Shown: positions 1 to 64,000 of the stretch, in pieces
Layout of the letters: every line of letters begins with the position of its first letter
Position numbering within the stretch: the first letter of the stretch is position 1
Assembly (NCBI GenBank): GCA_964615335.1
Contig: CAZTMT010000005.1
Coordinates: 107,104 to 171,103 of the forward strand
Direction of reading: 5' to 3'
Source of the DNA: an uncultured Clostridia bacterium
GTDB taxonomy: Bacteria > Acidobacteriota > Blastocatellia > HR10
Length of the DNA stretch: 64,000 nt
Notes under the pieces: model-generated
Told to the model about the DNA's origin: nothing
Seen by the model: the letters and a program-made list of their open reading frames with translations, nothing else
Databases searched by the model: none
Position numbers and translations under genes: made by a program

Positions 1-490
1 CGAGCGTCTGCTCAATTGAGATCCCTCGCGGATAGAGGAGGAACAGATGCCAGTCTATGACGGCGAGCTTGGCCGAAGGGTTCGTGCTGAAGCCTCCGGG
101 CGCCGTCGGAGAGAGGTAATCGAAGGTCACGTTCAGGCGAGAGACGCCCTGAGGGATCTCGGTGTGGAAGGCGAAGAGGTCGCCGGAGTCGCGCCGCCAG
201 GGGATCTCGCGGCCTTGCGCTTCCAGTTTCAACCCGGCGAGGTTCACGATCGGGCCTGTCGGCCCGTGCTCGCCCGGAATCCATTTCGGATAGACGAGCA
301 CAAGCGGACCCGGCGCGACCGGGATCACCATCCGCACATGGAAGATCTTGCGAGGAGCTTCGGAGGCGTCTACCCACAGCTCAATCGGAGGGGCTTCTCG
401 CTGAAGCGAAGCTCCCGAGATCGGTCCGAACGCCAGAAGGATAACAAGGCCAACTCCCAGCGAGAACGTGCGTTGACTTCTGCTGCGCAT
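1..490 (-). CDS. Hypothetical secreted protein, 5' part only (gene continues past the window start)
   Basis: ATG at 490-488 is preceded by AAGGAGG with 6-nt spacing. The translation MRSRSQRTFSLGVGLVILLAFGPISGASLQ... has a signal-peptide-like N-terminus and protein-like composition. The track ORFs at 12..377(-) and 47..505(+) are other frames and look like GC artefacts. Confidence 0.55.
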   Translation of the reverse strand, partial: MRSRSQRTFSLGVGLVILLAFGPISGASLQREAPPIELWVDASEAPRKIFHVRMVIPVAPGPLVLVYPKWIPGEHGPTGPIVNLAGLKLEAQGREIPWRRDSGDLFAFHTEIPQGVSRLNVTFDYLSPTAPGGFSTNPSAKLAVIDWHLFLLYPRGISIEQTL

Positions 491-562
491 GTGACTCCTC
501 CTTGAGGGGGCACCTGGTCGGCCGGAGCGATCGCCGTCGGCAGAGGCGTCTGCGGCAGATCC

Positions 563-1231
563 TCACGCCAGGAACAGCTTCGAGGTCCGTTCCTTCGTGC
601 TCTGAATATGTCGCTCCATCGCGCGGCGCGCCTTGTCGGGATCGCCCTCGCGCAGGGCGTGGACGATGGCCGTGTGCTCCTCGACCAGAAGCGGACCGTA
701 AGCCCCCAGTCCGATCGTCTGATAGAAAAAGCGCTGAAGCTTGTTCTCCACTTCCGTCACAATCTCATGCAACAGACTGTTGCCCGTCGCTTCGGCGATC
801 AGCGTGTGAAACCGGAAATTGGCTCGGATGAACTCGAAGTAGCTCTTTCGATCCTCGAAGGTGTAGGAGTGTTGGCAGAGTTGCTCCAGAACATGAAGCT
901 GCTCGGGCGTGACGGCGCGAGCGGCCAGCTCGGCGCAGGCGCTCTCGACAATGAGCTGCACCTGGTAGAGCTTCTGCAGATCCTCGAAGGTGATCGGTGG
1001 GATGAGATATCCTCGGTAGGGGATGCTCTGCAGCAAGCCCTCCTTCTCCAGGAGCGTGCAGGCTTCCCGAATCGGCGTGCGACTGACCTTGAAGCGTCGC
1101 GCGAGTTCGGTCTCCGAGAAATAGTGTCCGGGTTTGAGAGCGCCGGTGATGATCTCGGCTTTGAGCCGGTCGTAGATGCCATCGGATAAAATGCGCCGTG
1201 GTGGCGCGCTCGTTGGCCGGCTTCGTCGCAT
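563..1231 (-). CDS. GntR-family transcriptional regulator with FadR/FCD C-terminal domain
   Basis: N-terminal winged helix motif (YDRLKAEIITGALKPG...LARRFKVSRTPIREA) followed by an all-helical FCD-like C-terminal domain. 222 aa. Confidence 0.8.
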   Translation of the reverse strand: MRRSRPTSAPPRRILSDGIYDRLKAEIITGALKPGHYFSETELARRFKVSRTPIREACTLLEKEGLLQSIPYRGYLIPPITFEDLQKLYQVQLIVESACAELAARAVTPEQLHVLEQLCQHSYTFEDRKSYFEFIRANFRFHTLIAEATGNSLLHEIVTEVENKLQRFFYQTIGLGAYGPLLVEEHTAIVHALREGDPDKARRAMERHIQSTKERTSKLFLA

Positions 1232-1303
1232 ACGAAGAGCCGTATTATTGCGATCGTCCCGGAGACTGTCAAGGCGCGTTCGAGAGAACGCCCGGTTGGC
1301 GTC

Positions 1304-1885
1304 TCAACGGGGCGAGGTTTCGATCAGGCGCAGGAAGCGTTCGTGGACGCGCCGGTCTTCGGTCAGCTCGGGATGGAAGGTGGCCGCCAGGCAGCGTCCC
1401 TGCTGCACGAGCACGGGGTGTCCTCCGTGTTCGGCGAGCACTTCGACGCCCGGACCGACGCGCGTGATGATGGGGGCGCGGATGTAGACCATCTCCAGGG
1501 GAGGGGGGCCCAGGGCGGGGCTGAGCGCGCGATCCACGAAGCTATTGATCTGACGGCCGTAGGCATTGCGCTGCACGGAGATGTCTATCAGGCCGAGCGA
1601 CGGTTGACGGGGATTGGTGACTTCGCGCGCCAGCAGGATCGCGCCCGCGCAGGTCCCGAAGAACGCTCCTCCCTGACGGGCGAAATCCTGAAGCGGCTCC
1701 CAGAAGCCCTCCTCCCGAAGGAACTTCAACATCGTCGTGCTCTCGCCGCCAGGGAGAATCAAGCCCGATATCTCGCGCAATTGCTCGGGATGTCGCACCT
1801 CGCACCAGGGCACGCCGAGCTGCTGCAGGACGCGCCCGTGAGCGGCGAAATCTCCTTGAACGGCCAGCACCCCGATCCTGCGCAT
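1304..1885 (-). CDS. pdxT: Pyridoxal 5'-phosphate synthase glutaminase subunit PdxT
   Basis: Class I glutamine amidotransferase motifs (GVLAVQGDF, GTCAG with catalytic Cys, HPE). Lies immediately downstream of pdxS. Confidence 0.9.
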   Translation of the reverse strand: MRRIGVLAVQGDFAAHGRVLQQLGVPWCEVRHPEQLREISGLILPGGESTTMLKFLREEGFWEPLQDFARQGGAFFGTCAGAILLAREVTNPRQPSLGLIDISVQRNAYGRQINSFVDRALSPALGPPPLEMVYIRAPIITRVGPGVEVLAEHGGHPVLVQQGRCLAATFHPELTEDRRVHERFLRLIETSPR

Positions 1886-1888
1886 CGC

Positions 1889-2773
1889 TCACCATCCGCG
1901 CGTTTGCAAAAGCTCCTCTTTGGCCAGCCGGGAGACATCCAGCCCGCGCATGGGTTCGCCCAGCTCCTCGCTCGCCTCCAGAATCATCTTGGGATCGTTA
2001 TAATAGGTCACGGCCTTGACGATCGCGCGGGCGCGTCGCGCGGGATCTTCGGATTTGAAGATCCCCGATCCGACGAAGACAGCCTCCGCCCCCAATTGCA
2101 TGCAGAGCGCCGCGTCGGCCGGAGTGGCAATGCCTCCGGCGGCGAAGTTGGGAACGGGCAAGCGCCCGTGTTCGGCGACCCATTGGACCAATTCGTAGGG
2201 AGCGCCCAGGCGTTTGCTCTCAGCCATCAACTCCTCTTTGGGGAGGACCGTCAGGCGCCGGATGGCATCCATGACGTGGCGGAGATGGCGGACGGCTTCG
2301 ACGATGTTCCCCGAGCCCGCTTCGCCCTTCGTGCGAATCATGGCCGCGCCCTCAGCGATGCGGCGCAAGGCCTCTCCGAGATCGCGCGCGCCGCAGACGA
2401 AGGGGACTTTGAACTGGTGTTTGTCAATATGATGCTCCTCGTCGGCGGGTGTGAGCACCTCGCTCTCGTCAATGAAATCCACGCCCAGCTCTTGCAAGAT
2501 CTGCGCCTCGACGAAATGGCCGATGCGCACTTTCGCCATCACGGGAATGGAGACGGCTTCCATGATCTCCCGAATCCGCCGGATCGAGGCCATGCGGGCT
2601 ACGCCCCCTTCGGCGCGAATGTCCGCCGGCACGCGCTCCAGAGCCATCACGGCGACAGCCCCTGCTTCCTCGGCAATGCGGGCTTGCTCGGCCGTGGTGA
2701 CGTCCATGATGACGCCCCCTTTGAGCATTTCGGCCAATCCGACCTTCACGCGGAACAGATCATCCATCCTCAT
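1889..2773 (-). CDS. pdxS: Pyridoxal 5'-phosphate synthase lyase subunit PdxS
   Basis: Highly conserved PdxS/SNZ sequence ([36 protein letters not shown]). 294 aa. Confidence 0.95.
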
Positions 2774-2923
2774 GCCGTTTCCTCCCTCCTGACCTCGGGG
2801 ATTGGAGCGAGCCCCCTTCTGAGATCGTAAAGCGGGAATCTCTTCCCCCTCGAAGGGGTCCTGCCCGGAGCCGATCGTTCGCTCGTACGGCCCATCCTCT
2901 TCATCGCTTCCAAGCCAGAAGCG

Positions 2924-2953
2924 ATTATACTCGAACTCTCAGGAGGAGGGCAA
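2924..2953 (-). promoter_or_regulatory. Sigma70-type promoter for pdxST (TTGCCC-N18-TATAAT on the minus strand), giving a ~145-nt leader
   Basis: Perfect TATAAT (revcomp at 2924-2929) and -35 TTGCCC (revcomp at 2948-2953) with an 18-bp spacer. The leader contains perfect hairpins (CGCTTC..GAAGCG, CCCCTTCGAGGGG). Confidence 0.45.
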
Positions 2954-3024
2954 AATCCCTTTTTGCGGAAATCCCCGCCGCACGAAGCGACCTTTGGGCC
3001 GGCGGTCCGAGGACGCGGGACTCG

Positions 3025-3408
3025 TCAGAGAGGTCGCCGTTCCGGCGCCAGATCCGCCCCCTCGCCCAGGCGACGGTCGCCGGAACGATAGCTCCTGAGC
3101 ACCTGGTCGAGCAATTCGCCCGCTTCTGCGCTGCGCTGCGCCAGTTGAGCGTCCAACTGCTCGTACCGCTGCTTCATCTGATGCAACTCGTCGGCGATCA
3201 GCAACGCCGCCAAAATGGCGACCTTCAGGGAGTCCACCGTGAGGGTCTTCGAGGCGATCTCGCGCATGTGGCGATCCACATACGCGGCCAGTTGCTGGAT
3301 GTACTCGGCGTTGCCGTCGGCGCGCAAGTTGTAGGTTTGATTGTAGATCTCGACTTTCACTGTTTGTGTGCGCGTTGTCTCCATAGGCTCCTGCGTTCCT
3401 CGTCTCAT
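3025..3408 (-). CDS. zapA: Cell division protein ZapA
   Basis: ZapA-like sequence (VKVEIYNQTYNLRADGNAEYIQQLAAYVDRHMREI) with a coiled-coil C-terminus. The ATG at 3408 overlaps the upstream stop (ATGA). An alternative ATG at 3384 follows AGGAG. Confidence 0.75.
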   Translation of the reverse strand: MRRGTQEPMETTRTQTVKVEIYNQTYNLRADGNAEYIQQLAAYVDRHMREIASKTLTVDSLKVAILAALLIADELHQMKQRYEQLDAQLAQRSAEAGELLDQVLRSYRSGDRRLGEGADLAPERRPL

Positions 3409-3689
3409 CGCATGGAATCCACCATCTCCTGCTCCAGAACCGAGAGAGCTTCGAGCATGGCTTCGATCTTGAGCTTGATCGCATCGCGTTCGGTCAGCAG
3501 GCGCTCCACCTGAGCTTCCAGGCGATCTTTCTCGGCCAAAAGCGCGCTGATCTCTCGCCGCATCGTCAGGATCTCTTTCTCCAGCGCTTCCTTCTCTTGC
3601 CGCAGAGCCTTAAACTGCTCAATGGCGCGGTAGATCTTATCTTCCAGGTGCGCGAACTTTTCCAGCCCACTTAATCCCGCCACGATCAT
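3405..3689 (-). CDS. ZapB-like coiled-coil cell-division protein (DUF904-like)
   Basis: LSGLEKFAHLEDKIYRAIEQFKALRQEKEALEKE... is fully coiled-coil and resembles the ZapB family. The ORF is open to 3746; start chosen at the internal ATG after GGGGAGGG. Confidence 0.55.
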   Translation of the reverse strand: MIVAGLSGLEKFAHLEDKIYRAIEQFKALRQEKEALEKEILTMRREISALLAEKDRLEAQVERLLTERDAIKLKIEAMLEALSVLEQEMVDSMR

Positions 3690-3772
3690 CCCTCCCCACG
3701 ACGCACAACTGAACCGTATTGTACTCCGATAGGCCGGATCTGGCAACTCCTTTTTTCCCGCGCGGACCCGCG

Positions 3773-5824
3773 TCAGGCGCGCGGCTCGATCCGAAACCGC
3801 TCGCGCAGGTGCGCCAGAAGACGCGCCTGGATCTCGGTGATCTCCTCTTCGGTCAGCGTGCGGTCCTCCGCCTGCAGGCGGACGCTGATTGAGAGCGAGC
3901 GTTTCTCGGCCGGGATATTCGGGCCCACGTAGACGTCAAAGAGACGCACGTCGGCGATCTCCGGAATTCCCAGCTCCGCAATACTGCGCTCGATCTCGGC
4001 GTAGGAGACTCCGCGGGGGACCAGCAGCGAGAAGTCGCGGACGACGGCGGGGAATCGAGGCAGCGGCTGGTATCGGATCGCTTCCCCTTCGGCACGGAGG
4101 AGCTTCTCCAAATCGAGTTCGGCGACAAAGACCGGTTGCTTGAACTTGAAAAGAGCGGCCACGCGCGGATGGAGCTGCCCGAAATCCCCGATCACTTCTC
4201 CTTCAAGGAGCAGACGGGCCGATTGGCCCGGATGCAAATATTCCTGCGGGGAGGTGTCGAAGGTGATGCGCCGAAGGCGCAGCTTGTCGAGCAGGGCTTC
4301 GAGCGCCCCCTTCATCTCGTAGAATCCGAACGGGCGCTGATGCTCTCGCCACGCACGCTCGTTGAGCAGGCCCGTCGCCACAAGTCCCAGCCGCTCTCGC
4401 TCCTGGGGTCGTTCTCCCATCCCGCCGGCGAAGAAGCAACGCCCGATCTCATACAGGCGCACCGAGCGCACCCCATGATGCAGGTTTCGCAGCACCGATT
4501 CGAGCAGGCCCGGCAGCAGACTCGTCCGCAGTTGCGCGCGCGTCTCATCGAGCGGGTTCTTCAAACGGCAAACGCGCACCTCTTCTCCCCGGAAGAGGGC
4601 GTCCCATTGCTCGTTGACGAAGCTGAAGGTGATCGCTTCGCTGAAGCCCAGCGCCGAGAGGACCGCACGCACGGCGCGCCGCTTCTCTTCGCCGGGCAGC
4701 AATTCTCCGTAGCCGTTCCACGCCGGCAGCGTCATGGGAATCGCTTCGTATCCGACGTGTCGGGCGATCTCTTCGACCAGATCATCCTCCCCGTCAATAT
4801 CCACGCGGAAGCTCGGCGGCGTCGCCCAGAGCTGCTCCGAGTCCGCGCGCTCGACATGGAACCCGAGGGCGCCGAGAATGCGTAGGGCTTCCTCCCAGGG
4901 GACATCAAACCCCAGAAGGCGGCGCACGCGCTGACGCCGCAAACGCACGGGCTCACGCCGGAGAGGATGGGGGTAGACATCCAGAGCCCCGCGCAGAACG
5001 CGCCCTCCGGCGACCTTCTGAATGAGCCCAGCCGCGCGATCGGCCGCGCGCCGAGGCGCGCCGTAATCGGCGCCGCGCTCGAAACGGTAGGAGGCTTCGG
5101 TGCTCATGGCGAGGGCTCGCGCCGTGCGCCGGATCGAGAGGGGATGAAAGTAAGCGCTCTCCAGAAGCACGTCGCGCGTCGTCTCAGAGATCCCCGTTTC
5201 CTCTCCCCCCATGATCCCGGCCAGAGCGACAGGGCGCGCAGCGTCAGCGATCACCAGCATATCCTCGCGCAGCGTTCGCTTCACCCCATCCAGCGTCACC
5301 AGCAGCTCGCCCGCGCGCGCCCGGCGCACGACGATGCGTCGCCCGATGAGCTTCTCCAGATCGAACGCATGAAGGGGATGGCCCAATTCCAGAAGGACGA
5401 GATTCGTGATGTCCGTGACATTGTTGATGCTGCGCTGGCCCAGCCGCTCCAATCGCTCCGCGATCCACGGCGGCGAAGGGCCGACGCGTACTCCGCGAAT
5501 CACCCGCGCGACGTATCGGGGGCAGAGATCGGGGTCCTGAATCTCCACCGACGTCACGCGCGCCGTCTCTTCGTCATCTTCTTCGAGATGGGCCTCCGGG
5601 TATCGGACGGATGTGCCGCAGAGGACGGCGATCTCGCGCGCCACGCCCAGATGCGAGAGACAATCGGGCCGATTCGACGTCAGATCTAACTCCAGAAGGA
5701 AATCTCCATCCTTCTCCTCCACGCGATCCACAGCCAAACCCACCTGCGTGAGTCTTTCGGCCAGCTCGCGCGGCGAGAGATCGAAATCCACCAGCTCCTT
5801 CAACCAGCGGTAGCTGACTCTCAT
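3773..5824 (-). CDS. pheT: Phenylalanine--tRNA ligase beta subunit
   Basis: N-terminus [16 protein letters not shown] is the canonical PheT start. 683 aa with B3/4, B5 and FDX-ACB-like regions. Lies downstream of pheS. Confidence 0.95.
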
Positions 5825-5857
5825 ACGTCGGTATGTCCCCGCGCCAGAGAACGCATC

Positions 5858-6886
5858 TCAGAAGCCGAACTGTTCGAGGAACCGAAGATCGTTTTCATAT
5901 AAGAGCCGGATATCGTCCAAACCGTAAAGCAGCGCCGCCATGCGATCCAGGCCCAGGCCGAAGGCGAATCCGGTGAACTCCTCCGGATCAATCGAGACGC
6001 CTCGCAGCACGCGCGGGTGCACCATGCCGCACCCTCCCAGCTCGATCCACCCCGCCCCTTTGCAGACGCGGCAGCCTCTTCCCTGACAAACGAAGCAACT
6101 GAAGTCCACTTCGGCGCTCGGCTCCGTGAAAGGGAAGTAGCTCGGACGGAAGCGCGTGCGCACCTGCGGCCCGAACATCCGCCGGACGAATTCTTGCAGC
6201 GTCCCTTTCAGATCGCCCATCGTGATCTCGCGATCCAGCGCCAATCCCTCGACCTGAAAGAACATGGGATTGTGCGTCGGATCGGGCGTATCGCGGCGGA
6301 AGACCTTCCCCGGCGCGATGATGCGCAGCGGAGGACGGCGCCGCTCGAGGGTTCGGATCTGCACGGTCGAGGTCTGCGTGCGCAGGGCCAGGTCCTCGCT
6401 CAGATAGAACGTGTCCTGGGCTTCGCGCGCGGGATGTCCGGGGGGGATGTTCAGGGCGTCGAAGTTATAGTAGCTCGTCTCGACCTCGGGACCGTCTTCG
6501 ACGGAATAGCCCATGGAGACGAAGATGTCTTCGATCTGCTGGCGGATGAGGGTGATCGGATGTCGGGCGCCGAACGAGGGTCTCAATCCCGGCAGCGTGA
6601 TGTCCAGGCGCTCTCGCTCGAAGCGCTCGGCTTCGGCCTGTTCTTCCAGTCGGAGGCGGAGCTGCTCGAGCGCCGTTTCGGCTTCTTCTTTCAGCTCGTT
6701 GAGCAGACGTCCGATCTCCCGACGCTGCTCCGGAGCCAGCGCGCCCAGCTCTTTGATGAGCTGCGTGATCAGGCCGCTTTTGCGCCCCAGATACCGATCG
6801 CGCACGCGGGCCAGGGCCGAGAGATCCGCGACCTGTTGCAGCTCCGCGCGCAATTGGGCGCGCACTTCTTCGATGCGCTCGCGCAT
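5858..6886 (-). CDS. pheS: Phenylalanine--tRNA ligase alpha subunit
   Basis: Class II aaRS motifs ([32 protein letters not shown]). Start set at the internal ATG (MRERIEEV...) to avoid overlap with rplT. Confidence 0.92.
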
Positions 6887-6921
6887 CGCCGGGATCTCCT
6901 CGCCGATCGGAGCGCTTCCGG

Positions 6922-7290
6922 TCAGCTCGACGGCGCCGCGAGGGCTTCTTTGGCCGCCGCGGCCAATTCGGCGAAGGCCGCCGCGTCGCAAACCGCCAGA
7001 TCAGCCAGGACCTTTCGATCCATCGCGATGCCGGCCCGCTTGAGCCCGTGCATGAATTGCGCGTAGTTCAATCCGTTCAGACGCGCGGCGGCATTGATGC
7101 GAATGATCCAGAGCCGGCGGAAGTCGCGCTTCTTGAGCCGCCGTCCGATGTAGGCGAATTTCCAGGCGCGTTGCACGGCCTCTTTGGCATACCGGTGGAG
7201 CCGGCTCTTAGCCCCCCAATACCCTTTGGCCAGGCGCAAGTACTTCTTGCGCCGCTGCACGCGCTTATGACCGCGTTTGACTCGTGGCAT
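6922..7290 (-). CDS. rplT: 50S ribosomal protein L20
   Basis: [26 protein letters not shown]... is the canonical L20 sequence. Confidence 0.95.
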
Positions 7291-7334
7291 GGTCGTTCAC
7301 TCCCGGATCCAGAGTGGTGCCTGAGAGCGCCTCT

Positions 7335-7538
7335 TCACTCCCGGCCATAGGGGAGCAGGCGCGTGACACGTCGGACATCGGTCGGGTCCACGTAGGTATC
7401 CCGATCGAGCTGCCTCTTGCGCTTCGGCGACTTCTTGGTCAGCAAGTGGCGGGCATGAGAATGTCCCCGCTTGATCTTCCCCGTCGCCGTCAGGCGAAAT
7501 CGCTTGTACGCTCCCCGGTGTGTCTTCAGTTTCGGCAT
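7335..7538 (-). CDS. rpmI: 50S ribosomal protein L35
   Basis: [24 protein letters not shown]... is the canonical L35 sequence. Confidence 0.95.
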
Positions 7539-7568
7539 TCTCTCCTCCTTCCTTGCATGCGCTCAGCG

Positions 7569-8102
7569 TCACGACTTCCCGTGCTTCTTCGGGGCGAAGA
7601 CGGCCACCAGATTGTTCCCCTCCAGACGCGGAGGAGACTCGACGATGGCCACCGGCGAGAGATCGGCGATCAACCGCTGGAGGATCTGCTCGCCCAGGTC
7701 CTTGTGCACGATCTCGCGCCCGCGGAAGTGGACGATCGCTTTCACCTTATCCCCCTCGTTCAAGATGCGCTGGGCATTGCGCATCTTGAACTCGTAGTCG
7801 TGGTCGTCAGTCGCCGGACGCAGCTTGATCTCTTTGACCGTGATGATCGTCTGTCGCTTCTTGGCCTCTTGCGCCTTCTTCTTTTGCTCGTAGAGATATT
7901 TCCCGTAGTCAATGATGCGACAGACGGGGGGATCGGCCTGCGGGGCGACTTCGACCAGATCCAGATCGCGTTCCCGTGCCAGCGCCAGCGCTTCCCGAAG
8001 GCTCATGATCCCAATCTGGCGGCCATTCTCATCCACGACCCGGACGCGTTCGGCCCGGATCCGCTCATTGACGCGATAGCGTAAGCCGTGTGCGTCTCTC
8101 AT
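7569..8102 (-). CDS. infC: Translation initiation factor IF-3
   Basis: [22 protein letters not shown] and the C-terminal domain are conserved. The ORF is open to 8147; the true start is ambiguous because IF-3 often uses a non-ATG start. Confidence 0.88.
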
Positions 8103-8180
8103 GAGACCTCGACCCCAATATGGGAGAGCCGCGCGATCTCCCTCCATCGCGCGGCGTCCTCTGGTGGGCGGACCAGGAGT

Positions 8181-10166
8181 TCACTCTCGCACGGGTATGG
8201 GGTGCGCATCGTGGGTCGGATCGCTCGTCGTCTCCTCCTGAAGGGCGCGCGTGCGCACCAGATGGAGCGCATGCTCCAGGAACGCGTCCACGGACATAAC
8301 CCCTTTCTCCCCGCGGGTGCGCTCGCGAACCGATACGGTCCCGGTCGCGGCTTCGCGGGCGCCGACGACGAGCATGAAGGGGATCTTCTGCAGTTGGGCG
8401 TGACGAATTTTCGCGCCGATCTTCTCCCCCCGCAGATCGGCTTCGACACGCAGTCCGGCCTGACAAAGGCGCTCCTGAACCGCCCGCGCGTATTCGTTCT
8501 GCTTGTCGGTGATCGGCAGGACAATGGCCTGCACCGGGGCCAGCCAGAGGGGAAACGCTCCCGCGTAGTGCTCGATCAGAATGCCGAAGAACCGTTCGAG
8601 CGATCCCAGGATCGCCCGGTGGATCATGATCGGACGATGCGGCCGATTATCCTCGCCGATGTACTCCAGATCGAAACGCTCCGGGAGGTTGAAGTCCAAC
8701 TGAATCGTCCCGAGCTGCCAATCGCGCCCGATCGCGTCCACGACTTTGATGTCAATCTTCGGCCCGTAGAAGGCGGCTTCGCCTTCGATCACCGCGTAGG
8801 AGAAGCCCACCTGTTCTAAAGCCTCAGCGAGCGTGTGCTCGGCCCACGCCCAGCGCTCCTCGCCGCCCATGTACTTGGAAGGATCGCGGGGATCGCGCAC
8901 CGAGAGTTCGACCTTGTACTGAAAGCCGAACGTGCGATAGACCAGCTCGGCCAGATCCAGACACCCCACGATCTCCTGCCGGAGCGTCTCCGGAGTACAG
9001 AAGATGTGGGCGTCATCCTGAGTGAATCCGCGCACGCGCAAAAGCCCGTGCAGCACACCGCTTCGCTCGTAGCGATAGACGGTCCCGAATTCGGCCAGTC
9101 GAATGGGCAGCTCCCGATAGCTGCGGGGGCGCGAGGCATAAATGCCGATGTGAAACGGACAGTTCATCGGCTTGAGTTGATACGGGATCTCTTCGACCGA
9201 CATCGGCGCGTACATGGATTCGCGGTAAAACTCCACGTGGCCGGATCGCTCCCAAAGCCGATACTGAGCGATGTGAGGCGTGTACACCAGCCCATATCCG
9301 CGCCGCAGTAGCTCGTGCTTGAGGAAGTCCTCGATCTCCTTGCGGATGATCCCCCCCTTGGGGTGCCAGAAGATCAATCCGGGTCCGTAGTCCTCGTGGA
9401 TGCTGAACAGATCCAGCTCGCGCCCGAGCTTGCGATGGTCCCGCCGCTGGGCTTCCTCGCGGCGCCGGAGGAACTGCTGCAGCTCCTCCTCGGTGAAGAA
9501 AGACGTCCCGTAGATGCGTTGCATCTGCGGTCCGCGCTCATCGCCGCGCCAGTACGCCCCGGCCAGGCTCAGAAGCTTGAAGGCCTTGATGTAGCCGGTC
9601 GAGGGAATGTGCGGTCCCGTGCAGAAGTCAATCATGTGGTCGCCCAGCTTATAGCAACTGACGATGTCCCCTCCTTTATCGGTGATCAGCTCGCACTTCA
9701 GGTGATCCCCCATCTGCGCGAAGAAGCGCAGAGCTTCCTCCTTGGGAATCTCAATCCGTTCGTAGGGGATATCGCGCTCGATCAGCTCGCGCATCTTCGC
9801 CTCGATGCGCTCCAGATCCTCGGGCGTGAAGCGCTCCGGGCGAAGAAAATCATAGAAGAATCCCTCGTCAGTCGCCGGGCCGATCCCCAGAAGCGTGCCG
9901 GGGAAAAGTTCCAGCACGGCGGCCGCCAGCAGATGAGCCGTCGAATGGCGATAGACCTCCAGAGCCTCTGCCGTCCCGATGAGGACGGGCTCCACCAGGC
10001 TCCCTTCTTCGGGACGATGAGCCAGATCCACGAGCCGACCGTTAACGCGTGCGACAAGCGCCCGCTTGGCCAATTCTCCATCGGCGTGGGCAATAGCCTG
10101 GCCCGCCGTCAGTCCCGAAGGGACTTCCACCGCTTCCCGTCCAGGTAAACGAACCCAAATGCCCAT
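8181..10166 (-). CDS. thrS: Threonine--tRNA ligase
   Basis: TGS, second-additional, class II catalytic and anticodon-binding regions are present (e.g. HRDLKPEN-like, [10 protein letters not shown]). Start at the internal ATG (MGIWVRLP...). Confidence 0.93.
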
Positions 10167-10239
10167 CTTCGATCCGCATCGCGCTTCTTTACGTCTCGCC
10201 CCGTGGACGAGATCGGATCTGAAAGATACCAAATAAAAA

Positions 10240-10314
10240 TGGTAGGCGCGAGCGGATTTGAACCGCTGACCCCTACCGCGTCAAGGTAGTGCTCTCCCCC
10301 TGAGCTACGCGCCT
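10240..10314 (-). tRNA. tRNA-Val (anticodon GAC), CCA encoded
   Basis: Minus-strand sequence AGGCGCG-TA-GCTC-AGGGGGA-GAGC-A-CTACC-TTGACGC-GGTAG-GGGTC-AGCGG-TTCAAAT-CCGCT-CGCGCCT-ACCA folds as a cloverleaf. Acceptor stem is 7/7 paired, the T-loop is TTCAAAT, and the anticodon loop TTGACGC gives GAC. Confidence 0.9.
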
Positions 10315-10363
10315 AACCCATTCACTCAACGCCGGAGAATTTAGCAGAGAACGCGCCTCTCTG

Positions 10364-10696
10364 TCAAGAGGAAGCAGTTTCCTGCGCCAAGAGGACCGCT
10401 ATCCGGAGGTCTTGAACTTTCTGCACAGGGCCAGTGTTCCTGTCTGAGAGTATAAGCGTCTTGCCCGGGCGGGTTTTCTTCTGGAAGATGACCGCGTGGA
10501 ACTCATCGAAGGGGAGATCCTGGAAATGCCTCCCATTGGGCCTTCGCACGCCGGAGGGGTAAATCGCTTCAGTCACTCCACCGCCTGGCTGCGGGGCAGG
10601 CTCTCGTTGCTGTTCAAAATCCGCTTCGCCTGCCGGAGTACAACGAGCCGCAGCCCGATCTGATGCTCCTTGTTCCTCGGGAGGCAGAGTCGTCAT
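10364..10696 (-). CDS. Hypothetical protein (low confidence)
   Basis: Track ORF of 110 aa with no recognisable motifs. Sits in a ~950-bp poorly coding stretch next to tRNA-Val. Confidence 0.25.
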
Positions 10697-10763
10697 CCCA
10701 CTCCTCAGGAAGTGCTTCTTCTGGTGGAAAGTGCCGAAACCTCCCTGGAGTATGACCGGAGGA

Positions 10764-11114
10764 TCAAGCTCCCTCTCTATGCCCGGTATGGAGTGAGGTC
10801 TGGCTGGTGAACCTGTTGGAGCGGAAGGTGGAGGCGATCGAAGGCCTTCGGAGGAAGGCTATCGGGAGGTTGGGGGAGCGCAGCCTGGAGACGTTCTTTC
10901 CCCCTCTCTCCTTCCCGATCTGAAAATCCGTGTGGAGGAGATCCTCTAGGCGGGTGGGCAGCTCCTCCTTGTGATAAGCCTCTAGGCTCACGGGCAGGGC
11001 TGGTTCAGCACTTTGAGGAGGCGCGTGAAGCTGTGATTGCCATCGGCTCCTGGTCTCTTTCTCCCCAGGAAGCAGATGATCTCGGTCATCGTGGGGGCTC
11101 AAGGCCGTCTCCAT
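10764..11114 (-). CDS. Hypothetical protein (low confidence)
   Basis: Track ORF of 116 aa in a different frame from the 10364-10696 ORF. Possibly a remnant or frameshifted gene. Confidence 0.25.
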   Translation of the reverse strand: METALSPHDDRDHLLPGEKETRSRWQSQLHAPPQSAEPALPVSLEAYHKEELPTRLEDLLHTDFQIGKERGGKNVSRLRSPNLPIAFLRRPSIASTFRSNRFTSQTSLHTGHREGA

Positions 11115-11263
11115 CTCGATGCGGGAAGGGGCGCAGGGCCTTTGTCGCCGCGGCCGCGCGTCCAGGCAGGAGATGGCCTGCTCTGGTCTCGCTGTCAGAG
11201 GCGCGCTATCATTGAGATTCCCTGCGCCGAGGACATCTTCTGTGAAGGAGGCCGGGGGAGGAG

Positions 11264-11562
11264 ATGTTGATCACGAAATCGGATGTGGAGAAGATCGCCG
11301 AGCTGGCCCATCTGGAGCTCACCGAAGAGGAGAAGGAGTTGTTCACGGTTCAGTTGGCGGCTATTGTCGCCTACGTTGAGAAGCTGAACGAGCTGGACAC
11401 GACGGATGTGCCCCCGATGGCCCATGCCGGTCGCGACGAGCGCACCGACTATGCCCAGCGCGAGGACATCGTATGCAAAGGGCTTGGGCAAGAGCTGGCC
11501 CTTCAGAATGCTCCGGATGCCGCGCGCGGCTACTTCCGCGTGCCTCGGGTGATTGAGGAGGG

Positions 11563-11566
<4 letters not shown>
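11264..11566 (+). CDS. gatC: Asp-tRNA(Asn)/Glu-tRNA(Gln) amidotransferase subunit C
   Basis: [14 protein letters not shown]...[12 protein letters not shown] is typical of GatC. Overlaps the gatA start. Confidence 0.9.
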
Positions 11567-13023
<1,457 letters not shown>

Positions 13024-13080
13024 TCCGCCCCGAGAAGTCCGGAGCGCGAGTCGGTCAGAACACCTGGAGGAGAGAAGCCG

Positions 13081-14274
13081 ATGCCGGTCATCATCAACTC
13101 AGATCTTCCGACAGAGCATCGGCCCACGTGGGTGGAGATTCGCCTGGATCATCTCATCCACAATTTTCGCGCCATTCGCGCGCGCGTGGGCCCGGACGTG
13201 AAGATCTGCGCTGTCGTGAAAGCCGACGCCTACGGACATGGGGCGGTGACCGTGGCGCGATGTCTTGAATCGGTCGGAGCCGATTGGTTCGGTGTCGCGC
13301 TGGTAGAAGAAGGTGTGGCCTTGCGGGAAGCGGGCGTCACACGCCCGATCTTGTGTTTTGGAGTCGCGCGGGGCCAGGAGGAACTTCTCTTCCGGTACCG
13401 ACTGACGCCTGTGGTCTTTGACGTGGAGTTGCTTGAGCGGCTCAATGCGAGGGCGCGCGCGCAGGGCGAGATCCTGAGTTATCATCTGGAAGTGGACACG
13501 GGGATGGGGCGCGTCGGTATCCCCTGGCGCGAGCTGGTTCATGTCCTGCCGTGGGCGGAGCGATTTCAGAGCGTTCGACTGGAAGGCTTCATGAGCCATC
13601 TCGCGGCGGCCGATGATCCGGCGCACGAGGAGTTCACGCGGGAGCAGATCGCGCGTTTCCACAAAGCCGCGCGCGTGGTGGAGGCCTCGGGCTTTCGCCC
13701 CATCTATTGGCATCTGGCTAACAGTGCGGGCGTTCGCTGGTATCCGGAGGCGTGGGGGAACATGGTTCGCCCCGGCGGTCTGCTCTACGGGCTCTGGAGC
13801 GGCCCATCAGCCGAGGAGGACGCGCCCCTCTCGATCGAGACGCCGACGGGACTGTGCCCGGTGAAACCCGTTCTCTCCCTGCACACGCGCATCGTGTTTC
13901 TCAAGGACGTGGACGCCGGGACACCTCTGGGATATGGGGGGGCGTTTGTCACTTCTCGTCCGAGTCGCATTGCGACTCTGCCCATCGGGTATCACGATGG
14001 ATATCGGCGCGCCCTCTCGCCGGGAGGGCGCGTCCTGGTGCGCGGGCATTTCGCGCCGGTCGTCGGGCGGGTGAGCATGGATTGGACGCTGGTGGATGTC
14101 ACCGATGTCCCCGGCGTCCAGATAGGGGATGAGGTGCTTCTGATCGGACAGGCGCAGGGGCGGCACCTCACGGCGGAAGAGCTGGCCCGACTCTGTGGGA
14201 CGATCTCCTACGAGATCACCTGCGGGATCGGCGCGCGCGTCCCTCGCGTGGTCATCTCCGGAGATGCCGCGTAA
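13081..14274 (+). CDS. alr: Alanine racemase
   Basis: AVVKADAYGHG PLP-binding motif. 397 aa. Confidence 0.92.
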   Translation: MPVIINSDLPTEHRPTWVEIRLDHLIHNFRAIRARVGPDVKICAVVKADAYGHGAVTVARCLESVGADWFGVALVEEGVALREAGVTRPILCFGVARGQEELLFRYRLTPVVFDVELLERLNARARAQGEILSYHLEVDTGMGRVGIPWRELVHVLPWAERFQSVRLEGFMSHLAAADDPAHEEFTREQIARFHKAARVVEASGFRPIYWHLANSAGVRWYPEAWGNMVRPGGLLYGLWSGPSAEEDAPLSIETPTGLCPVKPVLSLHTRIVFLKDVDAGTPLGYGGAFVTSRPSRIATLPIGYHDGYRRALSPGGRVLVRGHFAPVVGRVSMDWTLVDVTDVPGVQIGDEVLLIGQAQGRHLTAEELARLCGTISYEITCGIGARVPRVVISGDAA

Positions 14275-14291
14275 TCCCTTGGCTCGATCGA

Positions 14292-14957
14292 GTGTCCAAG
14301 AGAATGAAGATGAAGACATCGAGCCCTCATCCTCTGGTCGAGATCCTTTTGGGATTGGCACCTGTGCTCACGATCATGTGGGTGACGCCGCTTGTTGTCG
14401 AGGATCGCGCGACATTTCTGCGGGTGAATTTCTCCCTTTCGCTCGTGACCTTCGCCGTTGCTCTCATGTCCAACATCGTTCACGGCGATACGCTCAAAGA
14501 GATCGGCCTGCGGGTGGACAATCTCGGGCGGGCGCTTCGATTGCTGGCTCTTCCGACAGCAGGAGCAGCCCTTCTGATCCTGGCCGCAGGCCTGGCCTTC
14601 GGGAGCGTGAATCTCGGAGATCGGTTTTTCTTCCACTTGAAGAGTCTTCCTCTGTGGACGCTCGCGCAGCAGTATGCGCTCCAAGGGTTCCTGCATCGGC
14701 GCGTGCAGGATCTCTGCGGGAAGGGGTGGAAGTCCATCCTCTGGGTCGCTGCGATCTTCTCCGCCCTGCATCTGCCGAATCCCATGTTGACGGTGGGAAC
14801 GTTTCTGGGGGGCGCCCTGTGGGCGTGGACGTTTCAACGCGAGCCGAATCTGCTGGCGCTCATGGTTTCGCACACGCTTCTGAGCGCCGTGCTGGCGAAT
14901 TCGCTGCCCCCCTGGATTTTACCGAACATGAAAGTCGGGTGGGGATATTGGGGGTGA
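14292..14957 (+). CDS. CPBP-family intramembrane metalloprotease (CAAX protease/Abi)
   Basis: Multiple TM helices with the conserved EE...F..R...H and ALHLPN-type motifs. GTG start. Confidence 0.7.
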   Translation: MSKRMKMKTSSPHPLVEILLGLAPVLTIMWVTPLVVEDRATFLRVNFSLSLVTFAVALMSNIVHGDTLKEIGLRVDNLGRALRLLALPTAGAALLILAAGLAFGSVNLGDRFFFHLKSLPLWTLAQQYALQGFLHRRVQDLCGKGWKSILWVAAIFSALHLPNPMLTVGTFLGGALWAWTFQREPNLLALMVSHTLLSAVLANSLPPWILPNMKVGWGYWG

Positions 14958-14961
14958 GACG

Positions 14962-15780
14962 ATGTGGCCTTTTCGTCGGTGGAGGAAGAAGAATCGTATC
15001 GCTCTGGTCACCATTGAAGGGATCATCACGGATATGAGCTGGGGCGCGTCGCGAGAGAGCGTCCTGGCCGCTCTGGAGCGCGTCCCGCAGATGAAGGCGC
15101 GCGCTCTGGTTGTGCGCATCAACAGTCCCGGGGGAACCGTCGGGGCCTGTCAGGAAATCCACGAGGCGATTCGCCGGCTGCGCGCGCAGCAGAAGATCCC
15201 GGTCGTCGCCTCGCTCGGGGATGTCGCCGCTTCTGGGGGGATCTACATCGCCGTCGCCTGTGAGAAGATCGTTGCCAATCCGGGGACGATCACCGGCTCG
15301 ATCGGTGTCATCTTGAAGGCCAACAATCTGCGCGATCTCTATCAGAGGCTCGGCGTTCAGTCCGAAGTCATCAAATCGGGCCCCTACAAGGACACGCTCT
15401 CGACCTTTCGGCCTCTGACCGAATCCGAGCGCGCGCTGCTTCAGGGAGTCATTGATACGACCTACGGGCAGTTTGTGAACGCCGTCGCGCAAGGCCGTGG
15501 GCTGACGCCGGAATCCGTTCGGACCTTCGCCGATGGACGCATCTTCACCGGGCAGCAGGCCCGGGAATACGGCCTTGTGGATGAATTGGGGAACGTGCAG
15601 CGCGCCATCGAGCTGGCCGCCGAGATGGCCGGGATTGTCGGCAAGCCCGTCGTCATGGAAGCGACGCCCAAAAAGAAAGGGCTTTGGGCGCGACTCTTTC
15701 CCTGGTGGGGACGGGTGCCCGAGGACGCGTTCCTGTGGAGCGCCTTGCGCGGCCTTCCTCTGTGGCTCATGCCCCTGTGA
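14962..15780 (+). CDS. sppA: Signal peptide peptidase SppA (36K type)
   Basis: ClpP/crotonase-like fold with the S49 motif GDVAASGGIYIA. Confidence 0.88.
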   Translation: MWPFRRWRKKNRIALVTIEGIITDMSWGASRESVLAALERVPQMKARALVVRINSPGGTVGACQEIHEAIRRLRAQQKIPVVASLGDVAASGGIYIAVACEKIVANPGTITGSIGVILKANNLRDLYQRLGVQSEVIKSGPYKDTLSTFRPLTESERALLQGVIDTTYGQFVNAVAQGRGLTPESVRTFADGRIFTGQQAREYGLVDELGNVQRAIELAAEMAGIVGKPVVMEATPKKKGLWARLFPWWGRVPEDAFLWSALRGLPLWLMPL

Positions 15781-15788
15781 GCGCTGCT

Positions 15789-16349
15789 TCACGGCAGCGC
15801 GCGCTGGATGCGAGTGAGGCTACTCTCGGCGGAGAAGAGAGCTGATTCCGCTCCAAGCAGATCGCGCCGTCCGAGAGCCAGGCGCACGCGCGAGAGATCC
15901 AGAGCGAGCTGCGCGCTCGCCTGTTGGATCTCCGCCAGGCGGAGGCGCAGATCGGTCAGCTCGCGCCCCATCTGCGATCGCGCCGGATCTTCCCCATCTC
16001 TCTCACCGGAGGAGCGAGTCAGGATCTCACCCGACGTTGTGGCGCTCAGCGTCAGCAGCAGGTGAAGCATCCAGCGGTCCAGCCGGTCGCGTTCTTCAGC
16101 CGAGAGCTTCGCCAGGCCGCAGGCTTCGAACTCCTCCGACTTCATGAGCCCCAGAACCAGATGGGAGGTCTCGTGAAGACGGCCCTGGGACGCCGTTTGG
16201 GCCTCCGGCTCGTTCGGGGACTCTGTCTTTGGCGCCTTCGCGCGGCCCGACTGCTCCGGAGCGCGCGCCCCGTGTGGGGAGTGAGGACGTGTCGCCGCGC
16301 CCCCGATCAGCAGAGCGGTCAGAAGCAGACTCGCTGGGACGATTCTCAT
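15789..16349 (-). CDS. Hypothetical secreted protein
   Basis: Signal peptide (MRIVPASLLLTALLIGGAA). Its start overlaps the nusB stop, suggesting a ribH-nusB-hyp operon. Confidence 0.55.
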   Translation of the reverse strand: MRIVPASLLLTALLIGGAATRPHSPHGARAPEQSGRAKAPKTESPNEPEAQTASQGRLHETSHLVLGLMKSEEFEACGLAKLSAEERDRLDRWMLHLLLTLSATTSGEILTRSSGERDGEDPARSQMGRELTDLRLRLAEIQQASAQLALDLSRVRLALGRRDLLGAESALFSAESSLTRIQRALP

Positions 16350-16843
16350 GGTTCCTCCTCATCCCAATGCCAGGAGGTCGCGCCGGGGGGCCTGAAGGGA
16401 GCCTCGCTCGATTCCGGACTCGGGCGAGATGCAGCCTCCACCTGTTTTCGAATGGCATCCAGAAGTCCGTTGATGAACTGCGTCGCCTCGTAAGTCGAAT
16501 ACCGGCGGGCGATCTCGATGGCTTCGTTGATGATGACGACCTTGGGAGTTTCCGTCTCGTAGAGCAGCTCATACACGGCCAGTCGCAGGATATTCCGGTC
16601 CACGGTCGCCATGCGTTCGATGCGCCAGTGTTCGGCTCGGCTTGCGAGCAGGCGGTCAATCAGGTCCAGATGTTCGATCGTTCCCAAAACGAGCGAGGTC
16701 GCGAAGCGACGCACATCCTCATCCACATCGGGGCGAAGCTCGCTCCAGTACGTCTCCAGAAGCTCGTCAACGGGTGGACGGGCGACGTCATACTGGTAGA
16801 GCATCTGCATAGCCGATTCCCGCGCTTTGCGCCTCGAACCCAT
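16346..16843 (-). CDS. nusB: Transcription antitermination factor NusB
   Basis: ARESAMQMLYQYDV...VDRNILRLAVYEL is the canonical NusB sequence. Confidence 0.92.
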   Translation of the reverse strand: MGSRRKARESAMQMLYQYDVARPPVDELLETYWSELRPDVDEDVRRFATSLVLGTIEHLDLIDRLLASRAEHWRIERMATVDRNILRLAVYELLYETETPKVVIINEAIEIARRYSTYEATQFINGLLDAIRKQVEAASRPSPESSEAPFRPPGATSWHWDEEEP

Positions 16844-16921
16844 AAGCCATCGGGGATGTCAAACATCGCCTCGGCGAGCGCGCGCCCGCCCCGCATGGGG
16901 TCCCCCGAGGGATCCCGAGAG

Positions 16922-17389
16922 TCACATCTCGCGGTACAGGTTGGCCAGCTCGACGGCCACCATCGCCGCTTCGAAGCCCTTATTTCCCCCCTTGGCTCCG
17001 GCGCGGTCCAGGGCCTGTTCCAGCGTGTCGGCCGTGATCACTCCGAAGACAATGGGCACGCCGGTCTCCATCGCGGCCGTAGCGATGCCTCGGGCCGCCT
17101 CGGCCGCAACGTATTCGAAATGGGACGTCTCCCCGCGGATGATCGTCCCCAAGCAGATGACGGCATCCCAACGACCGCTCGCCGCGAGTCGTTTGGCCAC
17201 CGGGGGGAGATCGAACGAACCCGGCACCTTGTAGACGGTGACGTTTTTCTCCTCAGCGCCCAATCGCTCGAGCGCGTCCAGCGCTCCGGCCAGCAACCGG
17301 TTCGTCACCAGATCGTTGAAACGACTCACGAGGATCGCCACGCGAAGGCCTTCAGCTCGCAATCTCCCCTGCACAATGCGCGGCTCCAT
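16922..17389 (-). CDS. ribH: 6,7-dimethyl-8-ribityllumazine synthase
   Basis: [11 protein letters not shown]....GAIATA...VPIVFGVIT motifs. Start set at the internal ATG. Confidence 0.92.
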
Positions 17390-17526
17390 ACCTGGCTCCT
17401 TCGACATCCGAGTCGAATTGTAGTCTCCTGGGGGGAAAGGTGCAAGGAAGACGGGAGTTGGCGCCCTTCTGGTCAAAAGCGGGAGGCCGAGGGAGACGCC
17501 GAAGCTCTCTCCTCGGCCCGCATCCT

Positions 17527-18063
17527 TCAAGGAACTAAACGCGAGAAGACGTAGTCGTTGTCCTTCTGCGAGGCGTGGCAGTCGAAGCAGGCCGATTTCA
17601 CATCAGCGCTCTTAATGAGCGGCTTACGCGTTTGCGGATCGAAGGCCTGAAAGCCCCATCCGCCGGTCTCCGGAAATCGCCGGCTATCTTTGATCATCAG
17701 GGCTTCGACCTTTTTCTTTCCGGCCACATACGCCCCTTGCTCGTTCACGTGCTCGTAGAGGACAAAGACGAGCTGGCTTCCTTCGGGGAAGGGACCTCCT
17801 CTCTCGCTCGCTCGCCGCCCCACAGCGTTCACATAGATGTGGTGAATGCCCCCGAAGGAGCCAAAGAGCGGATGCTTCTCATCGAAGATGACCATGCTCT
17901 TGACATGGGTCCACTGCCGATAATTCGGCAGGGTGAGGCTCTCGACATCCCCTCGGGCGGCCGCCCTCCGAATTTGAGAGGGGGAGAGCGTGCGCGAAGC
18001 CACCAGAACGAGGCTTCCCAAGACGACGATCAGAAAGATCGAAAAGCGTTCTCTTCGCAACAT
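17527..18063 (-). CDS. Cytochrome P460 / cytochrome c'-beta family protein
   Basis: This is the C-terminal 178 aa of track ORF 17527..18882, starting at the ATG at 18063. It has a signal anchor, then [10 protein letters not shown]...GWGFQAFD...[10 protein letters not shown]...DYVF, with a CXXCH near the C-terminus typical of the P460 family. The upstream part of the track ORF is a GC artefact. Confidence 0.75.
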
Positions 18064-18201
18064 CCTCCGAACCTCCCGACAGAGATTTTCACGCCCGCGC
18101 GCGAGCGCGAGCTTTTCGTTAGCGCGCATGTTAAGATAGAGATGAACTGTGCGGTCGTCAATTAGGCACTTTTCGGTAGCTTGCTGACGGGAAGGTGAGA
18201 G

Positions 18202-18813
18202 ATGAAACGAGAGCAGCAGGGACTCGATTGGGCATCTGCCCAAGCGATCTTGCGCTGCAAATGGACGGCTCTTGTTCTGGAGCGGCTGGCCGAAGGGATC
18301 ACGCGTCCTGCCCACTTGCGACGCGCGATCGCCGGGCTCTCGGCGAAGGTGCTGTACGAGCGATTGCGTGAGTTGCAGAAGAGCGGGTTCGTCATGGTCC
18401 AGACCTTCGCCGGGTATCCGAGGCGCACGGAGTATCGTCTGACAAGCTCCGGGTGGCAACTGGCTCGTCTTGTCTCCGTATGTCACCGACAGGGAGTCTC
18501 CGTGCCCGTTCTCGCCGAGGTGTTGAAGTGTCGCTGGCTGCCGGAGATCCTGACGCTTTTGCGGACGGGACCGCATCGTCCGAGTCAGCTTCAGAGACAG
18601 CTTTCGGGAATCAGCACAAAGGTGCTCTCGGAGAAGTTGGAGAAATTGGAGCGCCTGCATCTGATCGTGCGCCAGGTCAGCGCGACCCGCCCCGTGGCCG
18701 TCTGGTATCGGGTGAGCGACGAAGGAGAGCGATTGTGCGCGGTTCTGGCCGGCATGGAGCGCGCACCTGAGCCCAGCGAGTCCCTGGTCGGAGTGATCTC
18801 CCACAGGCTGTGA
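18202..18813 (+). CDS. Transcriptional regulator with two tandem HxlR-type winged-helix domains
   Basis: Two copies of the HxlR signature in one 203-aa chain: LRCKWTALVLERL...LSAKVLYERLRELQKSG and LKCRWLPEILTLL...ISTKVLSEKLEKLERL. Confidence 0.75.
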   Translation: MKREQQGLDWASAQAILRCKWTALVLERLAEGITRPAHLRRAIAGLSAKVLYERLRELQKSGFVMVQTFAGYPRRTEYRLTSSGWQLARLVSVCHRQGVSVPVLAEVLKCRWLPEILTLLRTGPHRPSQLQRQLSGISTKVLSEKLEKLERLHLIVRQVSATRPVAVWYRVSDEGERLCAVLAGMERAPEPSESLVGVISHRL

Positions 18814-18989
18814 ATCCTCCATCGCCCTTCTTGAACCCGGCTGTGCCCTCGTCTTGTTGCTCGCACGGAGATTCTGAGCCATTTGCTCCGCCTATGTGTT
18901 GAGGGTTCGCCCATTGGAAATTGCCATTTGATGTGCTCGTCGAATCCGTGCTATATACCCGCCCTTGACATTTCCACAGGGGAGGCCAT

Positions 18990-20390
18990 GTGAGGCGAGG
19001 AGCTGCTCTGATCGGGATGTTCTTTTTCGCTTTGCCCGCGATGGGGCGCGCTCAAGATCCTCCATCGGGGGAACACGCGAGAGCTGAGATCCAACAGCTC
19101 AAGCGTCGGATCGAGGAGCTGGAGGCGCAGAATCAGGCGATCTTGCGTCGGCTCGAAGAGCTGGAGCAGCACCTGCGGCGCGAGCGCGAAGTCACGACGG
19201 CCACATCGGGTTCGGCTTCGTCACCGGCACAGACATCCCCCTCGCTCACCCGTTCGAACCGACAGGAGCCCATCCGCTGGGGCGATCTGGTGAGCGGAGA
19301 GAGCCGCCTTCGATTCTATGGGTTCCTCCGCGTGGATCTTGTGGCTGACGATTCGCGGCCCGACAATAGCCAGAGCATCTTCTTCATCCTCTCGGAAGAT
19401 CCGCGCGTAGGCCGTCCCAATGCGAGGAACTTCACGCTCTATCCCCGGCTGACGCGCTTGGGGATCGCCTACGACGGTCCAGTGGTCGAAGCGCTTGGGG
19501 AGGCGCGCATGAGCGGGCAGCTTGAGGTGGATTTTCAAAACGGAGGGCGCGAGTCGCGCCCGATCATTCGTATCCGGCATGCGAATCTGAAGCTCACGCG
19601 TGGAGATTTCTGGCTCCTGGGCGGGCAGACCTGGGACGTGATCTCTCCTCTCTTCCCGACAGTCAACGGAGACACGCTCATGTGGAATGCGGGCAATATA
19701 GGGGATCGGAGACCGCAGCTCATTGCGGCCTATGAGCCGCGGTTTGAGCACGGGCAGTTCTCCTTTGTGGGGGGGATTGGCCTGACCGGTGCTGTGGATG
19801 CGCTCGATTTGGATGGCAATGGGATCCGGGATGGAGAGGAGTCGGCGCGTCCCAACGTGCAGGCGCGTCTGGGATATGCGCGGGATTCCTGGGTGAGAGG
19901 GCAACGGGTGAGCTTCGGCGTGTGGGGACATCGGGGATGGATGCGGACGACGCGTCCTGTCGCCGGGCGCACGTTTTGGGGAAGCCAGTCTCTCGGATTC
20001 GATTATGCGGTGCCGTTGCATGAGCGCGTGCTTCTGCGCGGAGAAGCGTGGTGGGGGCGCAATCTGAGCGACATGCGCGGCGGGATCGGACAGGGAGTCA
20101 ATGGGACGACCGGAGCCGCGATTCGAAGCCGCGGAGGATGGGTGGAAACAAGTTTCCGCATTCACCCGCGCTTCACGCTCCATCCCGGTTTCTCCACCGA
20201 TGACCCGCGGGATGAGGACCTCTCTTCAGGAGGACGCACGCGCAATCGCGCCTGGTGGATCGCTTCGCGCTTCCCCTTGGGGGGAGGCTTTTTGCTCGGG
20301 GCCGAGTATCTGCGCTGGATCACCGATTACAAAGGATTGCACCGAGGCACGGACAATCGGTTCAACCTCTTTCTGCAATACAGCTTCTGA
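18990..20390 (+). CDS. Outer-membrane beta-barrel porin-like protein with N-terminal coiled coil
   Basis: Signal peptide, then a coiled-coil segment (IQQLKRRIEELEAQNQAILRRLEELE). The rest has alternating amphipathic strands and ends ...LFLQYSF with a C-terminal Phe. GTG start after GGGGAGG. Confidence 0.7.
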   Translation: MRRGAALIGMFFFALPAMGRAQDPPSGEHARAEIQQLKRRIEELEAQNQAILRRLEELEQHLRREREVTTATSGSASSPAQTSPSLTRSNRQEPIRWGDLVSGESRLRFYGFLRVDLVADDSRPDNSQSIFFILSEDPRVGRPNARNFTLYPRLTRLGIAYDGPVVEALGEARMSGQLEVDFQNGGRESRPIIRIRHANLKLTRGDFWLLGGQTWDVISPLFPTVNGDTLMWNAGNIGDRRPQLIAAYEPRFEHGQFSFVGGIGLTGAVDALDLDGNGIRDGEESARPNVQARLGYARDSWVRGQRVSFGVWGHRGWMRTTRPVAGRTFWGSQSLGFDYAVPLHERVLLRGEAWWGRNLSDMRGGIGQGVNGTTGAAIRSRGGWVETSFRIHPRFTLHPGFSTDDPRDEDLSSGGRTRNRAWWIASRFPLGGGFLLGAEYLRWITDYKGLHRGTDNRFNLFLQYSF

Positions 20391-20405
20391 GTGGAGGAAA
20401 AGATC

Positions 20406-21386
20406 ATGAGGAAGACTTTCGCAACGGCAGCCATTGGGCTTCTGCTCCTTGCGCTTGGAGGGCGAGCCAGCGAGCCGCGCACGCGCACCTTCGAATTCAC
20501 CTATGTGGCCGAGGTGCGGGACATTCCTGCGGGGGCTCGCACGGTTTCGATCTGGATCCCGTACCCTCCCAGCGATGAGAATCAGCGCATTGGCGACGTG
20601 CAGATTCGCGCGCCGGCGCCGTGGCGTCTGACGCGCGATCCCGAATATGGGAATCAGATCCTCTACGTAGAGGTGCATTCTCCTCGGGAGCCTTCGCTTC
20701 GTGTGGAGATGCGATTTCGCGTCGAGCGTCGAGAGCTCGTCCGCCGTCCCACGAAGATGCCTGTCGCTCATCTGGCCGAAGATCCTGATCCGCAGCTTGT
20801 GCGCTGGTTGCAACCCGATCGCCTGGTTCCCATTGACGGCTGGGTGCGCGAGCGCGCGCTGGAGGTGACGCGAGGCGTCCAAACGGATCTGGAGAAAGCG
20901 CGGGCGATCTACGACTGGACGGTCTCCAATATCCGCTACGACAAGAGTGGGACCGGCTGGGGGCGTGGCGATATCTTCTACGCCTGTGATGTCAAAAGAG
21001 GGAATTGCACCGATTTCCATGCCGTCTTCATCGGCTTCGCGCGGGCCGTGGGAATTCCGGCGCGGTTCGAGATCGGCTTTCCGCTGCCTCCGACGCGCGG
21101 CGAGGGGGAAATCGGGGGCTATCACTGCTGGGCGCAGTTCTACCTGAAGGGATACGGATGGGTGCCCGTGGATGCCTCCGAAGCGAGCAAGAATCCGAGT
21201 CTGCGGGAGTACTTCTTCGGCGCTCACGACGAAAACCGCGTGCTCTTCACGATCGGACGCGATATTCGCCTGGAGCCTCCCCAAAAGGGCGAGCCGTTGA
21301 ACTATTTCATCTATCCCTATGTCGAAGTGGACGGCCAACCCTTCTCGAAGGTGGAAAAGTCCTTTCGCTTCCGGGACCTTCCCTGA
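20406..21386 (+). CDS. Transglutaminase-like cysteine protease domain protein (secreted)
   Basis: Signal peptide. Transglutaminase core catalytic triad context GNCTDFH...H...D. Starts 16 nt after the porin stop. Confidence 0.75.
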   Translation: MRKTFATAAIGLLLLALGGRASEPRTRTFEFTYVAEVRDIPAGARTVSIWIPYPPSDENQRIGDVQIRAPAPWRLTRDPEYGNQILYVEVHSPREPSLRVEMRFRVERRELVRRPTKMPVAHLAEDPDPQLVRWLQPDRLVPIDGWVRERALEVTRGVQTDLEKARAIYDWTVSNIRYDKSGTGWGRGDIFYACDVKRGNCTDFHAVFIGFARAVGIPARFEIGFPLPPTRGEGEIGGYHCWAQFYLKGYGWVPVDASEASKNPSLREYFFGAHDENRVLFTIGRDIRLEPPQKGEPLNYFIYPYVEVDGQPFSKVEKSFRFRDLP

Positions 21387-21478
21387 GGGAGGATCTCCCG
21401 CGCGCCTCGGAAGGCCGTCCCTCGTATTCGGCGGCCCGATGAGAGGCCGCCGCTTCTTGGCCGCCAGATGGATTCGGG

Positions 21479-21874
21479 TCACGATCGGCCCAGGGCGGCC
21501 AGTGCTTTCTCGATGTTGGACACAACCAGAATCACCGTCGCTTGCACTTGTCCGGGCATCGTCGTCGCGTAGGCGTATTTGATATTGACCTTGGCCTGAG
21601 CCAGCTTCTCGGTGATCTCAGCCAAAGCTCCCGGCCGGTGCTCCGCCGAGAGAGCCAGGGCTTCTTCTTCGGAGAAGCGGATCCGCGCCGCGCGCAGGGC
21701 ATCGCGCGCGCGGCCGAGATCTTCGACGACGACGCGCACTTTCCCCTTCCCTTTGACCTCGGGGACGAAAAGGGCCGTGATGTTGACTCGGGCCTGAGCC
21801 AAAGCCGCGCAGACGCGATGAAGCGCCCCCGGCTTGTTCTCCAGCGTGATCGCAATTTGCGTGACCGTGGACAT
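21479..21874 (-). CDS. ACT-domain protein
   Basis: Two ACT-like β-α-β-β-α-β units (ITLENKPGALHRV..., SAEHRPGALAEITEKL...). Start at the internal ATG of track ORF 21479..22279. Confidence 0.7.
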   Translation of the reverse strand: MSTVTQIAITLENKPGALHRVCAALAQARVNITALFVPEVKGKGKVRVVVEDLGRARDALRAARIRFSEEEALALSAEHRPGALAEITEKLAQAKVNIKYAYATTMPGQVQATVILVVSNIEKALAALGRS

Positions 21875-21943
21875 CGGGTGACCTCCTCCAAGGGATCGCA
21901 CCGCTTTCATTATACGGGAAGCCGAGCTGTGAGCAAATAATTC

Positions 21944-21972
21944 TTGACATTCCCGAAGACTTTGGATAAAAA
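21944..21972 (+). promoter_or_regulatory. Sigma70-type promoter (TTGACA-N17-TAAAAA) for the 22122 surface-protein gene
   Basis: Perfect -35 TTGACA at 21944-21949. An A/T-rich -10 follows, then a perfect 5' stem-loop GGCCGAGCGTTCGGCC. Confidence 0.4.
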
Positions 21973-22121
21973 TACGGCCGAGCGTTCGGCCTATGGAGAT
22001 TTCGCCGAAAGAGCCAGCGAATTCGGGATCCGGTGAAAACGACAGTGACCATAGCCAGCAGGTGCACGGGTGAGCGAGAGACGATGTCGGGAGAACGTTC
22101 CCGCTTGGCGAGGAGGAAGAC

Positions 22122-25100
22122 GTGGCGCGACGGTTCTGGCTGCTGGTGGGGCTCGCGATCGCTCTTGTGGTGCTGCTTCGATCGGATCGGCTTCTTCGCA
22201 GGGCTTCTGAAATCACGGCACAGGCCTCTGCGATCCCCCGTCTGATCCTTTCAGGAGCCCGCACGACGAGCGCTTTCATCGGGCGGATTGGCCGAAGGGA
22301 GCGTCCTCGCGCGTTCGATGCCCCAGAGGCTGCTTCTTCAGGGGCGTTTCGAACGCAGGTTCTGCCGATTCCGGGTGAGCTTGGCCTCCTTTTTCAACGG
22401 CGGGAGCTGGTCCCCCTTTCGTTCGCCTTCGCCGATTTCGATGAAGATGGGCGTCCGGATGTAGTGGCGGGATTTCGCGGGCCGTGGGGGGGAGTGCTCG
22501 CGCTCTCTTCGGCCGGGGCGCTCTCTCGGACGATCGCTGTTCCGATCGAGCCAGGTGCGCTGTGTGCCGGCGATTTCAACGGCGATGGGCATACCGATGT
22601 CGCTTTGGCCGATGGGCGTTCGGCGCAGGTGCTTCTTCTTCTGGGCGATGGTCGAGGGGGATTCGCTGGCTCGCAAACGCTCGCCGTGCCCTTTGTGCCG
22701 CATGCGCTCGATGCGGCCCCGCGCGTGGGTCCTCCGCTTCGCCCTTCGGCTCAAGGGATTCTCCGCGTGCCGATGGATCTCTTTGCGCTCGGGGAGCGGG
22801 AAGGCCGATGGGAGATCGCGCGCCTGCGCGATCGGACCGTGATGCTTCGCCGATCGCTCCCGGAGTATTCCTCTGGGGAGGAGATCTCGCTTCGGGTGAC
22901 CGATTGGAACGCAGATGCGCGCGCCGATCTGTTGGTCGTCGGAGGCGATCGGGTGCTGATCTTCTCCGATCTCGCGCCCGAAGGACTTGGGATTCCACGG
23001 ATCGTCCGGCTGGATGTCTGGGTTCGTGCGTTTGCCGAGGGGGATTTCGATGGCGATCGGCGCGCGGATCTCGCTCTGCTGGATACGAGCGGTTTTCGTG
23101 TGGATGTGCTCTGGGGGGCGTCCTCACAGGTCACGTCTTTTGCGCTTCCGTGGGAAGCGCAGGCGCTCGTTTCGGCCGATATGGATGGGGATGGAGCATC
23201 GGACCTGGTGCTTGTGGCTGCGGAAGCTGCCAGGCTCGATATCTGGCCCGGAGCTCAGCTTCTTCTGCAGCGAGAAGGCATTCTCTTGGCGGGGAGCCGA
23301 CCGGGTGCGTCGGAGTCATCGGTCGCGCTGGCAGCGGGATGTCATCCCCTTGTGGCGCGCGCCGTATCCCTTCTGGGAGGCGGGCCGGATGTTCTTTTCC
23401 TTCTCAGTCGCGATCGGCCAGGCGTGGAGTGTCCGAGTCCGCTCCACATGGTGATGGCGCAGGCCAACGAACTTCAGGTCACCACGACGGCCGACAGCGG
23501 GCCCGGATCCCTGCGACAGGCGCTTCTGGACGCTAATGCAAGTCCCGGGCCCGATGTGATCCTGTTCCGCATTCCGACTTCGGATCCCGGGTTTGCCGGA
23601 GGGGTATTCACGATCCGCCTGCGCAGTCCGCTGCCGGAGATTCGCGGCGGAGGAGTCACTGTGGACGGCTCTACCCAGATCGCCTTCACGGGGGCGACCA
23701 ACGGAGATCGCCCGGTCATCGTCCTGAGCGGAGAGGAGATCTCGGAAGCCTCGGGCCTCATCCTGGCCAGCGATCGGAATGTCATTCGCCAACTGATCCT
23801 CTCGCGGTTCACCGGAGCGGGGCATGCGGCCATTGTGATTCGCGGAGGAGCAGAGAATGTCGTCGAGGGGTGTTTGATCGGAACGACAGCGACGGGAACC
23901 GGTCTGTCCGGGAATACGGTGGGCGTGCTCGTGACCGAGGGAGCGCGGGATAATCGAATCGGAGGGACGCACGCCGGTGCTCGCAACGTCATTTCCGCCA
24001 ACACGACGGGCATCCTCATTCGCGATACGACGACAACGGGCAATCTCATTGTGGGGAATCTCATCGGGGCGGCGACTGATGGCCGGACGCCTCTGTCCAA
24101 CGTGGATGGCGTGCGCATCGAGAACGGAGCCTCCGGCAATCGCGTGGGGATGCCCGGTGCCGGCAACATCATCGTCGCCAGCGTGGGAAATGGCGTGTGG
24201 ATTCGCGCTCCTGGAAGCGCGGATCGAAATCTCGTTCAGGCCAATCGCATTGGGATCACAGCGGGCGGAGAGCCTTTGGGGAATCGCGTGGATGGCGTTG
24301 CCCTCAGCAGTGGTCAGGAGAACCTCATCGGGGGAACCGAGCCCGGCGAGGGGAACGTGATCGCCTATCAGCGAGGAAATGGGATTCGCGTTCTCGCTCC
24401 TTCGCGGAGGAATCGGATTCTGGGTAATTCCATTTTCGGGAACGAGGGATTGGGGATTGACCTTCGTGGGGACGGACCGACTGAGAATGATCCCGGGGAT
24501 GGAGACAGCGGTCCCAATGATCTGCAGAATTTTCCCGTGATCGAGTCGGCCGTGCAGCGCGGCAACCGGCTCGTCCTGAGCGGACGGCTCGATACGCAGG
24601 CGGGCGACGTCCGCGTGGAGTTCTTCGCCAGCGCCACCTGTCACGCTTCGGGGTTTGGAGAGGGGGAGAGATTTTTGGGCGCGATCACGGTGCGGGCGAC
24701 AGGCCAGGCGCAGAGTCCGGCCTCTTTCGTCGCCGAGTTCTCGGTTCTCGCAGCGCGTCAGGTGATCACGGCCACAGCGACCGATGCTGCGGGCAATACG
24801 TCGGAGTTCTCGCAGTGCGTGCTCGTGAACACCGCGCCGATCGCCGAGGCGGGGCCCGATCAACTTGTGGATGAGGGCGCAGAGGTCGTTCTGGACGGTA
24901 CGGCGAGCCGCGATCCCGATGGAGATCCGATCTCCTTCCGCTGGCGGCAGGTGGCTGGTCCCACTGTCGCTCTCTCGGATGCGACATCGCCGCAACCTCG
25001 GTTCACGGCTCCGATCGTGGATCCTGCTGTGCCGCCTCCGGTTCGCCTCATTTTCGAGCTTGTGGTGAGCGATGGTCGGGCCGAGAGCGATCCGGATCGC

Positions 25101-25691
25101 GTGACGATCACCGTCAATCGGCGGCCGATCGCCAATGCGGGACCGGATCAAACGGTTCCTGACGGCACGCTCGTCACGCTGGATGGAACGCGCAGTTTCG
25201 ATCCCGATGGGGATGGGATCACCTTCCGCTGGACGCAGACGGCCGGGCCGGCGGTCGCGCTCACCGGAGCGACGACCCCGCGTCCGAGCTTCACGGCGCC
25301 GAATCTGGCTGTCACTGATGCCGCGTCGGTTCGCTTGACCTTCTCGCTCGTCGTTCACGATGGGCGCATCGAGAGCGCTCCGGACACGGTGGATGTCATC
25401 GTGCAGAACCTCGTTCGACTGGATGACACTCGTCGTAGCGGCAATCGGCTCGTCCTCAATCTGGCAACCCAGACCTTCGAGTTCCGCGCCGAGCGCGTCG
25501 CTCGGACCTTCACCGGAACGATCACGCGCCTGGTGCGCGGAGGCGGCGAGGGAAGCATGATCGAGGTGGTCGGATCCGGCGCGGAAGGGCTCGCGCTCAC
25601 GGTGCGTATTGACGTGCGTCGGAATGTCGCCGTGGCCGTTCTTCTCACCTCGAGCGAGACGTTCACCTTGTTCACCGGTGATGTGCAATAG
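22122..25691 (+). CDS. Giant surface protein: signal anchor, FG-GAP/VCBS β-propeller repeats, CSLREA-like plus right-handed parallel β-helix region, two PKD-like domains
   Basis: N-terminal FG-GAP motifs (ADFDEDGRPDVV, GDFNGDGHTDV, DMDGDGASDL). GPGSLRQALLDANASPGPDVILF is CSLREA-like. NVI/NRIGG repeats indicate a β-helix. ANAGPDQTV...DPDGDxIxFRW are PKD-like. 1189 aa, GTG start after GAGGAGG. Confidence 0.85.
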   Translation: MARRFWLLVGLAIALVVLLRSDRLLRRASEITAQASAIPRLILSGARTTSAFIGRIGRRERPRAFDAPEAASSGAFRTQVLPIPGELGLLFQRRELVPLSFAFADFDEDGRPDVVAGFRGPWGGVLALSSAGALSRTIAVPIEPGALCAGDFNGDGHTDVALADGRSAQVLLLLGDGRGGFAGSQTLAVPFVPHALDAAPRVGPPLRPSAQGILRVPMDLFALGEREGRWEIARLRDRTVMLRRSLPEYSSGEEISLRVTDWNADARADLLVVGGDRVLIFSDLAPEGLGIPRIVRLDVWVRAFAEGDFDGDRRADLALLDTSGFRVDVLWGASSQVTSFALPWEAQALVSADMDGDGASDLVLVAAEAARLDIWPGAQLLLQREGILLAGSRPGASESSVALAAGCHPLVARAVSLLGGGPDVLFLLSRDRPGVECPSPLHMVMAQANELQVTTTADSGPGSLRQALLDANASPGPDVILFRIPTSDPGFAGGVFTIRLRSPLPEIRGGGVTVDGSTQIAFTGATNGDRPVIVLSGEEISEASGLILASDRNVIRQLILSRFTGAGHAAIVIRGGAENVVEGCLIGTTATGTGLSGNTVGVLVTEGARDNRIGGTHAGARNVISANTTGILIRDTTTTGNLIVGNLIGAATDGRTPLSNVDGVRIENGASGNRVGMPGAGNIIVASVGNGVWIRAPGSADRNLVQANRIGITAGGEPLGNRVDGVALSSGQENLIGGTEPGEGNVIAYQRGNGIRVLAPSRRNRILGNSIFGNEGLGIDLRGDGPTENDPGDGDSGPNDLQNFPVIESAVQRGNRLVLSGRLDTQAGDVRVEFFASATCHASGFGEGERFLGAITVRATGQAQSPASFVAEFSVLAARQVITATATDAAGNTSEFSQCVLVNTAPIAEAGPDQLVDEGAEVVLDGTASRDPDGDPISFRWRQVAGPTVALSDATSPQPRFTAPIVDPAVPPPVRLIFELVVSDGRAESDPDRVTITVNRRPIANAGPDQTVPDGTLVTLDGTRSFDPDGDGITFRWTQTAGPAVALTGATTPRPSFTAPNLAVTDAASVRLTFSLVVHDGRIESAPDTVDVIVQNLVRLDDTRRSGNRLVLNLATQTFEFRAERVARTFTGTITRLVRGGGEGSMIEVVGSGAEGLALTVRIDVRRNVAVAVLLTSSETFTLFTGDVQ

Positions 25692-25808
25692 TCCAGTTCA
25701 CCTGGGATCGCCTCTCTCATGCGATCTTCGGCATCGCGGGGAAGAGATCCGGTTCTTTCTCTCACGAGCCAGGGCGATCGGTCGTGCGGTTTCTTCGAGG
25801 AGGGGGAA

Positions 25809-28508
25809 ATGAGGGCTCGATCTCCGGCCAGAGCGCTTGTTCAAGGGCTGCTCCTGATCGTGCTGGGGGGATGGGGAGGGCGCGGGATCGCGCAAGAGCG
25901 TCGCTCCGTTGAACCGGCCAACCAAACGGCGTCCACGACGACCGGGGGAACCAGCACCGGTCTCTTCCTGACCTGGAGCGGGCGCACGCTGCGCCGGGGG
26001 GAGTATACGCTGGGCCTCTTTTGGAATAATTTCGATCGGGATCCCGGCGATTTGGATATCAATCAAGCCTCGATCGCCTTCACGCTCGGCCTGACCAATC
26101 GGCTGGAGCTTTTTCTGGCGGCGAATGTTCTGCAGCAGGTGACTTCGCGTCAGCCTTTCGCCCTCTCCGGATATCAGTTTCATGGCCTGCGCAGCGCCTT
26201 CGGGGGCGATCCGTTTGTCGCCTTCGGATCGCCGGTGGGAGGGCGTGAGGGGGCAGCGGCGTTCTTCCCGTTGAGCGGAGCGCGCCTGGGGGGGATTTTG
26301 CCTCCGCCGGGCAGTTTCTTCGGACCCGCGATTTTGGCCGATCGGCCGAGTTTCTTCAACGAATGGCCCTTTTTCGGTCCGGCGGCCTTCCTCTCGCGCG
26401 AGCAGGGATTTGATCTGCAGCGCTCGGCCAACGGCATGGGGGATGTCACCCTGGGCCTGAAAGCGGCGCTGGCGGATCCGGCCGGCTCGTTCCCCCTGGC
26501 TCTGGCGGCTGTGCTGCGGTTGCCTTCGGCTCGGCACCTGGAAGCGTTAGCTCGCGGGAGGAGTTCGGGAGCTACAGATTTCGGCGTGATTGCGATCTCC
26601 GGCCAGAATGCCTGGGGCCACCGCCTGCGCCTGGTGCAAAACATCGGATATATTCGTTCGGGCGATCCGAAACTCAGCGGGGTGAAAATCCTCGATCGGC
26701 GCGATCAACTGCTGCTCAACGCGGGCGTTGAGATCGCGCCAGCCCAATGGCTTGTGCTTGTGGCCGAATGGGCGAATACGATCTATGTCTCTTCGGGGAC
26801 GCCCAACCTGAACGCGGTGAATCCTTCCGACCTGCTTCTTGGGGCGCGCCTGTATGCTTACGAAGGGCGCGTGCAGGTCGGAGGAGGGTGGCGACGCTTC
26901 CTCACCCAATCGGATCGGCGTGCGATCCCCGTCTTTCAGCCCGGCCGGGGTGTGTCCTCTCTGGACATCAGCTCGCGTGAGGCCAACGGCTTCGTCTTCA
27001 ACTTCGCTCTGGCGCGTCGAGCCTCTCTTCTTCCTCCTCCTGTGCCCAATCGCGCGCCGAGCGTCACGCTCTTTGCCGATCGCACAGAGGTGCGCGATGG
27101 GGAGCGCGTGATGCTCGAAGCGCGCGCCTTCGATCCGGATAACGATCTGTTGACCTACGCGTGGACGATTGAGCCTCCGGTCCCTCGCGAAGCTCTTCAG
27201 GCTGTCGGGGTGCCGCCGGGAGCGCCGCCGGGGAACCGTCTGCTGCTCGATACGACAGGATGGAATCCGACGCCGGGGGCTCCGGCTCGCACTTTCACCG
27301 TGACGGTTCAGGTCGAGGATGGGCGAGGGGGGATCGCTTCGGATCGGCGCGTGATCACGGTAGCCTCGCCGCCTCCTTCGCCCCCGCCGCCTCCTCCTCC
27401 GCCTCCCCCGCCGCCGGCGAATCGTCCTCCGGTGATTCGCGAGATCGAGATCGCGCCCGTCGGGGCTCCGCAAGTTCCCGGGCAGATCACCGATGGGGAT
27501 CTGCTGCGTCTGCGAGCCATTGCGGAAGATCCCGATGGAGATGTGCTTGTGTATCGCTGGAGCGCGACAGCCGGGCGCTGGGTCGGCGTCGGAAGTGAGA
27601 TCACCTTTGATACAGCGGGCATCACAGCCGGTCCCGGACAGCCGCCGGTCGCCGTGACGATCACGGTGACCGTGGATGATGGCCGAGGTGGTGTGGAGAG
27701 AGCTTCGCGTACGATCACAGTCGTCGCCGTGAAGCGTCCGGAACCAATCCCGCAGCCGGCGCTCTTCTTCGCTCGCCCGAACGCAGCGCGCATCACCAAC
27801 GCGCATAAGGCGATCCTCGATGATGTCGCCGATAAGCTGCGGCAGGACCCGCGCGCGACGCTCATCATAGATGGGCATCAGGATCGGGCCGAGCGGGCAA
27901 ATGTCGCCCGCGCACGCGCACAAAACGCGGCCGATTATTTGATTCGGCAACGCAGGATCGAACGGAGGCGTATTCGCGTGCGGAGCTTCGGAGCCCAACG
28001 TCCTCATCCCAGTGGACAGCGGCGGCGAAATCGGCGCGTGGAGCTGTGGATCCTCCCGGTCGGAGCGGAGGCGCCTCCGGAAGGGCAAGCGACTCCGCAG
28101 GCATTTCGTTTAGAACGGCATCCCGTGAGCGCCGTGGCGAGGGCCGGACAATCTGCCGGAGAGAGCACGCGGGCCTCCGCTTCCCCGGAAGACCAGAGGC
28201 CGATTTCGGCGCCAGCCGATCCGCGACGCCGTCCCTTGCGCGTGGGATCTTCGAGAGAGACACAGGTTGTGTCTCAGGCGGCCGGAACGTCGGCGCTCGT
28301 CGCTTCTGCGGCTTCGCGTCGTTTTGCTTCGGCTGTGCCGCAGGCGCGGAACGCCTCTGAATCTCGTCCGGCCCGTCGCGGACGAAAGCTAGCAGCTTCT
28401 GCACGTCAGGCGCTGGGCGTCCGATCCTCTTCGGTTCGCGCTGCCCTGAAGGGAAAGCCTTCGCGCGTCGGGCGGATCTCCTCTCAACTGGCCCGCCGCA
28501 TGGAGTGA
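25809..28508 (+). CDS. Surface/outer-membrane protein: β-barrel-like N-terminal region, two PKD-like domains with a poly-Pro linker, OmpA/MotB C-terminal peptidoglycan-binding domain, basic low-complexity tail
   Basis: Signal peptide with GAGGAGGGGGAA RBS. Amphipathic β-strand-rich N-terminal ~400 aa. DPDNDLLTYAW and DPDGDVLVYRW are PKD-like. A P12 stretch is present. The OmpA-C motif is IDGHQDRAERANVARARAQNAADYL...VELWI. Confidence 0.8.
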   Translation: MRARSPARALVQGLLLIVLGGWGGRGIAQERRSVEPANQTASTTTGGTSTGLFLTWSGRTLRRGEYTLGLFWNNFDRDPGDLDINQASIAFTLGLTNRLELFLAANVLQQVTSRQPFALSGYQFHGLRSAFGGDPFVAFGSPVGGREGAAAFFPLSGARLGGILPPPGSFFGPAILADRPSFFNEWPFFGPAAFLSREQGFDLQRSANGMGDVTLGLKAALADPAGSFPLALAAVLRLPSARHLEALARGRSSGATDFGVIAISGQNAWGHRLRLVQNIGYIRSGDPKLSGVKILDRRDQLLLNAGVEIAPAQWLVLVAEWANTIYVSSGTPNLNAVNPSDLLLGARLYAYEGRVQVGGGWRRFLTQSDRRAIPVFQPGRGVSSLDISSREANGFVFNFALARRASLLPPPVPNRAPSVTLFADRTEVRDGERVMLEARAFDPDNDLLTYAWTIEPPVPREALQAVGVPPGAPPGNRLLLDTTGWNPTPGAPARTFTVTVQVEDGRGGIASDRRVITVASPPPSPPPPPPPPPPPPANRPPVIREIEIAPVGAPQVPGQITDGDLLRLRAIAEDPDGDVLVYRWSATAGRWVGVGSEITFDTAGITAGPGQPPVAVTITVTVDDGRGGVERASRTITVVAVKRPEPIPQPALFFARPNAARITNAHKAILDDVADKLRQDPRATLIIDGHQDRAERANVARARAQNAADYLIRQRRIERRRIRVRSFGAQRPHPSGQRRRNRRVELWILPVGAEAPPEGQATPQAFRLERHPVSAVARAGQSAGESTRASASPEDQRPISAPADPRRRPLRVGSSRETQVVSQAAGTSALVASAASRRFASAVPQARNASESRPARRGRKLAASARQALGVRSSSVRAALKGKPSRVGRISSQLARRME

Positions 28509-28682
28509 GCACGGCGCTTCGAGGCGCGAAAGCTCTTCCGGGCTTCAACTCTGCTCTGTCGGCGTGTCGCCGCGCGCTCCGTGGGCATTACGCGTGATGT
28601 CCCCATCAGGCGGATACCGCGAGCGCGGGTCTTGACCTTGACACGTGCTATAGGGTTTATCATGGGGAGCCGGGAGGGAGAG

Positions 28683-29144
28683 ATGCCGGGCCGACACTTC
28701 TTCATCGGCGAGCTGGCCAGGGCCGTCGGGGTGAACCCGCAAACGGTTCGCTATTACGAACGCGCGGGGTTACTGCCGCGCGCGGCGCGGACGCCGTCCG
28801 GGTATCGCCTCTACGATGAGGAGGCCGTTGCGCGGCTCCGATTCATCAAGGCCGCTCAGTCCCTTGGCCTGTCGCTGCGAGAGATCCGTGAGATCATCGC
28901 GCTCAGTCGTGCGGGCCGATCTCCCTGCGCGCGCGTGCGCGCTCTGCTTCACCAGAAGGTGCGGGAGCTGGATCACAAGATCGCGCAGTTGCGCGCCTTC
29001 CGCCGAGAGCTGGCCGCGCGCCTCACACAGTTGGAGCATATGCCCGATGATGCGGATTCCTCGCCCTATGTCTGCTCGCTCATCATGGCCGTTGCCCGGC
29101 ATCGCTCATCCAGAAATCCCCATGAAAGGAGGGAAAGCGTATGA
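28683..29144 (+). CDS. MerR-family transcriptional regulator (metal/redox sensor type)
   Basis: MPGRHFFIGELARAVGVNPQTVRYYERAGLL is the canonical MerR helix-turn-helix N-terminus. Coiled-coil dimerisation helix with Cys in SPCARV, plus a C-terminal Cys (YVCSL). GGGAGGG RBS. Confidence 0.85.
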   Translation: MPGRHFFIGELARAVGVNPQTVRYYERAGLLPRAARTPSGYRLYDEEAVARLRFIKAAQSLGLSLREIREIIALSRAGRSPCARVRALLHQKVRELDHKIAQLRAFRRELAARLTQLEHMPDDADSSPYVCSLIMAVARHRSSRNPHERRESV

Positions 29145-29311
29145 AGCGCACACGCCGATGGGTGCTTGTTTCTCTGCTCGGAGCTGCCGTGGGGATCGGG
29201 ATGCTCTCGGCATTGTGGGCATCCTCAGGTGATCCCACGAGCTGTCCGGGACGCATCGTCTGTCCGCTCACGGGGAAGGTCATCTGCCGAGACGCCTGCC
29301 CGCTCAGGTGA
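29141..29311 (+). CDS. Small secreted 4-Cys peptide (56 aa), translationally coupled to the MerR gene
   Basis: ATG at 29141 overlaps the MerR TGA stop (ATGA). AAAGGAGGG sits 8 nt upstream. Sequence is MKRTRRWVLVSLLGAAVGIGMLSALWASS|GDPTSCPGRIVCPLTGKVICRDACPLR, with a Sec-type signal peptide and a mature part bearing C-x5-C-x7-C-x3-C with three CP dipeptides. Not in the ORF track because it is shorter than 60 aa. Confidence 0.55.
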   Translation: MKRTRRWVLVSLLGAAVGIGMLSALWASSGDPTSCPGRIVCPLTGKVICRDACPLR

Positions 29312-29744
29312 GCGGCGCACTCGGGGGCACTCCGGCGAGCCTTCGGCGTGCGGAGAGCCCCCGCTCGGTTTGTCATCCACCGAACCGGATGAAGCGTCGC
29401 GTCCTGAGGCATTGTGGGCGTGGCGTCGGTTTGTAAGAGGCGCGAGAGCCCCCTCACCGGTGATGCCGCACCGGTGAAGACGTGACGTGCGCGTTACTCC
29501 GGTTTCCTCACCTCTGGCGGCCCATCCCCACTATGTCCTCGCCGAGCCTTTTCGCCGACTGCCACGACCGGAAGGGACCTAATCGAGTTCAAACAACCTT
29601 AAAATCGTCCTAGACAAACCGTCATCCCATCGCTTACTAGTGACGGGCGGGCGCAGATCAGGAAGAAGCACGAGGGGTTGGGGATGCGCCCAGTTGCCGG
29701 TTTGGGGTGGTGTTTGATCTTCCCTGAGAAAGGAGACCAAGAGC

Positions 29745-32399
29745 ATGTTATCCGGGAGACGGATCATCGGACTTCTCATGGCAGTCGTGATGGCGGGAGG
29801 AATTCCTTCCCGGGCGAGTTCCCAGGAGCGCCTCGATGAGATCATTCGCAGTGGCTTCATCTACCGCAATCTCGGGCCGTTTCGCGCAGGCGCGTGGATT
29901 TCGGATATCGCCGTGCCGGAGACGCCGTTGAAGTCGCACTTGTATACCTTCTACGTGGCCGCGCGACATGGCGGCGTCTGGAAGACGACCAACAACGGGA
30001 CGACGTTCGAACTCGTCTTTGACCACCATTTCTCGATCGGGGCGATCGCCATTGCTCCGTCGAACGAGAACATCGTATGGGTCGGTACGGGTGAAGCGTC
30101 CAATGCCCGAAGTTCCTACGCAGGGGATGGCGTGTACAAATCCCACGACGGCGGGAAGACCTGGCAGAACATGGGTCTGCGGGACTCCTATCACATCGCG
30201 CGCATCGTGATTCATCCGACCAATCCCGACATCGTTTATGTCGCTGCGGTGGGCCACTTGTTCACGACCAATGAAGAACGCGGCGTGTTCAAGACGACCG
30301 ATGGCGGCAAGACGTGGACGAGAGTTCTCTACGTCAACGACCGGACGGGAGCCATTGACCTCGTCATGAGCCGGCGCGATCCCCAGGTGCTCTACGCGGC
30401 GATGTACGAGCGGCGGCGCCTTCCCTGGGGATTCGAGGACGGAGGGCCGGGAAGCGGCATCTACAAGACCACCGATGGCGGAACGAGTTGGAAGAAGCTC
30501 GAGGGGGGATTGCCCAGCGGAACCATCGGGCGCATCGGATTGGACCTCTATCAGAAGAATCCCCGTATCGTCTACGCAGTCATTGACAACCGCAATCCTC
30601 GCGCCAGAATCGAGGGCGAACAGGAGATGACCGCGCCGGTCATCGGGGGCGAGGTTTATCGCAGCGATGATGGTGGAGCGACCTGGCGGAAGATGAATTC
30701 GGAGCGCGACGATGTGAGCCGCAAATCGGGATATGCTTTCAATCAGATCCGGATTCGTCCCGATAATCCCGACCGGATTTATGTCACGGGCGCCTCTCTG
30801 ATCAGTTCCTCCGATGGGGGGAAGACATGGGTAGGGCTGAGCGGCGGGCCGCAGGAGGATCGTCCCTTCCGACGCGCCTTCGGAGATTTTCGCACGCTCT
30901 GGATTGATCCGCAGAATCCCGATCGAATGATCGCGGGCACCGATGGGGGTGTCTACATCTCTTACGACGGCGGCAAGACGTGCGATCACTACTGGAACAT
31001 CCCGCTGGGTGAAGTCTACGCGCTGACGGTGGACATGGAAGAGCCGTACAACATCTACGCTGGGCTTCAAGATCACGAGTCGTGGAAGGGACCGAGCAAC
31101 GGCTGGTCCGGCAGCGTCGGGCTGGCCGATTGGGTGACGGTGGGAACTGGCGACGGCATGTACAATCAGGTGGATCCGACCGATAGCCGCTGGGTTTACA
31201 ACACGCAACAGTTCGGAGGTCATGCCCGGTTCGATCAAAAGACGCGCGTGCGGAAGATCATCGCGCCGACGCGCCCGCCGGGCCAGCCCCCCCTGCGGTT
31301 CAATTGGGTCGCTCCGCTTCGGCTCTCGCCGCATAATCCGCAGATCCTCTACGCGGGCGCTCAGGTGCTCCTGCGCTCACTGGATCGCGGAGAGCACTGG
31401 CAGGAGATCAGTCCCGATTTGACGACCAACGATCCGCGCAAGATCAGTCCGCCGGGCGCTCCCATTCAACATTGTACGATCACGACGATCTCGGAATCCC
31501 CGGTCACGCCGGGCGTCATCTGGGTGGGCACCGATGATGGCCGAGTTCAGGTGACGCGCGACGGCGGCGCGACGTGGACCGATGTGACGCCGGCCCTGGC
31601 GAAAGCGGGAGGTCCCGAAGACGCCTGGGTGACGCGCGTCTTCGCCTCGCACTTCGAGGCCGGAACGGCTTATGTGGCCAAGTCGCGGCGCTACCAGGAC
31701 GATTTCCGCCCCTTTCTCTACAAGACGACCGATTACGGCGCGACGTGGACGTCCATCGCCGGCGATCTGCCGATGCGCTCGATCAACGTCATCTTCGAAG
31801 ATTACAAGAATCCCGATCTGCTCTTTGTCGGCAACGACTGGGGCGTCTACGTCTCGCTGGATGGGGGGAAACATTGGGCGGTGCTGCGAGGCAATATGCC
31901 TCCGGTTCCGGTGCACGATCTGGTGATTCATCCGCGCGATGGCGATGTGGTCGTGGGCACCTACGGGCGTGGCCTCTGGGTGACCGACATCGCGCCGCTC
32001 CGCGAGGTGAGTCCTCAGATCCTCGACCGCGAGGTCTATTTCTTCGCCATTCGTCCCAGAGCCCGAAGACCAGAAGGCGCTTTGGGAAATTACCGGCTTT
32101 TCGGAGATCGTTTGATCGTGACGCCGAACGAGCCCAATGGGCTCACGTTCACATACTATGTGAAGGAGGCCCGAGAAAGGGTCACGCTCACGATCACCGA
32201 TCTCTCGGGCGCTCCGGTGCGCACTCTGGAGGGGACGGCTAAGGCTGGGATCAATCGCGTCGTCTGGAGCTTCCAGCCGACGGGCTCGCCGGGACGTTCC
32301 CGCGGCTCAACCCAGCGCGAGGTCGAACCGGGAGAGTACGTGGTGACGCTCCGAGTCGGCGAGAAGGAGTACACGCAGAGAGCGCGCGTTCTGCCGTGA
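29745..32399 (+). CDS. BNR/Asp-box repeat (sortilin/VPS10-like, GH74-like) secreted protein
   Basis: Signal peptide. At least 9 S/TxDxGxTW repeats (SHDGGKTW, TTDGGKTW, TTDGGTSW, SDDGGATW, SSDGGKTW, TRDGGATW, TTDYGATW...). 884 aa. Confidence 0.85.
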   Translation: MLSGRRIIGLLMAVVMAGGIPSRASSQERLDEIIRSGFIYRNLGPFRAGAWISDIAVPETPLKSHLYTFYVAARHGGVWKTTNNGTTFELVFDHHFSIGAIAIAPSNENIVWVGTGEASNARSSYAGDGVYKSHDGGKTWQNMGLRDSYHIARIVIHPTNPDIVYVAAVGHLFTTNEERGVFKTTDGGKTWTRVLYVNDRTGAIDLVMSRRDPQVLYAAMYERRRLPWGFEDGGPGSGIYKTTDGGTSWKKLEGGLPSGTIGRIGLDLYQKNPRIVYAVIDNRNPRARIEGEQEMTAPVIGGEVYRSDDGGATWRKMNSERDDVSRKSGYAFNQIRIRPDNPDRIYVTGASLISSSDGGKTWVGLSGGPQEDRPFRRAFGDFRTLWIDPQNPDRMIAGTDGGVYISYDGGKTCDHYWNIPLGEVYALTVDMEEPYNIYAGLQDHESWKGPSNGWSGSVGLADWVTVGTGDGMYNQVDPTDSRWVYNTQQFGGHARFDQKTRVRKIIAPTRPPGQPPLRFNWVAPLRLSPHNPQILYAGAQVLLRSLDRGEHWQEISPDLTTNDPRKISPPGAPIQHCTITTISESPVTPGVIWVGTDDGRVQVTRDGGATWTDVTPALAKAGGPEDAWVTRVFASHFEAGTAYVAKSRRYQDDFRPFLYKTTDYGATWTSIAGDLPMRSINVIFEDYKNPDLLFVGNDWGVYVSLDGGKHWAVLRGNMPPVPVHDLVIHPRDGDVVVGTYGRGLWVTDIAPLREVSPQILDREVYFFAIRPRARRPEGALGNYRLFGDRLIVTPNEPNGLTFTYYVKEARERVTLTITDLSGAPVRTLEGTAKAGINRVVWSFQPTGSPGRSRGSTQREVEPGEYVVTLRVGEKEYTQRARVLP

Positions 32400-32553
32400 C
32401 GAAGTCGAAGGACAGATGCGGCGGGGGATCCTTCAGGAGGAACTCATCAGCTCGGCATCGGTCGCAACCAGGACCACGCGGATCATCGTCTTGGATGTTG
32501 GATGAATGGGAGGCTGGGTCTTTCGGTCAGGAAACCACAGAAGGAGTTTCAAT

Positions 32554-34950
32554 ATGTCACGCGCACATGTCGTACGGTGGAGCTTTGGGATGACGGTGGC
32601 GATCCTGGTGATCGCCGGCATCGCCGGAGCACAACACGTCCCGAGTGTTATTTCTCCGGCTGTCCCTGAGCTGGCTCGTCCGTTGCCTCTCTCGGCCGTT
32701 CGGCTAACGGGGGGACCGCTCAAACGGGCGCAGGACTTGACGGCCGATTACCTGCTCAAGCTCGAACCGGACCGCATGTTGGCGTTCTACCGCCAGCGGG
32801 CCGGGTTGGAACCGAAAGCGCCCCCTTACGGGGGATGGGATGGCGACGGTCGAAACCTGACAGGGCATATCGCCGGTCACTACCTGTCTGCCGTGAGCTT
32901 GATGTATGCGGCCACGGGCGATGTGCGCTTCAAGGAGCGCGCCGATTACATCGTCCGCGAGCTGAAAGAGGTGCAGGATAAGCACGGGGACGGTTACCTG
33001 GGCGCGCAAGCGAATGCCAAAGAGCAGTTCCTTGAGATCTCCAAAGGCAACATTCGTTCGACGAGCTTCGATCTGAACGGACTGTGGGCTCCCTGGTACG
33101 TGATGCACAAGATCTTCGCGGGATTGCGCGATGCGTACCGCTATACGGGGAATCGCACGGCGCTGGAGGTGGCGATCCGGCTCGCCACCTGGGTCGAACG
33201 GATCCTCTCCCCATTGGACGATGCGCAACTGCAGAAGATGCTCAACACGGAGTTCGGCGGCATGCCCGAAGTGCTGGCCGATCTCTACGCGGATACGGGC
33301 GACGCGCGCTGGCTCGCCCTCTCGCATCGCTTCGATCATCGCGCCGTGCTGGAGCCGCTCTCGCGCGGGCAGAACATTCTGCCGGGCTTGCACGGCAACA
33401 CGCAGGTCCCGAAACTGCATGGCTCGCTCGTGCGCTACGCCTATACGGGAAACAAAGCCGACGGCGATGCCGCGCGCTTCTTCTGGGAGATCGTCGTCCG
33501 AGATCACAGCTTCGCCACCGGCGGCCACGGTAAGGATGAATACTTCGGTCCTCCGCGCGAGCTGAGCAATCGCATTGACGGGCGCACGGCGGAGAGCTGC
33601 AACGTCTACAACATGCTCAAGATGACGCGCAAACTCTTTGCGCTTCAGCCCGAGAGCAAATACGCGGAGTTTCACGAGCGCGCGCTTTTCACTCACGTTC
33701 TGGCCTCGATAGATCCCGAAGATGGGCGGATGTGTTACATGGTTCCTGTCGGTCGGGGCGTGCAGCGCGAATACCAGAACATGCTGGGCAGCTTCACCTG
33801 CTGTGTCGGCACGGGCATGGAGAATCACGCCCTGCACGGCGATGGGCTCTATTACGAATCGGGCGACACGCTATGGGTCAACCTCTATGCGCCTTCCACG
33901 GCCCGATGGGAAGCCATGGGGGTGGACCTGACCGTGGAGACCGACTTCCCCCAGGGGGATGTGGTGACTGTGCGGCTTGCGCTCCGGGAGCCCAAAGAAT
34001 TCACGCTGGCGTTGCGCCGTCCGTCCTGGGCGGGCGTGGGGTTCAGCGTCCGGGTCAACGGTCGGTCCGTCCGATCGCTTCCGGTGCCGGGTTCCTATAT
34101 CCGGTTGAGGCGCCAGTGGAGAAACGGGGACACAGTGGTCCTGAGGATGCCGAAGACGCTGCGCCTGGAGCCGCTTCCGGATAATCCCCGCGTGGTCGCG
34201 ATCTTGTGGGGTCCACTGGTTCTGGCTGGCGATCTCGGACCGGAACCTTCTCGCGGAGGGCGCGGCGCGCGCTCCTCTGTCGAGCCCCCCGACATCCCCG
34301 TGCTTGTAGCGGCAGGTCGCCCTCCGGCGGAGTGGATCAAGCCAGTGCCCGGCAAGCCGGGCCACTTTCGGACTCAAGGCGTCGGGCGCCCACGCGATGT
34401 GGACCTGGTGCCCTTTTACCGCCTGCACCGGCGCACGTACTCGGTCTATTTCGATCTGCTGACGCCAGAAGAATGGGCGAGGAAGGTCGCCGAGTTGCAG
34501 GCTCAGCGCGAGCGCCAACACCAACTGGAAGCCGCGACGATCGTCTTTCTGCAGCCCGGGGACACCTCCATCGAACGCGAGTTCAATCCGCAGGGCGAAG
34601 AGACCACTCCGATACGACGAGCTGGTCGTCTGGGCCGGAGCGCCCGACGGTGGTTCTCCTTCGATCTGCCGGTTGATCCGGATCGGCCGGTGAAGCTCAT
34701 CGTGACGTATCATGGGGAGGAGCGGGCCACCCGAACCTTCGAGATCCTCGTGGAGGGCGTGCGCGTTGGCCAGCAGCGGATCGAGCGGCATCAACCCGGC
34801 AGCCCCTCGAAGAGCTTTTTCGATGTCGAATACGCGATCCCGGCGGAGCTGACTCGGGGGAAGCAGCGGGTGACGGTGCGGTTCCAGGCCACAGGCGAGA
34901 GCGAGACCGCCGGCGTCTTCGGCATTCGCCTGGTTCGCCTCACTCCTTGA
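32554..34950 (+). CDS. Glycoside hydrolase family 127 (β-L-arabinofuranosidase-like, DUF1680) protein
   Basis: Signal peptide. Conserved GH127 regions (GHYLSAVSLMYAATGD, ESCNVYNMLKMT, CCVGTGMENH with the catalytic and zinc-binding Cys). ATG at 32554 follows AAGGAG. Confidence 0.85.
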   Translation: MSRAHVVRWSFGMTVAILVIAGIAGAQHVPSVISPAVPELARPLPLSAVRLTGGPLKRAQDLTADYLLKLEPDRMLAFYRQRAGLEPKAPPYGGWDGDGRNLTGHIAGHYLSAVSLMYAATGDVRFKERADYIVRELKEVQDKHGDGYLGAQANAKEQFLEISKGNIRSTSFDLNGLWAPWYVMHKIFAGLRDAYRYTGNRTALEVAIRLATWVERILSPLDDAQLQKMLNTEFGGMPEVLADLYADTGDARWLALSHRFDHRAVLEPLSRGQNILPGLHGNTQVPKLHGSLVRYAYTGNKADGDAARFFWEIVVRDHSFATGGHGKDEYFGPPRELSNRIDGRTAESCNVYNMLKMTRKLFALQPESKYAEFHERALFTHVLASIDPEDGRMCYMVPVGRGVQREYQNMLGSFTCCVGTGMENHALHGDGLYYESGDTLWVNLYAPSTARWEAMGVDLTVETDFPQGDVVTVRLALREPKEFTLALRRPSWAGVGFSVRVNGRSVRSLPVPGSYIRLRRQWRNGDTVVLRMPKTLRLEPLPDNPRVVAILWGPLVLAGDLGPEPSRGGRGARSSVEPPDIPVLVAAGRPPAEWIKPVPGKPGHFRTQGVGRPRDVDLVPFYRLHRRTYSVYFDLLTPEEWARKVAELQAQRERQHQLEAATIVFLQPGDTSIEREFNPQGEETTPIRRAGRLGRSARRWFSFDLPVDPDRPVKLIVTYHGEERATRTFEILVEGVRVGQQRIERHQPGSPSKSFFDVEYAIPAELTRGKQRVTVRFQATGESETAGVFGIRLVRLTP

Positions 34951-35059
34951 GGGCGGGGAATATCCCCGGGGGAGCACCGAGCCTTCGCTCATCATGTCGT
35001 TTGGCCGAAGCTTCCCCCGACGGATATTCCCTCGGTGTTTTGGAGACGGGCCGACGTCG

Positions 35060-36706
35060 CTACTTCTTCCCGGCCGTCGCGCTTGTGGCGGGAACCTTCA
35101 TCCGCTCTTGTTTTTGCTTCTCGACCATTCGGGCCACATCGGCCAGCAGTTTCTTGGCATCGTAGACGATCCCATCTTTGATCGTCCACTTGATACCGCC
35201 CACGCGCTCGACTTTGCCCGTTTGATCGTTGAGCTTGAGAGCGCCCGTGCCGTAGAGCACCTTCAGATTCTCCAGGGGATTCTGATCCACGATCACCAGA
35301 TCGGCCAACATTCCCTCTCGCACGATGCCGAATTCGAGCGGTTTCCTCATGGGCTCATGCAGCGTCAAGGCGCCATTCATCGTCGCCGCCTGAATGACTT
35401 CGAGCGGATGAAAGCCCGCTTCCTGAAGCAGCTCCATCTCCTGGATGAATCCGAAGCCATAGGTGTTATAGATGAATCCGGAATCGGAGCCGACCGTCAC
35501 GCGCCCGCCGATCCGCTTGTAGTCGTTCAACAGTCGGAACCACACCTGGTAGAAATTCTTCCAGGCGACTTCGTCCCAGGTCGTCCAGTAATACCAGTAG
35601 GAGCCATGATTGGTGCGGTTGGCCTCGTAAAATTCCATGAGCGAAGGGAGCGTATACTTCTCGTGCCAATCGGCGTTGCGCATGCGCATCTGGTCGCGGC
35701 TGGCCAGATAGGCGACCATGGTCGGATCGAATGTCGTCCCCAGCTTCTTGTGCTCTTTCAGATACTCGTTCCATTCGGGGCTTCCTGGCGGATAAATCTT
35801 GTCCCACAGCCGCGCGACCTGACCGAAGCGATCTTGCTCGTTGTAGTAATTGTAGTTGGGGGGCCAGGGCTGCACGACATGATCTTTGAGCAGCGCTTCG
35901 AAATGGCCGTAGAAGTGGGTGACTGTTCCCAGCCCCAGCCGAGCCGCTTCGAGCGCGTCCATCTGCGCCACGCCGAGTTGCGAGAGATGAGCCGTCGAAC
36001 CGAGTCCGAGCTTCTTCGCTTCATCCAGCAGCGCGGCCATGATCTCTGGGGGGTAGGCATCCAGCTTCAGCCCATCCACGCCATTTTGCGCGGCCCAGCG
36101 AACCCAGGCGCGCGCCTCATCCGGAGTCCGCACCGGCCCGCGGTTCCATCCCGTGCCCGGACGTTGATAGTTGAAGATGCGCGGGGCCACGATCTCATTG
36201 CGCGCGCTGCGCTCTTTCTCCTTCACCGCGATCTCGTTGGGGGCCAGAGGAACGCCGCGCACGGTCGTGACTCCATGAGCCAGCCACAGTTTGTAGGGAT
36301 ATTCGGCTTCGGGATTCTTCGGGGGACCGCCGGCGTGCACGTGCATGTCCACGAATCCCGGCAGGACATACATTCCGGTCGCATCAATTTCGTAATCGGG
36401 ATTCTCCGGGGGACGATTCCGCCGGAGAGGCAGTCCCGGCGTGCCGGCCACCCGGATGGCGCTGATGCGATTGTTCTCGATGACAATATCCACGGGCCCG
36501 CGCGGGGGCGCGCCCGTGCCGTCAATCAGAATCGCTCCGCGAATGACCAGGGTCCTGAACGGGCCCATTCCCTCGTCGGGTCGGCGTGGGGGAGCAGGAA
36601 TGAGCTGCGCCTCGGGTTGTCGTTGTTGCGCTCCCACCAGAAGCTCCCCGATCCCGGGAAGGCTCAAAGCCAGAACACTCACAATGAGCAGCGCTCTTCT
36701 TCTCAT
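35060..36706 (-). CDS. Amidohydrolase-family metal-dependent hydrolase (secreted)
   Basis: Signal peptide. The HxH metal motif (FVDMHVHAGG) and overall amidohydrolase fold signature. Start at ATG after GGAGGAG. Confidence 0.8.
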   Translation of the reverse strand: MRRRALLIVSVLALSLPGIGELLVGAQQRQPEAQLIPAPPRRPDEGMGPFRTLVIRGAILIDGTGAPPRGPVDIVIENNRISAIRVAGTPGLPLRRNRPPENPDYEIDATGMYVLPGFVDMHVHAGGPPKNPEAEYPYKLWLAHGVTTVRGVPLAPNEIAVKEKERSARNEIVAPRIFNYQRPGTGWNRGPVRTPDEARAWVRWAAQNGVDGLKLDAYPPEIMAALLDEAKKLGLGSTAHLSQLGVAQMDALEAARLGLGTVTHFYGHFEALLKDHVVQPWPPNYNYYNEQDRFGQVARLWDKIYPPGSPEWNEYLKEHKKLGTTFDPTMVAYLASRDQMRMRNADWHEKYTLPSLMEFYEANRTNHGSYWYYWTTWDEVAWKNFYQVWFRLLNDYKRIGGRVTVGSDSGFIYNTYGFGFIQEMELLQEAGFHPLEVIQAATMNGALTLHEPMRKPLEFGIVREGMLADLVIVDQNPLENLKVLYGTGALKLNDQTGKVERVGGIKWTIKDGIVYDAKKLLADVARMVEKQKQERMKVPATSATAGKK

Positions 36707-36875
36707 CGTTTCTCCTCCTGGCAAAGAGTCACCGTTTTTCATCTCTGCTGAGACCGTTCGGATATGGGTTCCGAAGGCTGTCAGGCGCCGCCCATTCTAC
36801 CACAGAGCGCCTCGTGGGGCGATCGCACCCACGCACCTCCGAAGACCATCGCAGATCGAGCCGTGATCCTCCGCT

Positions 36876-39800
36876 TCAAAAGGCGAGTCGGAGGCGGAAC
36901 TGGACCTGCCGAGGCAGCGTCATCGTGCTTGTCGTCCGACCAAAATTGGTCGCCGTGATACTGATCGGAGTGACGGCGAATGTTCCTCCTGTGGGGACTT
37001 CGAAGACCGGATGATTGAAGGCGTTGACCATCTCCGCGCGAAACTCCATGCGCACCCTCTCTCCGGCGATCGGGATCTGCTTGGCCAGCGAGAGATCGGC
37101 CGTCGCAAACCGCGGCCCATACAGGTAGATGAAGCTTCCGAACTGCCCCGGCGTCGTGGGAGGAGATAGGAAGCTGGGATTAGCCCGTCCGTCGCTTCCC
37201 ACCAGCCGCGGATGGAGGAAGAAAACATCCGGACGGCCGGACGGCTTGAATACCCCTACCAGCTTCTGCAAGTCGGCCGTCGTCACCCCGTTGAGGATCA
37301 CGCCAGCGTCCGATTGATTGACCGTCGCCCGACCGCTGGAGAGCTTGAAGGGAAGACCGGATTGCACGCGGATGATCCATCCCACTGTCCAACCGCCCGC
37401 GATGCTGTTGAGGACCGGATGCGTGGTCGAAAATCGGCGCCCGGGGCCAAACGGCACGTCATAGGTGCCGAACACCTGAAAGACATGCCGGATGTCGAAG
37501 GGCGAAGGCCCATAATCCAGCCGCCGATTCCGCAGCGTCGTGAAGTCGCTCAGATTATCCACGTTCTTGGTATAGCGGTCGGTCAAGGCATGAGCCCACG
37601 TGTAGTTCACATTCAGCGTCAATCCGCGCGAGAGTCGGTGGCGGAACTCGATCTGAAGGGCATTGTAGTTCGAGAAGGAGTTGTCGCTGAGCACTCGAGC
37701 CGTACCCAAGAAAGGGTTGAGCCTGAAGAAATTGATCGGATACCGTCCGGGCGTCTGAAAGCCCAAATTGGCGCACGGCCCAAAGGCATTGCCCACCAGA
37801 CGGCAGAAGTAGATCGGGGTCGAAGCGAGAATATTCGCTAAAGCCCCTGCTTGCCCTGTCTGAAGCAGCGTGATGAAGCTCCCATTGCTGAATCCCTGTC
37901 CGGCCGGCAGGCCCGCGAACGCCGTCTCGAAGATCGGGATCGCCGCTTGTCCTGGTAATCCGTTATTGAGGAAAGTAGGTCCCCGCCCCTGAGCGAGGTT
38001 GACTTCGAGGTTCTTCTGGGCCTGAAGGAACTCGCGCAGGAAGCCGTTCTCGAAGATGTTCACCTCGTTGACGTTGAACGTATGCCACAGCCGCACGCCC
38101 CGATTGCCGACGTATCGCACCTCGATCGCCGTGCTTGTGGTCAGCTCCCGTTGAAGCCCCAAAGACCAGCTCTGTACATAGGGCGCGCGGATGTCCGGAT
38201 CTATTGTGGAGATGACCGTGTTGGTGAAGGTGAAATTCGCCAGCGCCAGAGGAAAACTGAAGCTCGCCGGAAACATCCGGAAGGGCGGCAACGGATCGCC
38301 CAGATGGAGCGAGCCCGGAGCGAAATCCACACCGGGCACCAGCGTGCCCGATTGGCGCAAGCCGGGATTATTGCCCGCGTTGTTGGTGAAATTGAGCAAG
38401 CCTTCGGAGTAATAGCTGATGGAGTAGCCGCCCCGAATGACCGTCTTCTGATCTCCCAGCACTCGTCCCAGGAAACCTTGCGAGAACTTCGGATTCCACG
38501 CGATTCCCACATGAGGGGCCGGATTGATGTAATCGCGCCGATAGGCATGCGAGCGTTGATAGATGGCTGGATGGGCGATGCCCAGCAGGGAGCCCGGAGC
38601 GAAGAGGTTCGGAGCCAGGCCGGAAGATCCTCGCGCGACGCCCGAAGGTCCAAACAGGTCCAGAAGCGTCGGACTGGTGTAGATGCCGTTTGTGTTGAAG
38701 ATGTCTCCTTGAAAGTCCCATCGCAGGCCGTAGTTGAGGGTCAGCGAGCGGTGGACGCGCCAGGAGTCCTGGAAGTAAAAACCGAAGAGAGTTTGTCGTT
38801 CCCGCAGGACGACGGGCGCATCTTCCACATACTGCCGCGTCTTCTCATCCACGTTGACGGACTTGGTCACGCTGGAGACGCGACCCACAAGCAGGGCGTA
38901 GAGCGCCAAGGCATCGTTGCGCGCGTCATTGGGGATGGAAGGAAGAGTGGTGCTGTTGAAGATGGCATTCACCGGATCATCGCTCACCACTCCGAACGTG
39001 AAGCGCGGGATACCGGCATCGCCGAGCGTGCTCTGGTACATGTCGATGCGAATATAGTTTCCTCCGAAGCTGAACGAGTGGGTGCCCCGCTGGTAGTGAA
39101 AGTTGTTGACCAGGTTGTAGACCGGATTGTTGCGCGGTTGAAAGGTGATCCCAAAGCCCAGGCCATTGACCGCCTCCAGCCCGCTCGCCAAACCCAGGGG
39201 GAAGTTCATGAGCCAGGGCTTGAAGAGGTCGCGGTTGTAGCCGATGTTGAAGATCTCTTGATTGCTCTGGATGCCGAAGTTGAACTCGTTGATCATGTTC
39301 GGTCGCAGAGTCCAGGTCGCGCTGATATTGGCGATATAGGGATTGGAGATCTGCCCGACCGATTGTTCCTGCGCGAAGATACCGGGCAGGACCGTTCCCC
39401 GAAATCCCCGTGCGTTCACATTATGATTGTAGGTATCCGAGACGCTGATGCGGAGCTTCTCGGTCACCTGGTAGTCGATCCGCAGCGTGGGATAGTGGTT
39501 GGTCACGGGAGAGGGGGCCACCCACCGGAGGCGATTCCGAATCAGATCGAATGGCGAGAGCGCCCCGGCCGATGTGGCTGATTGAATCTTCTGAAGTTGC
39601 GCGGCGATCGTCGGATTGACGCGGCTCGGGAAGCCGTGTTGTCCGGCGATTTGCAGCAGGTTCACCGTGCGCGTCACCCCATCGGTTCCGACATAGGTGA
39701 ACAAGCCGGTCTGAGCCGCGGGCGTCAAAACTCGCGCTTCGAACTCCGACGACTGAGGCGTGTTCACATACGCGTAGCTGGCGAACAGGAACAGGCGGTC

Positions 39801-40700
39801 CTTGATCAAAGGCCCGCCGAGACTGCCGCCCTGATCGTTGCGGATGAAAATGGGGCGCCGGATCCTGCGAGCGTTATTGAACCAGCTATTGGCGTTAAGT
39901 GCCGAGTTCTCATGTTGCCAGAACAGCTCGCCGTGCCAGGCGTTGGTTCCCGATCGGGTGACGAACTGAATCTGCATGGCCCCTTGCCCGGTGCTGTTGG
40001 CGCCCAGATTGGACGTCGCCACGGTCACTTCCTGCACGGCCTCCAGACGGGGTACGACGAAAGCGAAGAAGCTCGTGCCGCCACTTTTGAATCGCTGGGC
40101 GTTGTTCGCAATCCCGTTGAGCGTGATGTTGAGCGCCGCACCCGGTAACCCGTTAATCGTGCTGTCGCGCGCCGTTACGCCTTGCTGCGCCCCCGCCATG
40201 AGCAGGGCGAAGGGCAGAGTGCTCCGACCCGGCAGCGGCAGATCCTGGAGATATTTCTGGTCCACCGTGTCGGAGATCGTGGAGGTCGTCGTGTGCAGCA
40301 CGGCCGCGCCGCCGACAACCTCAACGGTTTCAGAGACAGCGCCCACCTTCAGGGTGATCGTGACGTTGGTGGTGCGCGCCGCATTGACGACAATGCCTGT
40401 ATAAACCGCTGTCTCAAAACCAGACATCGTGGCTTTCAAGCTGTAGGTCCCGGGCGGGAGCGTCGGGAAAACAAATCCCCCCTCGGCATTGGAAAAGGTC
40501 GTCTGTGTGGCTTTCGTGTCCAGGTTCTGCAGCTCCACCCTGACGCCGGGAATGACGGCGCCAGCTGGGTCCTGCACCGTGCCGACGATCTGCCCTGTCG
40601 TCACCACTTGACCGAAGGCCACCCTGCTGAAAGCCCAGAGGGTCACAAGAAGCCACGTCGTGAGGGAAAGGCATGGGCCTCTTCGTCTTCTGGTCCGCAT
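36876..40700 (-). CDS. TonB-dependent receptor with N-terminal carboxypeptidase-regulatory-like domain
   Basis: Signal peptide. CarboxypepD_reg motif (GQIVGTVQDPAGAVIPGVRVEL...TNAEGGFVFPTLPPGTYSL). Plug and 22-strand barrel region. C-terminus ...FRLRLAF ends in Phe. RBS AAGGAGGAG. Confidence 0.9.
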   Translation of the reverse strand: MRTRRRRGPCLSLTTWLLVTLWAFSRVAFGQVVTTGQIVGTVQDPAGAVIPGVRVELQNLDTKATQTTFSNAEGGFVFPTLPPGTYSLKATMSGFETAVYTGIVVNAARTTNVTITLKVGAVSETVEVVGGAAVLHTTTSTISDTVDQKYLQDLPLPGRSTLPFALLMAGAQQGVTARDSTINGLPGAALNITLNGIANNAQRFKSGGTSFFAFVVPRLEAVQEVTVATSNLGANSTGQGAMQIQFVTRSGTNAWHGELFWQHENSALNANSWFNNARRIRRPIFIRNDQGGSLGGPLIKDRLFLFASYAYVNTPQSSEFEARVLTPAAQTGLFTYVGTDGVTRTVNLLQIAGQHGFPSRVNPTIAAQLQKIQSATSAGALSPFDLIRNRLRWVAPSPVTNHYPTLRIDYQVTEKLRISVSDTYNHNVNARGFRGTVLPGIFAQEQSVGQISNPYIANISATWTLRPNMINEFNFGIQSNQEIFNIGYNRDLFKPWLMNFPLGLASGLEAVNGLGFGITFQPRNNPVYNLVNNFHYQRGTHSFSFGGNYIRIDMYQSTLGDAGIPRFTFGVVSDDPVNAIFNSTTLPSIPNDARNDALALYALLVGRVSSVTKSVNVDEKTRQYVEDAPVVLRERQTLFGFYFQDSWRVHRSLTLNYGLRWDFQGDIFNTNGIYTSPTLLDLFGPSGVARGSSGLAPNLFAPGSLLGIAHPAIYQRSHAYRRDYINPAPHVGIAWNPKFSQGFLGRVLGDQKTVIRGGYSISYYSEGLLNFTNNAGNNPGLRQSGTLVPGVDFAPGSLHLGDPLPPFRMFPASFSFPLALANFTFTNTVISTIDPDIRAPYVQSWSLGLQRELTTSTAIEVRYVGNRGVRLWHTFNVNEVNIFENGFLREFLQAQKNLEVNLAQGRGPTFLNNGLPGQAAIPIFETAFAGLPAGQGFSNGSFITLLQTGQAGALANILASTPIYFCRLVGNAFGPCANLGFQTPGRYPINFFRLNPFLGTARVLSDNSFSNYNALQIEFRHRLSRGLTLNVNYTWAHALTDRYTKNVDNLSDFTTLRNRRLDYGPSPFDIRHVFQVFGTYDVPFGPGRRFSTTHPVLNSIAGGWTVGWIIRVQSGLPFKLSSGRATVNQSDAGVILNGVTTADLQKLVGVFKPSGRPDVFFLHPRLVGSDGRANPSFLSPPTTPGQFGSFIYLYGPRFATADLSLAKQIPIAGERVRMEFRAEMVNAFNHPVFEVPTGGTFAVTPISITATNFGRTTSTMTLPRQVQFRLRLAF

Positions 40701-40911
40701 CGTTTTCTCCTCCTTTCTTTCCGATCTTTCCGACCCCGCCACACTTCGGCCACAGTGTACAGGCGGTCTCCACCCGTTGTCTTGAACAATCCAAGTCCTT
40801 TTGGAACAGACTTAATGTCTTCTGAAACCAGCTCGCGAGTGCCCGGGTCGCGTCCGAACGGAAGGCCCAAGGGGAACGAACCCCTGTGCCGAAAGTTTTT
40901 ATATATTTTCG

Positions 40912-40941
40912 TTGACAAAGTCGCCTAACTTCGGCTATCCT
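40912..40941 (+). promoter_or_regulatory. Sigma70-type promoter (TTGACA-N18-TATCCT) for the reductase operon, giving a ~290-nt leader
   Basis: Lies in an AT-rich island (gaaagtttttatatattttcgTTGACAaag...) within otherwise GC-rich DNA. Confidence 0.5.
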
Positions 40942-40979
40942 CATACCGCTCGAGCGCACGGGATGGGAGGACTCAGACG

Positions 40980-41126
40980 ATGGCCTACGAAGGACGAAGC
41001 GACAGGCGGGCGGCGCTCGACAGAACGAACGCGCGTCGCCTGAAGAGCATCGCGGTCCTCTTCGTGCGAGGACCGTGGACATCCGAGCAGGGGAGCGCCC
41101 TGGCCGACGACGTCTGTTGTCGCTGA
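40980..41126 (+). CDS. Upstream ORF (48 aa) ending ...DDVCCR*, in the leader of the first reductase gene
   Basis: ATG at 40980 lies 9 nt after GGGAGG. Two consecutive Cys codons (TGT TGT) precede Arg-stop. Duplicated TTCCCCCCGA motifs follow at about 41150 and 41191. Confidence 0.35.
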   Translation: MAYEGRSDRRAALDRTNARRLKSIAVLFVRGPWTSEQGSALADDVCCR

Positions 41127-41234
41127 GTCTGCTGACGCCTTCCGACGATTCCCCCCGAATTGGGATTTGCTCTCAGGGAACCTTCCTTCCCCCCGAGGGG
41201 AGCGGAGGCGAATGATCATTTCTCGGGAGAGGGC

Positions 41235-42941
41235 ATGGGAGATCAACTCACGAGGGAAAAGAAGGAGAAGGAATCGAAGGCCGCGCGGATCGAACGGTTG
41301 AAGGCGGAGAAGAATCCGTGGGAGCATTTGGAGGAGATCCTCCGGTTCGCCCAAGAAGGACATGAGGCGATCCCGCGCGAATGGCTGGAGACATATTTTC
41401 GGTGGTGGGGAGTTTACACGCAGGGGGATGGGCGCGGCGTCTTCGGGCAGGCGACGCCGCATTTCATGCTGCGGATTCGCATCCCGAATGGCCTTCTTCT
41501 GGCGCATCAGCTTCGCACGATCGCCGATCTGGCCGAGCGGTACGCACGGGGTTTTGGCGACATCACGGTGCGTCAGAATATCCAACTGCACTGGGTGCGG
41601 ATCGAGGACATGCCGGATATTCTCTTCCGCCTCTTTCGCGTCGGATTGACGACGATGGGGGCCTGCGGCGATGACACGCGCAATATCACGGGGTGTCCCC
41701 TGGCGGGCGTGGATCGAGACGAGATTTGCGATGCCTCGCCCCTTGTTGTGCAGGCGACGCGTATGCTCGTCGGAGATGAGGCCTTTTACAATCTGCCGCG
41801 CAAGTTCAAGATCTGCATCACGGGGTGTCGCGTCTGGTGCTCCTATCCGGAGATCAACGACATCGGTCTGACGGCCATCGAGCGCGTGCGCGCCACTGGA
41901 GAGCGCGAGATCGGATTCTCGGTGCGCGTGGGAGGAGGGCTTTCGACAGCGCCCCATTTCGCCGTTCGCCTGAACGCCTTCGTCCGATGGTCGCAAGTCC
42001 TGCCGGTCATTCGCGGGATCGCCGAGATCTTTCGCGACAGCGACGTCCTGCGTCGGGATCGGGCGAAAGCGCGGTTGAAGTTTCTCTTCCTGGAGCACGG
42101 GTGGACGGCCGAGCGGTTTCAACAGGAGCTGGAGCAGCGCATCGGCTTTCGGCTCGATCCGGCGGTGGAGGAAGAGCCGCCGGATCATCCCTATCGAGAT
42201 CATGTGGGAATTCATCCGCAGAAGCAAGAGGGGTACTACTACGCGGGATTCGCCATCTTGCGGGGACGGATCACGGCGGAGCAGATGCGCCGCGCCGCCG
42301 ATCTGGCCGAGCGCTATGGGGACGGACAGCTCCGCACGACGAACATGCAGAATCTCATCGTGCTCAACATCCCGCAGGCACGGCTCGGGGCGTTCGTTCG
42401 AGAGGTCGAGGAGACGGATTTGCGCCTGGAGGCCTCCCCGTTCTGGCGCGGAGCGATCGCCTGCACGGGGACGGAGTTTTGCAAGTTGGCCATCGCGGAG
42501 ACCAAGAGCTTCGCGCGCTGGCTCGTCGAGGAGTTGGAGCGTCGCGTTCCCGAATTCGACGAGCCGATCAAGATCAACGTCAACGGGTGTCCGAATTCCT
42601 GCGGGCAGCACTGGATCGCGGACATCGGATTGCAGGGGTGCAAGATGAAGGTCGGAGGCGAGCAGGTGGATGCCTTCGACGTCTTGCTCGGGGGAGCTAT
42701 TGGCCGGGGGGCGACGTTCACTCGCCGCGTGGGATTCAAGGCTCCGGCGCGAGAGATCCCCGATGTCCTGGAACGCTTGCTTCGAGCGTATCTGGCCTGT
42801 CGGAGGCCGGGAGAGCGCTTCCATGAGTTCTGCCGCCGTCAGAGCGAGGCCGAGTTGCGCGCCCTGCTCGCCGGAGAGGTCGTGGAGGCTGCCGAAGCGC
42901 CCCCCTGGCCGGGTCCGCCTCCGCATGGCGTGGAGGGGTAA
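41235..42941 (+). CDS. Ferredoxin-dependent assimilatory sulfite/nitrite reductase (NirA/Sir family), paralog 1
   Basis: Two nitrite/sulfite-reductase ferredoxin-like half-domains. Siroheme/[4Fe-4S] Cys cluster motifs (TGCP...C; NGCPNSCGQHWIADIG). 568 aa from the ATG at 41235. Confidence 0.9.
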   Translation: MGDQLTREKKEKESKAARIERLKAEKNPWEHLEEILRFAQEGHEAIPREWLETYFRWWGVYTQGDGRGVFGQATPHFMLRIRIPNGLLLAHQLRTIADLAERYARGFGDITVRQNIQLHWVRIEDMPDILFRLFRVGLTTMGACGDDTRNITGCPLAGVDRDEICDASPLVVQATRMLVGDEAFYNLPRKFKICITGCRVWCSYPEINDIGLTAIERVRATGEREIGFSVRVGGGLSTAPHFAVRLNAFVRWSQVLPVIRGIAEIFRDSDVLRRDRAKARLKFLFLEHGWTAERFQQELEQRIGFRLDPAVEEEPPDHPYRDHVGIHPQKQEGYYYAGFAILRGRITAEQMRRAADLAERYGDGQLRTTNMQNLIVLNIPQARLGAFVREVEETDLRLEASPFWRGAIACTGTEFCKLAIAETKSFARWLVEELERRVPEFDEPIKINVNGCPNSCGQHWIADIGLQGCKMKVGGEQVDAFDVLLGGAIGRGATFTRRVGFKAPAREIPDVLERLLRAYLACRRPGERFHEFCRRQSEAELRALLAGEVVEAAEAPPWPGPPPHGVEG

Positions 42942-42942
42942 G

Positions 42943-43062
42943 ATGATTCCGACACTGTTCATCGAAGGGATCGCCGAAGGCCTCGTGCCCGAGGGAGCGA
43001 TCTGTTCGTGTATGTGTGCCAGCAGGCCGAGAGCGGGCCCTCCGCAGCGCTCTCCCGGATGA
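42943..43062 (+). CDS. Candidate leader peptide (39 aa) with C-S-C-M-C codon cluster
   Basis: ATG lies 2 nt after the paralog-1 stop and is preceded by GGAGGGG. Sequence is MIPTLFIEGIAEGLVPEGAICSCMCASRPRAGPPQRSPG*, with three Cys codons in five (43003-43017). It is followed by alternative hairpins and a terminator. Confidence 0.4.
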   Translation: MIPTLFIEGIAEGLVPEGAICSCMCASRPRAGPPQRSPG

Positions 43063-43087
43063 GCGCGGTGGACGGCAGAAGAAAGCG

Positions 43088-43124
43088 AGGCCCGCTCTCG
43101 GAGATTCCGAGGCGGGCCTTTTTG
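43088..43124 (+). terminator. Intrinsic terminator/attenuator between the two reductase genes
   Basis: Stem AGGCCCGCTCTCGG-agatt-CCGAGGCGGGCCT (13 bp, one bulge) followed by TTTTT. The 5' arm (43089-43101) is also perfectly complementary to 43027-43039 inside the leader ORF, giving an antiterminator alternative. Confidence 0.6.
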
Positions 43125-43146
43125 ATTCCGGATGGGAGGGGAAGCC

Positions 43147-44943
43147 ATGGGAGAAAAGGAACGTTTTGCTGAGCTGGAGCCACTTCTGGTCGGGCTGCCT
43201 CCGGAGGTGCAAGCCGAGATCCGTCGCTTCGCCGAAGAGATCGAGGCGTTTGAAGCCGGAGAGCGCGATCCGGAGGACTTCAAAAGGTTTCGTCTGGAGA
43301 ATGGCGTTTATGGGATTCGCGGAGCGCCGGAATGGCACATGGTGCGGGTGAAGGTGCGACTGGGACGCATCACGCCGGAGCAATTGGAGGCTTTGGCCGA
43401 TCTGGCGGACCGCTTCACGCCGAATCGGCGCGTGCATCTCACGACGCGGCAAGACATTCAATTTCACCGGGTGCGGCGCGAGGATGTTCCCCTTCTGCTC
43501 GCGCACATCGCGCGAGTGGGCCTGACGACGCGCGAGGCGTGCGGCAACACGGTGCGCAACGTCACGGCCTGTCCGCTGGCCGGCATCTCGCCGACCGAAG
43601 CCTTCGACGTGACGCCTTATGCCGATGCCGTCTCGCGCTACTTTCTGCGTCATCCGATCGCGCAGAACCTGCCGCGGAAATTTAAGATCGCCCTCGAGGG
43701 ATGCCGCCAGGATCACGCGCGCGTGAGGATCCACGACATCGGAGCGGTCGCCCTGGTGCGCGAGCGCGAGGGGGCGAAGGAGCGAGGCTTTCGCCTCTAC
43801 ATCGCCGGGGGATTGGGCGCGCAGCCGCGCGCGGCAGAGTTGTTGGAAGAGTTCACGCCGGCCGATCTGCTGATCCCCACCTGCGAAGCCATCCTCCGCG
43901 TCTTCGATCGGCATGGGGAGCGACGGCCCGAGCATACGTTCCGCATGCGCGCGCGGATGAAATTCCTGGCCCGACAGTGGGGGATCGAAAAGCTCCGCGA
44001 GGCGATCTTCGCTGAGCGTCGTGTGCTTCTGGCCACGCGTTCGGGTCTGGTCCGGTATGAAATCGCAGAGGAGCAAGAGGAGGAGCCTCCGGTCCTCGAA
44101 CTCCCGAGAGGGGGAGCGGCCGGCTGGTCATCGTCGCCCGACTACCAGCGGTGGCGGCAAGCGAACGTCCTGGCGCAGAAGCAGCCGGGCTACTACGCCG
44201 TCACCGTGCGCTGCGCGCTGGGGGATGTGACCAGCGACGCATTGCGTCATATCGCGCGCATTGCGCGCCGTTTCTGTGGCGGGCGCCTTCGGACGACGAT
44301 CGCGCAGAATTTTCTTCTCCGATGGGTCCCGGAAGCAGCCCTGCCCTACGTGTATCGCGAGCTGGCGGCCATAGGACTGGCCGAAGCCGATCAGCTTGCG
44401 GATATCACCCGCTGTCCGGGTGCCGATACGTGTCAACTGGCTCTCACGCGCTCGCGGGGTTTGGCCGAAGCGCTTCGTCAGGTATTGCGGAGCGACGGGT
44501 TCGGGGACATCCCGGAGCTTCAGGATCTCACCATTAAGATCTCCGGCTGCATGAATTCCTGCGGGCAGCATCACATCGCCGACCTCGGTTTCTATGGGGC
44601 GTCGAGCGGCGTGGATGGGCACGCGCTGCCCCAGTACGTTTTGCTCGTCGGAGGAGGCACAGGGTTTGAACGCGTCACATTCGGGCGGGCCCTTGCGCGC
44701 GTTCCGGCGCAGTGGGCTCCCGAGGCGGCCCGGCGCCTGCTCATGTTCTATCGGGAACAGCGATACGCGGGCGAATCCTTCCGGGAGTTCGTCGAGCGCG
44801 TCGGTGCCCCACGTCTTCGAGAGGTGCTCGCGCCCTTTGAACGCGTGCCTTCGTTTGAAGAAGCGCCCGAGCTGTATCGCGATCTCGGAGCCGAGGAGGA
44901 GGTCTTTCGCCCCGAGATCGGTCCGGGCGAGTGCGCCGCATGA
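43147..44943 (+). CDS. sir: Ferredoxin-dependent sulfite reductase (NirA/Sir family), paralog 2
   Basis: Same domain architecture as paralog 1 (ACGNTVRNVTACPLAG; GCMNSCGQHHIADLG). Adjacent to siroheme synthesis and cysH genes. RBS GGGAGGGG. Confidence 0.9.
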   Translation: MGEKERFAELEPLLVGLPPEVQAEIRRFAEEIEAFEAGERDPEDFKRFRLENGVYGIRGAPEWHMVRVKVRLGRITPEQLEALADLADRFTPNRRVHLTTRQDIQFHRVRREDVPLLLAHIARVGLTTREACGNTVRNVTACPLAGISPTEAFDVTPYADAVSRYFLRHPIAQNLPRKFKIALEGCRQDHARVRIHDIGAVALVREREGAKERGFRLYIAGGLGAQPRAAELLEEFTPADLLIPTCEAILRVFDRHGERRPEHTFRMRARMKFLARQWGIEKLREAIFAERRVLLATRSGLVRYEIAEEQEEEPPVLELPRGGAAGWSSSPDYQRWRQANVLAQKQPGYYAVTVRCALGDVTSDALRHIARIARRFCGGRLRTTIAQNFLLRWVPEAALPYVYRELAAIGLAEADQLADITRCPGADTCQLALTRSRGLAEALRQVLRSDGFGDIPELQDLTIKISGCMNSCGQHHIADLGFYGASSGVDGHALPQYVLLVGGGTGFERVTFGRALARVPAQWAPEAARRLLMFYREQRYAGESFREFVERVGAPRLREVLAPFERVPSFEEAPELYRDLGAEEEVFRPEIGPGECAA

Positions 44944-44954
44944 GGGAGGACGTT

Positions 44955-45782
44955 ATGAGTGAACGGCATCGGTTGGGGAAAGTCTATCTGGTCGGCGCGG
45001 GGCCGGGCGATCCGGGCCTTCTCACCGTGCGCGGCCTGGAGGTGCTCAGCACGTGCGATGTCGTCATCTACGACGCGCTCGTCAATGCGCGTCTGCTGAA
45101 CTACGCTCCTCCGGAAGCCGAGCGTCTCCCGGTTGGCCCTGCGCATGGCGCGCATCGCCTGACACAGGAGGAAATCCATCGGATCATGATCGAGCGCGCG
45201 CGGCGCGGTCTGATCGTCGTGCGCCTGAAGGGGGGAGATCCGTTCATCTTCGGGCGCGGGGGGGAGGAAGCGCTGGCCCTTCGCGAGGCGGGCATCCCGT
45301 GGGAGGTCATTCCCGGCGTCTCAGCCGGACAGGCCGTGGCCGCTTATGCGGGAATTCCGCTCACCCATCGCGGCCTCTCCTCCAGCGTCGCCTTCGTGAC
45401 AGGTCACGAGTGCGCCGACAAAACAACGCAGGTGAACTGGGAAGCGCTCGCCCGGGCCGTGGACACGCTGGTCGTCTTCATGGGCGCGCGGACCCTTCCG
45501 CAGATCGTCGCGCGGTTGCTCGAAGCCGGGCGTGCGCCCGAGACGCCCATCGCCGTCATCGAGTGGGGAACGTATCCGTATCAGCGCGTGCGCGTGGCGA
45601 CGCTGGCTACGATCTGCGAACGCACGGCCTGTGATCCCGTGTGCGCGCCGGCCTTGATCGTCATCGGGGAAGTCGTCGCGCTGCGGGAGGCGCTGGCCTG
45701 GTTTCCGACCGAGGAGGTTACAGCTTCTGTTCCAGAGCCGGAGGCTCTAGCGCTTCTCCTCAGCGAGGAGGTGGAGAGATGA
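44955..45782 (+). CDS. cobA: Uroporphyrinogen-III C-methyltransferase (SUMT)
   Basis: VYLVGAGPGDPGLLTVRG...VVRLKGGDPFIFGRGGEE is the class III SAM methyltransferase signature of CobA/CysG-C. Confidence 0.92.
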   Translation: MSERHRLGKVYLVGAGPGDPGLLTVRGLEVLSTCDVVIYDALVNARLLNYAPPEAERLPVGPAHGAHRLTQEEIHRIMIERARRGLIVVRLKGGDPFIFGRGGEEALALREAGIPWEVIPGVSAGQAVAAYAGIPLTHRGLSSSVAFVTGHECADKTTQVNWEALARAVDTLVVFMGARTLPQIVARLLEAGRAPETPIAVIEWGTYPYQRVRVATLATICERTACDPVCAPALIVIGEVVALREALAWFPTEEVTASVPEPEALALLLSEEVER

Positions 45783-46453
45783 GGTATTATCCGGCTTTTC
45801 TCGATCTGCGCGAGCGCGAGGTTCTGGTCGTCGGGGGAGGGAAGGTCGCCGAGCGCAAGGTGAAGACGCTGCTTGAAGTCGGAGCGCGCGTGCGCGTGGT
45901 CAGCCTCGATCTCACCCCCGCGCTCGCCGAGATGGCCGCTCTGGGCCAGATCGCTTATCGCGCGGGCGAGTTCGAAGACGCGGATCTGGAGGGCGTCTGG
46001 CTCGTCATCGGGGCGACGAACGATCCCCGGGCGAATCAACGCGTGGCCGAAGCGGCCGCCCGACATCGTCTCTTCTGCAACATCGTGGACGTTCCCGCGC
46101 TTTGTTCGTTTCTGGTCCCGGCTCTTATCGAGCGAGGGGATGTTTTGATCGCGATCTCCACGAGCGGGCAGAGTCCGGCCCTCGCGCAACGACTCAAGCG
46201 CGAGATCGAAATGATGATCGGTCCGGAGTATGGGCGGTTGGCGGAGCTGCTCGGGCGCCTGCGCGCATTCGTGAAGCAGAAGATTCCGGACGCCGAGCGA
46301 CGAGCTGACATATTCCATCGGCTCGTCCAGTCCGATCTCCCGGAGCGGCTTCGCGCCGAAAACCCCTCCAATGTGGAGCGCCATGCGCGCCAGCTCATCG
46401 AGCGCTGGATCGAAGAGGAATCTCATCAGAAGGAGGTGAACGAGTATGAGTGA
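45779..46453 (+). CDS. sirC: Precorrin-2 dehydrogenase / sirohydrochlorin ferrochelatase (SirC/CysG N-terminal domain-like)
   Basis: Rossmann motif VLVVGGGKVAERK. ATG overlaps the cobA stop (ATGA). Confidence 0.8.
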   Translation: MRYYPAFLDLREREVLVVGGGKVAERKVKTLLEVGARVRVVSLDLTPALAEMAALGQIAYRAGEFEDADLEGVWLVIGATNDPRANQRVAEAAARHRLFCNIVDVPALCSFLVPALIERGDVLIAISTSGQSPALAQRLKREIEMMIGPEYGRLAELLGRLRAFVKQKIPDAERRADIFHRLVQSDLPERLRAENPSNVERHARQLIERWIEEESHQKEVNEYE

Positions 46454-47225
46454 CGCCGTGTTTCAGGCAGAAGAGATTCGACATCTCAACGAGGAGTTCG
46501 AGAAGCGACCGCCTCAGGCGGTGCTCCAATGGGCTCTGGAGCGCTTTCATCCGCGGATCGCTCTGGCCTCAAGTTTCGGAGCGGAAGACGTTGTCCTCAT
46601 TGATATGCTCTGGCGGATGAATCCGCAAGCTCGCGTCTTCACGCTCGATACGTGGCGTTTGCCGACGGAGACCTACGAGGTCATAGATCGTATCCGCGAG
46701 CGCTATGGGATCGAGGTGGAGATCTACACGCCGGATCCCGAGGAGGTCACCGAGATGGTGCGCGCGCACGGGTACAACCTGATGTATCGCTCGATCGAGC
46801 TGCGCAAGCTCTGTTGCCACGTGCGGAAAGTGAAGCCTCTGGAGCGGGCGCTTGCGGGGCTGGATGCCTGGATCACGGGCTTGCGTCGCGAGCAGGCCGT
46901 GACGCGCGCGCACGTGACGAAGATCGAATGGGATGCGCAGCATGGGGGGCGTATGAAGGTGAATCCTCTGGCCGATTGGTCGTGGGATCAGGTCTGGGAG
47001 TACATTCGCCGACACAAGGTGCCGTACAATGCGCTGCACGATCGCGGATACCCCTCCATTGGATGCGCTCCGTGCACGCGAGCCGTTCGACCGGGCGAGG
47101 ATCCGCGCGCCGGACGATGGTGGTGGGAGCAAAATCCCGCCCTTCAGGAATGCGGGTTGCACGTCACTCCGGATCCGGCGCGCGTGGGAGTCGTTCTCCC
47201 GGAGACGCCTTCAGGACGCGGGTGA
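46446..47225 (+). CDS. cysH: Adenylylsulfate (APS)/PAPS reductase, thioredoxin-dependent, with Fe-S Cys motifs
   Basis: PP-loop (ASSFGAEDVVLIDM). Cys pairs CC...CxxC (LCCHVRK, GCAPCT) are typical of Fe-S APS reductases. C-terminal ECGLH catalytic Cys. Confidence 0.9.
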   Translation: MSDAVFQAEEIRHLNEEFEKRPPQAVLQWALERFHPRIALASSFGAEDVVLIDMLWRMNPQARVFTLDTWRLPTETYEVIDRIRERYGIEVEIYTPDPEEVTEMVRAHGYNLMYRSIELRKLCCHVRKVKPLERALAGLDAWITGLRREQAVTRAHVTKIEWDAQHGGRMKVNPLADWSWDQVWEYIRRHKVPYNALHDRGYPSIGCAPCTRAVRPGEDPRAGRWWWEQNPALQECGLHVTPDPARVGVVLPETPSGRG

Positions 47226-47291
47226 AAAAGATGCCCTCGCTCCTCCGGAGGACGTTCGCCGCGTGAGCATTTCCCAAACGAGTGAGGTGGG

Positions 47292-48119
47292 ATGAAGATG
47301 CCGATCGAGCTGTGGGGTATCACGATCGTCGCCGGATTTCTCGCGCAGCTTGTGGATGTGACGACGGGAATGGGTTTCGGAGCGATGGCGAGCAGCCTCA
47401 TGCTTGCGACGGGATTGCCTCCCCTTCTTGTCGTCACGACGGCCAATCTCGTGAAGGTCGGCAATGGGCTGCTGGCCGGTCTCTCGCACTGGGGCTTCGG
47501 CAACGTGCGTCGAGACTGGGTGATCCCCCTGGCTGCATCCGGTGTCCTGGGTGCTCTCGCGGGAGCGGCGTGCATCGGTCGGTGGTCCGAGGCGGTCCGC
47601 CTGTGGAGCCCTCTGGTCCTGCTCATTCTCGGAGGGCTCCTCCTCTGCCGCTTTCTCCTGGCCGTGGAAGGGAAGCTCACGGTGGAGATTTTCTCCCCCC
47701 GGAAACCGAAAGAGGATGTCTCGAGGATCTCTTGCGACGGGGAGCAGACCGACAGCTTCGGGCTTTTGATCGGCATCGGGTTTCTGGCCGGTTTCTTCAA
47801 CGCGATGAGCGGCGCGTATGGGCCGCTGGTGACCACGCTCCTTGTGCTCATCCGGCGCGCTCCTGCGCGCTACGTCATTGGGACGGTGAGTCTCGCCGAG
47901 CTGTTTGTCGCTGGTGCCAGTGCGATCGGTTTGCTTCAGGCGCTGGATTCTCGTGCGTTCTCGCTCGGGCTTCCGGCTGCTCTCATGGCCGGAGGGGCGC
48001 TCGCCTCTCCCCTGGGAGCATATCTCTGTCGCTATCTCCCGGGACGCGTTCTGGAAGGCTTCGTGGGCCTTGCTGTCGTGAGCCTCAATCTCTGGAATGT
48101 ACTGCATCTGCCGCGCTGA
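47292..48119 (+). CDS. TauE/SafE-family sulfite exporter-like membrane protein (DUF81)
   Basis: Eight predicted TM helices with the internal duplication typical of TauE/SafE. Located in the sulfur assimilation cluster. Confidence 0.75.
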   Translation: MKMPIELWGITIVAGFLAQLVDVTTGMGFGAMASSLMLATGLPPLLVVTTANLVKVGNGLLAGLSHWGFGNVRRDWVIPLAASGVLGALAGAACIGRWSEAVRLWSPLVLLILGGLLLCRFLLAVEGKLTVEIFSPRKPKEDVSRISCDGEQTDSFGLLIGIGFLAGFFNAMSGAYGPLVTTLLVLIRRAPARYVIGTVSLAELFVAGASAIGLLQALDSRAFSLGLPAALMAGGALASPLGAYLCRYLPGRVLEGFVGLAVVSLNLWNVLHLPR

Positions 48120-48140
48120 GCCTCTGGCGCGACAAGAGCG

Positions 48141-48990
48141 TTACGCTGTTCTCCGTTCGGCGAGCTTGGCTTTCTTCTCCTTGAGAAGGGCCAGATGGCG
48201 ACGCGCGTAGGCGATCTGGGCCAGAAGGCGCAGCGGAGGATTCTCCAGTTGAGAGAGGAGAAGCAGCGTTCGCGCCGGATCCACTTCCGTGAGCGCGCTG
48301 ACTGTGCGGTCGAGCATCCGCATGATGTCCCGTTCGGCGAGGCCGATGATTATCCCCATGGCCTTGACCTTGAATTGAAAACTGGCTCCCCGCATCTCGG
48401 CCAAGATCTCCGGCGGACGAAGCGAACTCACCGTGTGGGCGAACGCCTCGAAGGCGCGCTCCCCATCCAGTGGGAGCCATGCTTCGACCAGAAGCAGAAG
48501 CGCGCGAGCCTTCTCCACCGATGTCGGGAGCCGTCGAATCTTCGCCTCCGCTTCCTGCAAGACCGAGAGCGCTGCCTCCTTCTCCTTGCGCTCCGCGAGC
48601 TGTCGGGCCAGCGCGCTGAAGGCATACGCGAGTCGCTCCGGGTTGTTCAGCTCCAGGGCCGTTCGGCGCGCCGTCTCGAAATCCCCTTCGGCGCGCGCGC
48701 TCGCTCCAGCGGAGGAAGACGTAATCGGAGGCCTCTGCCCGAAGGTTCAGATCCCCGAGGCGGGCGACCAGGCTCGTGGCGCTCTGGAAGTCCTTCGCCC
48801 TTAAGGCCTCAAGGATCGCCTGAAGGAGGAACATATCTCGCTCCTCGGCATCTTTGGTCTGTTCGGCGCGCCGCGTGAGGTCAGCGATTTTCTCCTCGGG
48901 AGTGAGCGTTTCCCGTGGAGGGGAAGTCTCGGTCGTCGCGGGTTCGCGGGGGGGAAGGGCGAAGGAGATCTGATTCAGAAGCGCATCCAC
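48141..48990 (-). pseudogene. Hypothetical helical-repeat protein with apparent +1 frameshift in a (GC)n run near 48700 (pseudogene or sequence error)
   Basis: Track ORF 48085..48990 is protein-like only in its N-terminal ~95 aa and then becomes G/R/A/S-rich junk. Track ORF 48141..48560 (TTG start) is protein-like and stays protein-like when extended upstream in its own frame (…ARAEGDFETARRTALELNNPERLAYAFSALARQL…). The two frames meet at gagcGCGCGCGCcgaag. The N-terminal frame is also open upstream to 49077. Confidence 0.45.
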
Positions 48991-49255
48991 TTGTGCGACG
49001 CGATCGGGCAGATACTGGAGGACATGGGGGTTGAAACTGCTCCCTAAGAAGTTGACGACACGGGACAGATCGGTTGGTTATTCTATCCACATGAAGCTGA
49101 GCGAATTGCGCTCGCTCTGGCCGGGCAGGGGGCCGGCCAGCTACCGCCAGTTCGGCGGGAAGTGACGCCTGTGGAGATGGGAGGCTGCAGGCCGTAAGGC
49201 CAGTGCCCGTCGATGAAGCAGGAAGCAACTAAGACAAGTGTCATGGGACATTTGT

Positions 49256-49978
49256 CTATGAGTTGCAGAACGGCTGCGTGACTCCTTCGCTCAGGGCCGC
49301 CGCGGCCGCTTCGCTCGCCTTCTTGGGATCGTGCTCGAGCAAGACATTGGCCAGGTTCACGAGCGCTTGCGCGCGTTCGGATCCCGCGGCTTGGCGCATC
49401 TGGCGCTCTTCCAGGCTCTCTTCCCGCCTGGGCTCTTGCTCCGGCTCTATGCTCTTGGCCATCTCCGTGGCGAAAAGAGGGTCGAGCTTCGCCACCCGGT
49501 TCAGGATTTCCGTCCGCAGAACATCGGGAGCGCGCGTGCTCCCAAGCCAGGCGCGGAGACCTCGCGGACGCCCCGGAGTCGGGACCTGCTGGGTTCCCTC
49601 AAAAGCTTCGCGGAAGAGGCGGCGAGCCAGCGGCTCGTTCGGCTCCCACAGAGCTTCGGCGATCGCCGCCAGGCTGCGAACGCGCACCACGGGATCGCCG
49701 ATGTCTTCAGCGAGATCCCGAGCATAGAGGAGGAGTTGTATGACCTGCTGGATCTCCCGCTCGAGGACTTCACGTTCTTCCTCAAGCTCTTTCGCCGGAG
49801 CTTTCTCCTGCTGAGCCGGAGGTCGGGAAGGGGCTTGCTGCCCCCACAGGAGAGCACCTCCCCAACCCGTGAGAGAGAACGTCAAAAGCCCGATGAGTAC
49901 ATTGCTCAGTAGCCGACACGGTGTGCTTTGAGCCATGGCTTTCGTCCTCCTTGTCGGGGCTTGACGTTTTTCATTCAC
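49256..49978 (-). CDS. Hypothetical membrane-anchored helical-repeat protein
   Basis: Signal anchor (LLSNVLIGLLTFSLTGWGGALLW), then an acidic coiled coil and helical repeats. 240 aa. Confidence 0.55.
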   Translation of the reverse strand: MNEKRQAPTRRTKAMAQSTPCRLLSNVLIGLLTFSLTGWGGALLWGQQAPSRPPAQQEKAPAKELEEEREVLEREIQQVIQLLLYARDLAEDIGDPVVRVRSLAAIAEALWEPNEPLARRLFREAFEGTQQVPTPGRPRGLRAWLGSTRAPDVLRTEILNRVAKLDPLFATEMAKSIEPEQEPRREESLEERQMRQAAGSERAQALVNLANVLLEHDPKKASEAAAAALSEGVTQPFCNS

Positions 49979-50073
49979 GCGGGTCTTCGCTTCTGGGTTC
50001 CACAGATTCGCTTCCCCGGCCGGAGCGCAGTATACTACCGAAGTTCGCCGAAGGTAAGACAGTGAGTGCCGAA

Positions 50074-50748
50074 ATGCGAGAACGGGTTCTCATCTCCTGG
50101 AGCGGGGGCAAGGACAGCGCGATGGCTCTCTGGGAGATTCAGAAGGCAGGAGCTTATGAGGTCGTCGCGCTTCTGGCGACGGTGACCCAGAATTACGACC
50201 GCGTGAGCATGCATGGGGTTCGCCGGACGCTTCTGGCGGCGCAAGCGCACGCTGTGGGCGTGCCTGTTCACGAAGTCTTTCTCCCTCCGAACGCGAGCAA
50301 TTCGGAATATGAGGCCCGGCTGGAAGCCGCTCTCCGACCGTATCAGGAGGCGGGTGTGCGCTCGGTTGTCTTCGGCGATATTTTCCTGGAAGATCTGCGG
50401 CAGTATCGCGAGGCGCATCTGGCCCGGATCGGGATGCGCGGTCTTTTCCCCCTCTGGAAGCGCGACACAGGCGAGCTTGTGCGCGCATTTCTCGCTGCCG
50501 GCTTTCGCGCCGTCATCGTCTGCGTGGACACGCGTGTCCTGGATGCCTCCTTTGCCGGTCGCCTGATTGATGAGAGTTTCCTGACCGATCTCCCCTCAGG
50601 CGTTGATCCCTGCGGCGAGCGGGGCGAATTCCACTCCTTCGTCTTTGAGGGGCCCATCTTCCGAGAACCCGTGCGCTTCGTCCTCGGTGAAGCCGTCATG
50701 CGCGAGAACTTCTGTTTTCGCGATCTCCTGCCGGAGACTTCCGAATGA
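50074..50748 (+). CDS. Dph6-related ATP pyrophosphatase (MJ0570-family PP-loop ATPase)
   Basis: ISWSGGKDS PP-loop at the N-terminus. C-terminal E-GE-HS/T motif (CGERGEFHSFV). Start at the internal ATG of track ORF 49921..50748. Confidence 0.75.
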   Translation: MRERVLISWSGGKDSAMALWEIQKAGAYEVVALLATVTQNYDRVSMHGVRRTLLAAQAHAVGVPVHEVFLPPNASNSEYEARLEAALRPYQEAGVRSVVFGDIFLEDLRQYREAHLARIGMRGLFPLWKRDTGELVRAFLAAGFRAVIVCVDTRVLDASFAGRLIDESFLTDLPSGVDPCGERGEFHSFVFEGPIFREPVRFVLGEAVMRENFCFRDLLPETSE

Positions 50749-50868
50749 GGGATTTCGGGAAGCGCACGAGATCTTCATCGCGCAGCGAGTCCCGAACTCC
50801 CGTTCATGGGGGAGAAGGCCTCTTCCGCTCTTACGACGCATAAGGCCTTCTCCCGCTATACGTTCATC

Positions 50869-52620
50869 TTACGGTCGCTTCCTGTTGCCGAAGTCCCGAT
50901 GAGTGATGACTTCTCTGGGGTCCAGGTCTACGGTGTGCGTTCCCGGAGCGGGCGGATAAGTTTGCGTCCAGCCAGACTGCGAGACTTCGGAGACGGTGTA
51001 TCTTCCCGGTGGCAGATCGCGGAAGCAATAAGCCCCATACCGGTCCGTGGTCTCCGTTCTCACGACCATTCCCTGGTCATCGCGCAGGACGATGGTCCAT
51101 CCGGCCAGCGGCCGGTCCTGCGAATCCATTCGCCCATTGCCGTCCACGTCCTCGAACGTGACGCCGCAGATCGTTCCCCCCTCGCAGCAGAGGTCCGGAG
51201 GAGCGGTGACTTCTCCCACCAGGTCGAAGCCCGCTTGAGGTCCAAGGCCCCCGAATCCCGGCAGAAAGCTCGGCGGCCCGCCGGTGATGACGACCTGCAG
51301 GCAATTGAGGCCGGGACGGAATCCGTTGGACACCGTTATCGTCGTGGGGTTCGGCTGCTGGTATGAGCGCGGAGGCGTCACACCGATCTGCGTCCCGTTG
51401 AGGAAAACGATGGCTTCCTCAGCGGCCCAGAGGCTGAGTCGAAGGCTGGCTTTCGGGAGATCATCAGCATCCAGACAGAAGCAGCGCTGGAAGACATATT
51501 GCCCGGTCTGACGAACTCGACCGAGCTGATCCGCCGAGATCCATTCCGATTGGGGCTGCTTCCGCGTCTGGGGATTGGAGATCACCGTCGCCGGACGCGG
51601 TTCCGACGTCCCCGGATCGGGATCTTGAAGGACCAGCCATTCCTCATCATGACCGCTCAGCGGGATCGAAGTCGAGGTGCGCTGATCCCATCCCGTGTTG
51701 AGGTTCTGCGGGCGGTCTTCGCATTCCTTGGCCGCAGCGGCCGCTTGCACGTTCGGGAAGGAGCACATGATGCAGTCATAGCGGTCAATGTCCTGACGGT
51801 ATTCGCAATTGAATTGGCAAGTACCAAGGCCGCAGGAAATCGGTGTCGGCTGGTTCCCCGGAATAGGGATGAATTTGAAGCAGCGCATTGGTCCGGCTTG
51901 CCAACCGGATTGAATGCCCTCCGAAATAGTGTATGGCCCTCGTGAGGGATCCAGGTTGTAGAAGCAATACATCCCCCATGGGTTCGTCTGGGTCGTCACC
52001 GTATTACCGCCCGCATCGGTGAGAGTGATCGTCCAGTTCGGAAGAAGCGGCTCATTACCATCCCATTTGCCGTTGCCGTTCAGATCTTCGAACTTTTGTC
52101 CGCAGACCCAGCATCCCTGTGGGCATGTGAGGGGCACAGTGGTCGAACAGGTCGTCTCTATTGGGCCTGTGACGCTCCACTGGATGGTGAGTGTGGCTGA
52201 GGTGTTGTTCTGGAAATCCAGACAGAATCGCCCAATGTTCGTCGTCCCGGAAGGGATTGGGCCCGGCGAGTAGCTGAGCGTAAGAGATGAAGTGGGAAAG
52301 GTAGGGGAACCAGTGACCGTCCATCCAGAAGCCAGGGTCATTCCGAGGAAGTCACGGTTGGCCGTGAGCTGCAGTGTGGGTTTCAAAGAGAGTCTTGAAG
52401 GAAGCGTATTGTTCACACTCAGGGTCCAGCAACAGGTCGGACCCGTCGGCTGCAGCGAGAAAGTGACGTTCTGTTGGAGCTCCGAACAATAATCCTGACG
52501 AAGGGCGAGAGCTGTTCGAAGCCCTGACGTCCCCACCCGCGACCCCGGGTGGGGACTTGTCCCTGCGATGAGAAGACTCGCCACGGCGAATCCCAGTATG
52601 CTTTCCGTTCGCCACTTCAT
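50869..52620 (-). CDS. Secreted protein with two SdrD B-like/Cna-B-type domains flanking a Cys-rich central region
   Basis: Signal peptide (MKWRTESILGFAVASLLIAG). CGQKFEDLNGNGKWDGNE...WTITL and CGVTFEDVDGNGRMDSQDRPLAGWTIVL...GRYTVSEVSQSGWTQTYP match SdrD-B/Cna-B repeats. The central region holds 10+ Cys. Confidence 0.75.
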   Translation of the reverse strand: MKWRTESILGFAVASLLIAGTSPHPGSRVGTSGLRTALALRQDYCSELQQNVTFSLQPTGPTCCWTLSVNNTLPSRLSLKPTLQLTANRDFLGMTLASGWTVTGSPTFPTSSLTLSYSPGPIPSGTTNIGRFCLDFQNNTSATLTIQWSVTGPIETTCSTTVPLTCPQGCWVCGQKFEDLNGNGKWDGNEPLLPNWTITLTDAGGNTVTTQTNPWGMYCFYNLDPSRGPYTISEGIQSGWQAGPMRCFKFIPIPGNQPTPISCGLGTCQFNCEYRQDIDRYDCIMCSFPNVQAAAAAKECEDRPQNLNTGWDQRTSTSIPLSGHDEEWLVLQDPDPGTSEPRPATVISNPQTRKQPQSEWISADQLGRVRQTGQYVFQRCFCLDADDLPKASLRLSLWAAEEAIVFLNGTQIGVTPPRSYQQPNPTTITVSNGFRPGLNCLQVVITGGPPSFLPGFGGLGPQAGFDLVGEVTAPPDLCCEGGTICGVTFEDVDGNGRMDSQDRPLAGWTIVLRDDQGMVVRTETTDRYGAYCFRDLPPGRYTVSEVSQSGWTQTYPPAPGTHTVDLDPREVITHRDFGNRKRP

Positions 52621-52652
52621 CTTCTCCTTCTCCTTTCCAAGATCGAGATGGT

Positions 52653-53633
52653 TCAGATGCAGAAGCCCACGGAGACGTAGGGCGGAAGAGGGTGAAATGG
52701 ATGGCACAGGAAGCCGATGCATGTGAGAACAAGGACGAAAGGCGGCACAGGGATGAACGTCAGGCTGAAGCTGATCGTGGGCCCGGTGCATCCGGCAAAG
52801 ACCATCGGCTCGACGGGCTCATCCAGAACCGACGTCGCTTGACATGCGGAAGCGGCCGTGAGAGCGAGCGGCTCGCTGGAAGCCGCCACAGGTCCTGCTA
52901 CCGGTTCCATTTGAGCGGGTACCGTGCCCCGGATGTTCCCTAGAGGGTCGCGGAAGCGAATCTGCTGCGCGGTAAAGTCCACCTCCATTCGATAGTTCCC
53001 GGGAGGCAGGAGAGTACTTCCGATCGTCATGGGACTTCCGAGCTGCATGACACCCAAGTTCGAGCCCGCCGTCGTGGCGGGAGCGATCATTATAGGCACG
53101 TTGTTGATCTGGAAGAGCTTGGCTTGATTGGGGTCTACGGGGACGCCTACCTGACTGGCTGCGCTCGAAATCAGGTTTTGCATCTGGGTGAAGAGACCGC
53201 CCGCTTCGCTTTGCAGGCCGCTGAGAAGGATGCGCAGGCAAGACTGCTCCTGAGGCTGGCCAAGCGCGACGGGGAAGAAGGTCGTCGTGAGTGTTTGCTC
53301 GCCGCGTCTCCAACTGATCGTTACATCATTGGGCGTGAGTGTCCCCAAAGCGGGGAATTGCGAGACGGGGAATTGGAAAGTCGTTGTTTGATTAGTAGAC
53401 AATGAGCGCAGGCTCGCTTGAGTGGCAATCGGAAGCCCGTTGAATGTGAGCGTCACGCTCAAGATCTGGATCGTCTCGGGAGACGTGGGCGATCCGCAGA
53501 TGTTCATGATCGTCACCGCAAAGCCCTGTTGCGTTCCGGGCGCTTGGGCCAATGCAACGCGTTGATGCGGGAACCCAAGCCGAAAGCACAGGGCGAGCGT
53601 CAGAAGAAGAGCCCAGGAACTTCGCTTTCGCAT
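52653..53633 (-). CDS. Hypothetical secreted protein with Cys-rich hydrophobic C-terminal segment
   Basis: RBS GGAGGTGG. Signal peptide (MRKRSSWALLLTLALCF). C-terminus ...VLDEPVEPMVFAGCTGPTISFSLTFIPVPPFVLVLTCIGFLCHPF.... Lies 33 bp upstream of the SdrD-like gene. Confidence 0.6.
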   Translation of the reverse strand: MRKRSSWALLLTLALCFRLGFPHQRVALAQAPGTQQGFAVTIMNICGSPTSPETIQILSVTLTFNGLPIATQASLRSLSTNQTTTFQFPVSQFPALGTLTPNDVTISWRRGEQTLTTTFFPVALGQPQEQSCLRILLSGLQSEAGGLFTQMQNLISSAASQVGVPVDPNQAKLFQINNVPIMIAPATTAGSNLGVMQLGSPMTIGSTLLPPGNYRMEVDFTAQQIRFRDPLGNIRGTVPAQMEPVAGPVAASSEPLALTAASACQATSVLDEPVEPMVFAGCTGPTISFSLTFIPVPPFVLVLTCIGFLCHPFHPLPPYVSVGFCI

Positions 53634-53984
53634 AGCTCCACCTCCTCTTGCCATCATTTTTGGCCAGAGTATGGGACGCCCACGAGGCGATGTCAAGTAT
53701 CTTTTGCTCACGAACACAAAAAGGAATGCACGAAGTCGGGAGCAGAAAACGGCTTGAGGTGGGGTCTCCCGAAAGGTTGATCCCCTCACATCTGAGCCTG
53801 CGAATGACGCGTCACGTCGTTCTCGATCCGTCTGAGTCGCCGCAGGTATCATCCGCTCCGCGAAGCTGGGTTGCTGAAGACAGTGGGAGCGCGATTTTCT
53901 CCCGGCGCGAGCGCGCGCTTGCCTTTGGGGCGAGCTCTAGTATAATGCTACATCTGTTGCGTGCGTATGCGGGTGAGAGATCGC

Positions 53985-54494
53985 ATGAAAGCTCCGGTCC
54001 TGGTTCTCAACTCGACCTACGAGCCGATCAACGTCACGACGGCTCGTCGGGCGATCGTGCTCATTTTGAAAGGCACGGCGCGGCCGGAAGAAGTCACATC
54101 GCGGATCGTGCGTTCGGCGCACGTCGTGATTCCTGTTCCCTCAGTGATTCGCCTTCTCGAATACGTGCACATCCCGTTTGAGCGGAAGGAGCTGTCGCGC
54201 AGAAACGTCTTGCTGCGCGATGGATACACCTGCCAGTACTGCGGGCGGAAGCTCCCCTCGTCAGAGCTGACCGTAGATCACGTCATCCCGCGCTCGAAAG
54301 GAGGACGGACATCCTGGGACAATGTGGTCGCCTGCTGTCGCCGGTGCAATGTCCGGAAGGGGAATCGCACGCCGGAGGAGGCGGGGATGACGCTTCTCAA
54401 ACACCCGCGAGCCCTCTCCTGGCGCGTGAGCCATCAGATTCTTGCGCATCTGGGGCGCCAGCAAGAGGCGTGGAAAAAATATCTGTTGCTCTGA
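53985..54494 (+). CDS. HNH endonuclease-family protein
   Basis: CQYCG...[10 protein letters not shown]...[18 protein letters not shown] is the ββα-Me HNH motif with a Cys4 zinc site. An upstream TATAAT sits at about 53936. Confidence 0.85.
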
Positions 54495-55061
54495 ACGGCG
54501 CGCTGCGAAAGAGCCTACTGCAGCAAGCGACAGAGAAGAACCCGGGGTGAGGCGAAGCACCCCCCACGTGAGATCGAACCCCGTTCCGCAAAGAGCCCTC
54601 GAAGAAGGCGACAGGAAATAGCCCAGGGTGAAGCGCAAGCGGAACCCCGGGAAACGCGGTCCCCAATTATTCATTCCCGAGCTCGCGCCCGGCGGGCGGC
54701 ACATCGGGTCAAAAGCCTGACGAATCGAAGGAGGCCATTCGTGTATCCCCCGATGTCGTGACCTGGCGTGTGTGAGCCAGACCGGTTGGGTGGCCGCCCG
54801 ATGTGTCGCCCCCTTCGGGGGCTCCATGCGGAAATGGATCGTTCTCGCGATGGGGCTCGCGCGGGCTATGTCGCGCCTTGGGCTATTGGGCAATCGCGCG
54901 TGCGATCTCTGGATGCCCGACGCGCGATTTCCGGACAAGCTCTCGAAGGGCCCTCCGGACCTGGCGCTCACTTGATGACGGGACCTTACGGCCGGCTTCT
55001 CGGGAGTGCTTCTGCCGGAAGCCCCTCCCGCGTGAGAGGAGTTTCCGGCAGAGTGCCGCGA

Positions 55062-57344
55062 TCAAAAGATGCGCAGCGTATAGGTGAAGCGCACACCGCG
55101 CCCGATCTCCGGAGCGAAGTCTTTGATGAAGGAGAGGTGGTTGCGATAGAGCCGATCGCCGAGATTGAAGCCCGTGATGGAGAAAATATGCAGGACGTGC
55201 GCCTGGACGCGCGTGTAGTTCAGGCTCAGGTTGAAGACGGAGTATCCGGGCGTGCGCGTCTCCGTAGGGAAGATATCGTTCTGCGCTCGCGCCATGAGGA
55301 CTTCCGGAGCGAGAGTGAAGCCCTTGAGCTGAATATCCAGGCGCGCGCGTCCTCGGACCGGGGGGATGCGTGGCAGCGGAGTCTTCGAGGGGCGCAGCTC
55401 CGCATCCACGGCATCCAGGCCCAGAGCGAGCCATACTCGGGAGTGAAGCGCTACATCCAGCCCCAGCTCAGTCCCCAGGAATCGGCTGTCGGCTTGTCGA
55501 AAGACGACTTCTCGCAAGCCCTCGCGTATCTCTCCCGTCGGAGCGGGGAAGACGAAGTCGGCCAAGCGATAGTAATAGACGTTGGCTTCCGCGCGCCAGC
55601 GATCGCTCCGATGGCGCAGCGAGAAATCCACTCCATCGCCGCGTTCGCGCCCGAGCGTGGGATCACCGATTTCGAAAGCGAGGTTTCCGACATGCGGCCC
55701 TCGGTTATACAGCTCCTCCAGAGCGGGCGCTCTGTACGAATGCGTGTAATTCAGAACGAGCGTCCCCCCTTCCCAGAGGGGGAGGCGCAGGCCCGCGGCT
55801 CCGGAGAAACCGGTGAAAGATCGGCGCGGCAAGCCCACAGGATCATAGCCGTTGTATTCCAGGCGTCCGCCGAATTGCAGGACAAGACGCCGCACGTCCC
55901 ACTGTTGCAGGGCGAAAAGCGCCAGAGCCCGTTGCGTGACGGGAGGAGCCAAGACCTCTTCGCCGCTTGTCTCATATCGTCGGTGCATCAGCCAGAGACC
56001 AAAGCTTCCGGAGAACCCGCGCTGCCGCCGCTCATCCAGAACGATTCGGGCGACGACATGCCGGTTCTCAAAGAGCGTCGTCGGAACGTCGTCCTCCAAC
56101 TCCCAGTGCCGGTACCGGGTGTAATCCAAAGAGAACTGCATGCGGTCCAAAAACGAGCCGAGGTCACCGAGCCCGCCGCTCAAACGGACATTATGTCGTC
56201 GCATCCTCAAGTCAACAAGCGTCTCTGTCTCGTCATGGTCTTGCTCTTCATGCGGAGCGTGAAGACGGCCGGCGAAGGGGACCCCATAGAGGCGGGCATC
56301 GTAGCCGTAGCTGAGGCTGAAGAATCCGCGCTCGCTGTAGCGTCCGAAGCCTCCGGTCCCATTCCCCCCGTGCGTCCCCGAGTTCGGGATACGGCCGATC
56401 GGCGTGCGGTAGTCGCCGGTGCGCTGTCCTCCTCCATTGCCCCAGAAGAGCCAATGACCCACGCCGTATTCCAGGCCCGCGCTTCCTCCCCCCTGGGCAT
56501 TTGCGGAACCCCCTGTTCCCGTCATATAGCCGCGCAGGCCCTTGTGCGGATGTTGATGCATCTGGTGATGGCGCGTGATGGCATTGACGACGCCGCCCAG
56601 TGCATTACTTCCGTAAAGCAGCGTGGCCGGCCCTTTGACGATCTCGATCGTGTCCAGGCTCAAAACGTCTATCGGCTCGCCGTGCTCGCCCGATTGAGAA
56701 GAGAGCGAGCCGGTGCGGATGCCATCCTGCAGCACCAGAACGCGATCTCCATCGAAGCCGCGGATCACGGGACGCGATGTGCCCGGCCCAAAACTGCGCT
56801 TGGCGACGCCGGGCTGATGCTCCAGCGCTTCGCCGAGTGACGTCGTGTTTCGGCCAAGCAAGTCGGTCGCATCCAGTGAGGTCACAGCCTGAAAGGCCTG
56901 AGCGAGCGTCTCCGCTTGTCCGCTCGCTGTCACCGTGATTTGCTCTCGAACGGGTGAGAGCGTGAATTCGATATCGAGCGTCACGACAGCTCCAGCCGCG
57001 ATCTCAACGGTTCGGATGACATCGGGCAATCGCTCCAGATGCGCGATGACCGTATATCGGCCCGGGGAGACTTCAGGGAATTCGTAGACGCCATTCTCAT
57101 CGGTCACCGTCATGTGATTTCCGGGCACAAGAGTTACTGTCACTCCATGTACAGGAGTATTCGCCGGTCGAAGAACGACTCGCCCGCGCAATGCTCCCGC
57201 GGATTGGAGACCGTGCGCCGAACCGTGTCCCAGAAGGAGAAGGGCCACAACGCAGAGCGCGCTCGCACTGCGTCCTCCCCTGCGCCATTGACCTCTCATG
57301 GGATGAAGCGAAGCGTGCGAAAAGAGAGTGCCGCTTGGTCCCAT
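55062..57344 (-). CDS. TonB-dependent receptor with carboxypeptidase-regulatory-like N-terminal domain
   Basis: Signal peptide. VTVTLVPGNHMTVTDENGVYEFPEVSPGRYTV is CarboxypepD_reg-like. Plug and barrel region. C-terminal ...YTLRIF. ATG at 57344 follows GGAGGGAAAGAAAG. Confidence 0.88.
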   Translation of the reverse strand: MGPSGTLFSHASLHPMRGQWRRGGRSASALCVVALLLLGHGSAHGLQSAGALRGRVVLRPANTPVHGVTVTLVPGNHMTVTDENGVYEFPEVSPGRYTVIAHLERLPDVIRTVEIAAGAVVTLDIEFTLSPVREQITVTASGQAETLAQAFQAVTSLDATDLLGRNTTSLGEALEHQPGVAKRSFGPGTSRPVIRGFDGDRVLVLQDGIRTGSLSSQSGEHGEPIDVLSLDTIEIVKGPATLLYGSNALGGVVNAITRHHQMHQHPHKGLRGYMTGTGGSANAQGGGSAGLEYGVGHWLFWGNGGGQRTGDYRTPIGRIPNSGTHGGNGTGGFGRYSERGFFSLSYGYDARLYGVPFAGRLHAPHEEQDHDETETLVDLRMRRHNVRLSGGLGDLGSFLDRMQFSLDYTRYRHWELEDDVPTTLFENRHVVARIVLDERRQRGFSGSFGLWLMHRRYETSGEEVLAPPVTQRALALFALQQWDVRRLVLQFGGRLEYNGYDPVGLPRRSFTGFSGAAGLRLPLWEGGTLVLNYTHSYRAPALEELYNRGPHVGNLAFEIGDPTLGRERGDGVDFSLRHRSDRWRAEANVYYYRLADFVFPAPTGEIREGLREVVFRQADSRFLGTELGLDVALHSRVWLALGLDAVDAELRPSKTPLPRIPPVRGRARLDIQLKGFTLAPEVLMARAQNDIFPTETRTPGYSVFNLSLNYTRVQAHVLHIFSITGFNLGDRLYRNHLSFIKDFAPEIGRGVRFTYTLRIF

Positions 57345-57936
57345 CTTTCTTTCCCTCCTCTCTGCGAAGATCTCGTGCTATCCCTCGCCCTGAAGGGCGC
57401 CATGTCTTTTTCAGGTGGAGTTCGGATTTCAGAAGGCCTCTCTCGCAAGGTTCCAGGATCGCCGAGAGAAGCCTTCACGCTCAGGCGCCACGTGGGATTC
57501 GAGATCAGTTCAGAGGAGGGGATCGAATAACCCGATCCGTCTGCAGAAGACGAACCGTTCGCTCGACCGATGTCCATTCGGCCCGCGCCAGTGTCAGTGG
57601 GGAGAGGAATATCTCCAGCGTCGTGGAGAGAAAGGGGAAATGCCGGTGATGACATGCGCAAGGGCCATTGTGTGCGGCTTGGGGAGACGGGCAGGAGCTT
57701 GTGAGAGCTCCAATGGTCGGCTGTGGCGAGAGCGACCCGGAGGCCTCGGCCGAAGCCACGGCGTGTGCCAGCAGATCACATGCCAGAAGGAAGAGGAGCA
57801 GGAGGACAAGCCGGAAGTGTCGGGACATCCGCCCAGAGCAGGATGTAGGCCCCCTCGCCATAAGAGCAAAAGAGAATACCCACGGGTGTCCTCCTCTGTC
57901 AAGCAGGCGCTTCGGCATCCTTTCGCGCGATTCTTC

Positions 57937-57965
57937 TTGACTGTGCTCGGGGCGATCGGTATGCT
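57937..57965 (+). promoter_or_regulatory. Sigma70-type promoter TTGACT-N17-TATGCT
   Basis: Good -35/-10 match with 17-bp spacing, about 30 nt upstream of the GAGGGAGG RBS of the small membrane-protein ORF. Confidence 0.45.
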
Positions 57966-57996
57966 GAAACCCGTGAAAAATCTCGAGGGAGGTGCG

Positions 57997-58176
57997 ATGA
58001 TGAAGAAGCTCGTCAGCGCGCTCGTGCTCGCGGCGGCTCCTGTGATGCTCACGTTGGGCTACGCAGTGCTCCCTAGCATCTGTCTGGTCCTGTTCTTCAT
58101 CTTTCCTCCGCTTGTCCTTTTGTGCATTGGACCTTTTGCTGGCTTGCTCCCAACGGATTTCCAGACATTTCTGTAA
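57997..58176 (+). CDS. Small hydrophobic membrane protein (59 aa, two predicted TM segments)
   Basis: MMKKLVSALVLAAAPVMLTLGYAVLPSICLVLFFIFPPLVLLCIGPFAGLLPTDFQTFL. It is the C-terminal part of track ORF 57415..58176, preceded by its own RBS and promoter. The FG-GAP gene follows 96 bp downstream. Confidence 0.45.
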   Translation: MMKKLVSALVLAAAPVMLTLGYAVLPSICLVLFFIFPPLVLLCIGPFAGLLPTDFQTFL

Positions 58177-58272
58177 GGCTCGGAGCACAGCGTTCTGAGC
58201 ATTGAGGGAGGGGCCGCTTCCCTCTTGGTCCGGATGCGAAGCGGAGGGGGGGATATTTTCTCGCAGGGAGGT

Positions 58273-59676
58273 ATGATGGCTATGCGCCGGAGTGTACCGA
58301 TCGTTGTCGCCGTGCTTCTTGGAGGAGGGGGAGCGTTGGGCCTCCCTCCCACTTCCTTTCAACCCCCGATTCTCGTACAACCGAGCGAGCCTAACGGGAG
58401 TTTCGGTTTCGGCCTGGCTTCCGGAGATGTGAACGGAGATGGAATCGCTGATCTCGTAGTGGGAGCCGTCCTCTGGAGAGTGGAGAACAAGGCGGCGGCC
58501 GGACGGGCCTTCGTCTTCTTCGGGGGGGCGCCTTTTGATGGAGGGGCTGATCTTGTCCTTCAAGCACCGACGCCGGAGACGGATGCGCGCTTCGGATGGG
58601 CGATCGCCCTGGCCGATATGAATGGGGATGGGCAGAAGGACATTCTCGTCTCGGCTCCTTTTGCTCAGGGAGGGGCATCGCGAGGAACAGGGGCGGTGTA
58701 CCTCTTTTTCGGGGGCGCGCTCCTGGACGCGCAGGCTGACCTCGCGCTGGAGAGTCCGAGCGGATTGAATCCCCTGGCCCATTTTGGTTGGAGCCTGGCC
58801 GCTGGGGACATCAACGGCGATGGGCGGGAGGATGTTCTTGTCGGCGCTGAAAATCGGAAGATCGGAACCCTAGAGCAAGCGGGTCAGGTCTTCGTGTACG
58901 AGGGCCGTCCTTCGTTCACCGGAGCGCTCACACACACGCTTCAGGCGCCGACGCCGCAGCAGGGAGCCGCTTTCGGGAGCACCCTCGCTGTCGGAGATGT
59001 CACCGGCGATGGGGTGGACGATGTGCTCGTGGGTGCGCCCAACGAAGATGTGGGTTCTGTGTCGGAGTCCGGGCGCGTCCATCTCTTCTTCGGAGGAGCC
59101 TCTTTCGATACGACTGCGGATGTGGCGTTGCAGCAACCCGTCCTCGTGAGGAGCAGTGGCTTCGGGCAAGCTCTCGCTGTCGGGGACGTCACCGGAGATG
59201 GCATTGAGGACGTCCTCGTGGGAACCCCTCATCCGAACCTGCGGCGGTCTCTGCTGGGTGCCTCAAGCGATCCGGGCGAAGTCTATCTCTTTCGGGGCGG
59301 ACAGCCCTTTGATTCTGCGGCCGATCTCAAGCTGCAAGCTCCTTCGCCCAAGTCGAATGATGGTTTCGGGGGAACGCTCGCTGTGGGGGAGGTGACCGGA
59401 GATGGGCGCGCGAGCATCCTGATTGGATCCCTGCTTGTGCGGACAGCGGGTGTCGAGGGAAGCGCGTATCTCTTTGAGGGCGGGACGGCCCTGGATGCCT
59501 CGGCGGATGCCACCTTTCTCCCTTCTTCCGATCCGAACGCGCAGTTCTCCATTGCTCTGGCGATCGGGGACGTCAATGGCGATGGGCGAGGCGACGTGCT
59601 GATCGGCTCGGTCAAGCCGGGAACGCTCGGGCTTCCGGGAGGGCAGGGAAAGGTTTACGTCTTCCTCGCTTCCTGA
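58273..59676 (+). CDS. FG-GAP repeat (integrin-α-like β-propeller) secreted protein
   Basis: Signal peptide after an AGGGAGG RBS. Seven FG-GAP repeats with the motif (V/I)GDVNGDG..D(L/V)(L/V)VGA. 467 aa. Confidence 0.85.
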   Translation: MMAMRRSVPIVVAVLLGGGGALGLPPTSFQPPILVQPSEPNGSFGFGLASGDVNGDGIADLVVGAVLWRVENKAAAGRAFVFFGGAPFDGGADLVLQAPTPETDARFGWAIALADMNGDGQKDILVSAPFAQGGASRGTGAVYLFFGGALLDAQADLALESPSGLNPLAHFGWSLAAGDINGDGREDVLVGAENRKIGTLEQAGQVFVYEGRPSFTGALTHTLQAPTPQQGAAFGSTLAVGDVTGDGVDDVLVGAPNEDVGSVSESGRVHLFFGGASFDTTADVALQQPVLVRSSGFGQALAVGDVTGDGIEDVLVGTPHPNLRRSLLGASSDPGEVYLFRGGQPFDSAADLKLQAPSPKSNDGFGGTLAVGEVTGDGRASILIGSLLVRTAGVEGSAYLFEGGTALDASADATFLPSSDPNAQFSIALAIGDVNGDGRGDVLIGSVKPGTLGLPGGQGKVYVFLAS

Positions 59677-59694
59677 AACTCGCCTGCTCCGGGT

Positions 59695-60468
59695 TCATGA
59701 GGAGGCAGCCGCTTCCTCGGGCACTTTCTCCAAAGCGAGAGGATCGAGCAGGGCCAGGCGCTCGCGGGCTGCGCGGCCGGCTTCTTGAGTGCGGAAGTCC
59801 GTAGCGATTTTGACGTAGAGCTGAACGGCTTCGGCCTTCTTCTGCTGCAGCTCGAGCGCGCGGGCCAGTCCGAGCCGCACGCTCGCTTCGGGGAGTTCGC
59901 CGAGGTCGCCGAGCAGGTGGCGATAGTGCTTTTCGGCGCCGGCCGGATCGCCACTGGCCAGCAGGTGTTCGGCCAAGGCCAAACGAGCGAGCCGGGCTAT
60001 TTCAGCTTTCCCCTGAGCCAGTTGCTCCAGAGCCCGCCGCCCTTCTGAGGGATTGAGATGAAGTTGGCAGAGTGCAGCATAGTAATTGGCCAGCTCGCGA
60101 TAGCGGGAGTACTTCTGAGCAACCCGGCTGAAGGCGTTCAGGGCCTCTCGATACTTCTGCTCTTCGCTCGAATAAGTCCGGTGGGTCGGATCCGAAGGAG
60201 GAGAGCTCGACGTCACCTCGGCCGTGAAGATCTCGTACGCTTCGGCCAGGGCTTTTTCGGCGTTCTCTCGCTGAGAGGCGCGGAAAAGAAGCGTGCCGAG
60301 AATGAGGAGGAGAAGAGCGATCAGAGCGACGCCTGTTCGTATGATCCGAGACCGGTGGTGCTTGGCCCAGCCGGCCAACCGCTCGTAGCGATCGCGGAAG
60401 GCATCATGCTTGAGTTCGCGCGTGGTGATCTTCGCTTTCTTTTTCTTTTTGAGCGCCGCCTTGGCCAC
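59695..60468 (-). CDS. Membrane-anchored tetratricopeptide-repeat protein (YfgM/YbgF-like)
   Basis: Lys-rich N-terminus, a single TM segment (VALIALLLLILGTLLF), then TPR-like helical repeats. Confidence 0.65.
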   Translation of the reverse strand: MAKAALKKKKKAKITTRELKHDAFRDRYERLAGWAKHHRSRIIRTGVALIALLLLILGTLLFRASQRENAEKALAEAYEIFTAEVTSSSPPSDPTHRTYSSEEQKYREALNAFSRVAQKYSRYRELANYYAALCQLHLNPSEGRRALEQLAQGKAEIARLARLALAEHLLASGDPAGAEKHYRHLLGDLGELPEASVRLGLARALELQQKKAEAVQLYVKIATDFRTQEAGRAARERLALLDPLALEKVPEEAAASS

Positions 60469-60618
60469 GGCTTCTGTCTCTCCGAACCGTTCCGCTGAAA
60501 TTCTCCTTTGTCCCCTCTGCTCGGGGTGCTATAATGTAGTAGCAGCCGTATGGCCCTGTCAAGGAAGAGGGTCGGATGGCGGTGTTTGAGAGCATGAGAG
60601 TCGGGCAAGGAGGAGGGG

Positions 60619-61437
60619 ATGTCGCAGAAGGTGAGCCCAACTGTACAGCCAGGGACCGCCGTTGGGGTTTTAGGGCAATTCGTTCTTGAAGATTCCCGCC
60701 AGCGACGCCGTTTGCTCTGGGCCACGGGCGTGGCGATCCTCTTCCACGTGGTTCTGTTTCTGCTGCATCTGGAGAATCTCTTTCCGAGCCGTCCGCTGCC
60801 GGAGCCGGAGCCGCCCGAGCAATTGGTTGCCATTCAGTTTGAGTTCCCGGAGATGGATGTTGCCGGCGGTGGAGGGAATCGCGAATACTCTCGACCTCCG
60901 GAGCCAGTGCCCCGGAAACTCCCGCTGCGTTCGGAGCCTGTGCCGATGCCCATCCCGGTTCCTTTCAAAGCGCCCCCGCCTCCGGAGCAGGCCCAATTGC
61001 CTTCACTGGATACGCGGATGCAGATCACATCGCCTTTCAGCTTCGGGCCTGTGGAAGCTCCTCCAGGAACCGGTGGGACGGGAGGGGGTAACGGAGCGGG
61101 AGAAGGGCGAGGGATTGGAGATGCGTCGGGAGAGAGTGTCGGAGAGGGGATTGCCGGGCGTGGCGGCTATGGCCGGCCGATCATCACTTATAAGCCCCGT
61201 CCGGAATGGACGGAAGAAGCCCGGCGGAATCGGATTCAGGGCGTCGTTGTACTCAGTGCGACGTTCGGCGCCGATGGCGTTGTGCGAAACATTCGCGTCA
61301 TCCGGGGACTCGGATACGGATTGGATGAGAAGGCCATTGAGGCGGCCAAGCAGATCAAGTTCATTCCCGCGCGAGGGCCTGATGGACGCCCGGCCAGCGT
61401 GCGCGCGACCATCAACGTGGAGTTCAACCTGCTCTGA
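60619..61437 (+). CDS. tonB: Energy transducer TonB
   Basis: N-terminal TM anchor, a Pro-rich spacer (PEPEPPE...PVPMPIPVPFKAPPPPE), and a C-terminal TonB domain (ARRNRIQGVVVLSATFGADGVVRNIRVIRGLGYGLDEKAIEAAKQIKFIPA). An extended -10 TGCTATAAT sits upstream. Confidence 0.85.
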   Translation: MSQKVSPTVQPGTAVGVLGQFVLEDSRQRRRLLWATGVAILFHVVLFLLHLENLFPSRPLPEPEPPEQLVAIQFEFPEMDVAGGGGNREYSRPPEPVPRKLPLRSEPVPMPIPVPFKAPPPPEQAQLPSLDTRMQITSPFSFGPVEAPPGTGGTGGGNGAGEGRGIGDASGESVGEGIAGRGGYGRPIITYKPRPEWTEEARRNRIQGVVVLSATFGADGVVRNIRVIRGLGYGLDEKAIEAAKQIKFIPARGPDGRPASVRATINVEFNLL

Positions 61438-61609
61438 AGCTGCGGTGTGGGGATCTCCCGGCGATGTCCCGGATCTCTGATGACGGGGAACATCCCCGAT
61501 AGTGAATCGCGGTGCGCCGTCCTGTGAAGAGGAAGGCGTCGGCGTCTTGCTCCCAAGTCCTCTGCGCGCGGATCTGCCGGCGGTCCCCTGTGGGGCATTG
61601 ATTTTCCCG

Positions 61610-61634
61610 GGAACCTATCGCACATTTTGGTGTC
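61610..61634 (+). promoter_or_regulatory. ECF-type promoter GGAAC-N17-GTC upstream of the ECF sigma gene (likely autoregulatory)
   Basis: GGAAC at 61610-61614 and GTC at 61632-61634 with a 17-nt spacer. This matches the common AAC/-10 GTC(T) architecture of ECF sigma-dependent promoters. Confidence 0.5.
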
Positions 61635-61656
61635 TATGAGGGAGGGAACCGAAATT

Positions 61657-62343
61657 ATGGCGCGCGCGGAGACATGGGAGGAGTGCGCCTTGGGGATCGG
61701 CTGCGCCGAAGAGGCGCGCTATGAGGAGGCGGAAGCCCAGTTCCTGGAGCGCCTGCGCGCTGGCGAGCGCGAGGCTTTCGAGCAGCTCGTCATTCGGTTT
61801 CACCGCAACATCTATGGGCTGCTGTATCGGCTCCTGGGCGATCGCGAGGAGGCGCGCGACGCGACGCAGGAGACCTTTTTGAAGGTTTATCGCCATATCG
61901 GGCGATTTCGCGGCGAGTGCGAGCTGAAGACGTGGATCTATCGGATCGCTCTCAATCAGGCGGCGAACTGGCACCGCTGGTGGCGGCGCAATGGGGATCG
62001 AATTCTCTCCTTCGACTCCTTGAGGGATGAGACTCACGCCGGCTCCCTGGAAAACCTGGCGGACCCTCAGGCCGATCCCGAGCAGCAAGCGATCGCGCGA
62101 GAAGAGGAGCGCTTGCTGGCGGACGCGTTGGCCCGAATCAAGCCGGTTTTCCGAACGGCTCTTCTTCTGCGCGATGTCGAAGGGCTCACCTATGAAGAGA
62201 TCGCGGCGACGCTTCAAGTCTCCGTGGGGACGGTGAAATCGCGGATCGCGCGCGGGCGCGAGCTGTTGCGTCGGGAGCTGCGCCGGATTCGCCCGCGCCC
62301 GGAGGGGCGCCCTCCGGCACCGGAAGAGGAGCGAACGGATTGA
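61657..62343 (+). CDS. RNA polymerase sigma-70 factor, ECF subfamily
   Basis: Region 2 (FEQLVIRFHRNIYGLLYRLLGDREEARDATQETFLKVY) and region 4 (LRDVEGLTYEEIAATLQVSVGTVKSRIARGR). Start at the ATG after GAGGGAGGG; an alternative start is at 61627/61636. Confidence 0.88.
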   Translation: MARAETWEECALGIGCAEEARYEEAEAQFLERLRAGEREAFEQLVIRFHRNIYGLLYRLLGDREEARDATQETFLKVYRHIGRFRGECELKTWIYRIALNQAANWHRWWRRNGDRILSFDSLRDETHAGSLENLADPQADPEQQAIAREEERLLADALARIKPVFRTALLLRDVEGLTYEEIAATLQVSVGTVKSRIARGRELLRRELRRIRPRPEGRPPAPEEERTD

Positions 62344-62513
62344 CCAGCTCCGGTTCGAGATGAGTTCGCCGATGGGTCGAGGCGAGCTGTTTGACAATCA
62401 GGCCAGCACCAGGACATCGAACCGGAGCTGGTGAGTCGCGTTCCAGCCGAAGAGTGGCACGCCGAAGGCTCGTGGGCCAGAACGCGGCGGGTGCTTCTTG
62501 GAAGGAGGGCACA

Positions 62514-63245
62514 GTGAAGGCTTGTACGGTTGTGCGGCGAGATCTTTCCGAATACCTTGATGGCGAGCTTCCGTCGGATCGAGCGCGCGCCCTGCAAGAA
62601 CATCTTCTGGTCTGTTCGACGTGCGCGCGCGATCTGGAGGAGTTGCGGGATCTGACCCGACGCTTGCGACACTTGTCGCCTCCGGTCGCGCCCTCGGATC
62701 TGCTGGAGCAGGTCTTGGAGGCTCTGGATCGAGAACATCCGCGCGTGCGCTCTCGAGGGGGGCTCCTCCGGCGGATGGAGCGTTGGACCTTCGCTTATCC
62801 GCGAGTGGCGGCGGCACTGATGAGCTTCTTGATCACCATATCCCTTTTGGGAGCCTTGCTCTCGACACTTCGCCCTATTCCCGAAGTCCCTCTGGCCTAC
62901 CATCATGCTTCGATCGCTCTGGATGCCCGGCAATATGGCTTGCTCAATGGGGAGCCGGGATCTTCGTACGGACTCTATACATTCCCCCGCCTTCGCTCTC
63001 CCGGGAGTTTGGACGCCTTGTTTCAGGCCGTCGCAGAGGATCACCTTGTGGTCGTGACCTTCGTGTATCCGGATGGGCGCGCACGGTTGGTTGACGTCGT
63101 CGCTCCGTCGGGACATCCGGTGGACCTGTCCGAGATGAGCGCGTCGTTCTCGGGACTGCGCTTCGAACCGGCGAAACGAGCGGGACAGCATCCGGTGGGC
63201 ACGCAATTGGTCATGCTCTTGCACCGGCTGGAGGTGGGTCAGTAA
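62514..63245 (+). CDS. Anti-sigma factor with zinc-finger (ZAS-like HxxxCxxC) N-terminal domain, single TM, periplasmic domain
   Basis: GTG start after GGAAGGAGGG. LSEYLDGELPSDRARALQEHLLVCSTCARDLEEL is the anti-sigma N-terminal domain signature. TM helix AAALMSFLITISLLGALL. Confidence 0.75.
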   Translation: MKACTVVRRDLSEYLDGELPSDRARALQEHLLVCSTCARDLEELRDLTRRLRHLSPPVAPSDLLEQVLEALDREHPRVRSRGGLLRRMERWTFAYPRVAAALMSFLITISLLGALLSTLRPIPEVPLAYHHASIALDARQYGLLNGEPGSSYGLYTFPRLRSPGSLDALFQAVAEDHLVVVTFVYPDGRARLVDVVAPSGHPVDLSEMSASFSGLRFEPAKRAGQHPVGTQLVMLLHRLEVGQ

Positions 63246-63475
63246 TTCCCCGGACAGCTTCTCCGCCGGGAAGAGACGCGGAATACCTGAAAAGTCCCTG
63301 AAGAGACGTCTGCCCGGCCTGAACTCTGGAGGCAACCCCATCGCGAGAGAGCCGGATCGAGGATTGTCCCGGTCAGAGAGCCGCTTTCGTGTTGACCAGG
63401 CTCGATCGAGCCGATAGAGTATGCTCCCGATGAGTAGCGTGGTGCCGGATACTCAAGCCGATGTGGGAGAAACCC

Positions 63476-64000
63476 ATGGGAGAGCGACGCGCGAATCGGT
63501 TGTGGAGGTGTTGTCTTCTCATTGGAGTGTTCTCGTTCTCGTGGACGGCCTCGGCCACCCTTCCGACGGATGTGGAGAGCGGGGATGTTGTCCTCCGAGT
63601 CGTTCCGCCGCGCATCCTTTCGATTCAGGATGGAAGTCGGCTGTTTGCGTCCGGAGATGCCGCCGATCCCCATGGATATGGACGGCCGGGGGCCAGCGGG
63701 TTCGTCCTCATTTCGGGCATTGGGCTCGCGGGAGCCAGCGGGATTGAATTCGACGGAGGCGGCATCCGTGGGGAAGTGATCTCGGCGGGAGCGCCCGGAG
63801 AGCTGAACCCCTCGGTGCTGGTCCGCGTCACGATCGAAGAGACGGCTCAATTGGGAGCGCGCTCGTTCACGCTCATGACGCCGCGAGGTCCTGTGCGCAG
63901 CGGAGATGTCACCTTCGTCATCACCGAGCCGAAGATTCTCGCGATCTCGGATGAGGAGGGCTCGCCCGGATCGCACGGGCGCGTGGATATCTTGGGGATC
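63476..64000 (+). CDS. Hypothetical secreted protein, 5' part only (continues past the window end)
   Basis: ATG at 63476 lies downstream of TTGACC-N17-TAGAGT. Signal peptide (MGERRANRLWRCCLLIGVFSFSWTASA), then β-rich sequence. Open to the window end, so absent from the track. Confidence 0.55.
   Translation, partial: MGERRANRLWRCCLLIGVFSFSWTASATLPTDVESGDVVLRVVPPRILSIQDGSRLFASGDAADPHGYGRPGASGFVLISGIGLAGASGIEFDGGGIRGEVISAGAPGELNPSVLVRVTIEETAQLGARSFTLMTPRGPVRSGDVTFVITEPKILAISDEEGSPGSHGRVDILGI

Follow-up and report, generated by a model that had tools for sequence, protein, structure and literature searches.

A putative OmpA-type tether with a predicted 12-stranded barrel and a modular arm, encoded beside a multidomain exported protein in Blastocatellia

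The window analyzed here is a stretch of 64 kb from an uncultured hot-spring Acidobacterium, a Blastocatellia bacterium near the uncultured order HR10/GAL08. Two large genes on its forward strand, hereafter called ORF1 and ORF2, were confirmed at the coordinates assigned in a preliminary description of this DNA, which had placed a protein of 1189 amino acids 117 bp ahead of a second one; ORF2 comprises 899 amino acids and a stop codon (Table 1). ORF1 starts at a GTG (22122) downstream of a GAGGAGG ribosome-binding site. A database protein (P0038) whose start is called identically matches ORF1 with 100% identity. ORF2 starts at an ATG (25809) preceded by GAGGGGG. A relative has kept this ribosome-binding site and ATG but not the spacer upstream of them, and an independent gene call concurs; the earlier start at 25719 in the list of open reading frames was rejected because the 30 codons upstream of 25809 are not conserved. 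An apparent overlap of ORF1 with an upstream minus-strand ACT gene was also rejected, as the call made in relatives gives that gene 131 amino acids and leaves a gap of 247 bp. A look-up of the exact ORF2 sequence in the database returned no record. Orthologues at 63–83% identity were found in at least seven other assemblies, and the two are therefore real genes rather than chance open reading frames.

The promoter-like site upstream of ORF1 was the sole sigma-70-like match between 21.4 and 29.3 kb, and is weak evidence because 0.7 such matches are expected by chance. No terminator-like site was found between ORF1 and ORF2, which are probably co-transcribed. An Rfam scan of the window returned nothing besides a tRNA at 10243–10314, and a tandem-repeat scan nothing besides the polyproline-coding stretch of ORF2.

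Table 1. Coordinates of the two genes, their predicted domains and the upstream promoter-like site.
Feature	Residues	Coordinates	Strand	Basis or remark
Promoter-like site		21944..21973	+	TTGACA-18-AAAAAT, within the 247-bp gap upstream of ORF1
ORF1, exported multidomain protein	1189 aa	22122..25691	+	
ORF1 signal peptide or anchor	1–20	22122..22181	+	Hydrophobic stretch FWLLVGLAIALVVLL
ORF1 FG-GAP beta-propeller	76–446	22347..23459	+	Pfam, AF2, Foldseek
ORF1 right-handed beta-helix with CSLREA-like N-cap		23466..24521	+	AF2, Foldseek, profile
ORF1 Ig-like cap after helix	806–900	24537..24821	+	NDLQNFPV...TATATDxxGNTSEFS, Cys840/Cys899
ORF1 two K319L-like PKD domains	903–1099	24828..25418	+	Pfam PF22352, E 2.9e-27
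ORF1 C-terminal beta-sandwich	~85 aa	25434..25688	+	AF2: seven strands at 1109–1185, moderate pLDDT
ORF2, OmpA-type outer-membrane protein (predicted)	899 aa	25809..28508	+	
ORF2 Sec signal peptide	1–28	25809..25892	+	Predicted cleavage between GIA and QE, inferred from sequence
ORF2 N-terminal segment and predicted 12-stranded beta-barrel	43–405	25935..27023	+	
ORF2 PKD/Ig-like domain 1	414–520	27048..27368	+	Pfam PKD_4, E 1.7e-4, below cut-off
ORF2 proline hinge		27369..27431	+	SPPPSP + P12 + ANRPP; pLDDT <50
ORF2 PKD/Ig-like domain 2	542–640	27432..27728	+	Pfam Big_9, above cut-off
ORF2 OmpA-like peptidoglycan-binding domain	647–750	27747..28058	+	PF00691
ORF2 basic disordered tail	756–899	28074..28505	+	pLDDT 25–43

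The domain inventory drawn up for both proteins in the preliminary description was borne out by Pfam and by AF2 structure prediction. In ORF1 the N-terminal hydrophobic stretch is followed by a disordered linker up to about residue 72, with low pLDDT at residues 22–72; the AF2 model places a helix at residues 2–34, and orthologues have a hydrophobic core of 11–13 residues, typical of Sec signal peptides. The FG-GAP repeats form a beta-propeller of about seven blades, with five DxDxDG-type loops, by the combined evidence of Pfam (FG-GAP_3, PF13517, E 9e-17, 61.9 bits; FG-GAP, PF01839, E 3e-11, 43.3 bits; both above their cut-offs), AF2 (pLDDT mostly 84–97) and Foldseek, which returned the seven-bladed propellers of BBS1 and of the integrin alpha-V headpiece. 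Next comes a beta-helix at residues 449–800 of the model, with pLDDT mostly above 90. Its CSLREA-like motif, GSLRQAL at residues 462–468, lacks the Cys, and an NCBIfam scan of ORF1 at E ≤0.1 returned no CSLREA-named model; Pfam Beta_helix scored 22.7 bits against a cut-off of 25.9, and a NosD match was also below cut-off. The closest solved structure was 8wm1, deposited as a 3-dehydroshikimate dehydratase. Chain A of this entry was matched by Foldseek with a TMt of 0.70, and its sequence was reached with E 1.1e-30 by a profile built from 47 sequences; the beta-helix region alone found no match among PDB sequences. A second stretch aligned to 8wm1 corresponds to the Ig-like cap, for which AF2 predicted strands at residues 806–887 with high pLDDT and which is conserved in 47 beta-helix proteins. 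Residues 449–900 of ORF1 thus share with 8wm1 a GSLRxA N-cap, a right-handed beta-helix and an Ig cap that terminates in TSE(F/L)S, but they are only 20% identical to it, and in ORF1 the module sits between the FG-GAP propeller and the PKD repeats. No paper on 8wm1 or on a dehydroshikimate dehydratase with a beta-helix fold turned up in a literature search.

The two PKD copies of ORF1 scored 94.9 bits with PF22352, above the cut-off, and their region matched KIAA0319L (PDB 6nz0) with E 1e-6. Seven orthologues have three PKD domains, the difference being an exact deletion of one repeat. The C-terminal beta-sandwich is 67–74% identical among orthologues and matched nothing in Pfam or NCBIfam. 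A homologue search with this domain, as a possible shared sorting tag, returned nothing, and was uninformative because the orthologues were missed as well. ORF1 is a separate Sec-exported protein in which a propeller and a beta-helix with its Ig cap are followed by PKD domains and a beta-sandwich.

The signal peptide of ORF2 is conserved among homologues in its hydrophobic core and its A-Q junction. The AF2 model then has 12 long strands at residues 66–403, with pLDDT mostly 85–95, in which short turns of 2–9 residues alternate with long loops. In a 12-stranded barrel both ends lie in the periplasm, and the alternation of turns and loops over the 12 strands fits a periplasmic location for both termini of ORF2. 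A conserved segment, TxGGxxTGLFxTxSxRTLxxGE, precedes strand 1 (ORF2 residues 45–51 have pLDDT below 50), and a conserved loop of 100 residues with invariant GGILP and PF motifs (L2, residues 114–212) lies between strands 3 and 4. Because both the N-terminal segment and this loop are conserved, the barrel is probably occluded; it may act as a narrow channel in a second role. The best solved fold match in Foldseek was FapF (5o68 chains, TMt 0.62–0.71), and the COG4313 channel Pput2725 (4rl8) was matched with TMt 0.63–0.66 and E 1e-6 to 5e-6. A transmembrane beta-barrel is thus present in the ORF2 polypeptide as judged from the predicted structure. The Pfam family of Pput2725, Phenol_MetA_deg (PF13557), had no match in ORF2 at E ≤1; it was matched by two of the 38 ORF2-family members (best E 1.7e-7), and a tandem copy in a relative scored 21.5 bits against a cut-off of 22. 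A barrel-only profile found no match among PDB sequences. Kinship of the barrel to COG4313 and FapF is therefore suggested by the predicted fold and by marginal Pfam matches in a few members. Likeness to FapF (5o65, 5o67, 5o68) is confined to the barrel fold: sequence identity is 7–10%, the stretch ahead of the barrel is only about 35 residues long with no coiled coil predicted, whereas FapF has an N-terminal coiled coil and a plug helix there, and the fap operon context is missing. The resemblance to Pput2725 includes the conserved segment before strand 1 besides the 12-stranded fold; ORF2 differs from it in having no sequence-level match, in its 100-residue conserved loop and in the fusion of the barrel to a periplasmic arm predicted to bind the cell wall. 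Since the closest solved folds are a channel for hydrophobic compounds and an amyloid secretion channel, the barrel may, by analogy, be more than an anchor.

Pfam returned Big_9 and PKD-like matches to the arm at residues 414–520 and 550–638. The first domain was modeled by AF2 as a beta-sandwich with pLDDT 85–95; the second matched Big_9 with E 4.7e-8 (34.3 bits against a cut-off of 23.6) and had pLDDT 86–94. The K319L-like_PKD model (PF22352) scored 22.3 bits against the ORF2 domains, below its cut-off of 27, whereas Big_9 passed. The run of 12 prolines between them was confirmed, and numbers 12–15 in orthologues and eight in paralogues. The OmpA-like domain matched PF00691 at residues 657–734 with 43 bits (cut-off 27.2, E 6.2e-11) and PDB 3td3 with E 1.6e-5, and Foldseek aligned it to 3td3–3td5 with TMt 0.73–0.77 at 27% identity. 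Both folds proposed in the preliminary description are thus supported, the beta-barrel by AF2 and Foldseek and the OmpA-like domain by Foldseek and PF00691, and the failure of prediction that would have refuted it did not occur. In the alignment to 3td3, the Asp of GHQD and the Arg of ARAR in ORF2 fall opposite GHTD and LAR in OmpA from A. baumannii, positions which we take to be its diaminopimelate (DAP)-binding residues D271 and R286. Judged from this alignment, the domain would bind peptidoglycan non-covalently through the conserved Asp/Arg pair, and the anchoring to peptidoglycan proposed earlier remains tenable.

The OmpA-like domain had been described as C-terminal; the domain is real, but the preliminary description missed a tail of 144 amino acids beyond it. 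This tail is rich in Arg, Ala and Ser, contains 27 Lys/Arg against nine Asp/Glu, and has two conserved islands, RRRPLRV and a C-terminal LARR(L/M)(E/R). An origin as a read-through artefact was rejected, as the frame is open in three orthologues (L009, L010 and L011), indels are in frame and the two islands are conserved; the tails of these orthologues are similar in length. Codon-position GC on the tail was uninformative. Homologues of about 720 amino acids lack the tail, and the Arg-rich tails of other subfamilies carry a different motif.

Taken together, the evidence favors, with reasonable though far from full confidence, an OmpA-type tether between outer membrane and peptidoglycan, assembled from unusual parts, with ORF1 a separate protein that lies adjacent by descent. 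After Sec export of ORF2, the COG4313/FapF-like barrel would enter the outer membrane such that its two ends lie on the periplasmic side. Its last strand would lead into a periplasmic arm of Ig/PKD domain, polyproline hinge and second Ig/PKD domain, roughly 10 nm long by our estimate, which would bear the OmpA-like domain and, after it, the Arg-rich disordered tail. This arm would take the place that a short Pro-rich hinge has in E. coli OmpA. ORF2 had previously been regarded as a giant surface protein, and the modeled, even-stranded barrel argues against this. With 12 strands, and an arm that must reach the peptidoglycan, the PKD domains would be periplasmic spacers and not surface-displayed.

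In a survey of outer-membrane tethers, OmpA was operationally defined by PF00691 together with a beta-barrel (bioRxiv 10.1101/2021.05.31.446380). ORF2, with PF00691 and a predicted barrel, falls within this definition. It shares with the OmpA/OprF tethers (OmpA of E. coli and A. baumannii, OprF of P. aeruginosa) the signal peptide, barrel, Pro-rich hinge and OmpA-like domain, and with A. baumannii OmpA the aligned Asp/Arg pair. It differs in its predicted 12-stranded barrel, PF01389 (OmpA_membrane, 8-stranded) having no match in ORF2 at E ≤1, in a hinge about 230 amino acids longer by the two Ig/PKD domains and the 12 prolines, and in the basic tail. The domain order, earlier called atypical, follows ordinary OmpA logic of barrel, spacer and OmpA-like domain; what is unusual is the type of barrel and the Ig-like spacers. 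The T9SS protein PorE and OmpA proteins with thrombospondin-type-3 spacers likewise join an OmpA-like domain to other modules via spacers, and the PorE model matched the OmpA-like region of ORF2 weakly (E 0.059). We know of no PorE-type or thrombospondin-type-3 OmpA anchor that uses a COG4313-like barrel with PKD spacers.

The ORF2 family is small and confined to Blastocatellia, with 56 loci in species-representative genomes, most of them labeled Blastocatellia or Chloracidobacterium. Its architecture is constant over 30–83% identity, the COG4313/FapF-like barrel always being joined via two Ig-like spacers (about 200–250 amino acids) to the OmpA-like domain. In other Blastocatellia, tandem second copies add an AMIN domain (PF11741, E ~1e-12), and with this second peptidoglycan-binding module the family appears consistently wired to the cell wall. 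The usual neighbors are housekeeping genes, with glutamate dehydrogenase at 33 loci and a TsaE-like gene downstream (both named by sequence reading and not by family search), a neighborhood that suits a constitutive structural protein.

The ORF1–ORF2 pair is syntenic elsewhere, a point on which the preliminary description would otherwise have been refuted. It occurs at seven loci, always on one strand with a gap of 64–117 bp and no predicted terminator, but all seven represent the orthologous locus of a single clade (order HR10/GAL08) and the flanking genes are conserved too. The synteny therefore reflects shared ancestry and is not independent evidence of coupling. Where assembled, the genomes of this clade (HR10 and JZ-3) carry at another place a 52%-identical paralogue, which lacks an ORF1 neighbor. 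A co-evolution or interaction of the two proteins had also been read from their shared PKD subtype. The PKD domains of ORF1 and ORF2 are only 33–38% identical, compared with 60% between the two ORF1 copies and 49–59% between the ORF2 domains and their counterparts in a paralogue without an ORF1 neighbor, so that nothing suggests exchange or co-evolution. The DPDGDxLxYxW motif is generic, and models of sortase-dependent M36 peptidases also match the ORF1 PKD region through their own PKD repeats. The adjacency is one of descent within one clade, and the evidence does not require an interaction.

Retention of the pair at all seven clade loci, together with the distinctive tail of the ORF2 clade, nevertheless leaves room for a functional link to ORF1. 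ORF1 and ORF2 would then be a dedicated two-gene module in which the FapF-like barrel of ORF2 is the export route for ORF1, or ORF2 anchors ORF1 to the envelope, and docking could involve Ig/PKD contacts, the Arg-rich tail or the C-terminal beta-sandwich of ORF1. The closest outgroups (P0003/L007 and the 52%-identical paralogues) lack both the ORF1 neighbor and the clade-specific tail, the best solved barrel match is a polypeptide secretion channel, and the ORF1 beta-sandwich is conserved. This arrangement is nonetheless unlikely. The seven loci amount to a single evolutionary event, no ORF1-like neighbor was found at about 50 other family loci, and the PKD domains of the two proteins are no closer than generic ones. 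ORF2 lacks the periplasmic coiled coil of FapF and has no Fap-type neighbors; a folded protein of 120 kDa would hardly fit through a barrel of 12 strands that has a conserved loop inside it; and a search with the ORF1 C-terminal domain, though it missed even the orthologues, gave no sign of a shared sorting tag. A bolder version, in which ORF2 of the HR10 clade was recruited as the outer-membrane partner of ORF1 in an undescribed display or export module, the barrel with its Ig-OmpA arm and Arg-rich tail holding or passing ORF1, is quite doubtful. A milder and likewise doubtful version takes the ORF2 family as a whole for the main long-arm outer-membrane tether of Blastocatellia, one that sets the distance between outer membrane and cell wall.

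ORF2 might also be mainly an outer-membrane channel of the COG4313 (MetA-pathway) kind that takes up hydrophobic or aromatic compounds, with the OmpA-like domain just fixing its position. The Foldseek match to Pput2725 and the marginal PF13557 scores in relatives speak for such a function, as does the conserved segment before strand 1; the N-terminus of Pput2725, a stand-alone protein of about 30 kDa, occludes the lumen (PMC4493636). The lack of any PF13557 match in ORF2 itself and the housekeeping neighborhood, with no aromatic-catabolism genes nearby, make uptake an improbable main function, and the invariably fused wall-binding arm, with OmpA and AMIN doubling in some copies, points to a mechanical role. 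Channel and tether functions are compatible with each other in ORF2. That the family serves a type II secretion (T2SS) or type IV pilus machine as an accessory anchoring it to peptidoglycan, by analogy with OmpA-like components of other trans-envelope systems, is highly improbable: in seven related assemblies a 52% paralogue does precede, at a distance of 143 bp and in the same orientation, a T2SSM-like/T2SSF/MshEN-T2SSE/secretin/pseudopilin operon, and two further subclades (L062; L046/L049) have T2SS genes no more than 10 kb away, but there are none in the 64-kb window or within 10 kb of most family loci, the upstream Mqn gene is retained without the operon at three loci (L012, L016 and L026), and ORF2 showed no conserved proximity to genes for a secretin, ATPase or pseudopilin, so that the association concerns the paralogue at best.

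Under the favored reading of ORF2 as an OmpA-type tether, current concepts are refined and not changed, ORF2 being a variant of a tether type already known. To our knowledge, little is known of tethering between outer membrane and cell wall outside Proteobacteria. Blastocatellia would build such a tether on a different barrel, with 12 strands in the predicted COG4313/FapF-like fold, and on a much longer, modular arm that combines two Ig domains with a polyproline rod, and AMIN is added in some copies. ORF1 is another probable example of the widespread, functionally obscure CSLREA-type beta-helix module, for which one related structure, annotated as an enzyme, has now been solved. If arm length sets the gap between outer membrane and peptidoglycan, the family would lend itself to studies of how periplasm width is controlled, and would supply a marker of envelope architecture for a class that is widespread in soils and hot springs yet poorly cultured.

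The genes ORF1, encoding a 1189-aa exported multidomain protein, and ORF2, encoding an OmpA-type outer-membrane protein, lie in a window with a GC content of 61-64%, and no compositional anomaly was observed at their locus. The product of ORF1 is 100% identical to P0038, a database protein from another assembly with the same called start. A start for ORF2 at 25719, taken from a mechanical ORF list, was rejected because the upstream stretch has a large gap in an 80%-identical relative. The ribosome-binding site and ATG at 25809 are kept in the 80%-identical relative, and an independent gene call picks the same start, with which the 117-bp gap between the two genes given in the preliminary description was borne out. 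An apparent overlap of a minus-strand ACT-domain ORF with the start of ORF1 was also rejected, as gene calls for its counterparts in relatives give 131 aa, which leaves a 247-bp intergenic region before ORF1. This contains the region's sole sigma-70-like match, and no terminator-like site was found in a scan between ORF1 and ORF2. Co-transcription of the two genes is plausible on sequence grounds.

Positions of the features of ORF1, ORF2 and their surroundings. Plain coordinates are those of the window and aa positions those of the protein; loci of related genomes are prefixed with their identifier.
Feature	Position	Strand	Remark
ORF1	22122-25691	+	GTG start, five bases after GAGGAGG
ORF1 N-terminal helix, then disordered linker	to ~aa 72		AlphaFold2
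ORF1 beta-propeller	aa 76-446		AlphaFold2
ORF1 right-handed beta-helix	aa 449-800		AlphaFold2, pLDDT above 90
ORF1 Ig-like cap	aa 806-900		AlphaFold2
ORF1 beta-helix and Ig-cap module	23466-24821 (aa 449-900)
ORF1 two PKD domains	between Ig-like cap and beta-sandwich		AlphaFold2, poor model
ORF1 PKD-repeat junction	25119-25124 (~aa 1000)
ORF1 seven-strand beta-sandwich	aa 1109-1185		AlphaFold2
ORF2	25809-28508	+	ATG preceded by GAGGGGG; 899 aa
ORF2 twelve long strands	aa 66-403		AlphaFold2, pLDDT mostly 85-95
ORF2 Ig/PKD sandwiches	aa 418-519, 542-639		AlphaFold2, both confident
ORF2 OmpA-like domain	aa 647-750
Stretch separating ORF2 from NIR_SIR gene	28509-43131		~14.6 kb
Promoter-like stretch	28625-28685		read by eye
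ORF with C-terminal cytochrome P460 domain	17527-18882	-	451 aa
tRNA gene	10243-10314	-	window's only Rfam match
Tandem ORF2-family pair	L018:10004-12937
Tandem ORF2-family pair	L020:12972-16139
ORF2 paralogue and T2SS/T4P-like operon	L001:10001-22175

The first 410 residues of ORF2 gave no Pfam match. In the AlphaFold2 model (mean pLDDT 77.8) the strands of the barrel are connected by short turns at residues 95-98, 221-229, 269-272, 313-314 and 351-354, and the connections on the opposite side are long; strands 3 and 4 are joined by a 100-aa loop (L2) with helices and the family-invariant motifs GGILP and PF. From the even strand number and this pattern of turns and loops, both ends of the barrel are predicted to lie on the periplasmic side. 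In Foldseek comparison the barrel resembled FapF, an amyloid channel (TMt 0.62-0.71 for 5o68 chains), and the COG4313 channel Pput2725 (TMt 0.63-0.66). PF13557 was matched by two of 38 ORF2-family members and nearly by one more, ORF2 itself gave no match to it, and a family barrel profile found none among PDB sequences; the sequence-level link to COG4313 is marginal. Pput2725 has an occluded lumen (PMC4493636). In ORF2 a segment ahead of the barrel and loop L2 are both conserved, which suggests that its lumen may be occluded in the same manner. A narrow-channel function is possible for this barrel, and a primarily channel-forming role for ORF2, which would be compatible with a role as a tether, is considered unlikely.

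The Ig/PKD sandwiches of ORF2 follow the barrel, precede the OmpA-like domain and are separated from each other by SPPPSP-P12-ANRPP. In Pfam searches the OmpA model scored 43 bits against a cut-off of 27.2 and Big_9 was also over its cut-off; PKD models remained under theirs. The OmpA-like domain resembles those of A. baumannii OmpA and P. aeruginosa OprF (Foldseek TMt ~0.75, 24-27% identity), and alignment to 3td3 indicated that ORF2 retains the GH(T/Q)D Asp and an Arg in the helix that comes next, which correspond to the DAP-contacting residues in the A. baumannii domain. The domain is followed by an Ala/Arg/Ser-rich tail of 144 aa with 27 K/R versus 9 D/E and a pLDDT of 25-43. The possibility that this tail is an artefact was rejected, as the frame is open in three orthologues, indels are in-frame, and two islands, RRRPLRV and the C-terminal LARR(L/M)(E/R), are conserved. 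In a published survey the operational definition of OmpA was PF00691 together with a beta-barrel (bioRxiv 10.1101/2021.05.31.446380), a combination that ORF2 carries. Lacking the 8-stranded PF01389 barrel, ORF2 does not count as a classical OmpA; the logic is the same, but the non-homologous 12-stranded barrel, the Ig spacers and the basic tail are its own.

Homologues of ORF2 retrieved with the barrel region share its full architecture at 43-57% identity, are ~720 aa long and have no tail behind the OmpA-like domain; where a source label was given, which was the case for few of them, it read Blastocatellia, Pyrinomonadaceae or Acidobacteriota. When one genome per species was scanned, 56 loci emerged, mostly in Blastocatellia or Chloracidobacterium MAGs with a few otherwise labelled, and a complete HMMER search of 1.84 billion cluster representatives returned only 222 matches at E <=1e-3. 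This is a small, lineage-restricted family. In domain mapping, practically every complete member had a barrel, then a spacer of 200-250 aa and then an OmpA-like domain. Many Blastocatellia have tandem copies of the gene (L018, L020, L022, L025, L027, L029, L030, L035, L057, L063). First copies end with the Arg-rich motif RRPxRRxxRRPEP, and second copies, of 974-1056 aa, have an AMIN domain (PF11741; E 3.6e-12, 6.5e-13) added at the C terminus after an Arg-rich linker. Since the barrel is always coupled to one or two wall-binding modules, the family is best explained as an outer membrane-peptidoglycan tether.

Pfam assigned FG-GAP_3 (E 9e-17), FG-GAP (3e-11) and two K319L-like PKD domains (2.9e-27) to ORF1, and its Beta_helix and NosD scores fell under their cut-offs. 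In the AlphaFold2 model (mean pLDDT 78, pTM 0.73) the quality of the PKD domains reflects a messy alignment in that part. The propeller resembles 7-bladed propellers, integrin alpha-V among them (Foldseek), and the beta-helix with its cap resembles PDB 8wm1 (TMt 0.70, 20% identity). A profile from 47 related proteins aligned to the sequence of 8wm1 (E 1.1e-30) over two stretches, a GSLRxA N-cap with helix and a C-terminal cap ending TSE(F/L)S. Based upon these matches ORF1 contains a widespread module, a CSLREA-type beta-helix with an Ig cap, homologous to 8wm1, the module's only solved relative, which was deposited as 3-dehydroshikimate dehydratase. A literature search found no publication on 8wm1; its deposited name hints that modules of this type may be enzymes. 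One of the type II secretion-dependent proteins listed for Acinetobacter (bioRxiv 10.1101/2022.02.01.478765) is a 'CSLREA domain-containing protein', which may offer a lead on the export route but is not evidence for ORF1. Seven ORF1 orthologues (63-68% identity) have three PKD repeats each versus two in the window copy, which has lost one 96-aa repeat exactly and in-frame, as expected for recombination between repeats. The orthologue N-termini, with hydrophobic cores of 11-13 residues, are signal-peptide-like and too short in the core for a membrane anchor, so ORF1 is exported across the inner membrane. Outside these orthologues only individual domains are shared, and ORF1 is built from common domain families.

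An ORF1 homologue lies directly upstream of an ORF2 homologue at L006, L009 (Bacterium HR10), L010, L011, L066, L067 and L068, with gaps of 64-117 bp; in L006 and L009-L011 identity was 74-83% for ORF2 and 75-78% for the ORF1 beta-helix. The ACT gene is upstream in every paired locus reaching that far, with NusB and cytochrome P460 genes beyond it in L066-L068. These are one orthologous locus in one clade; HR10 and the hot-spring group GAL08 form one order of Blastocatellia (PMC8787282). None of ~50 other ORF2-family loci has an ORF1-like neighbour; glutamate dehydrogenase-like genes (33 loci) and TsaE-like genes, both named by reading sequences, are the neighbours seen most often. The preliminary description was to be refuted if the pair was never syntenic elsewhere. 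It proved syntenic at seven loci, but all of this goes back to one inherited event and is on its own no demonstration of functional coupling. Co-evolution or interaction had been read from a shared PKD subtype, which was not borne out: PKD domains of ORF1 and ORF2 are 33-38% identical, with no sign of exchange, versus 60% between the two of ORF1 and 49-59% between those of ORF2 and their counterparts in P0004, a paralogue without an ORF1 neighbour. The ORF1 PKD region was also matched (E 8e-52) by models of unrelated, sortase-dependent M36 peptidases, in the part with their PKD repeats, so the DPDGDxLxYxW motif is generic for this Ig class. Nor did the predicted barrel topology support the view of ORF2 as part of a surface scaffold. 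A dedicated export or anchoring pair would agree with the invariably kept adjacency, the clade-specific ORF2 tail and the secretion-channel-like barrel fold; it is nevertheless improbable given the single origin of the synteny, the majority of family members being without an ORF1 partner and the lack in ORF2 of the accessory features of FapF.

A 52%-identical paralogue of ORF2 occurs elsewhere in the HR10 and JZ-3 genomes, with fragments of one in the 03V1 MAG. In a neighbour-joining tree the ORF2 clade joins the database protein P0002 and L007, and that group is sister to the one containing the paralogue. In L001, and likewise in L002, L004, L013, L014, L015 and L019, the paralogue is flanked by an MqnA/D-like gene on one side and, on the other, by a T2SS/T4P-like operon in the same orientation, with T2SSM-like, T2SSF, MshEN-T2SSE ATPase, secretin and pseudopilin genes; the genomes of L013 and L015 carry the ORF1-ORF2 pair too. 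That the ORF2 family is an accessory of such T2SS/T4P systems is very improbable and would at most concern this paralogue.

Several other features of the window were recorded. In related genomes the sulfite-reductase (NIR_SIR) gene follows the ORF2 orthologue by ~300-370 bp, and the stretch separating them in the window could be an insertion there or a deletion in the relatives. It contains genes for a MerR regulator, a BNR/sortilin protein, a GH127 beta-L-arabinofuranosidase, a 1288-aa CarboxypepD_reg and OMP_b-brl_4 barrel protein, and unknown proteins of 585 and 780 aa. The promoter-like stretch cTTGACCTTGACAcgtgctatagggtTTATCAT, directly upstream of the MerR-family gene (ATG 28683), is reminiscent of the long-spacer promoters targeted by MerR regulators. 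The cytochrome P460 ORF of the mechanical list, which adjoins a DMRL-synthase gene (155 aa), is called at 174-179 aa in relatives and is probably over-extended. The tRNA gene lies beside a threonyl-tRNA synthetase gene.

In the proposed mechanism ORF1 would be an exported protein in its own right, with a propeller and a beta-helix that suggest binding of a ligand or lyase-type chemistry. As a tether, ORF2 would be exported by Sec and cleaved after GIA28, and its barrel would insert into the outer membrane. The Ig-P12-Ig arm, estimated at ~10 nm from typical Ig-domain and polyproline-II dimensions, would then span the periplasm, the OmpA-like domain would hold peptidoglycan non-covalently, and the Arg-rich tail may touch anionic components of the wall or membrane.

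Follow-up and report, generated by a model that had tools for sequence, protein, structure and literature searches.

The mer operons of Bacillus and Staphylococcus start with merR. The Gram-positive-type units (Bacillus RC607/MB1 and S. aureus pI258) are co-directional and autoregulated, and in them a long-spacer promoter precedes merR, which in turn precedes one or more effector genes. Divalent-metal sensors typically begin their dimerisation helix with a Cys (the C79/C82 position), and in the Hg(II)-sensing MerR two more Cys of the loop (C114/C123 in Bacillus and C117/C126 in Tn501) complete a three-Cys site. Among the mer products, MerP has the beta-alpha-beta-beta-alpha-beta fold of HMA proteins and one CxxC within its GMTCxxC motif, MerE, MerF and MerT consist of 2-3 helices and have their pair of Cys within one that spans the membrane, and a tail with a vicinal CC pair is the device by which MerA and MerT hand off Hg(II).

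Here, a merR gene and the small Cys-rich gene that follows it were analysed within a window, that is, the whole 64-kb stretch of DNA under study, whose positions are used throughout (table 1). The pair has the layout of the Gram-positive-type operons, i.e., a long-spacer promoter, merR and an effector gene in the same direction, and it would likewise be autoregulated. Unlike in those operons, its effector consists of one 56-aa protein only, merT, merP and merA being absent, and its regulator has a Met at the equivalent of C114 and a coiled coil longer by 7 residues, an extension which also separates its dimerisation helix from those of its relatives. No metal transporter, MerT, HMA, zf_CopZ or MerA was found anywhere in the 64-kb window, and a search for a remnant of a MerT-like small ORF detected none there.

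Table 1. Features of the merR and mini-protein locus, in positions of the 64-kb window.
Feature	Position	Strand	Details and source
MerR-type promoter	28632..28663	+	-35 TTGACC (28632-28637), 19-20 bp spacer, -10 TTATCA/TATCAT (28657-28663)
Operator dyad, ACCTTGACA-cgtg-CTATAGGGT	28635..28656	.	Degenerate, 5/9 symmetric positions
Shine-Dalgarno of merR, GGGAGGGAG	28672-28680		
MerR-family regulator, 153 aa	28683..29144	+	ATG 28683, TGA 29142-29144; Pfam matches; independent gene call
Shine-Dalgarno of the small ORF, AAAGGAGGG	29125..29133	+	Inside the merR 3' end; read from sequence
ORF of the 56-aa Cys-rich mini-protein	29141..29311	+	ATG 29141, stop TGA 29309-29311; ORF list and independent gene call
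Predicted hydrophobic signal/anchor helix, residues 7-26, WVLVSLLGAAVGIGMLSALW	29159..29218	+	After basic N-terminus MKRTRR; AlphaFold2 helix
Cys-rich core CPGRIVCPLTGKVICRDACPL, C-x5-C-x7-C-x3-C	29243..29305	+	Near-invariant in clade; predicted small beta-hairpin
GC-rich hairpin GGGGGCACUCCG...CGGAGAGCCCCC with weak U-tract GGUUUGU	29323..29373	+	RNA fold; 90% identical in one related locus (L009)

The regulator belongs to the MerR family, as the first-pass annotation had proposed, and its profile matches assign it to the heavy-metal-responsive subfamily. In detail, the Pfam models MerR_1 (5e-21), MerR-DNA-bind (2e-19) and MerR (4e-17) all scored above their cut-offs, and the best NCBIfam matches, namely ZntR, MerR, CadR-PbrR and CueR, all remained below theirs with 90-103 bits. 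The respective bits and cut-offs were 103 vs 143 (PRK09514, ZntR), 93.9 vs 151 (TIGR02047) and 90.6 vs 147 (TIGR02044) among the ZntR/CadR-PbrR/CueR equivalogs, and 100.9 vs 150.85 for TIGR02051, the model of the Hg(II)-sensing MerR. Similarly to CueR, ZntR and CadR/PbrR, the regulator combines an HTH with a coiled coil. An in-frame ATG at 28662 was considered as its start and rejected, as this position lies inside the -10 element.

Only two Cys are present in the regulator, Cys82 and Cys131. Cys82 aligns with C82 of the Tn501 MerR, C79 of ZntR and the corresponding Cys of 4ua1, whereas Ser occupies this position in E. coli CueR. Among solved structures, 4ua1 is the closest (E 1e-21); named only 'Regulatory protein' in the PDB, it is the MerR of Bacillus megaterium. 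Compared with it, the first loop Cys is replaced by Met in the window regulator, and by Met or Leu in relatives of the same clade. Since the MerRs of this clade are without the first loop Cys, their site is not the canonical trigonal Hg(II) one. In contrast to CueR, ZntR and CadR/PbrR, the ligand set of the window regulator (C82, C131 and an Asp/Ser-rich loop, PDDADSS) fits no characterised site, and its target gene encodes no P-type ATPase. In the wider family of Cys-rich proteins described below, the alignment of the partner MerRs showed the three Cys of the Hg(II)-type MerR.

Upstream of merR, the promoter TTGACC-N19-TTATCA of the first-pass annotation is present and conserved, but the alignment with orthologous loci gives TATCAT (28658-28663) as the better -10, with a spacer of 20 nt. 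Seven orthologous loci keep the promoter in the form CTTGAC(C/T)TTG....AGGTTTA(T/G)A(A/C)T. A standard sigma-70 scan (spacers of 16-18 bp) called no promoter at this site, as expected from the over-long spacer of the MerR type. The same annotation had centred an imperfect dyad on CACGTG; the dyad exists, but it is centred one base further to the right, since the window copy is a degenerate form of the dyad of its relatives (ACCTTGCAG-N4-CTGCAAGGT), which is perfect (9+9) and located at the same position in the loci L010 and L012. Spacer length and inverted repeat together identify the site, as far as sequence can tell, as a MerR-type activated promoter.

The operator type, CTTGACCTT...AAGGT placed in a 19-20 bp spacer, is shared with CueR, ZntR and CadR/PbrR (PcopA, PzntA). 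Of 33 distant loci that were checked, 31 have an operator of the ACCTT...AAGGT type ahead of merR or of the Cys-rich gene. A promoter TTGACC-ACCTT..AAGGT-TAnAnT, with which the window promoter aligns, is found upstream of merR in 16 of the 18 tightly coupled family loci, and a promoter of the same type is located between merR and the Cys-rich gene in all 15 loci with a gap of 56-137 nt.

The stop codon of merR overlaps the start codon of the small ORF as ATGA, behind a strong Shine-Dalgarno sequence, and both had been recognised correctly in the first-pass annotation. Thus organised, merR and the small ORF are a real two-gene operon, whose genes are co-transcribed and very probably coupled in translation. 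The hairpin that follows (-42.2 kcal/mol, z -2.8, with none of 200 shuffles folding as well) probably ends the transcription unit; a simple terminator scan did not call it, because its U-tract is weak. The variant site of the MerR, the degenerate operator and the lack of metal genes in the window are features that speak against the reading, given below, of a metal-induced metal binder.

The small ORF encodes the peptide MKRTRRWVLVSLLGAAVGIGMLSALWASSGDPTSCPGRIVCPLTGKVICRDACPLR, with four Cys and, as already noticed, three Cys-Pro dipeptides. An independent gene caller gave the same coordinates for both genes, with the MerR at 153 aa, and the small ORF was also called by gene callers in other assemblies; P0001-P0004 are homologues of the peptide. 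In the 21-codon Cys core, the clade loci that were compared showed pS of 0.12-0.69 vs pN of 0-0.054. The sole variable position of this core (V/I/L) is found across clade members with an overall identity of 62-71%, and one copy (L013) additionally ends in Ile and not in Leu. The small ORF is a real gene, with strong purifying selection on its core.

The AlphaFold2 model of the mini-protein consists of a helix at residues 3-27 (pLDDT about 73-75) and of two strands at residues 38-40 and 47-49. All four Cys are C-terminal to the predicted helix, and the protein ends three residues beyond the last of them. In agreement with the export-type N-terminus that had been annotated, a basic stretch precedes a hydrophobic helix of 20 residues, which may act as a signal or as an anchor. 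A signal peptide is plausible on this model, and L-W-A|S offers a possible -3/-1 cleavage site; the mature peptide of 27 aa given in the first-pass annotation would presuppose such a cleavage. An uncleaved membrane anchor would fit the long hydrophobic stretch equally well, the hydrophobic region being of anchor length there. The T-R-R motif of the N-terminus, which is conserved within the clade, raises the possibility of Tat export; the RR is not kept family-wide, and together with the strong hydrophobicity this favours Sec. A lipoprotein was rejected, as no lipobox is found before Cys35 (P-T-S-C). The spacings C-x5-C and C-x3-C differ from those of classical metal knuckles, and four Cys in an oxidising compartment could form two structural disulfides, two observations which count against a metal binder.

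Pfam and NCBIfam searches gave zero matches for the 56-aa peptide. A sequence search of the PDB with the family profile returned nothing below E 0.9, and the Foldseek comparison of the AlphaFold2 model with the PDB had no significant match (best E 5.7, with unrelated zinc fingers as the top matches); this lack of a precedent also counts against a metal binder.

The homology search with the peptide retrieved a large unannotated repeat family, which includes at least 928 sequence clusters in a profile search and 134 representatives from a whole-library HMMER search. By its sequence, the 56-aa protein is the shortest form of this unnamed Cys-rich family, i.e., a single-repeat and tail-less one: it matches the local family HMM with E 3e-21, and a profile derived from it recovers the family. 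The members start with a hydrophobic segment, either a signal or an anchor, which 242 of the 248 possess; one to three repeats RxDCPGKIxCPLTGExVCxDxCP follow, and a C-terminal CC tail completes most members. In the family profile, the conservation reaches 100% for Cys, 96-98% for Pro, 95-98% for Gly, 96% for Asp and 91% for Thr. The window sequence CPGRIVCPLTGKVICRDACP fits every conserved position of C-P-G-x-[IV]-x-C-P-[LI]-T-G-x-x-[VI]-C-x-D-x-C-P. It also shares with the family the basic and hydrophobic N-terminus (MKRTRR and the 20-residue stretch) and the adjacency to a MerR gene with a MerR-type promoter, in this case through the ATGA overlap.

Two elements of the family are not found in the window protein. 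Most family units have an R-x-D just ahead of their first Cys, with R found in 92% of them and D in 89%; at Cys35 of the window protein this is replaced by P-T-S, and in the clade relatives by P-[STA]-[SG]. Of the 248 members, 208 terminate in a flexible tail that bears a vicinal CC pair, and the window protein, which has no such tail, is among the 22 short forms. The lack of both the CC tail and the R-x-D is a further observation that weighs against a metal binder.

None of the Pfam and NCBIfam models covers the family; eight longer members matched only HMA, in fusion proteins. Every member is annotated as "hypothetical protein" at its source, and a full-text literature search, literal motif strings included, gave no description of the Cys-rich repeats. 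The metagenome scan for the family was run with an alignment tighter than the 50-sequence one, and a tblastn search with a two-repeat member against 72,556 plasmids gave no match.

The pair of merR and Cys-rich gene recurs in 14 related loci and in about 50 distant ones, so that the regulator and the peptide gene, singled out as a pair in the first-pass annotation, are indeed conserved together. In the clade, MerR is directly upstream in every locus having upstream sequence. In the family, it is directly upstream on the same strand in 43 of the 51 testable distinct loci (gaps of -21 to +137 nt) and directly downstream in a further three. The co-directional coupling had been described as unusual for a MerR regulator; it is not, given the mer operons of Bacillus and Staphylococcus, and within this family it is the rule.

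Genes of MerT, MerTP, HMA or zf_CopZ are directly downstream of, or fused to, the Cys-rich gene in 19 out of 44 loci, with the MerTP equivalog match reaching 191 bits (cut-off 180). For instance, the Cys-rich gene of L046 overlaps by ATGA a MerC-MerA fusion (TIGR02053 550 bits vs cut-off 454; Pfam MerC 44.5 vs 27.6). In L061, it is located between a putative P-type ATPase, read from the ORF translation alone, and a partial mercuric reductase (MerA) which opens with an HMA domain. Fusions of the repeat with HMA domains occur in P0016/L070, L067, L074 and P0116, and therefore the repeat is not simply a substitute for HMA. Adjacency to MerA is seen in only two of about 61 loci, and roughly every second pair stands by itself, two facts that count against the metal-binder reading. 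In the relatives from Acidobacteria, a two-helix ORF of 55-72 aa that has no Cys comes after the peptide gene, with a weak match to the RC607-type MerT from position 22 on (E 4e-5, 23.8 bits vs 130). Given a large family which lies behind MerR and beside genes of mercury transport and mercuric reductase, the Cys-rich repeats probably bind metal as a component of mercury-type resistance systems that has been overlooked.

For the window pair, the reading that we favour, with moderate confidence, is that the mini-protein is a metal-induced, extracytoplasmic, thiol-rich metal binder which works like MerP without being related to it, and that it is produced from an autoregulated two-gene operon. 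The idea of a periplasmic metal chaperone, already raised in the first-pass annotation, is thus the best-supported one, in view of the MerT, MerTP, HMA, zf_CopZ and MerC-MerA neighbours and fusions in the relatives. The three-Cys partner MerRs, the MerR-type promoters, the CC tail of most members and the export-type N-terminus also speak for the metal binder. In such a system, a dimer of the heavy-metal-type MerR would sit on the dyad within the over-long 19-20 bp spacer and, as in the analogous MerR, CueR and ZntR, the bound inducer would realign the -35 and -10 so that merR and the 56-aa gene are transcribed. Through its basic and hydrophobic N-terminal segment, the protein would either become embedded in the cytoplasmic membrane or cross it, and the 21-residue four-Cys knuckle would then be outside, on the periplasmic side, where it may stay tethered or be freed by cleavage. 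In this place, the knuckle would most likely bind thiophilic metal ions, with Hg(II) as the best candidate and Cd, Pb, Zn, Cu(I), Ag and Au as other possible ones. The mini-protein may act as a MerP-like scavenger or buffer, and in the relatives the metal may be passed on to MerT, MerTP or MerC-MerA. As there is no transporter near the window pair, the mini-protein would act here as an inducible sequestering 'sponge'.

The likeness to MerP lies in a small, Cys-bearing and, as predicted for the mini-protein, exported product of a MerR-controlled promoter, and in the position of the Cys-rich gene beside MerT-type importers and MerA in many relatives; by analogy, the likely shared role is the capture of soft metals outside the cytoplasm and their hand-on. 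On the other hand, the mini-protein has no HMA or MerP match at E up to 0.1-1 and no sequence or fold relationship to MerP, its model being a helix with a two-strand hairpin. The family differs further by its one to three C-x5-C-x7-C-x3-C repeats, often with the CC tail, compared with the single CxxC of MerP, and the window copy by having no transporter partner. With MerE, MerF and MerT, the mini-protein shares small size, Cys and, by prediction, membrane association. It differs from them in its one helix with four Cys outside and in the lack of any Pfam or NCBIfam match to them, and to MerC as well. For the family as a whole, we tentatively suggest, with less confidence than for the mini-protein itself, that it is a widespread unrecognised core of MerR-controlled soft-metal systems, a non-HMA, MerP-like and extracytoplasmic metal receptor feeding MerT, MerTP or MerC-MerA, of which the 56-aa protein would be the minimal, self-sufficient form, a thiol 'sponge' of the periplasm that is induced by metal and stands alone with its own variant two-Cys MerR.

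Alternatively, the mini-protein could be a structural or redox peptide stabilised by two disulfides, and the two-Cys MerR could sense thiol or oxidative stress, possibly by an inter-subunit disulfide, with the peptide then acting in the protection of the envelope against redox or other stress. We regard this as unlikely. The MerR of the window clade has one canonical metal ligand less, with C82 and C131 only, and it also matches the redox and electrophile sensors NmlR (E 5e-17) and SoxR (4e-15), but the metal-type MerR models are far ahead of these (1e-29 vs 5e-17), and the dimerisation helix starts with Cys as in MerR and ZntR and not with Ser as in E. coli CueR. With Cys on its flanks, the predicted beta-hairpin would agree with a hairpin held by two disulfides, thioredoxin-like CPAC regions are found in some family fusions, and the window is devoid of metal genes. 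However, the neighbours and fusions of the family are metal-specific (MerT, MerTP, MerC-MerA and HMA), and the partner MerRs elsewhere have the full three-Cys site.

A small transporter subunit or modulator seems somewhat less probable still. In that case, the mini-protein would be the detached, thiol-bearing first helix of a MerT-like channel, whose partner in the window lineage was lost or is encoded elsewhere. The two-helix ORF of the Acidobacteria relatives does resemble a MerT minus its Cys-bearing first helix, and the hydrophobic segment of 20 residues is more like an anchor than like a cleaved signal peptide. Yet the match of this ORF to MerT is far under the cut-off, and the ORF is missing from both the window and L014, and the peptide nevertheless remains strongly constrained. 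Moreover, the Cys of the peptide are outside its predicted helix, unlike the in-membrane pair of MerT, and most family members are longer, multi-repeat and soluble-looking.

The first-pass annotation had also considered a toxin-like peptide. A MerR-controlled toxin, bacteriocin or RiPP-like peptide destined for secretion would be small and Cys-rich with an export-type N-terminus, as is the case here, but we find this reading very improbable: no maturation enzyme, immunity gene or dedicated exporter adjoins the gene, be it in the window or in the roughly 70 related loci, where the neighbours are metal-handling genes. Furthermore, the core is near-invariant across phyla and not diversifying, and the hydrophobic N-terminus is of the Sec type, a signal or an anchor, and differs from the leaders of known RiPP classes. 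A chance ORF with a coincidental ATGA overlap, in a GC-rich genome where spurious ORFs abound (about 58 of at least 30 aa in 6.5 kb here), is scarcely credible and is effectively refuted by the conservation data, i.e., by the low pN of the core against its pS and by the position and strand conserved across phyla in at least 928 homologous clusters.

The metal-binder reading has several implications. Surveys of mercury-resistance genes use a fixed list, namely MerA, MerB, MerP, MerT, MerC, MerE, MerF, MerG, MerR and MerD (e.g., PMC8261052). The Cys-rich family is absent from this list, and such surveys may be incomplete. If the family binds Hg(II) or other soft metals, it would be a new type of protein in a textbook system, and it would flag a capacity for metal handling in Planctomycetes, Acidobacteriota and other environmental lineages in which merA is rarely reported. 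A putative metal-binding scaffold of 21 residues from thermophiles could serve in biosensing or sequestration, and the window pair lends itself to simple tests, since it comprises only a regulator, a promoter and a product of 56 aa. As regards its immediate surroundings, Rfam and tRNA scans of 28300-29900 found nothing, and the neighbours of the pair are, according to Pfam, an OmpA-family protein and a BNR/sortilin-type protein.

The MerR-type promoter, the merR gene, the mini-protein gene and a hairpin follow one another in this order and therefore form one unit. The first-pass annotation had described a MerR ORF overlapped through ATGA by a 56-aa ORF with AAAGGAGGG ahead of it, and the sequence check confirmed this description, although its coordinates started at the promoter and not at the merR ATG. 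GGGAGGGAG is located upstream of the merR start, and the mini-protein is translated as MKRTRRWVLVSLLGAAVGIGMLSALWASSGDPTSCPGRIVCPLTGKVICRDACPLR (56 aa). In a second assembly with an identical peptide, an independent gene caller gives the same two genes (153 and 56 aa). The in-frame ATG at 28662 is unlikely to be the merR start because it falls within the -10 element. The GC-rich hairpin 3′ of the peptide stop (-42 kcal/mol, z -2.8 by RNA folding) is kept in L009, a relative with 96% identity.

Coordinates of the features in the window and in related loci
Feature	Sequence	Coordinates	Strand	Remarks
OmpA-family protein, 929 aa	window	25719-28508	+	ends 175 nt upstream of the merR start
MerR-family regulator ORF	window	ATG 28683 - TGA 29144	+	Pfam MerR_1, MerR-DNA-bind and MerR domains
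AAAGGAGGG	window	29125-29133		ahead of the 56-aa ORF start
56-aa mini-protein ORF	window	ATG 29141 - 29311	+	ATGA overlap with the merR end
Segment of ~370 nt	window	29374-29744		past the hairpin, ahead of the BNR/sortilin-type gene
BNR/sortilin-type gene	window	29745-32399
Cys-less two-helix ORF	L001; L007; L008; L010	6347-6526; 1689-1898; 354-572; 8415-8582		directly after the peptide gene in most Acidobacteria relatives
HMA protein with in-frame TGA codons	L007	2971-3534	+	metal island downstream of the relative's peptide pair
Cys-rich gene and MerC-MerA fusion	L046	152-2292	+	ATGA overlap; fusion of 600 aa
Multidomain proteins with repeat and HMA domain	L067; L074	3824-5371; 504-1856		directly after MerR
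zf_CopZ-MerT-like fusion	L017	5316-6335		immediately 3′ of the Cys-rich gene

A word-index search with the window peptide returned four homologous clusters (62-96% identity). In their alignment, the 21 residues CPGRIVCPLTGKxICRDACPL are invariant save one V/I/L position, and the N-terminal half of the clade members is variable yet always basic then hydrophobic. At the 21 core codons of the clade loci, 12-69% of the synonymous sites are changed against 0-5.4% of the non-synonymous ones; therefore, the 56-aa ORF codes for a protein and is strongly constrained.

The coupling of regulator and peptide is also kept in related genomes wherever upstream sequence exists. In all such clade loci, from hot-spring and subsurface metagenomes and Acidobacteriota/Blastocatellia MAGs (HRbin08, HRbin10, JZ-3 and others), a MerR of 148-153 aa is encoded just ahead of the peptide gene, at a spacing of -4 to +5 nt. 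The aligned upstream regions of the relatives read CTTGAC(C/T)-TTGCAGTTGGCTGCAAGGT-TTA(G/T)A(A/C)T, that is, a -35 element, a perfect 9+9 inverted repeat (ACCTTGCAG-N4-CTGCAAGGT) and a -10 element at 19-20 bp from the -35. Such long spacing around an inverted repeat is a hallmark of MerR-activated promoters. The window promoter has the same frame with a degenerate dyad, ACCTTGACA-cgtg-CTATAGGGT.

The homology search proposed for the peptide led to a large family. The clade profile retrieved 134 representatives at E ≤ 1e-3 in a whole-library HMMER search, and a profile search of the 90%-identity clusters picked up at least 928 clusters. All are named "hypothetical protein" in their sources, and many come from Planctomycetes MAGs. 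The repeat has no match among the Pfam-A or NCBIfam models and no PDB relative by sequence or fold, and a literature search, literal motif strings included, found no description of the family. The exact unit C-x5-C-x7-C-x3-C occurs in 248 of the 255 proteins gathered, once in 108, twice in 135 and three times in five. Its consensus is R-x-D-C-P-G-K-I-x-C-P-L-T-G-E-x-V-C-x-D-x-C-P-L, with conservation of 100% for Cys, 96-98% for Pro, 95-98% for Gly, 91% for Thr and 96% for Asp. Among the 248 members, 242 have a hydrophobic N-terminal segment and 208 carry a vicinal CC pair in a C-terminal tail. Short forms resembling the window protein are found in 22/248; the window protein, itself a short form, also has no R-x-D prefix.

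The genomic context was examined in the Pfam-annotated contigs of three distant members, in 55 metagenome loci and with local HMMs. Of the 51 distinct proteins whose contigs extend far enough upstream, 43 are encoded directly after a MerR gene on the same strand, and in three more the MerR gene comes directly downstream. The co-directional arrangement, regarded at first as unusual, is thus ordinary. MerT, MerTP, HMA or zf_CopZ-MerT genes are downstream or fused in 19/44 with enough downstream sequence. Two architectures are found. In the first, to which the window pair belongs, a MerR-type promoter precedes merR (seen in 16/18 such loci) and less than 30 nt separate merR from the Cys-rich gene. 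In the second, a gap of 56-137 nt after merR holds its own MerR-type promoter (e.g., CTTGACCTTGCACCAAGGTGCAAGGCCGATACT) directly before the Cys-rich gene (15/15 loci). In both, no other effector gene stands between a MerR-type promoter and the Cys-rich gene.

In L046, the Cys-rich gene overlaps a fusion gene in which full MerA follows a MerC membrane domain at the N-terminus. Scores of 550 bits for TIGR02053 (cut-off 454) and above the cut-off for Pfam MerC indicate a bona fide mercuric reductase. In L061, the Cys-rich gene lies between a P-type ATPase, read from the ORF translation alone, and a partial MerA starting with an HMA domain. The repeat is fused to HMA domains in P0016/L070, L067, L074 and P0116. 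We are highly confident both that the conserved bicistronic operon driven by a MerR promoter is real and that the family of its mini-protein is tightly linked to mer-type metal genes. New here are the Cys-rich family and the systematic association of its genes with MerR and mer genes.

L067, L074 and P0116, each encoded right behind a MerR gene, are large proteins composed of a signal, one Cys-rich repeat, a CPAC-motif region, an HMA domain and a C-terminal region, which in P0116 matches Thioredoxin_3 below threshold (21 vs 24.8 bits). The zf_CopZ/CopZ_Nterm_CC domain (annotation: putative Fe-S metallochaperone) is recurrently fused to a MerT-like membrane domain, in L017, L042, L049, L052 and L054, and the gene for this fusion comes next after the Cys-rich gene.

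By its NCBIfam scores (ZntR 1e-29, MerR 6e-29, CadR/PbrR 7e-27, CueR 8e-26), all under the equivalog cut-offs, the window MerR is placed among the heavy-metal MerRs. Its nearest solved structure is 4ua1 (E 1e-21), which we take to be Bacillus megaterium MerR. The Cys that opens the dimerisation helix (C82) and the last loop Cys (C131) are retained; Met, or Leu in some relatives, takes the place of the first loop Cys. The window regulator therefore lacks the complete three-Cys set that defines Hg-MerR. In the wider-family partner MerRs, on the contrary, all three are kept, and their loops show the C-x7-9-C spacing of Tn501 MerR, which suggests that the family as a whole responds to Hg(II) or divalent soft metals. 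The dimerisation helix of the window clade is 7 residues longer than in all these partners, and the loop, with one Cys left, is Asp/Ser-rich (PDDADSS in the window, PD[DQ]ADSS in the clade); this region (residues 82-131 in the window) is a variant sensor site. A two-Cys MerR could alternatively sense thiols and control a disulfide or redox peptide; next to the heavy-metal scores and the mer neighbors, we consider this unlikely.

The window pair is flanked by the OmpA-family and BNR/sortilin-type proteins, whereas in other Acidobacteria lineages several genes follow the pair. The first is usually a Cys-less two-helix ORF of 55-72 aa, faintly similar to MerT minus its first helix (positions 22-91 of merT_RC607, E 4e-5, far under the cut-off). 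The missing portion is the Cys-bearing helix; conceivably, MerT is split here and the peptide supplies its thiols. A second MerR with three Cys, a MerT-HMA fusion reaching the NCBIfam MerTP equivalog cut-off, a zf_CopZ protein and sometimes an outer-membrane-like protein with an HMA protein are also found there. Across the 64-kb window, local HMMs for MerT, HMA and zf_CopZ and the MerA active-site motif gave nothing else, and the small MerT-like ORF has left no detectable remnant. We judge it improbable that the mini-protein is a membrane subunit detached from a MerT-like channel.

In L007, a signal peptide and HMA domain are encoded with the metal motif G-M-I-TGA-G-L-TGA. Its two in-frame TGA codons lie exactly at the CxxC positions, and gene callers split it into ORFs of 35 and 127 aa. 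It would be a candidate UxxU selenoprotein-type periplasmic metal binder.

The AlphaFold2 model of the mini-protein (50-sequence alignment, mean pLDDT 70) has a helix at residues 3-27 and, C-terminal to it, a small hairpin whose strands (38-40 and 47-49) have the Cys residues on either side. From its basic N-terminus and hydrophobic helix, the protein is predicted to be oriented N-in, C-out. HMA fusions behind the same hydrophobic segment (e.g., P0016) fit, by the presumed HMA location, an extracytoplasmic repeat. Cleavage after L-W-A is possible, but an uncleaved anchor is just as compatible with the 20-residue hydrophobic stretch. The conserved T-R-R motif is Tat-like within the clade only.

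The inducer-bound MerR would switch on the long-spacer promoter, and the mini-protein, placed on the periplasmic side, would bind a soft metal through its thiolates, most likely Hg(II). In the relatives, the Cys-rich protein may pass the metal to MerT, MerTP or MerC-MerA, in a MerP-like manner; alone in the window genome, it may serve as an inducible buffer. A metal-binding role is probable; mercury as the specific metal is only tentatively proposed. The functionally nearest known protein is MerP in a Gram-positive-style operon beginning with merR, but the mini-protein differs by sequence and fold from MerP, MerT, MerE and MerF. A toxin or RiPP is very improbable, and a chance ORF, given the constraint on the core codons, negligible.

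The OmpA-family protein upstream has its OmpA domain at the C-terminus, Big_9/PKD-like repeats and a 16-residue proline-rich tract, PPPSPPPPPPPPPPPP. In the segment past the hairpin, no ORF is convincing, and the Rfam and tRNA scans gave no hit. Window and L009 are 90% identical over 29250-29683, where the L009 contig ends, including part of this segment.

Follow-up and report, generated by a model that had tools for sequence, protein, structure and literature searches.

Why should the first gene of a sulfate-assimilation operon be preceded by a long leader in which a short open reading frame (uORF) ends in two consecutive cysteine codons? In the window, by which we mean the whole stretch of 64,000 nucleotides that was analysed, this operon runs in the order sir1-sir2-cobA-sirohaem synthase-PAPS reductase, and its promoter and leader occupy a 490-nt gap between the operon and a divergent outer-membrane beta-barrel gene (Table 1). 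The homologues of sir1 are annotated by their sources as 'sulfite reductase (ferredoxin)', and its start codon is the ATG at 41235, not 41236. Judged by the content of the operon, the uORF lies upstream of cysteine-biosynthesis genes, the position that cysteine attenuators require.

Table 1 Features of the sir1 leader, the operon and the neighbouring gene (window coordinates).
Feature	Position	Strand	Description
Outer-membrane beta-barrel gene	36876-40742	minus	divergent; OMP_b-brl_4 and CarboxypepD_reg domains
AT-rich stretch	40893-40911	+	adjoins the -35 hexamer upstream; UP-element-like, or operator
Sigma-70-type promoter	40912-40941	+	TTGACA-18 nt-TATCCT; 10/12 consensus match
Shine-Dalgarno (SD) of uORF	40965-40970	+	GGGAGG; 9 nt before ATG 40980
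uORF	40980-41126	+	48 codons; product MAYEGRSDRRAALDRTNARRLKSIAVLFVRGPWTSEQGSALADDVCCR, then stop; ends Val-Cys-Cys-Arg-UGA
Conserved uORF C-terminus	41067-41126	+	R-G-P-W-T-S-E-Q-G-S-A-L-A-D-D-V-C-C-R-stop; 19 codons and UGA
Small hairpin	41105-41122	+	CGACGAC-GUCU-GUUGUCG; within the uORF 3' end
Invariant Cys codon	41115-41117	+	TGT; three codons before the stop
Second Cys codon	41118-41120	+	TGT; window-specific (shared with L177)
Spacer	41127-41234	+	108 nt, uORF stop to sir1 ATG
Spacer hairpin	41180-41207	+	CCUUCCUUCCCC-CCGA-GGGGAGCGGAGG
SD of sir1	41225-41233	+	GGGAGAGGG; just before ATG 41235
sir1	41235-42941	+	ferredoxin-type assimilatory sulfite reductase; Pfam NIR_SIR and NIR_SIR_ferr
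Cys attenuator within the operon	42943-43123	+	separate element in the sir1-sir2 spacer
Attenuator leader ORF	42943-43062	+	...ICSCMCASRPRAG...; begins one base past the sir1 stop
Attenuator TGT codons	43003, 43009, 43015	+	
Attenuator segment 2	43027-43039	+	CCGAGAGCGGGCC; can pair with segment 3
Attenuator segment 3	43089-43101	+	GGCCCGCTCTCGG; pairs with segment 2, or is the 5' arm of the terminator hairpin
Attenuator segment 4	43107-43118	+	CCGAGGCGGGCC; pairs with segment 3
Attenuator T-run	43119-43123	+	TTTTT; directly after segment 4
sir2	43132-44943		second sulfite reductase gene of the operon
Uroporphyrinogen methyltransferase	44931-45782		
Sirohaem synthase	45641-46453		
PAPS/APS reductase	46446-47225		

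When genome and metagenome contigs were scanned with the protein as guide, no sir1 homologue exceeded 69% identity. The 90%-identity cluster of sir1 holds 54 members, some of them labelled 'bacterium HR10' or 'Blastocatellia bacterium', and exact-protein look-ups from this cluster gave access to the surrounding DNA of eight further lineages; the comparison set comprised nine lineages with DNA and 12 peptide clusters. The nearest relative of the window, L177, has a sir1 98% identical to it. Across the clade sir1 is about 89% identical, a shallow divergence that limits statistical power. The promoter block and the uORF are present in every relative recovered, and each uORF copy examined lies directly upstream of sir1. 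The gene beyond the uORF varies, being the opposite-strand outer-membrane protein gene in the window and L177 and a same-strand gene for a protein of about 880 amino acids elsewhere.

The sequence-only reading of this DNA had placed a promoter in an AT-rich island and a leader of about 290 nt behind it, and the comparison bears this out. The promoter is the sole sigma-70-like match across 40500-43400, and its exact 19-mer occurs once in the 64-kb window. The block ACATTTTCGTTGACAAAGTCG together with the -10 hexamer is essentially invariant in all related lineages and is retained even where the gene further upstream changes. The TTGACAAAGTCG of the promoter is likewise invariant, the -10 hexamer reads TATACT in the eight lineages outside the pair formed by the window and L177, and the core ACATTTTCG beside the -35 hexamer is invariant among the relatives, the window version being ATATTTTCG. 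Transcription very probably starts near 40948, approximately 7 nt past the conserved -10; the conservation of the promoter supports this start and hence a leader of about 287-290 nt. The block was also considered as the operator of a regulon and rejected, with no second copy in the window at up to 3 mismatches.

The signals and the frame of the uORF itself, which had been read correctly down to the SD and the Val-Cys-Cys-Arg end, are conserved as well. GGGAGG or GGAGG lies 5-9 nt ahead of the start in 10/10 lineages, the length is 47-49 codons in the relatives with shifts of a single in-frame codon only, and gene callers annotate the uORF in most of them. A word-indexed profile search of 5.8 billion proteins recovered 12 clusters of the peptide, all within the clade, and an HMM search run exhaustively over 1.84 billion representatives gave no credible homologue outside it; of its two additional matches, P0147 was set aside as an artefact of tandem repeats and P0148 as a borderline case, a repeat protein. 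A Pfam search of the peptide gave no match. Within the reach of these searches, the uORF family is confined to a small clade of hot-spring, thermophilic Blastocatellia-type Acidobacteria; neither Rfam nor Pfam has an entry for it, and the literature searched does not describe it. A small ORF of 66-69 amino acids with a CxxC...CxxC pattern occurs at the same position in Methylomirabilota/Rokubacteria and in L001/L002; homology between it and the uORF was rejected after tblastn against the window gave no match.

Selection within the uORF is sharply divided. The last 19 codons have a pN/pS of 0.23, against 0.91 for the preceding 11 codons, and the corresponding pS values are 0.44 and 0.42. Because synonymous divergence is equal and non-synonymous divergence is lower, the constraint falls on the amino acids; an overlapping RNA or DNA element does not account for it. 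Mean identity across the clade is 81% for the C-terminus, near the 89% of the enzyme, and 34% for the N-terminus, and the variable columns in the last 20 codons are distributed 6/5/14 over codon positions 1/2/3. One Ala/Thr position of the C-terminus uses six codons (ACA, ACC, ACT, GCA, GCC, and GCG). The consensus is R-x-P-W-(A/T)-S-E-x-(G/A)-(S/N)-A-(L/F)-A-D-D-(V/I)-C-(R/C)-R-UGA, in which the residues P, W, S, E, A, A, D, D, C, and R, the TGT codon of the Cys, and the UGA stop are invariant. The N-terminal 28 or so codons are near-neutral, yet they stay open. On this comparative evidence the uORF is real and conserved, and very likely translated. The tandem TGT TGT is found only in the window and L177 and derives from a lineage-specific CGT>TGT transition; the other seven lineages, and 10 of the 12 peptide clusters, have TGT CGT or TGT CGC (Cys-Arg). 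A conserved run of at least two Cys codons, as classical attenuators need, is thus absent from the family. An arginine sensor was also considered and dropped, the Arg-richness of the peptide being judged a product of GC-rich, near-neutral sequence.

Leader-ORF control of amino-acid operons, Cys-specific cases included, is already known, and the constraint pattern of the uORF, as read from codon substitutions, differs from that of codon-run attenuators. Since the last 19 amino acids are conserved and the paired Cys codons are not, the uORF probably encodes a new leader peptide with a regulatory role, and a cysteine-codon attenuator is the less likely reading. The reading that we favour, with a rough probability of 0.4, is a cis-acting leader peptide that controls sir1 because its conserved C-terminus makes the ribosome pause where the uORF ends. 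Promoter, uORF and spacer would then form a clade-specific module controlling sir1, in which the peptide acts from within the ribosome exit tunnel and the ribosome slows or arrests either on the invariant UGU codon or on the stop that follows three codons later. How long this ribosome dwells may determine the fate of the C-rich, fast-evolving spacer: an exposed spacer would lead to premature termination, probably Rho-dependent, or to RNA refolding, and a covered one would permit expression of sir1. Candidate signals are the availability of Cys-tRNA, read at the UGU codon with the peptide sharpening the response, and a sulfur metabolite that the nascent chain detects. Replacement of Arg by Cys in the window and L177, giving UGU-UGU, would make the read-out of Cys-tRNA stronger. 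We counted in favour of the cis-acting peptide its conservation in all lineages, the selection on its C-terminus, the precedents given below, the excess of C over G after the stop in 10/10 lineages, and the lack of a fold of its own, of a known family and of homologues beyond the clade. Counted against it were the inconsistent structure of the spacer, its modest C/G bias, a pairing of the uORF 3' end with the sir1 RBS no better than in shuffles and an SD accessibility unaffected by masking (see below), together with the fact that a conserved C-terminus behind a free N-terminus also fits a small protein acting in trans.

The last point leads to the strongest rival, in which the uORF is an ordinary gene, the first of the operon, and encodes a stand-alone protein of 47-49 residues that acts in trans with the sulfite reductase and has no role in cis. 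Such a protein could be an accessory, assembly or regulatory partner working through its single Cys and the conserved 19 residues at its C-terminus. The uORF has an SD and ATG of its own, is under selection at the peptide level and is strictly syntenic with sir1, all of which fits this idea, as does the different small Cys-containing ORF (66-69 amino acids, CxxC...CxxC) carried there by other lineages. The two helices that AF2 gives for the peptide also fit, but the confidence of the model is low (pLDDT 60, pTM 0.24), and this is a mild argument against such a protein, as is the near-neutral evolution of more than half of the sequence (pN/pS 0.91). Furthermore, the distribution of the uORF is extremely narrow although sir1 orthologues are ubiquitous, and a fast-evolving, C-rich gap of 66-108 nt separates it from sir1, unlike the tight spacing of the operon genes downstream of sir1. 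We consider a stand-alone protein only somewhat less probable than the cis-acting peptide.

The cis-acting leader peptide has well-studied counterparts. TnaC, SpeFL and the fungal arginine attenuator peptide (AAP) are sensory peptides with a conserved C-terminus that stall the ribosome at or near the stop codon, and the control of the tna operon by TnaC is Rho-dependent, with a rut site behind tnaC. Like these, the uORF is short, lies in the leader of a metabolic operon and is constrained in its last 20 or so residues with a free N-terminus; its invariant UGA stop is a further shared feature, and its C-over-G stretch starts right after the stop, as does the rut region of tnaC. With 48 codons it is longer than TnaC (24) and SpeFL (34), and its peptide has no sequence similarity to any of the three, stalling being here a proposal. 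Purifying selection on the C-terminal 15-20 residues behind a free N-terminus, and a position in cis in the sir1 leader with a conserved SD and ATG of its own, are what one would look for in an arrest peptide, and the uORF shows both. By this analogy the uORF could be a new metabolite-sensing arrest peptide that gates sir1 independently of the Cys-tRNA attenuator, a version of events that we regard as distinctly unlikely. Here the nascent PW-SE--SALADDVCRR-UGA would be the arresting sequence and cysteine or a sulfur metabolite (sulfite, sulfide) the candidate ligand, an assignment that we find just as doubtful. To our knowledge no arrest-peptide sensor has been described for sulfite reduction. 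If the C-terminal peptide programs pausing, it would be an addition to a short list (TnaC, SpeFL, SecM-type peptides and the fungal AAP), and it would be the first nascent-peptide sensor for sulfur assimilation.

A second comparison is with leader ORFs of the MgtL/MgtP type, in which the speed of translation controls Rho-dependent termination or RNA structure. As in these, a short leader ORF holds few sensor codons and a long stretch of leader separates it from the structural gene; unlike these, in which defined alternative stem-loops are conserved, the spacer described here is conserved neither in sequence nor in predicted structure. Its length varies from 66 to 108 nt, its sequence cannot be aligned between lineages, and the sir1 SD itself is not conserved. 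In the first 40 nt after the uORF stop the C/G ratio is 1.27-2.67 in 10/10 lineages on a strand that is otherwise G-rich, a modest bias whose window value corresponds to the 91st percentile of 60-mers. Folding of the uORF 3' end plus spacer gave z-scores from +1.2 to -2.1 in nine lineages and folding of the whole leader +0.23, and on these values a conserved riboswitch-like structure was rejected. An Rfam 15 scan of 40000-44000 with E up to 10 returned chance matches only, and no family reached the gathering score in L017, L042, L161, or L164. No hairpin ending in a U-run was seen by eye past the uORF in the window and nine relatives; a terminator scan after the uORF also returned none, the same scan having missed the bulged terminator at 43088-43123. 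Conserved alternative pairing of the antiterminator/terminator kind was not found after the uORF, with the sir1-sir2 spacer serving as positive control.

These results bear directly on the proposal of the sequence-only reading, according to which scarcity of Cys-tRNA stalls the ribosome at the tandem Cys codons and rearranges either C-tracts that hide the sir1 SD or a terminator. Several points favour the proposal. The Cys at -3 is invariant and always encoded by TGT, against 12 TGT and 28 TGC codons in the window's six genes; two consecutive TGT codons are present in the window and L177; and the genes belong to cysteine biosynthesis. In mycobacteria, leaderless short ORFs with polycysteine tracts lie upstream of cysteine and sulfur assimilation genes (Canestrari et al., 10.1101/834739), pausing at their Cys codons has been proposed to relieve downstream repression without a terminator (10.1101/834739), and a pair of adjacent Cys codons is enough to give a cysteine response (10.1101/834739). 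The uORF resembles them as a short ORF before sulfur genes with, in the window, two Cys codons. It differs in being led by an SD, in having a single Cys codon in 7/9 lineages and in the conservation of its peptide sequence, a property not stated for the mycobacterial ORFs (10.1101/834739). A tandem-Cys uORF followed by a terminator is likewise found upstream of cysS in Rhodobacterales, as the uORFC-8-2 motif (PMC8632094). With such classical attenuators the uORF shares a Cys codon in a leader ORF before a Cys-related gene, and unlike them it has no conserved codon run, intrinsic terminator or antiterminator alternative. Candidate Cys leader peptides, for which the same likeness and difference hold, have reportedly been proposed for actinobacterial cys operons.

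The C-rich tracts do not carry the proposed function well. The motif TTCCCCCCGA is indeed present twice, at 41149-41158 and 41187-41196 (the copies had been put at about 41150 and 41191) and nowhere else in the 64-kb window, and only 2/100 shuffles had at least two copies anywhere. The pair is retained only in L177, where the second copy is one C shorter, and cannot be aligned elsewhere. In the predicted ensemble the main partner of the sir1 SD is GCUCUC at 41170-41174 (p 0.4-0.65). A minority of the ensemble has the second C-rich copy paired with the SD (p 0.23-0.36), which can be counted for the attenuator, and the first copy is hardly paired with it at all (p at most 0.07), so that sequestration by these tracts is at best a minor conformer. 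In the free leader the SD is predicted to be unpaired with a probability of 0.34; masking the uORF end gives 0.33, and masking the entire uORF 0.31. With GCUCUC as main partner and no dependence on uORF occupancy, sequestration by the repeats was rejected. A duplex of the uORF 3' end with the sir1 RBS, which by eye seemed plausible in L164, L178, and L182, was rejected too, being no better than in shuffled controls (RNAduplex z from -1.6 to +1.0), and no RBS-sequestering duplex that a paused uORF ribosome could open, as in the mycobacterial poly-Cys or ermC type, was found in silico.

Several further observations weigh against cysteine-codon attenuation at the uORF. Seven of the nine lineages lack the tandem Cys, and the U-run hairpin that the organism's real Cys attenuator possesses is missing after the uORF. 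The Cys codons stand one to two codons from the stop, and stalled and terminating ribosomes would therefore cover nearly the same RNA; for the invariant Cys, three codons before the stop, their positions differ by only about 9 nt. Finally, the conservation of the last 19 residues goes beyond the needs of a device that purely counts codons and is left unexplained by it. Taken with the indifference of SD accessibility to masking, these points make a tandem-Cys attenuator improbable here.

Least probable is that the uORF is incidental to a conserved RNA or DNA element, riboswitch-like or protein-binding, overlapping its 3' half: the small hairpin at its 3' end is predicted in most lineages and survives wobble changes, but non-synonymous divergence is four-fold lower in the conserved 19 codons at equal synonymous divergence (0.44 vs 0.42), one conserved Ala/Thr position uses six codons, no compensatory double changes occur, no Rfam match appears at E up to 10, and the whole-leader z is +0.23. 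The variation of this hairpin consists of wobble changes and one mismatch, and as synonymous divergence in the last 19 codons is not depressed, it is probably incidental to the DDV-C-R-R codons.

A true cysteine attenuator does exist in the operon, in the spacer between sir1 and sir2. By its retained Cys codons and helices, this element (42943-43123) is a conserved classical leader-peptide Cys attenuator. Its leader ORF is kept in all relatives with 2-5 Cys codons, and in 10 lineages the antiterminator and terminator helices are kept with 95% and 93% of cells paired, compared with 34.6-52.3% and 31.5-58.5%, respectively, in slid controls. One position of the helices shows a GC<>UA compensatory change, and the sir1-sir2 spacer of the window folds better than its shuffles (z -2.7). 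Cys-codon ORFs before both reductase genes had been taken as a sign of shared cysteine control; this part of the earlier idea stands for the CSCMC-encoding element before sir2 and is at most partly right for the uORF, whose tandem Cys is lineage-specific.

Similar attenuators lie upstream of sir in most other Acidobacteria. Leader ORFs with at least four Cys in eight residues, for example MMSFSNLRQMCMCACCCCACVCSGAGRLLT, were identified at 126 of 160 Terriglobia-type acidobacterial sir loci, and 24 example poly-Cys leaders are set within CGCCAGA / TCTGGCG / CCCACCGCCAGA...CTGGCGGTGGG-T-run. The next-closest sir relatives (74% identity; L171 and L172) have leaders with 6-8 Cys and tandem terminators. 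These loci show that Cys-codon attenuation is the normal control of the operon in the phylum, and that in Terriglobia-type Acidobacteria sulfite-reductase operons are usually governed by poly-Cys leader-peptide attenuators, for which we found no Rfam family and no description in the literature searched. Almost no attenuators with assigned functions have been reported in Acidobacteria (PMC2965389). The clade of the window carries the Cys attenuator too, but downstream of sir1. Two leader-ORF devices of different kinds share one transcript: ahead of sir1 the uORF, and behind it the Cys attenuator, which separately gates the genes past sir1, so that the signal to which sir1 responds may not be the one read by the other genes of the pathway. 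In one lineage that has no sir2 (L167), the attenuator precedes cobA.

The gap between the two sulfite reductase genes, sir1 and sir2, inside the operon is a classical Cys attenuator. Its leader ORF begins 1 nt past the stop codon of sir1 and contains three TGT codons; mutually exclusive antiterminator and terminator pairings follow, with a T5 run after the terminator. The terminator was overlooked by a simple terminator scan because its stem is bulged. The arrangement is conserved across 10 lineages and includes one compensatory pair; in the clade relative L167, which is without sir2, the same attenuator is located ahead of cobA, the uroporphyrinogen methyltransferase gene.

Cys-rich leaders also precede sir in other loci. 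The next-closest sir relatives (L171 and L172, 74% identity) carry leaders followed downstream by two tandem terminators, whose arms common to both are AACCCACTATC...GGTAGTGGG-T7. Among Terriglobia-type Acidobacteria (L006-L160; for example L017 and L042), 126 of the 160 sir loci have a poly-Cys leader ORF in the same orientation as sir, which in the first 80 loci ends 50-130 nt upstream of the gene; one such peptide contains ..CMCACCCCACVCSGAGRLLT. Reading 24 loci in full placed the ORF within a 1:2 / 2:3 / 3:4 segment arrangement formed by CGCCAGA, TCTGGCG and CCCACCGCCAGA-loop-CTGGCGGTGGG, then a T-run. Rfam gave zero matches to these leaders at gathering score, and no description of the arrangement was found in the literature searched.

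The position upstream of sir is occupied by a different element in Methylomirabilota/Rokubacteria-type loci and in the two closest genome matches (L001 and L002), namely a conserved, zinc-ribbon-like CxxC...CxxC ORF of 66-69 aa, also present in L010, L026 and L065. In L001 and L002, a GC-rich hairpin and a U-run follow this ORF immediately 5' of the sir SD. Similarity between it and the window uORF, the 48-codon ORF in the sir1 leader, was looked for and none was found.

Coordinates of leader features in the window and in compared loci (L handles)
Feature	Locus	Position	Remark
sir1-sir2 attenuator	window	42943-43123	
TGT codons	window	43003, 43009, 43015	
Antiterminator	window	43027-39 with 43089-101	
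Terminator	window	43088-101 with 43107-18	
Leader upstream of sir	L172	1826-2070	8 Cys codons
Leader upstream of sir	L171	652-885	6 Cys codons
Poly-Cys leader	L017	4827-4985	
Poly-Cys leader	L042	4766-4985	
CxxC...CxxC ORF	L001	4675-4996 (region)	
CxxC...CxxC ORF	L002	3321-3648 (region)	
AGGGGAGCG, first copy	window	41089-41097	uORF codons Q-G-S-A
AGGGGAGCG, second copy	window	41196-41204	
12 extra bases	window	41134-41146	relative to L177:4155-4160
SD hairpin	L182	3960-3990	
SD hairpin	L161	3722-3755	
GCUCGAGC palindrome	window	40948-40955	

Within the window leader, the direct repeat AGGGGAGCG occurs once in the uORF and once directly 3' of the second C-rich repeat of the uORF-sir1 spacer; nucleotide-level conservation of the uORF copy is absent in the relatives. 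After the uORF stop, 12 bases (about GCCTTCCGACGA), bordered by short GACG repeats, are missing from L177, the nearest relative, a difference that looks like a slippage indel within a fast-evolving spacer.

The 5' UTR of most relatives, L182 and L161 among them, contains a short hairpin of the form CCCGAC-loop-GUCGGG that overlaps with the uORF SD (GUCGGGAGG); the window differs in sequence at this site, where the GCUCGAGC palindrome lies. Some sir1 homologues (P0040, P0052, P0058, P0060, P0067, P0076 and P0117; 67-69% identity) reach 915-964 aa and carry fused PUA_2 and ATP-sulfurylase domains.
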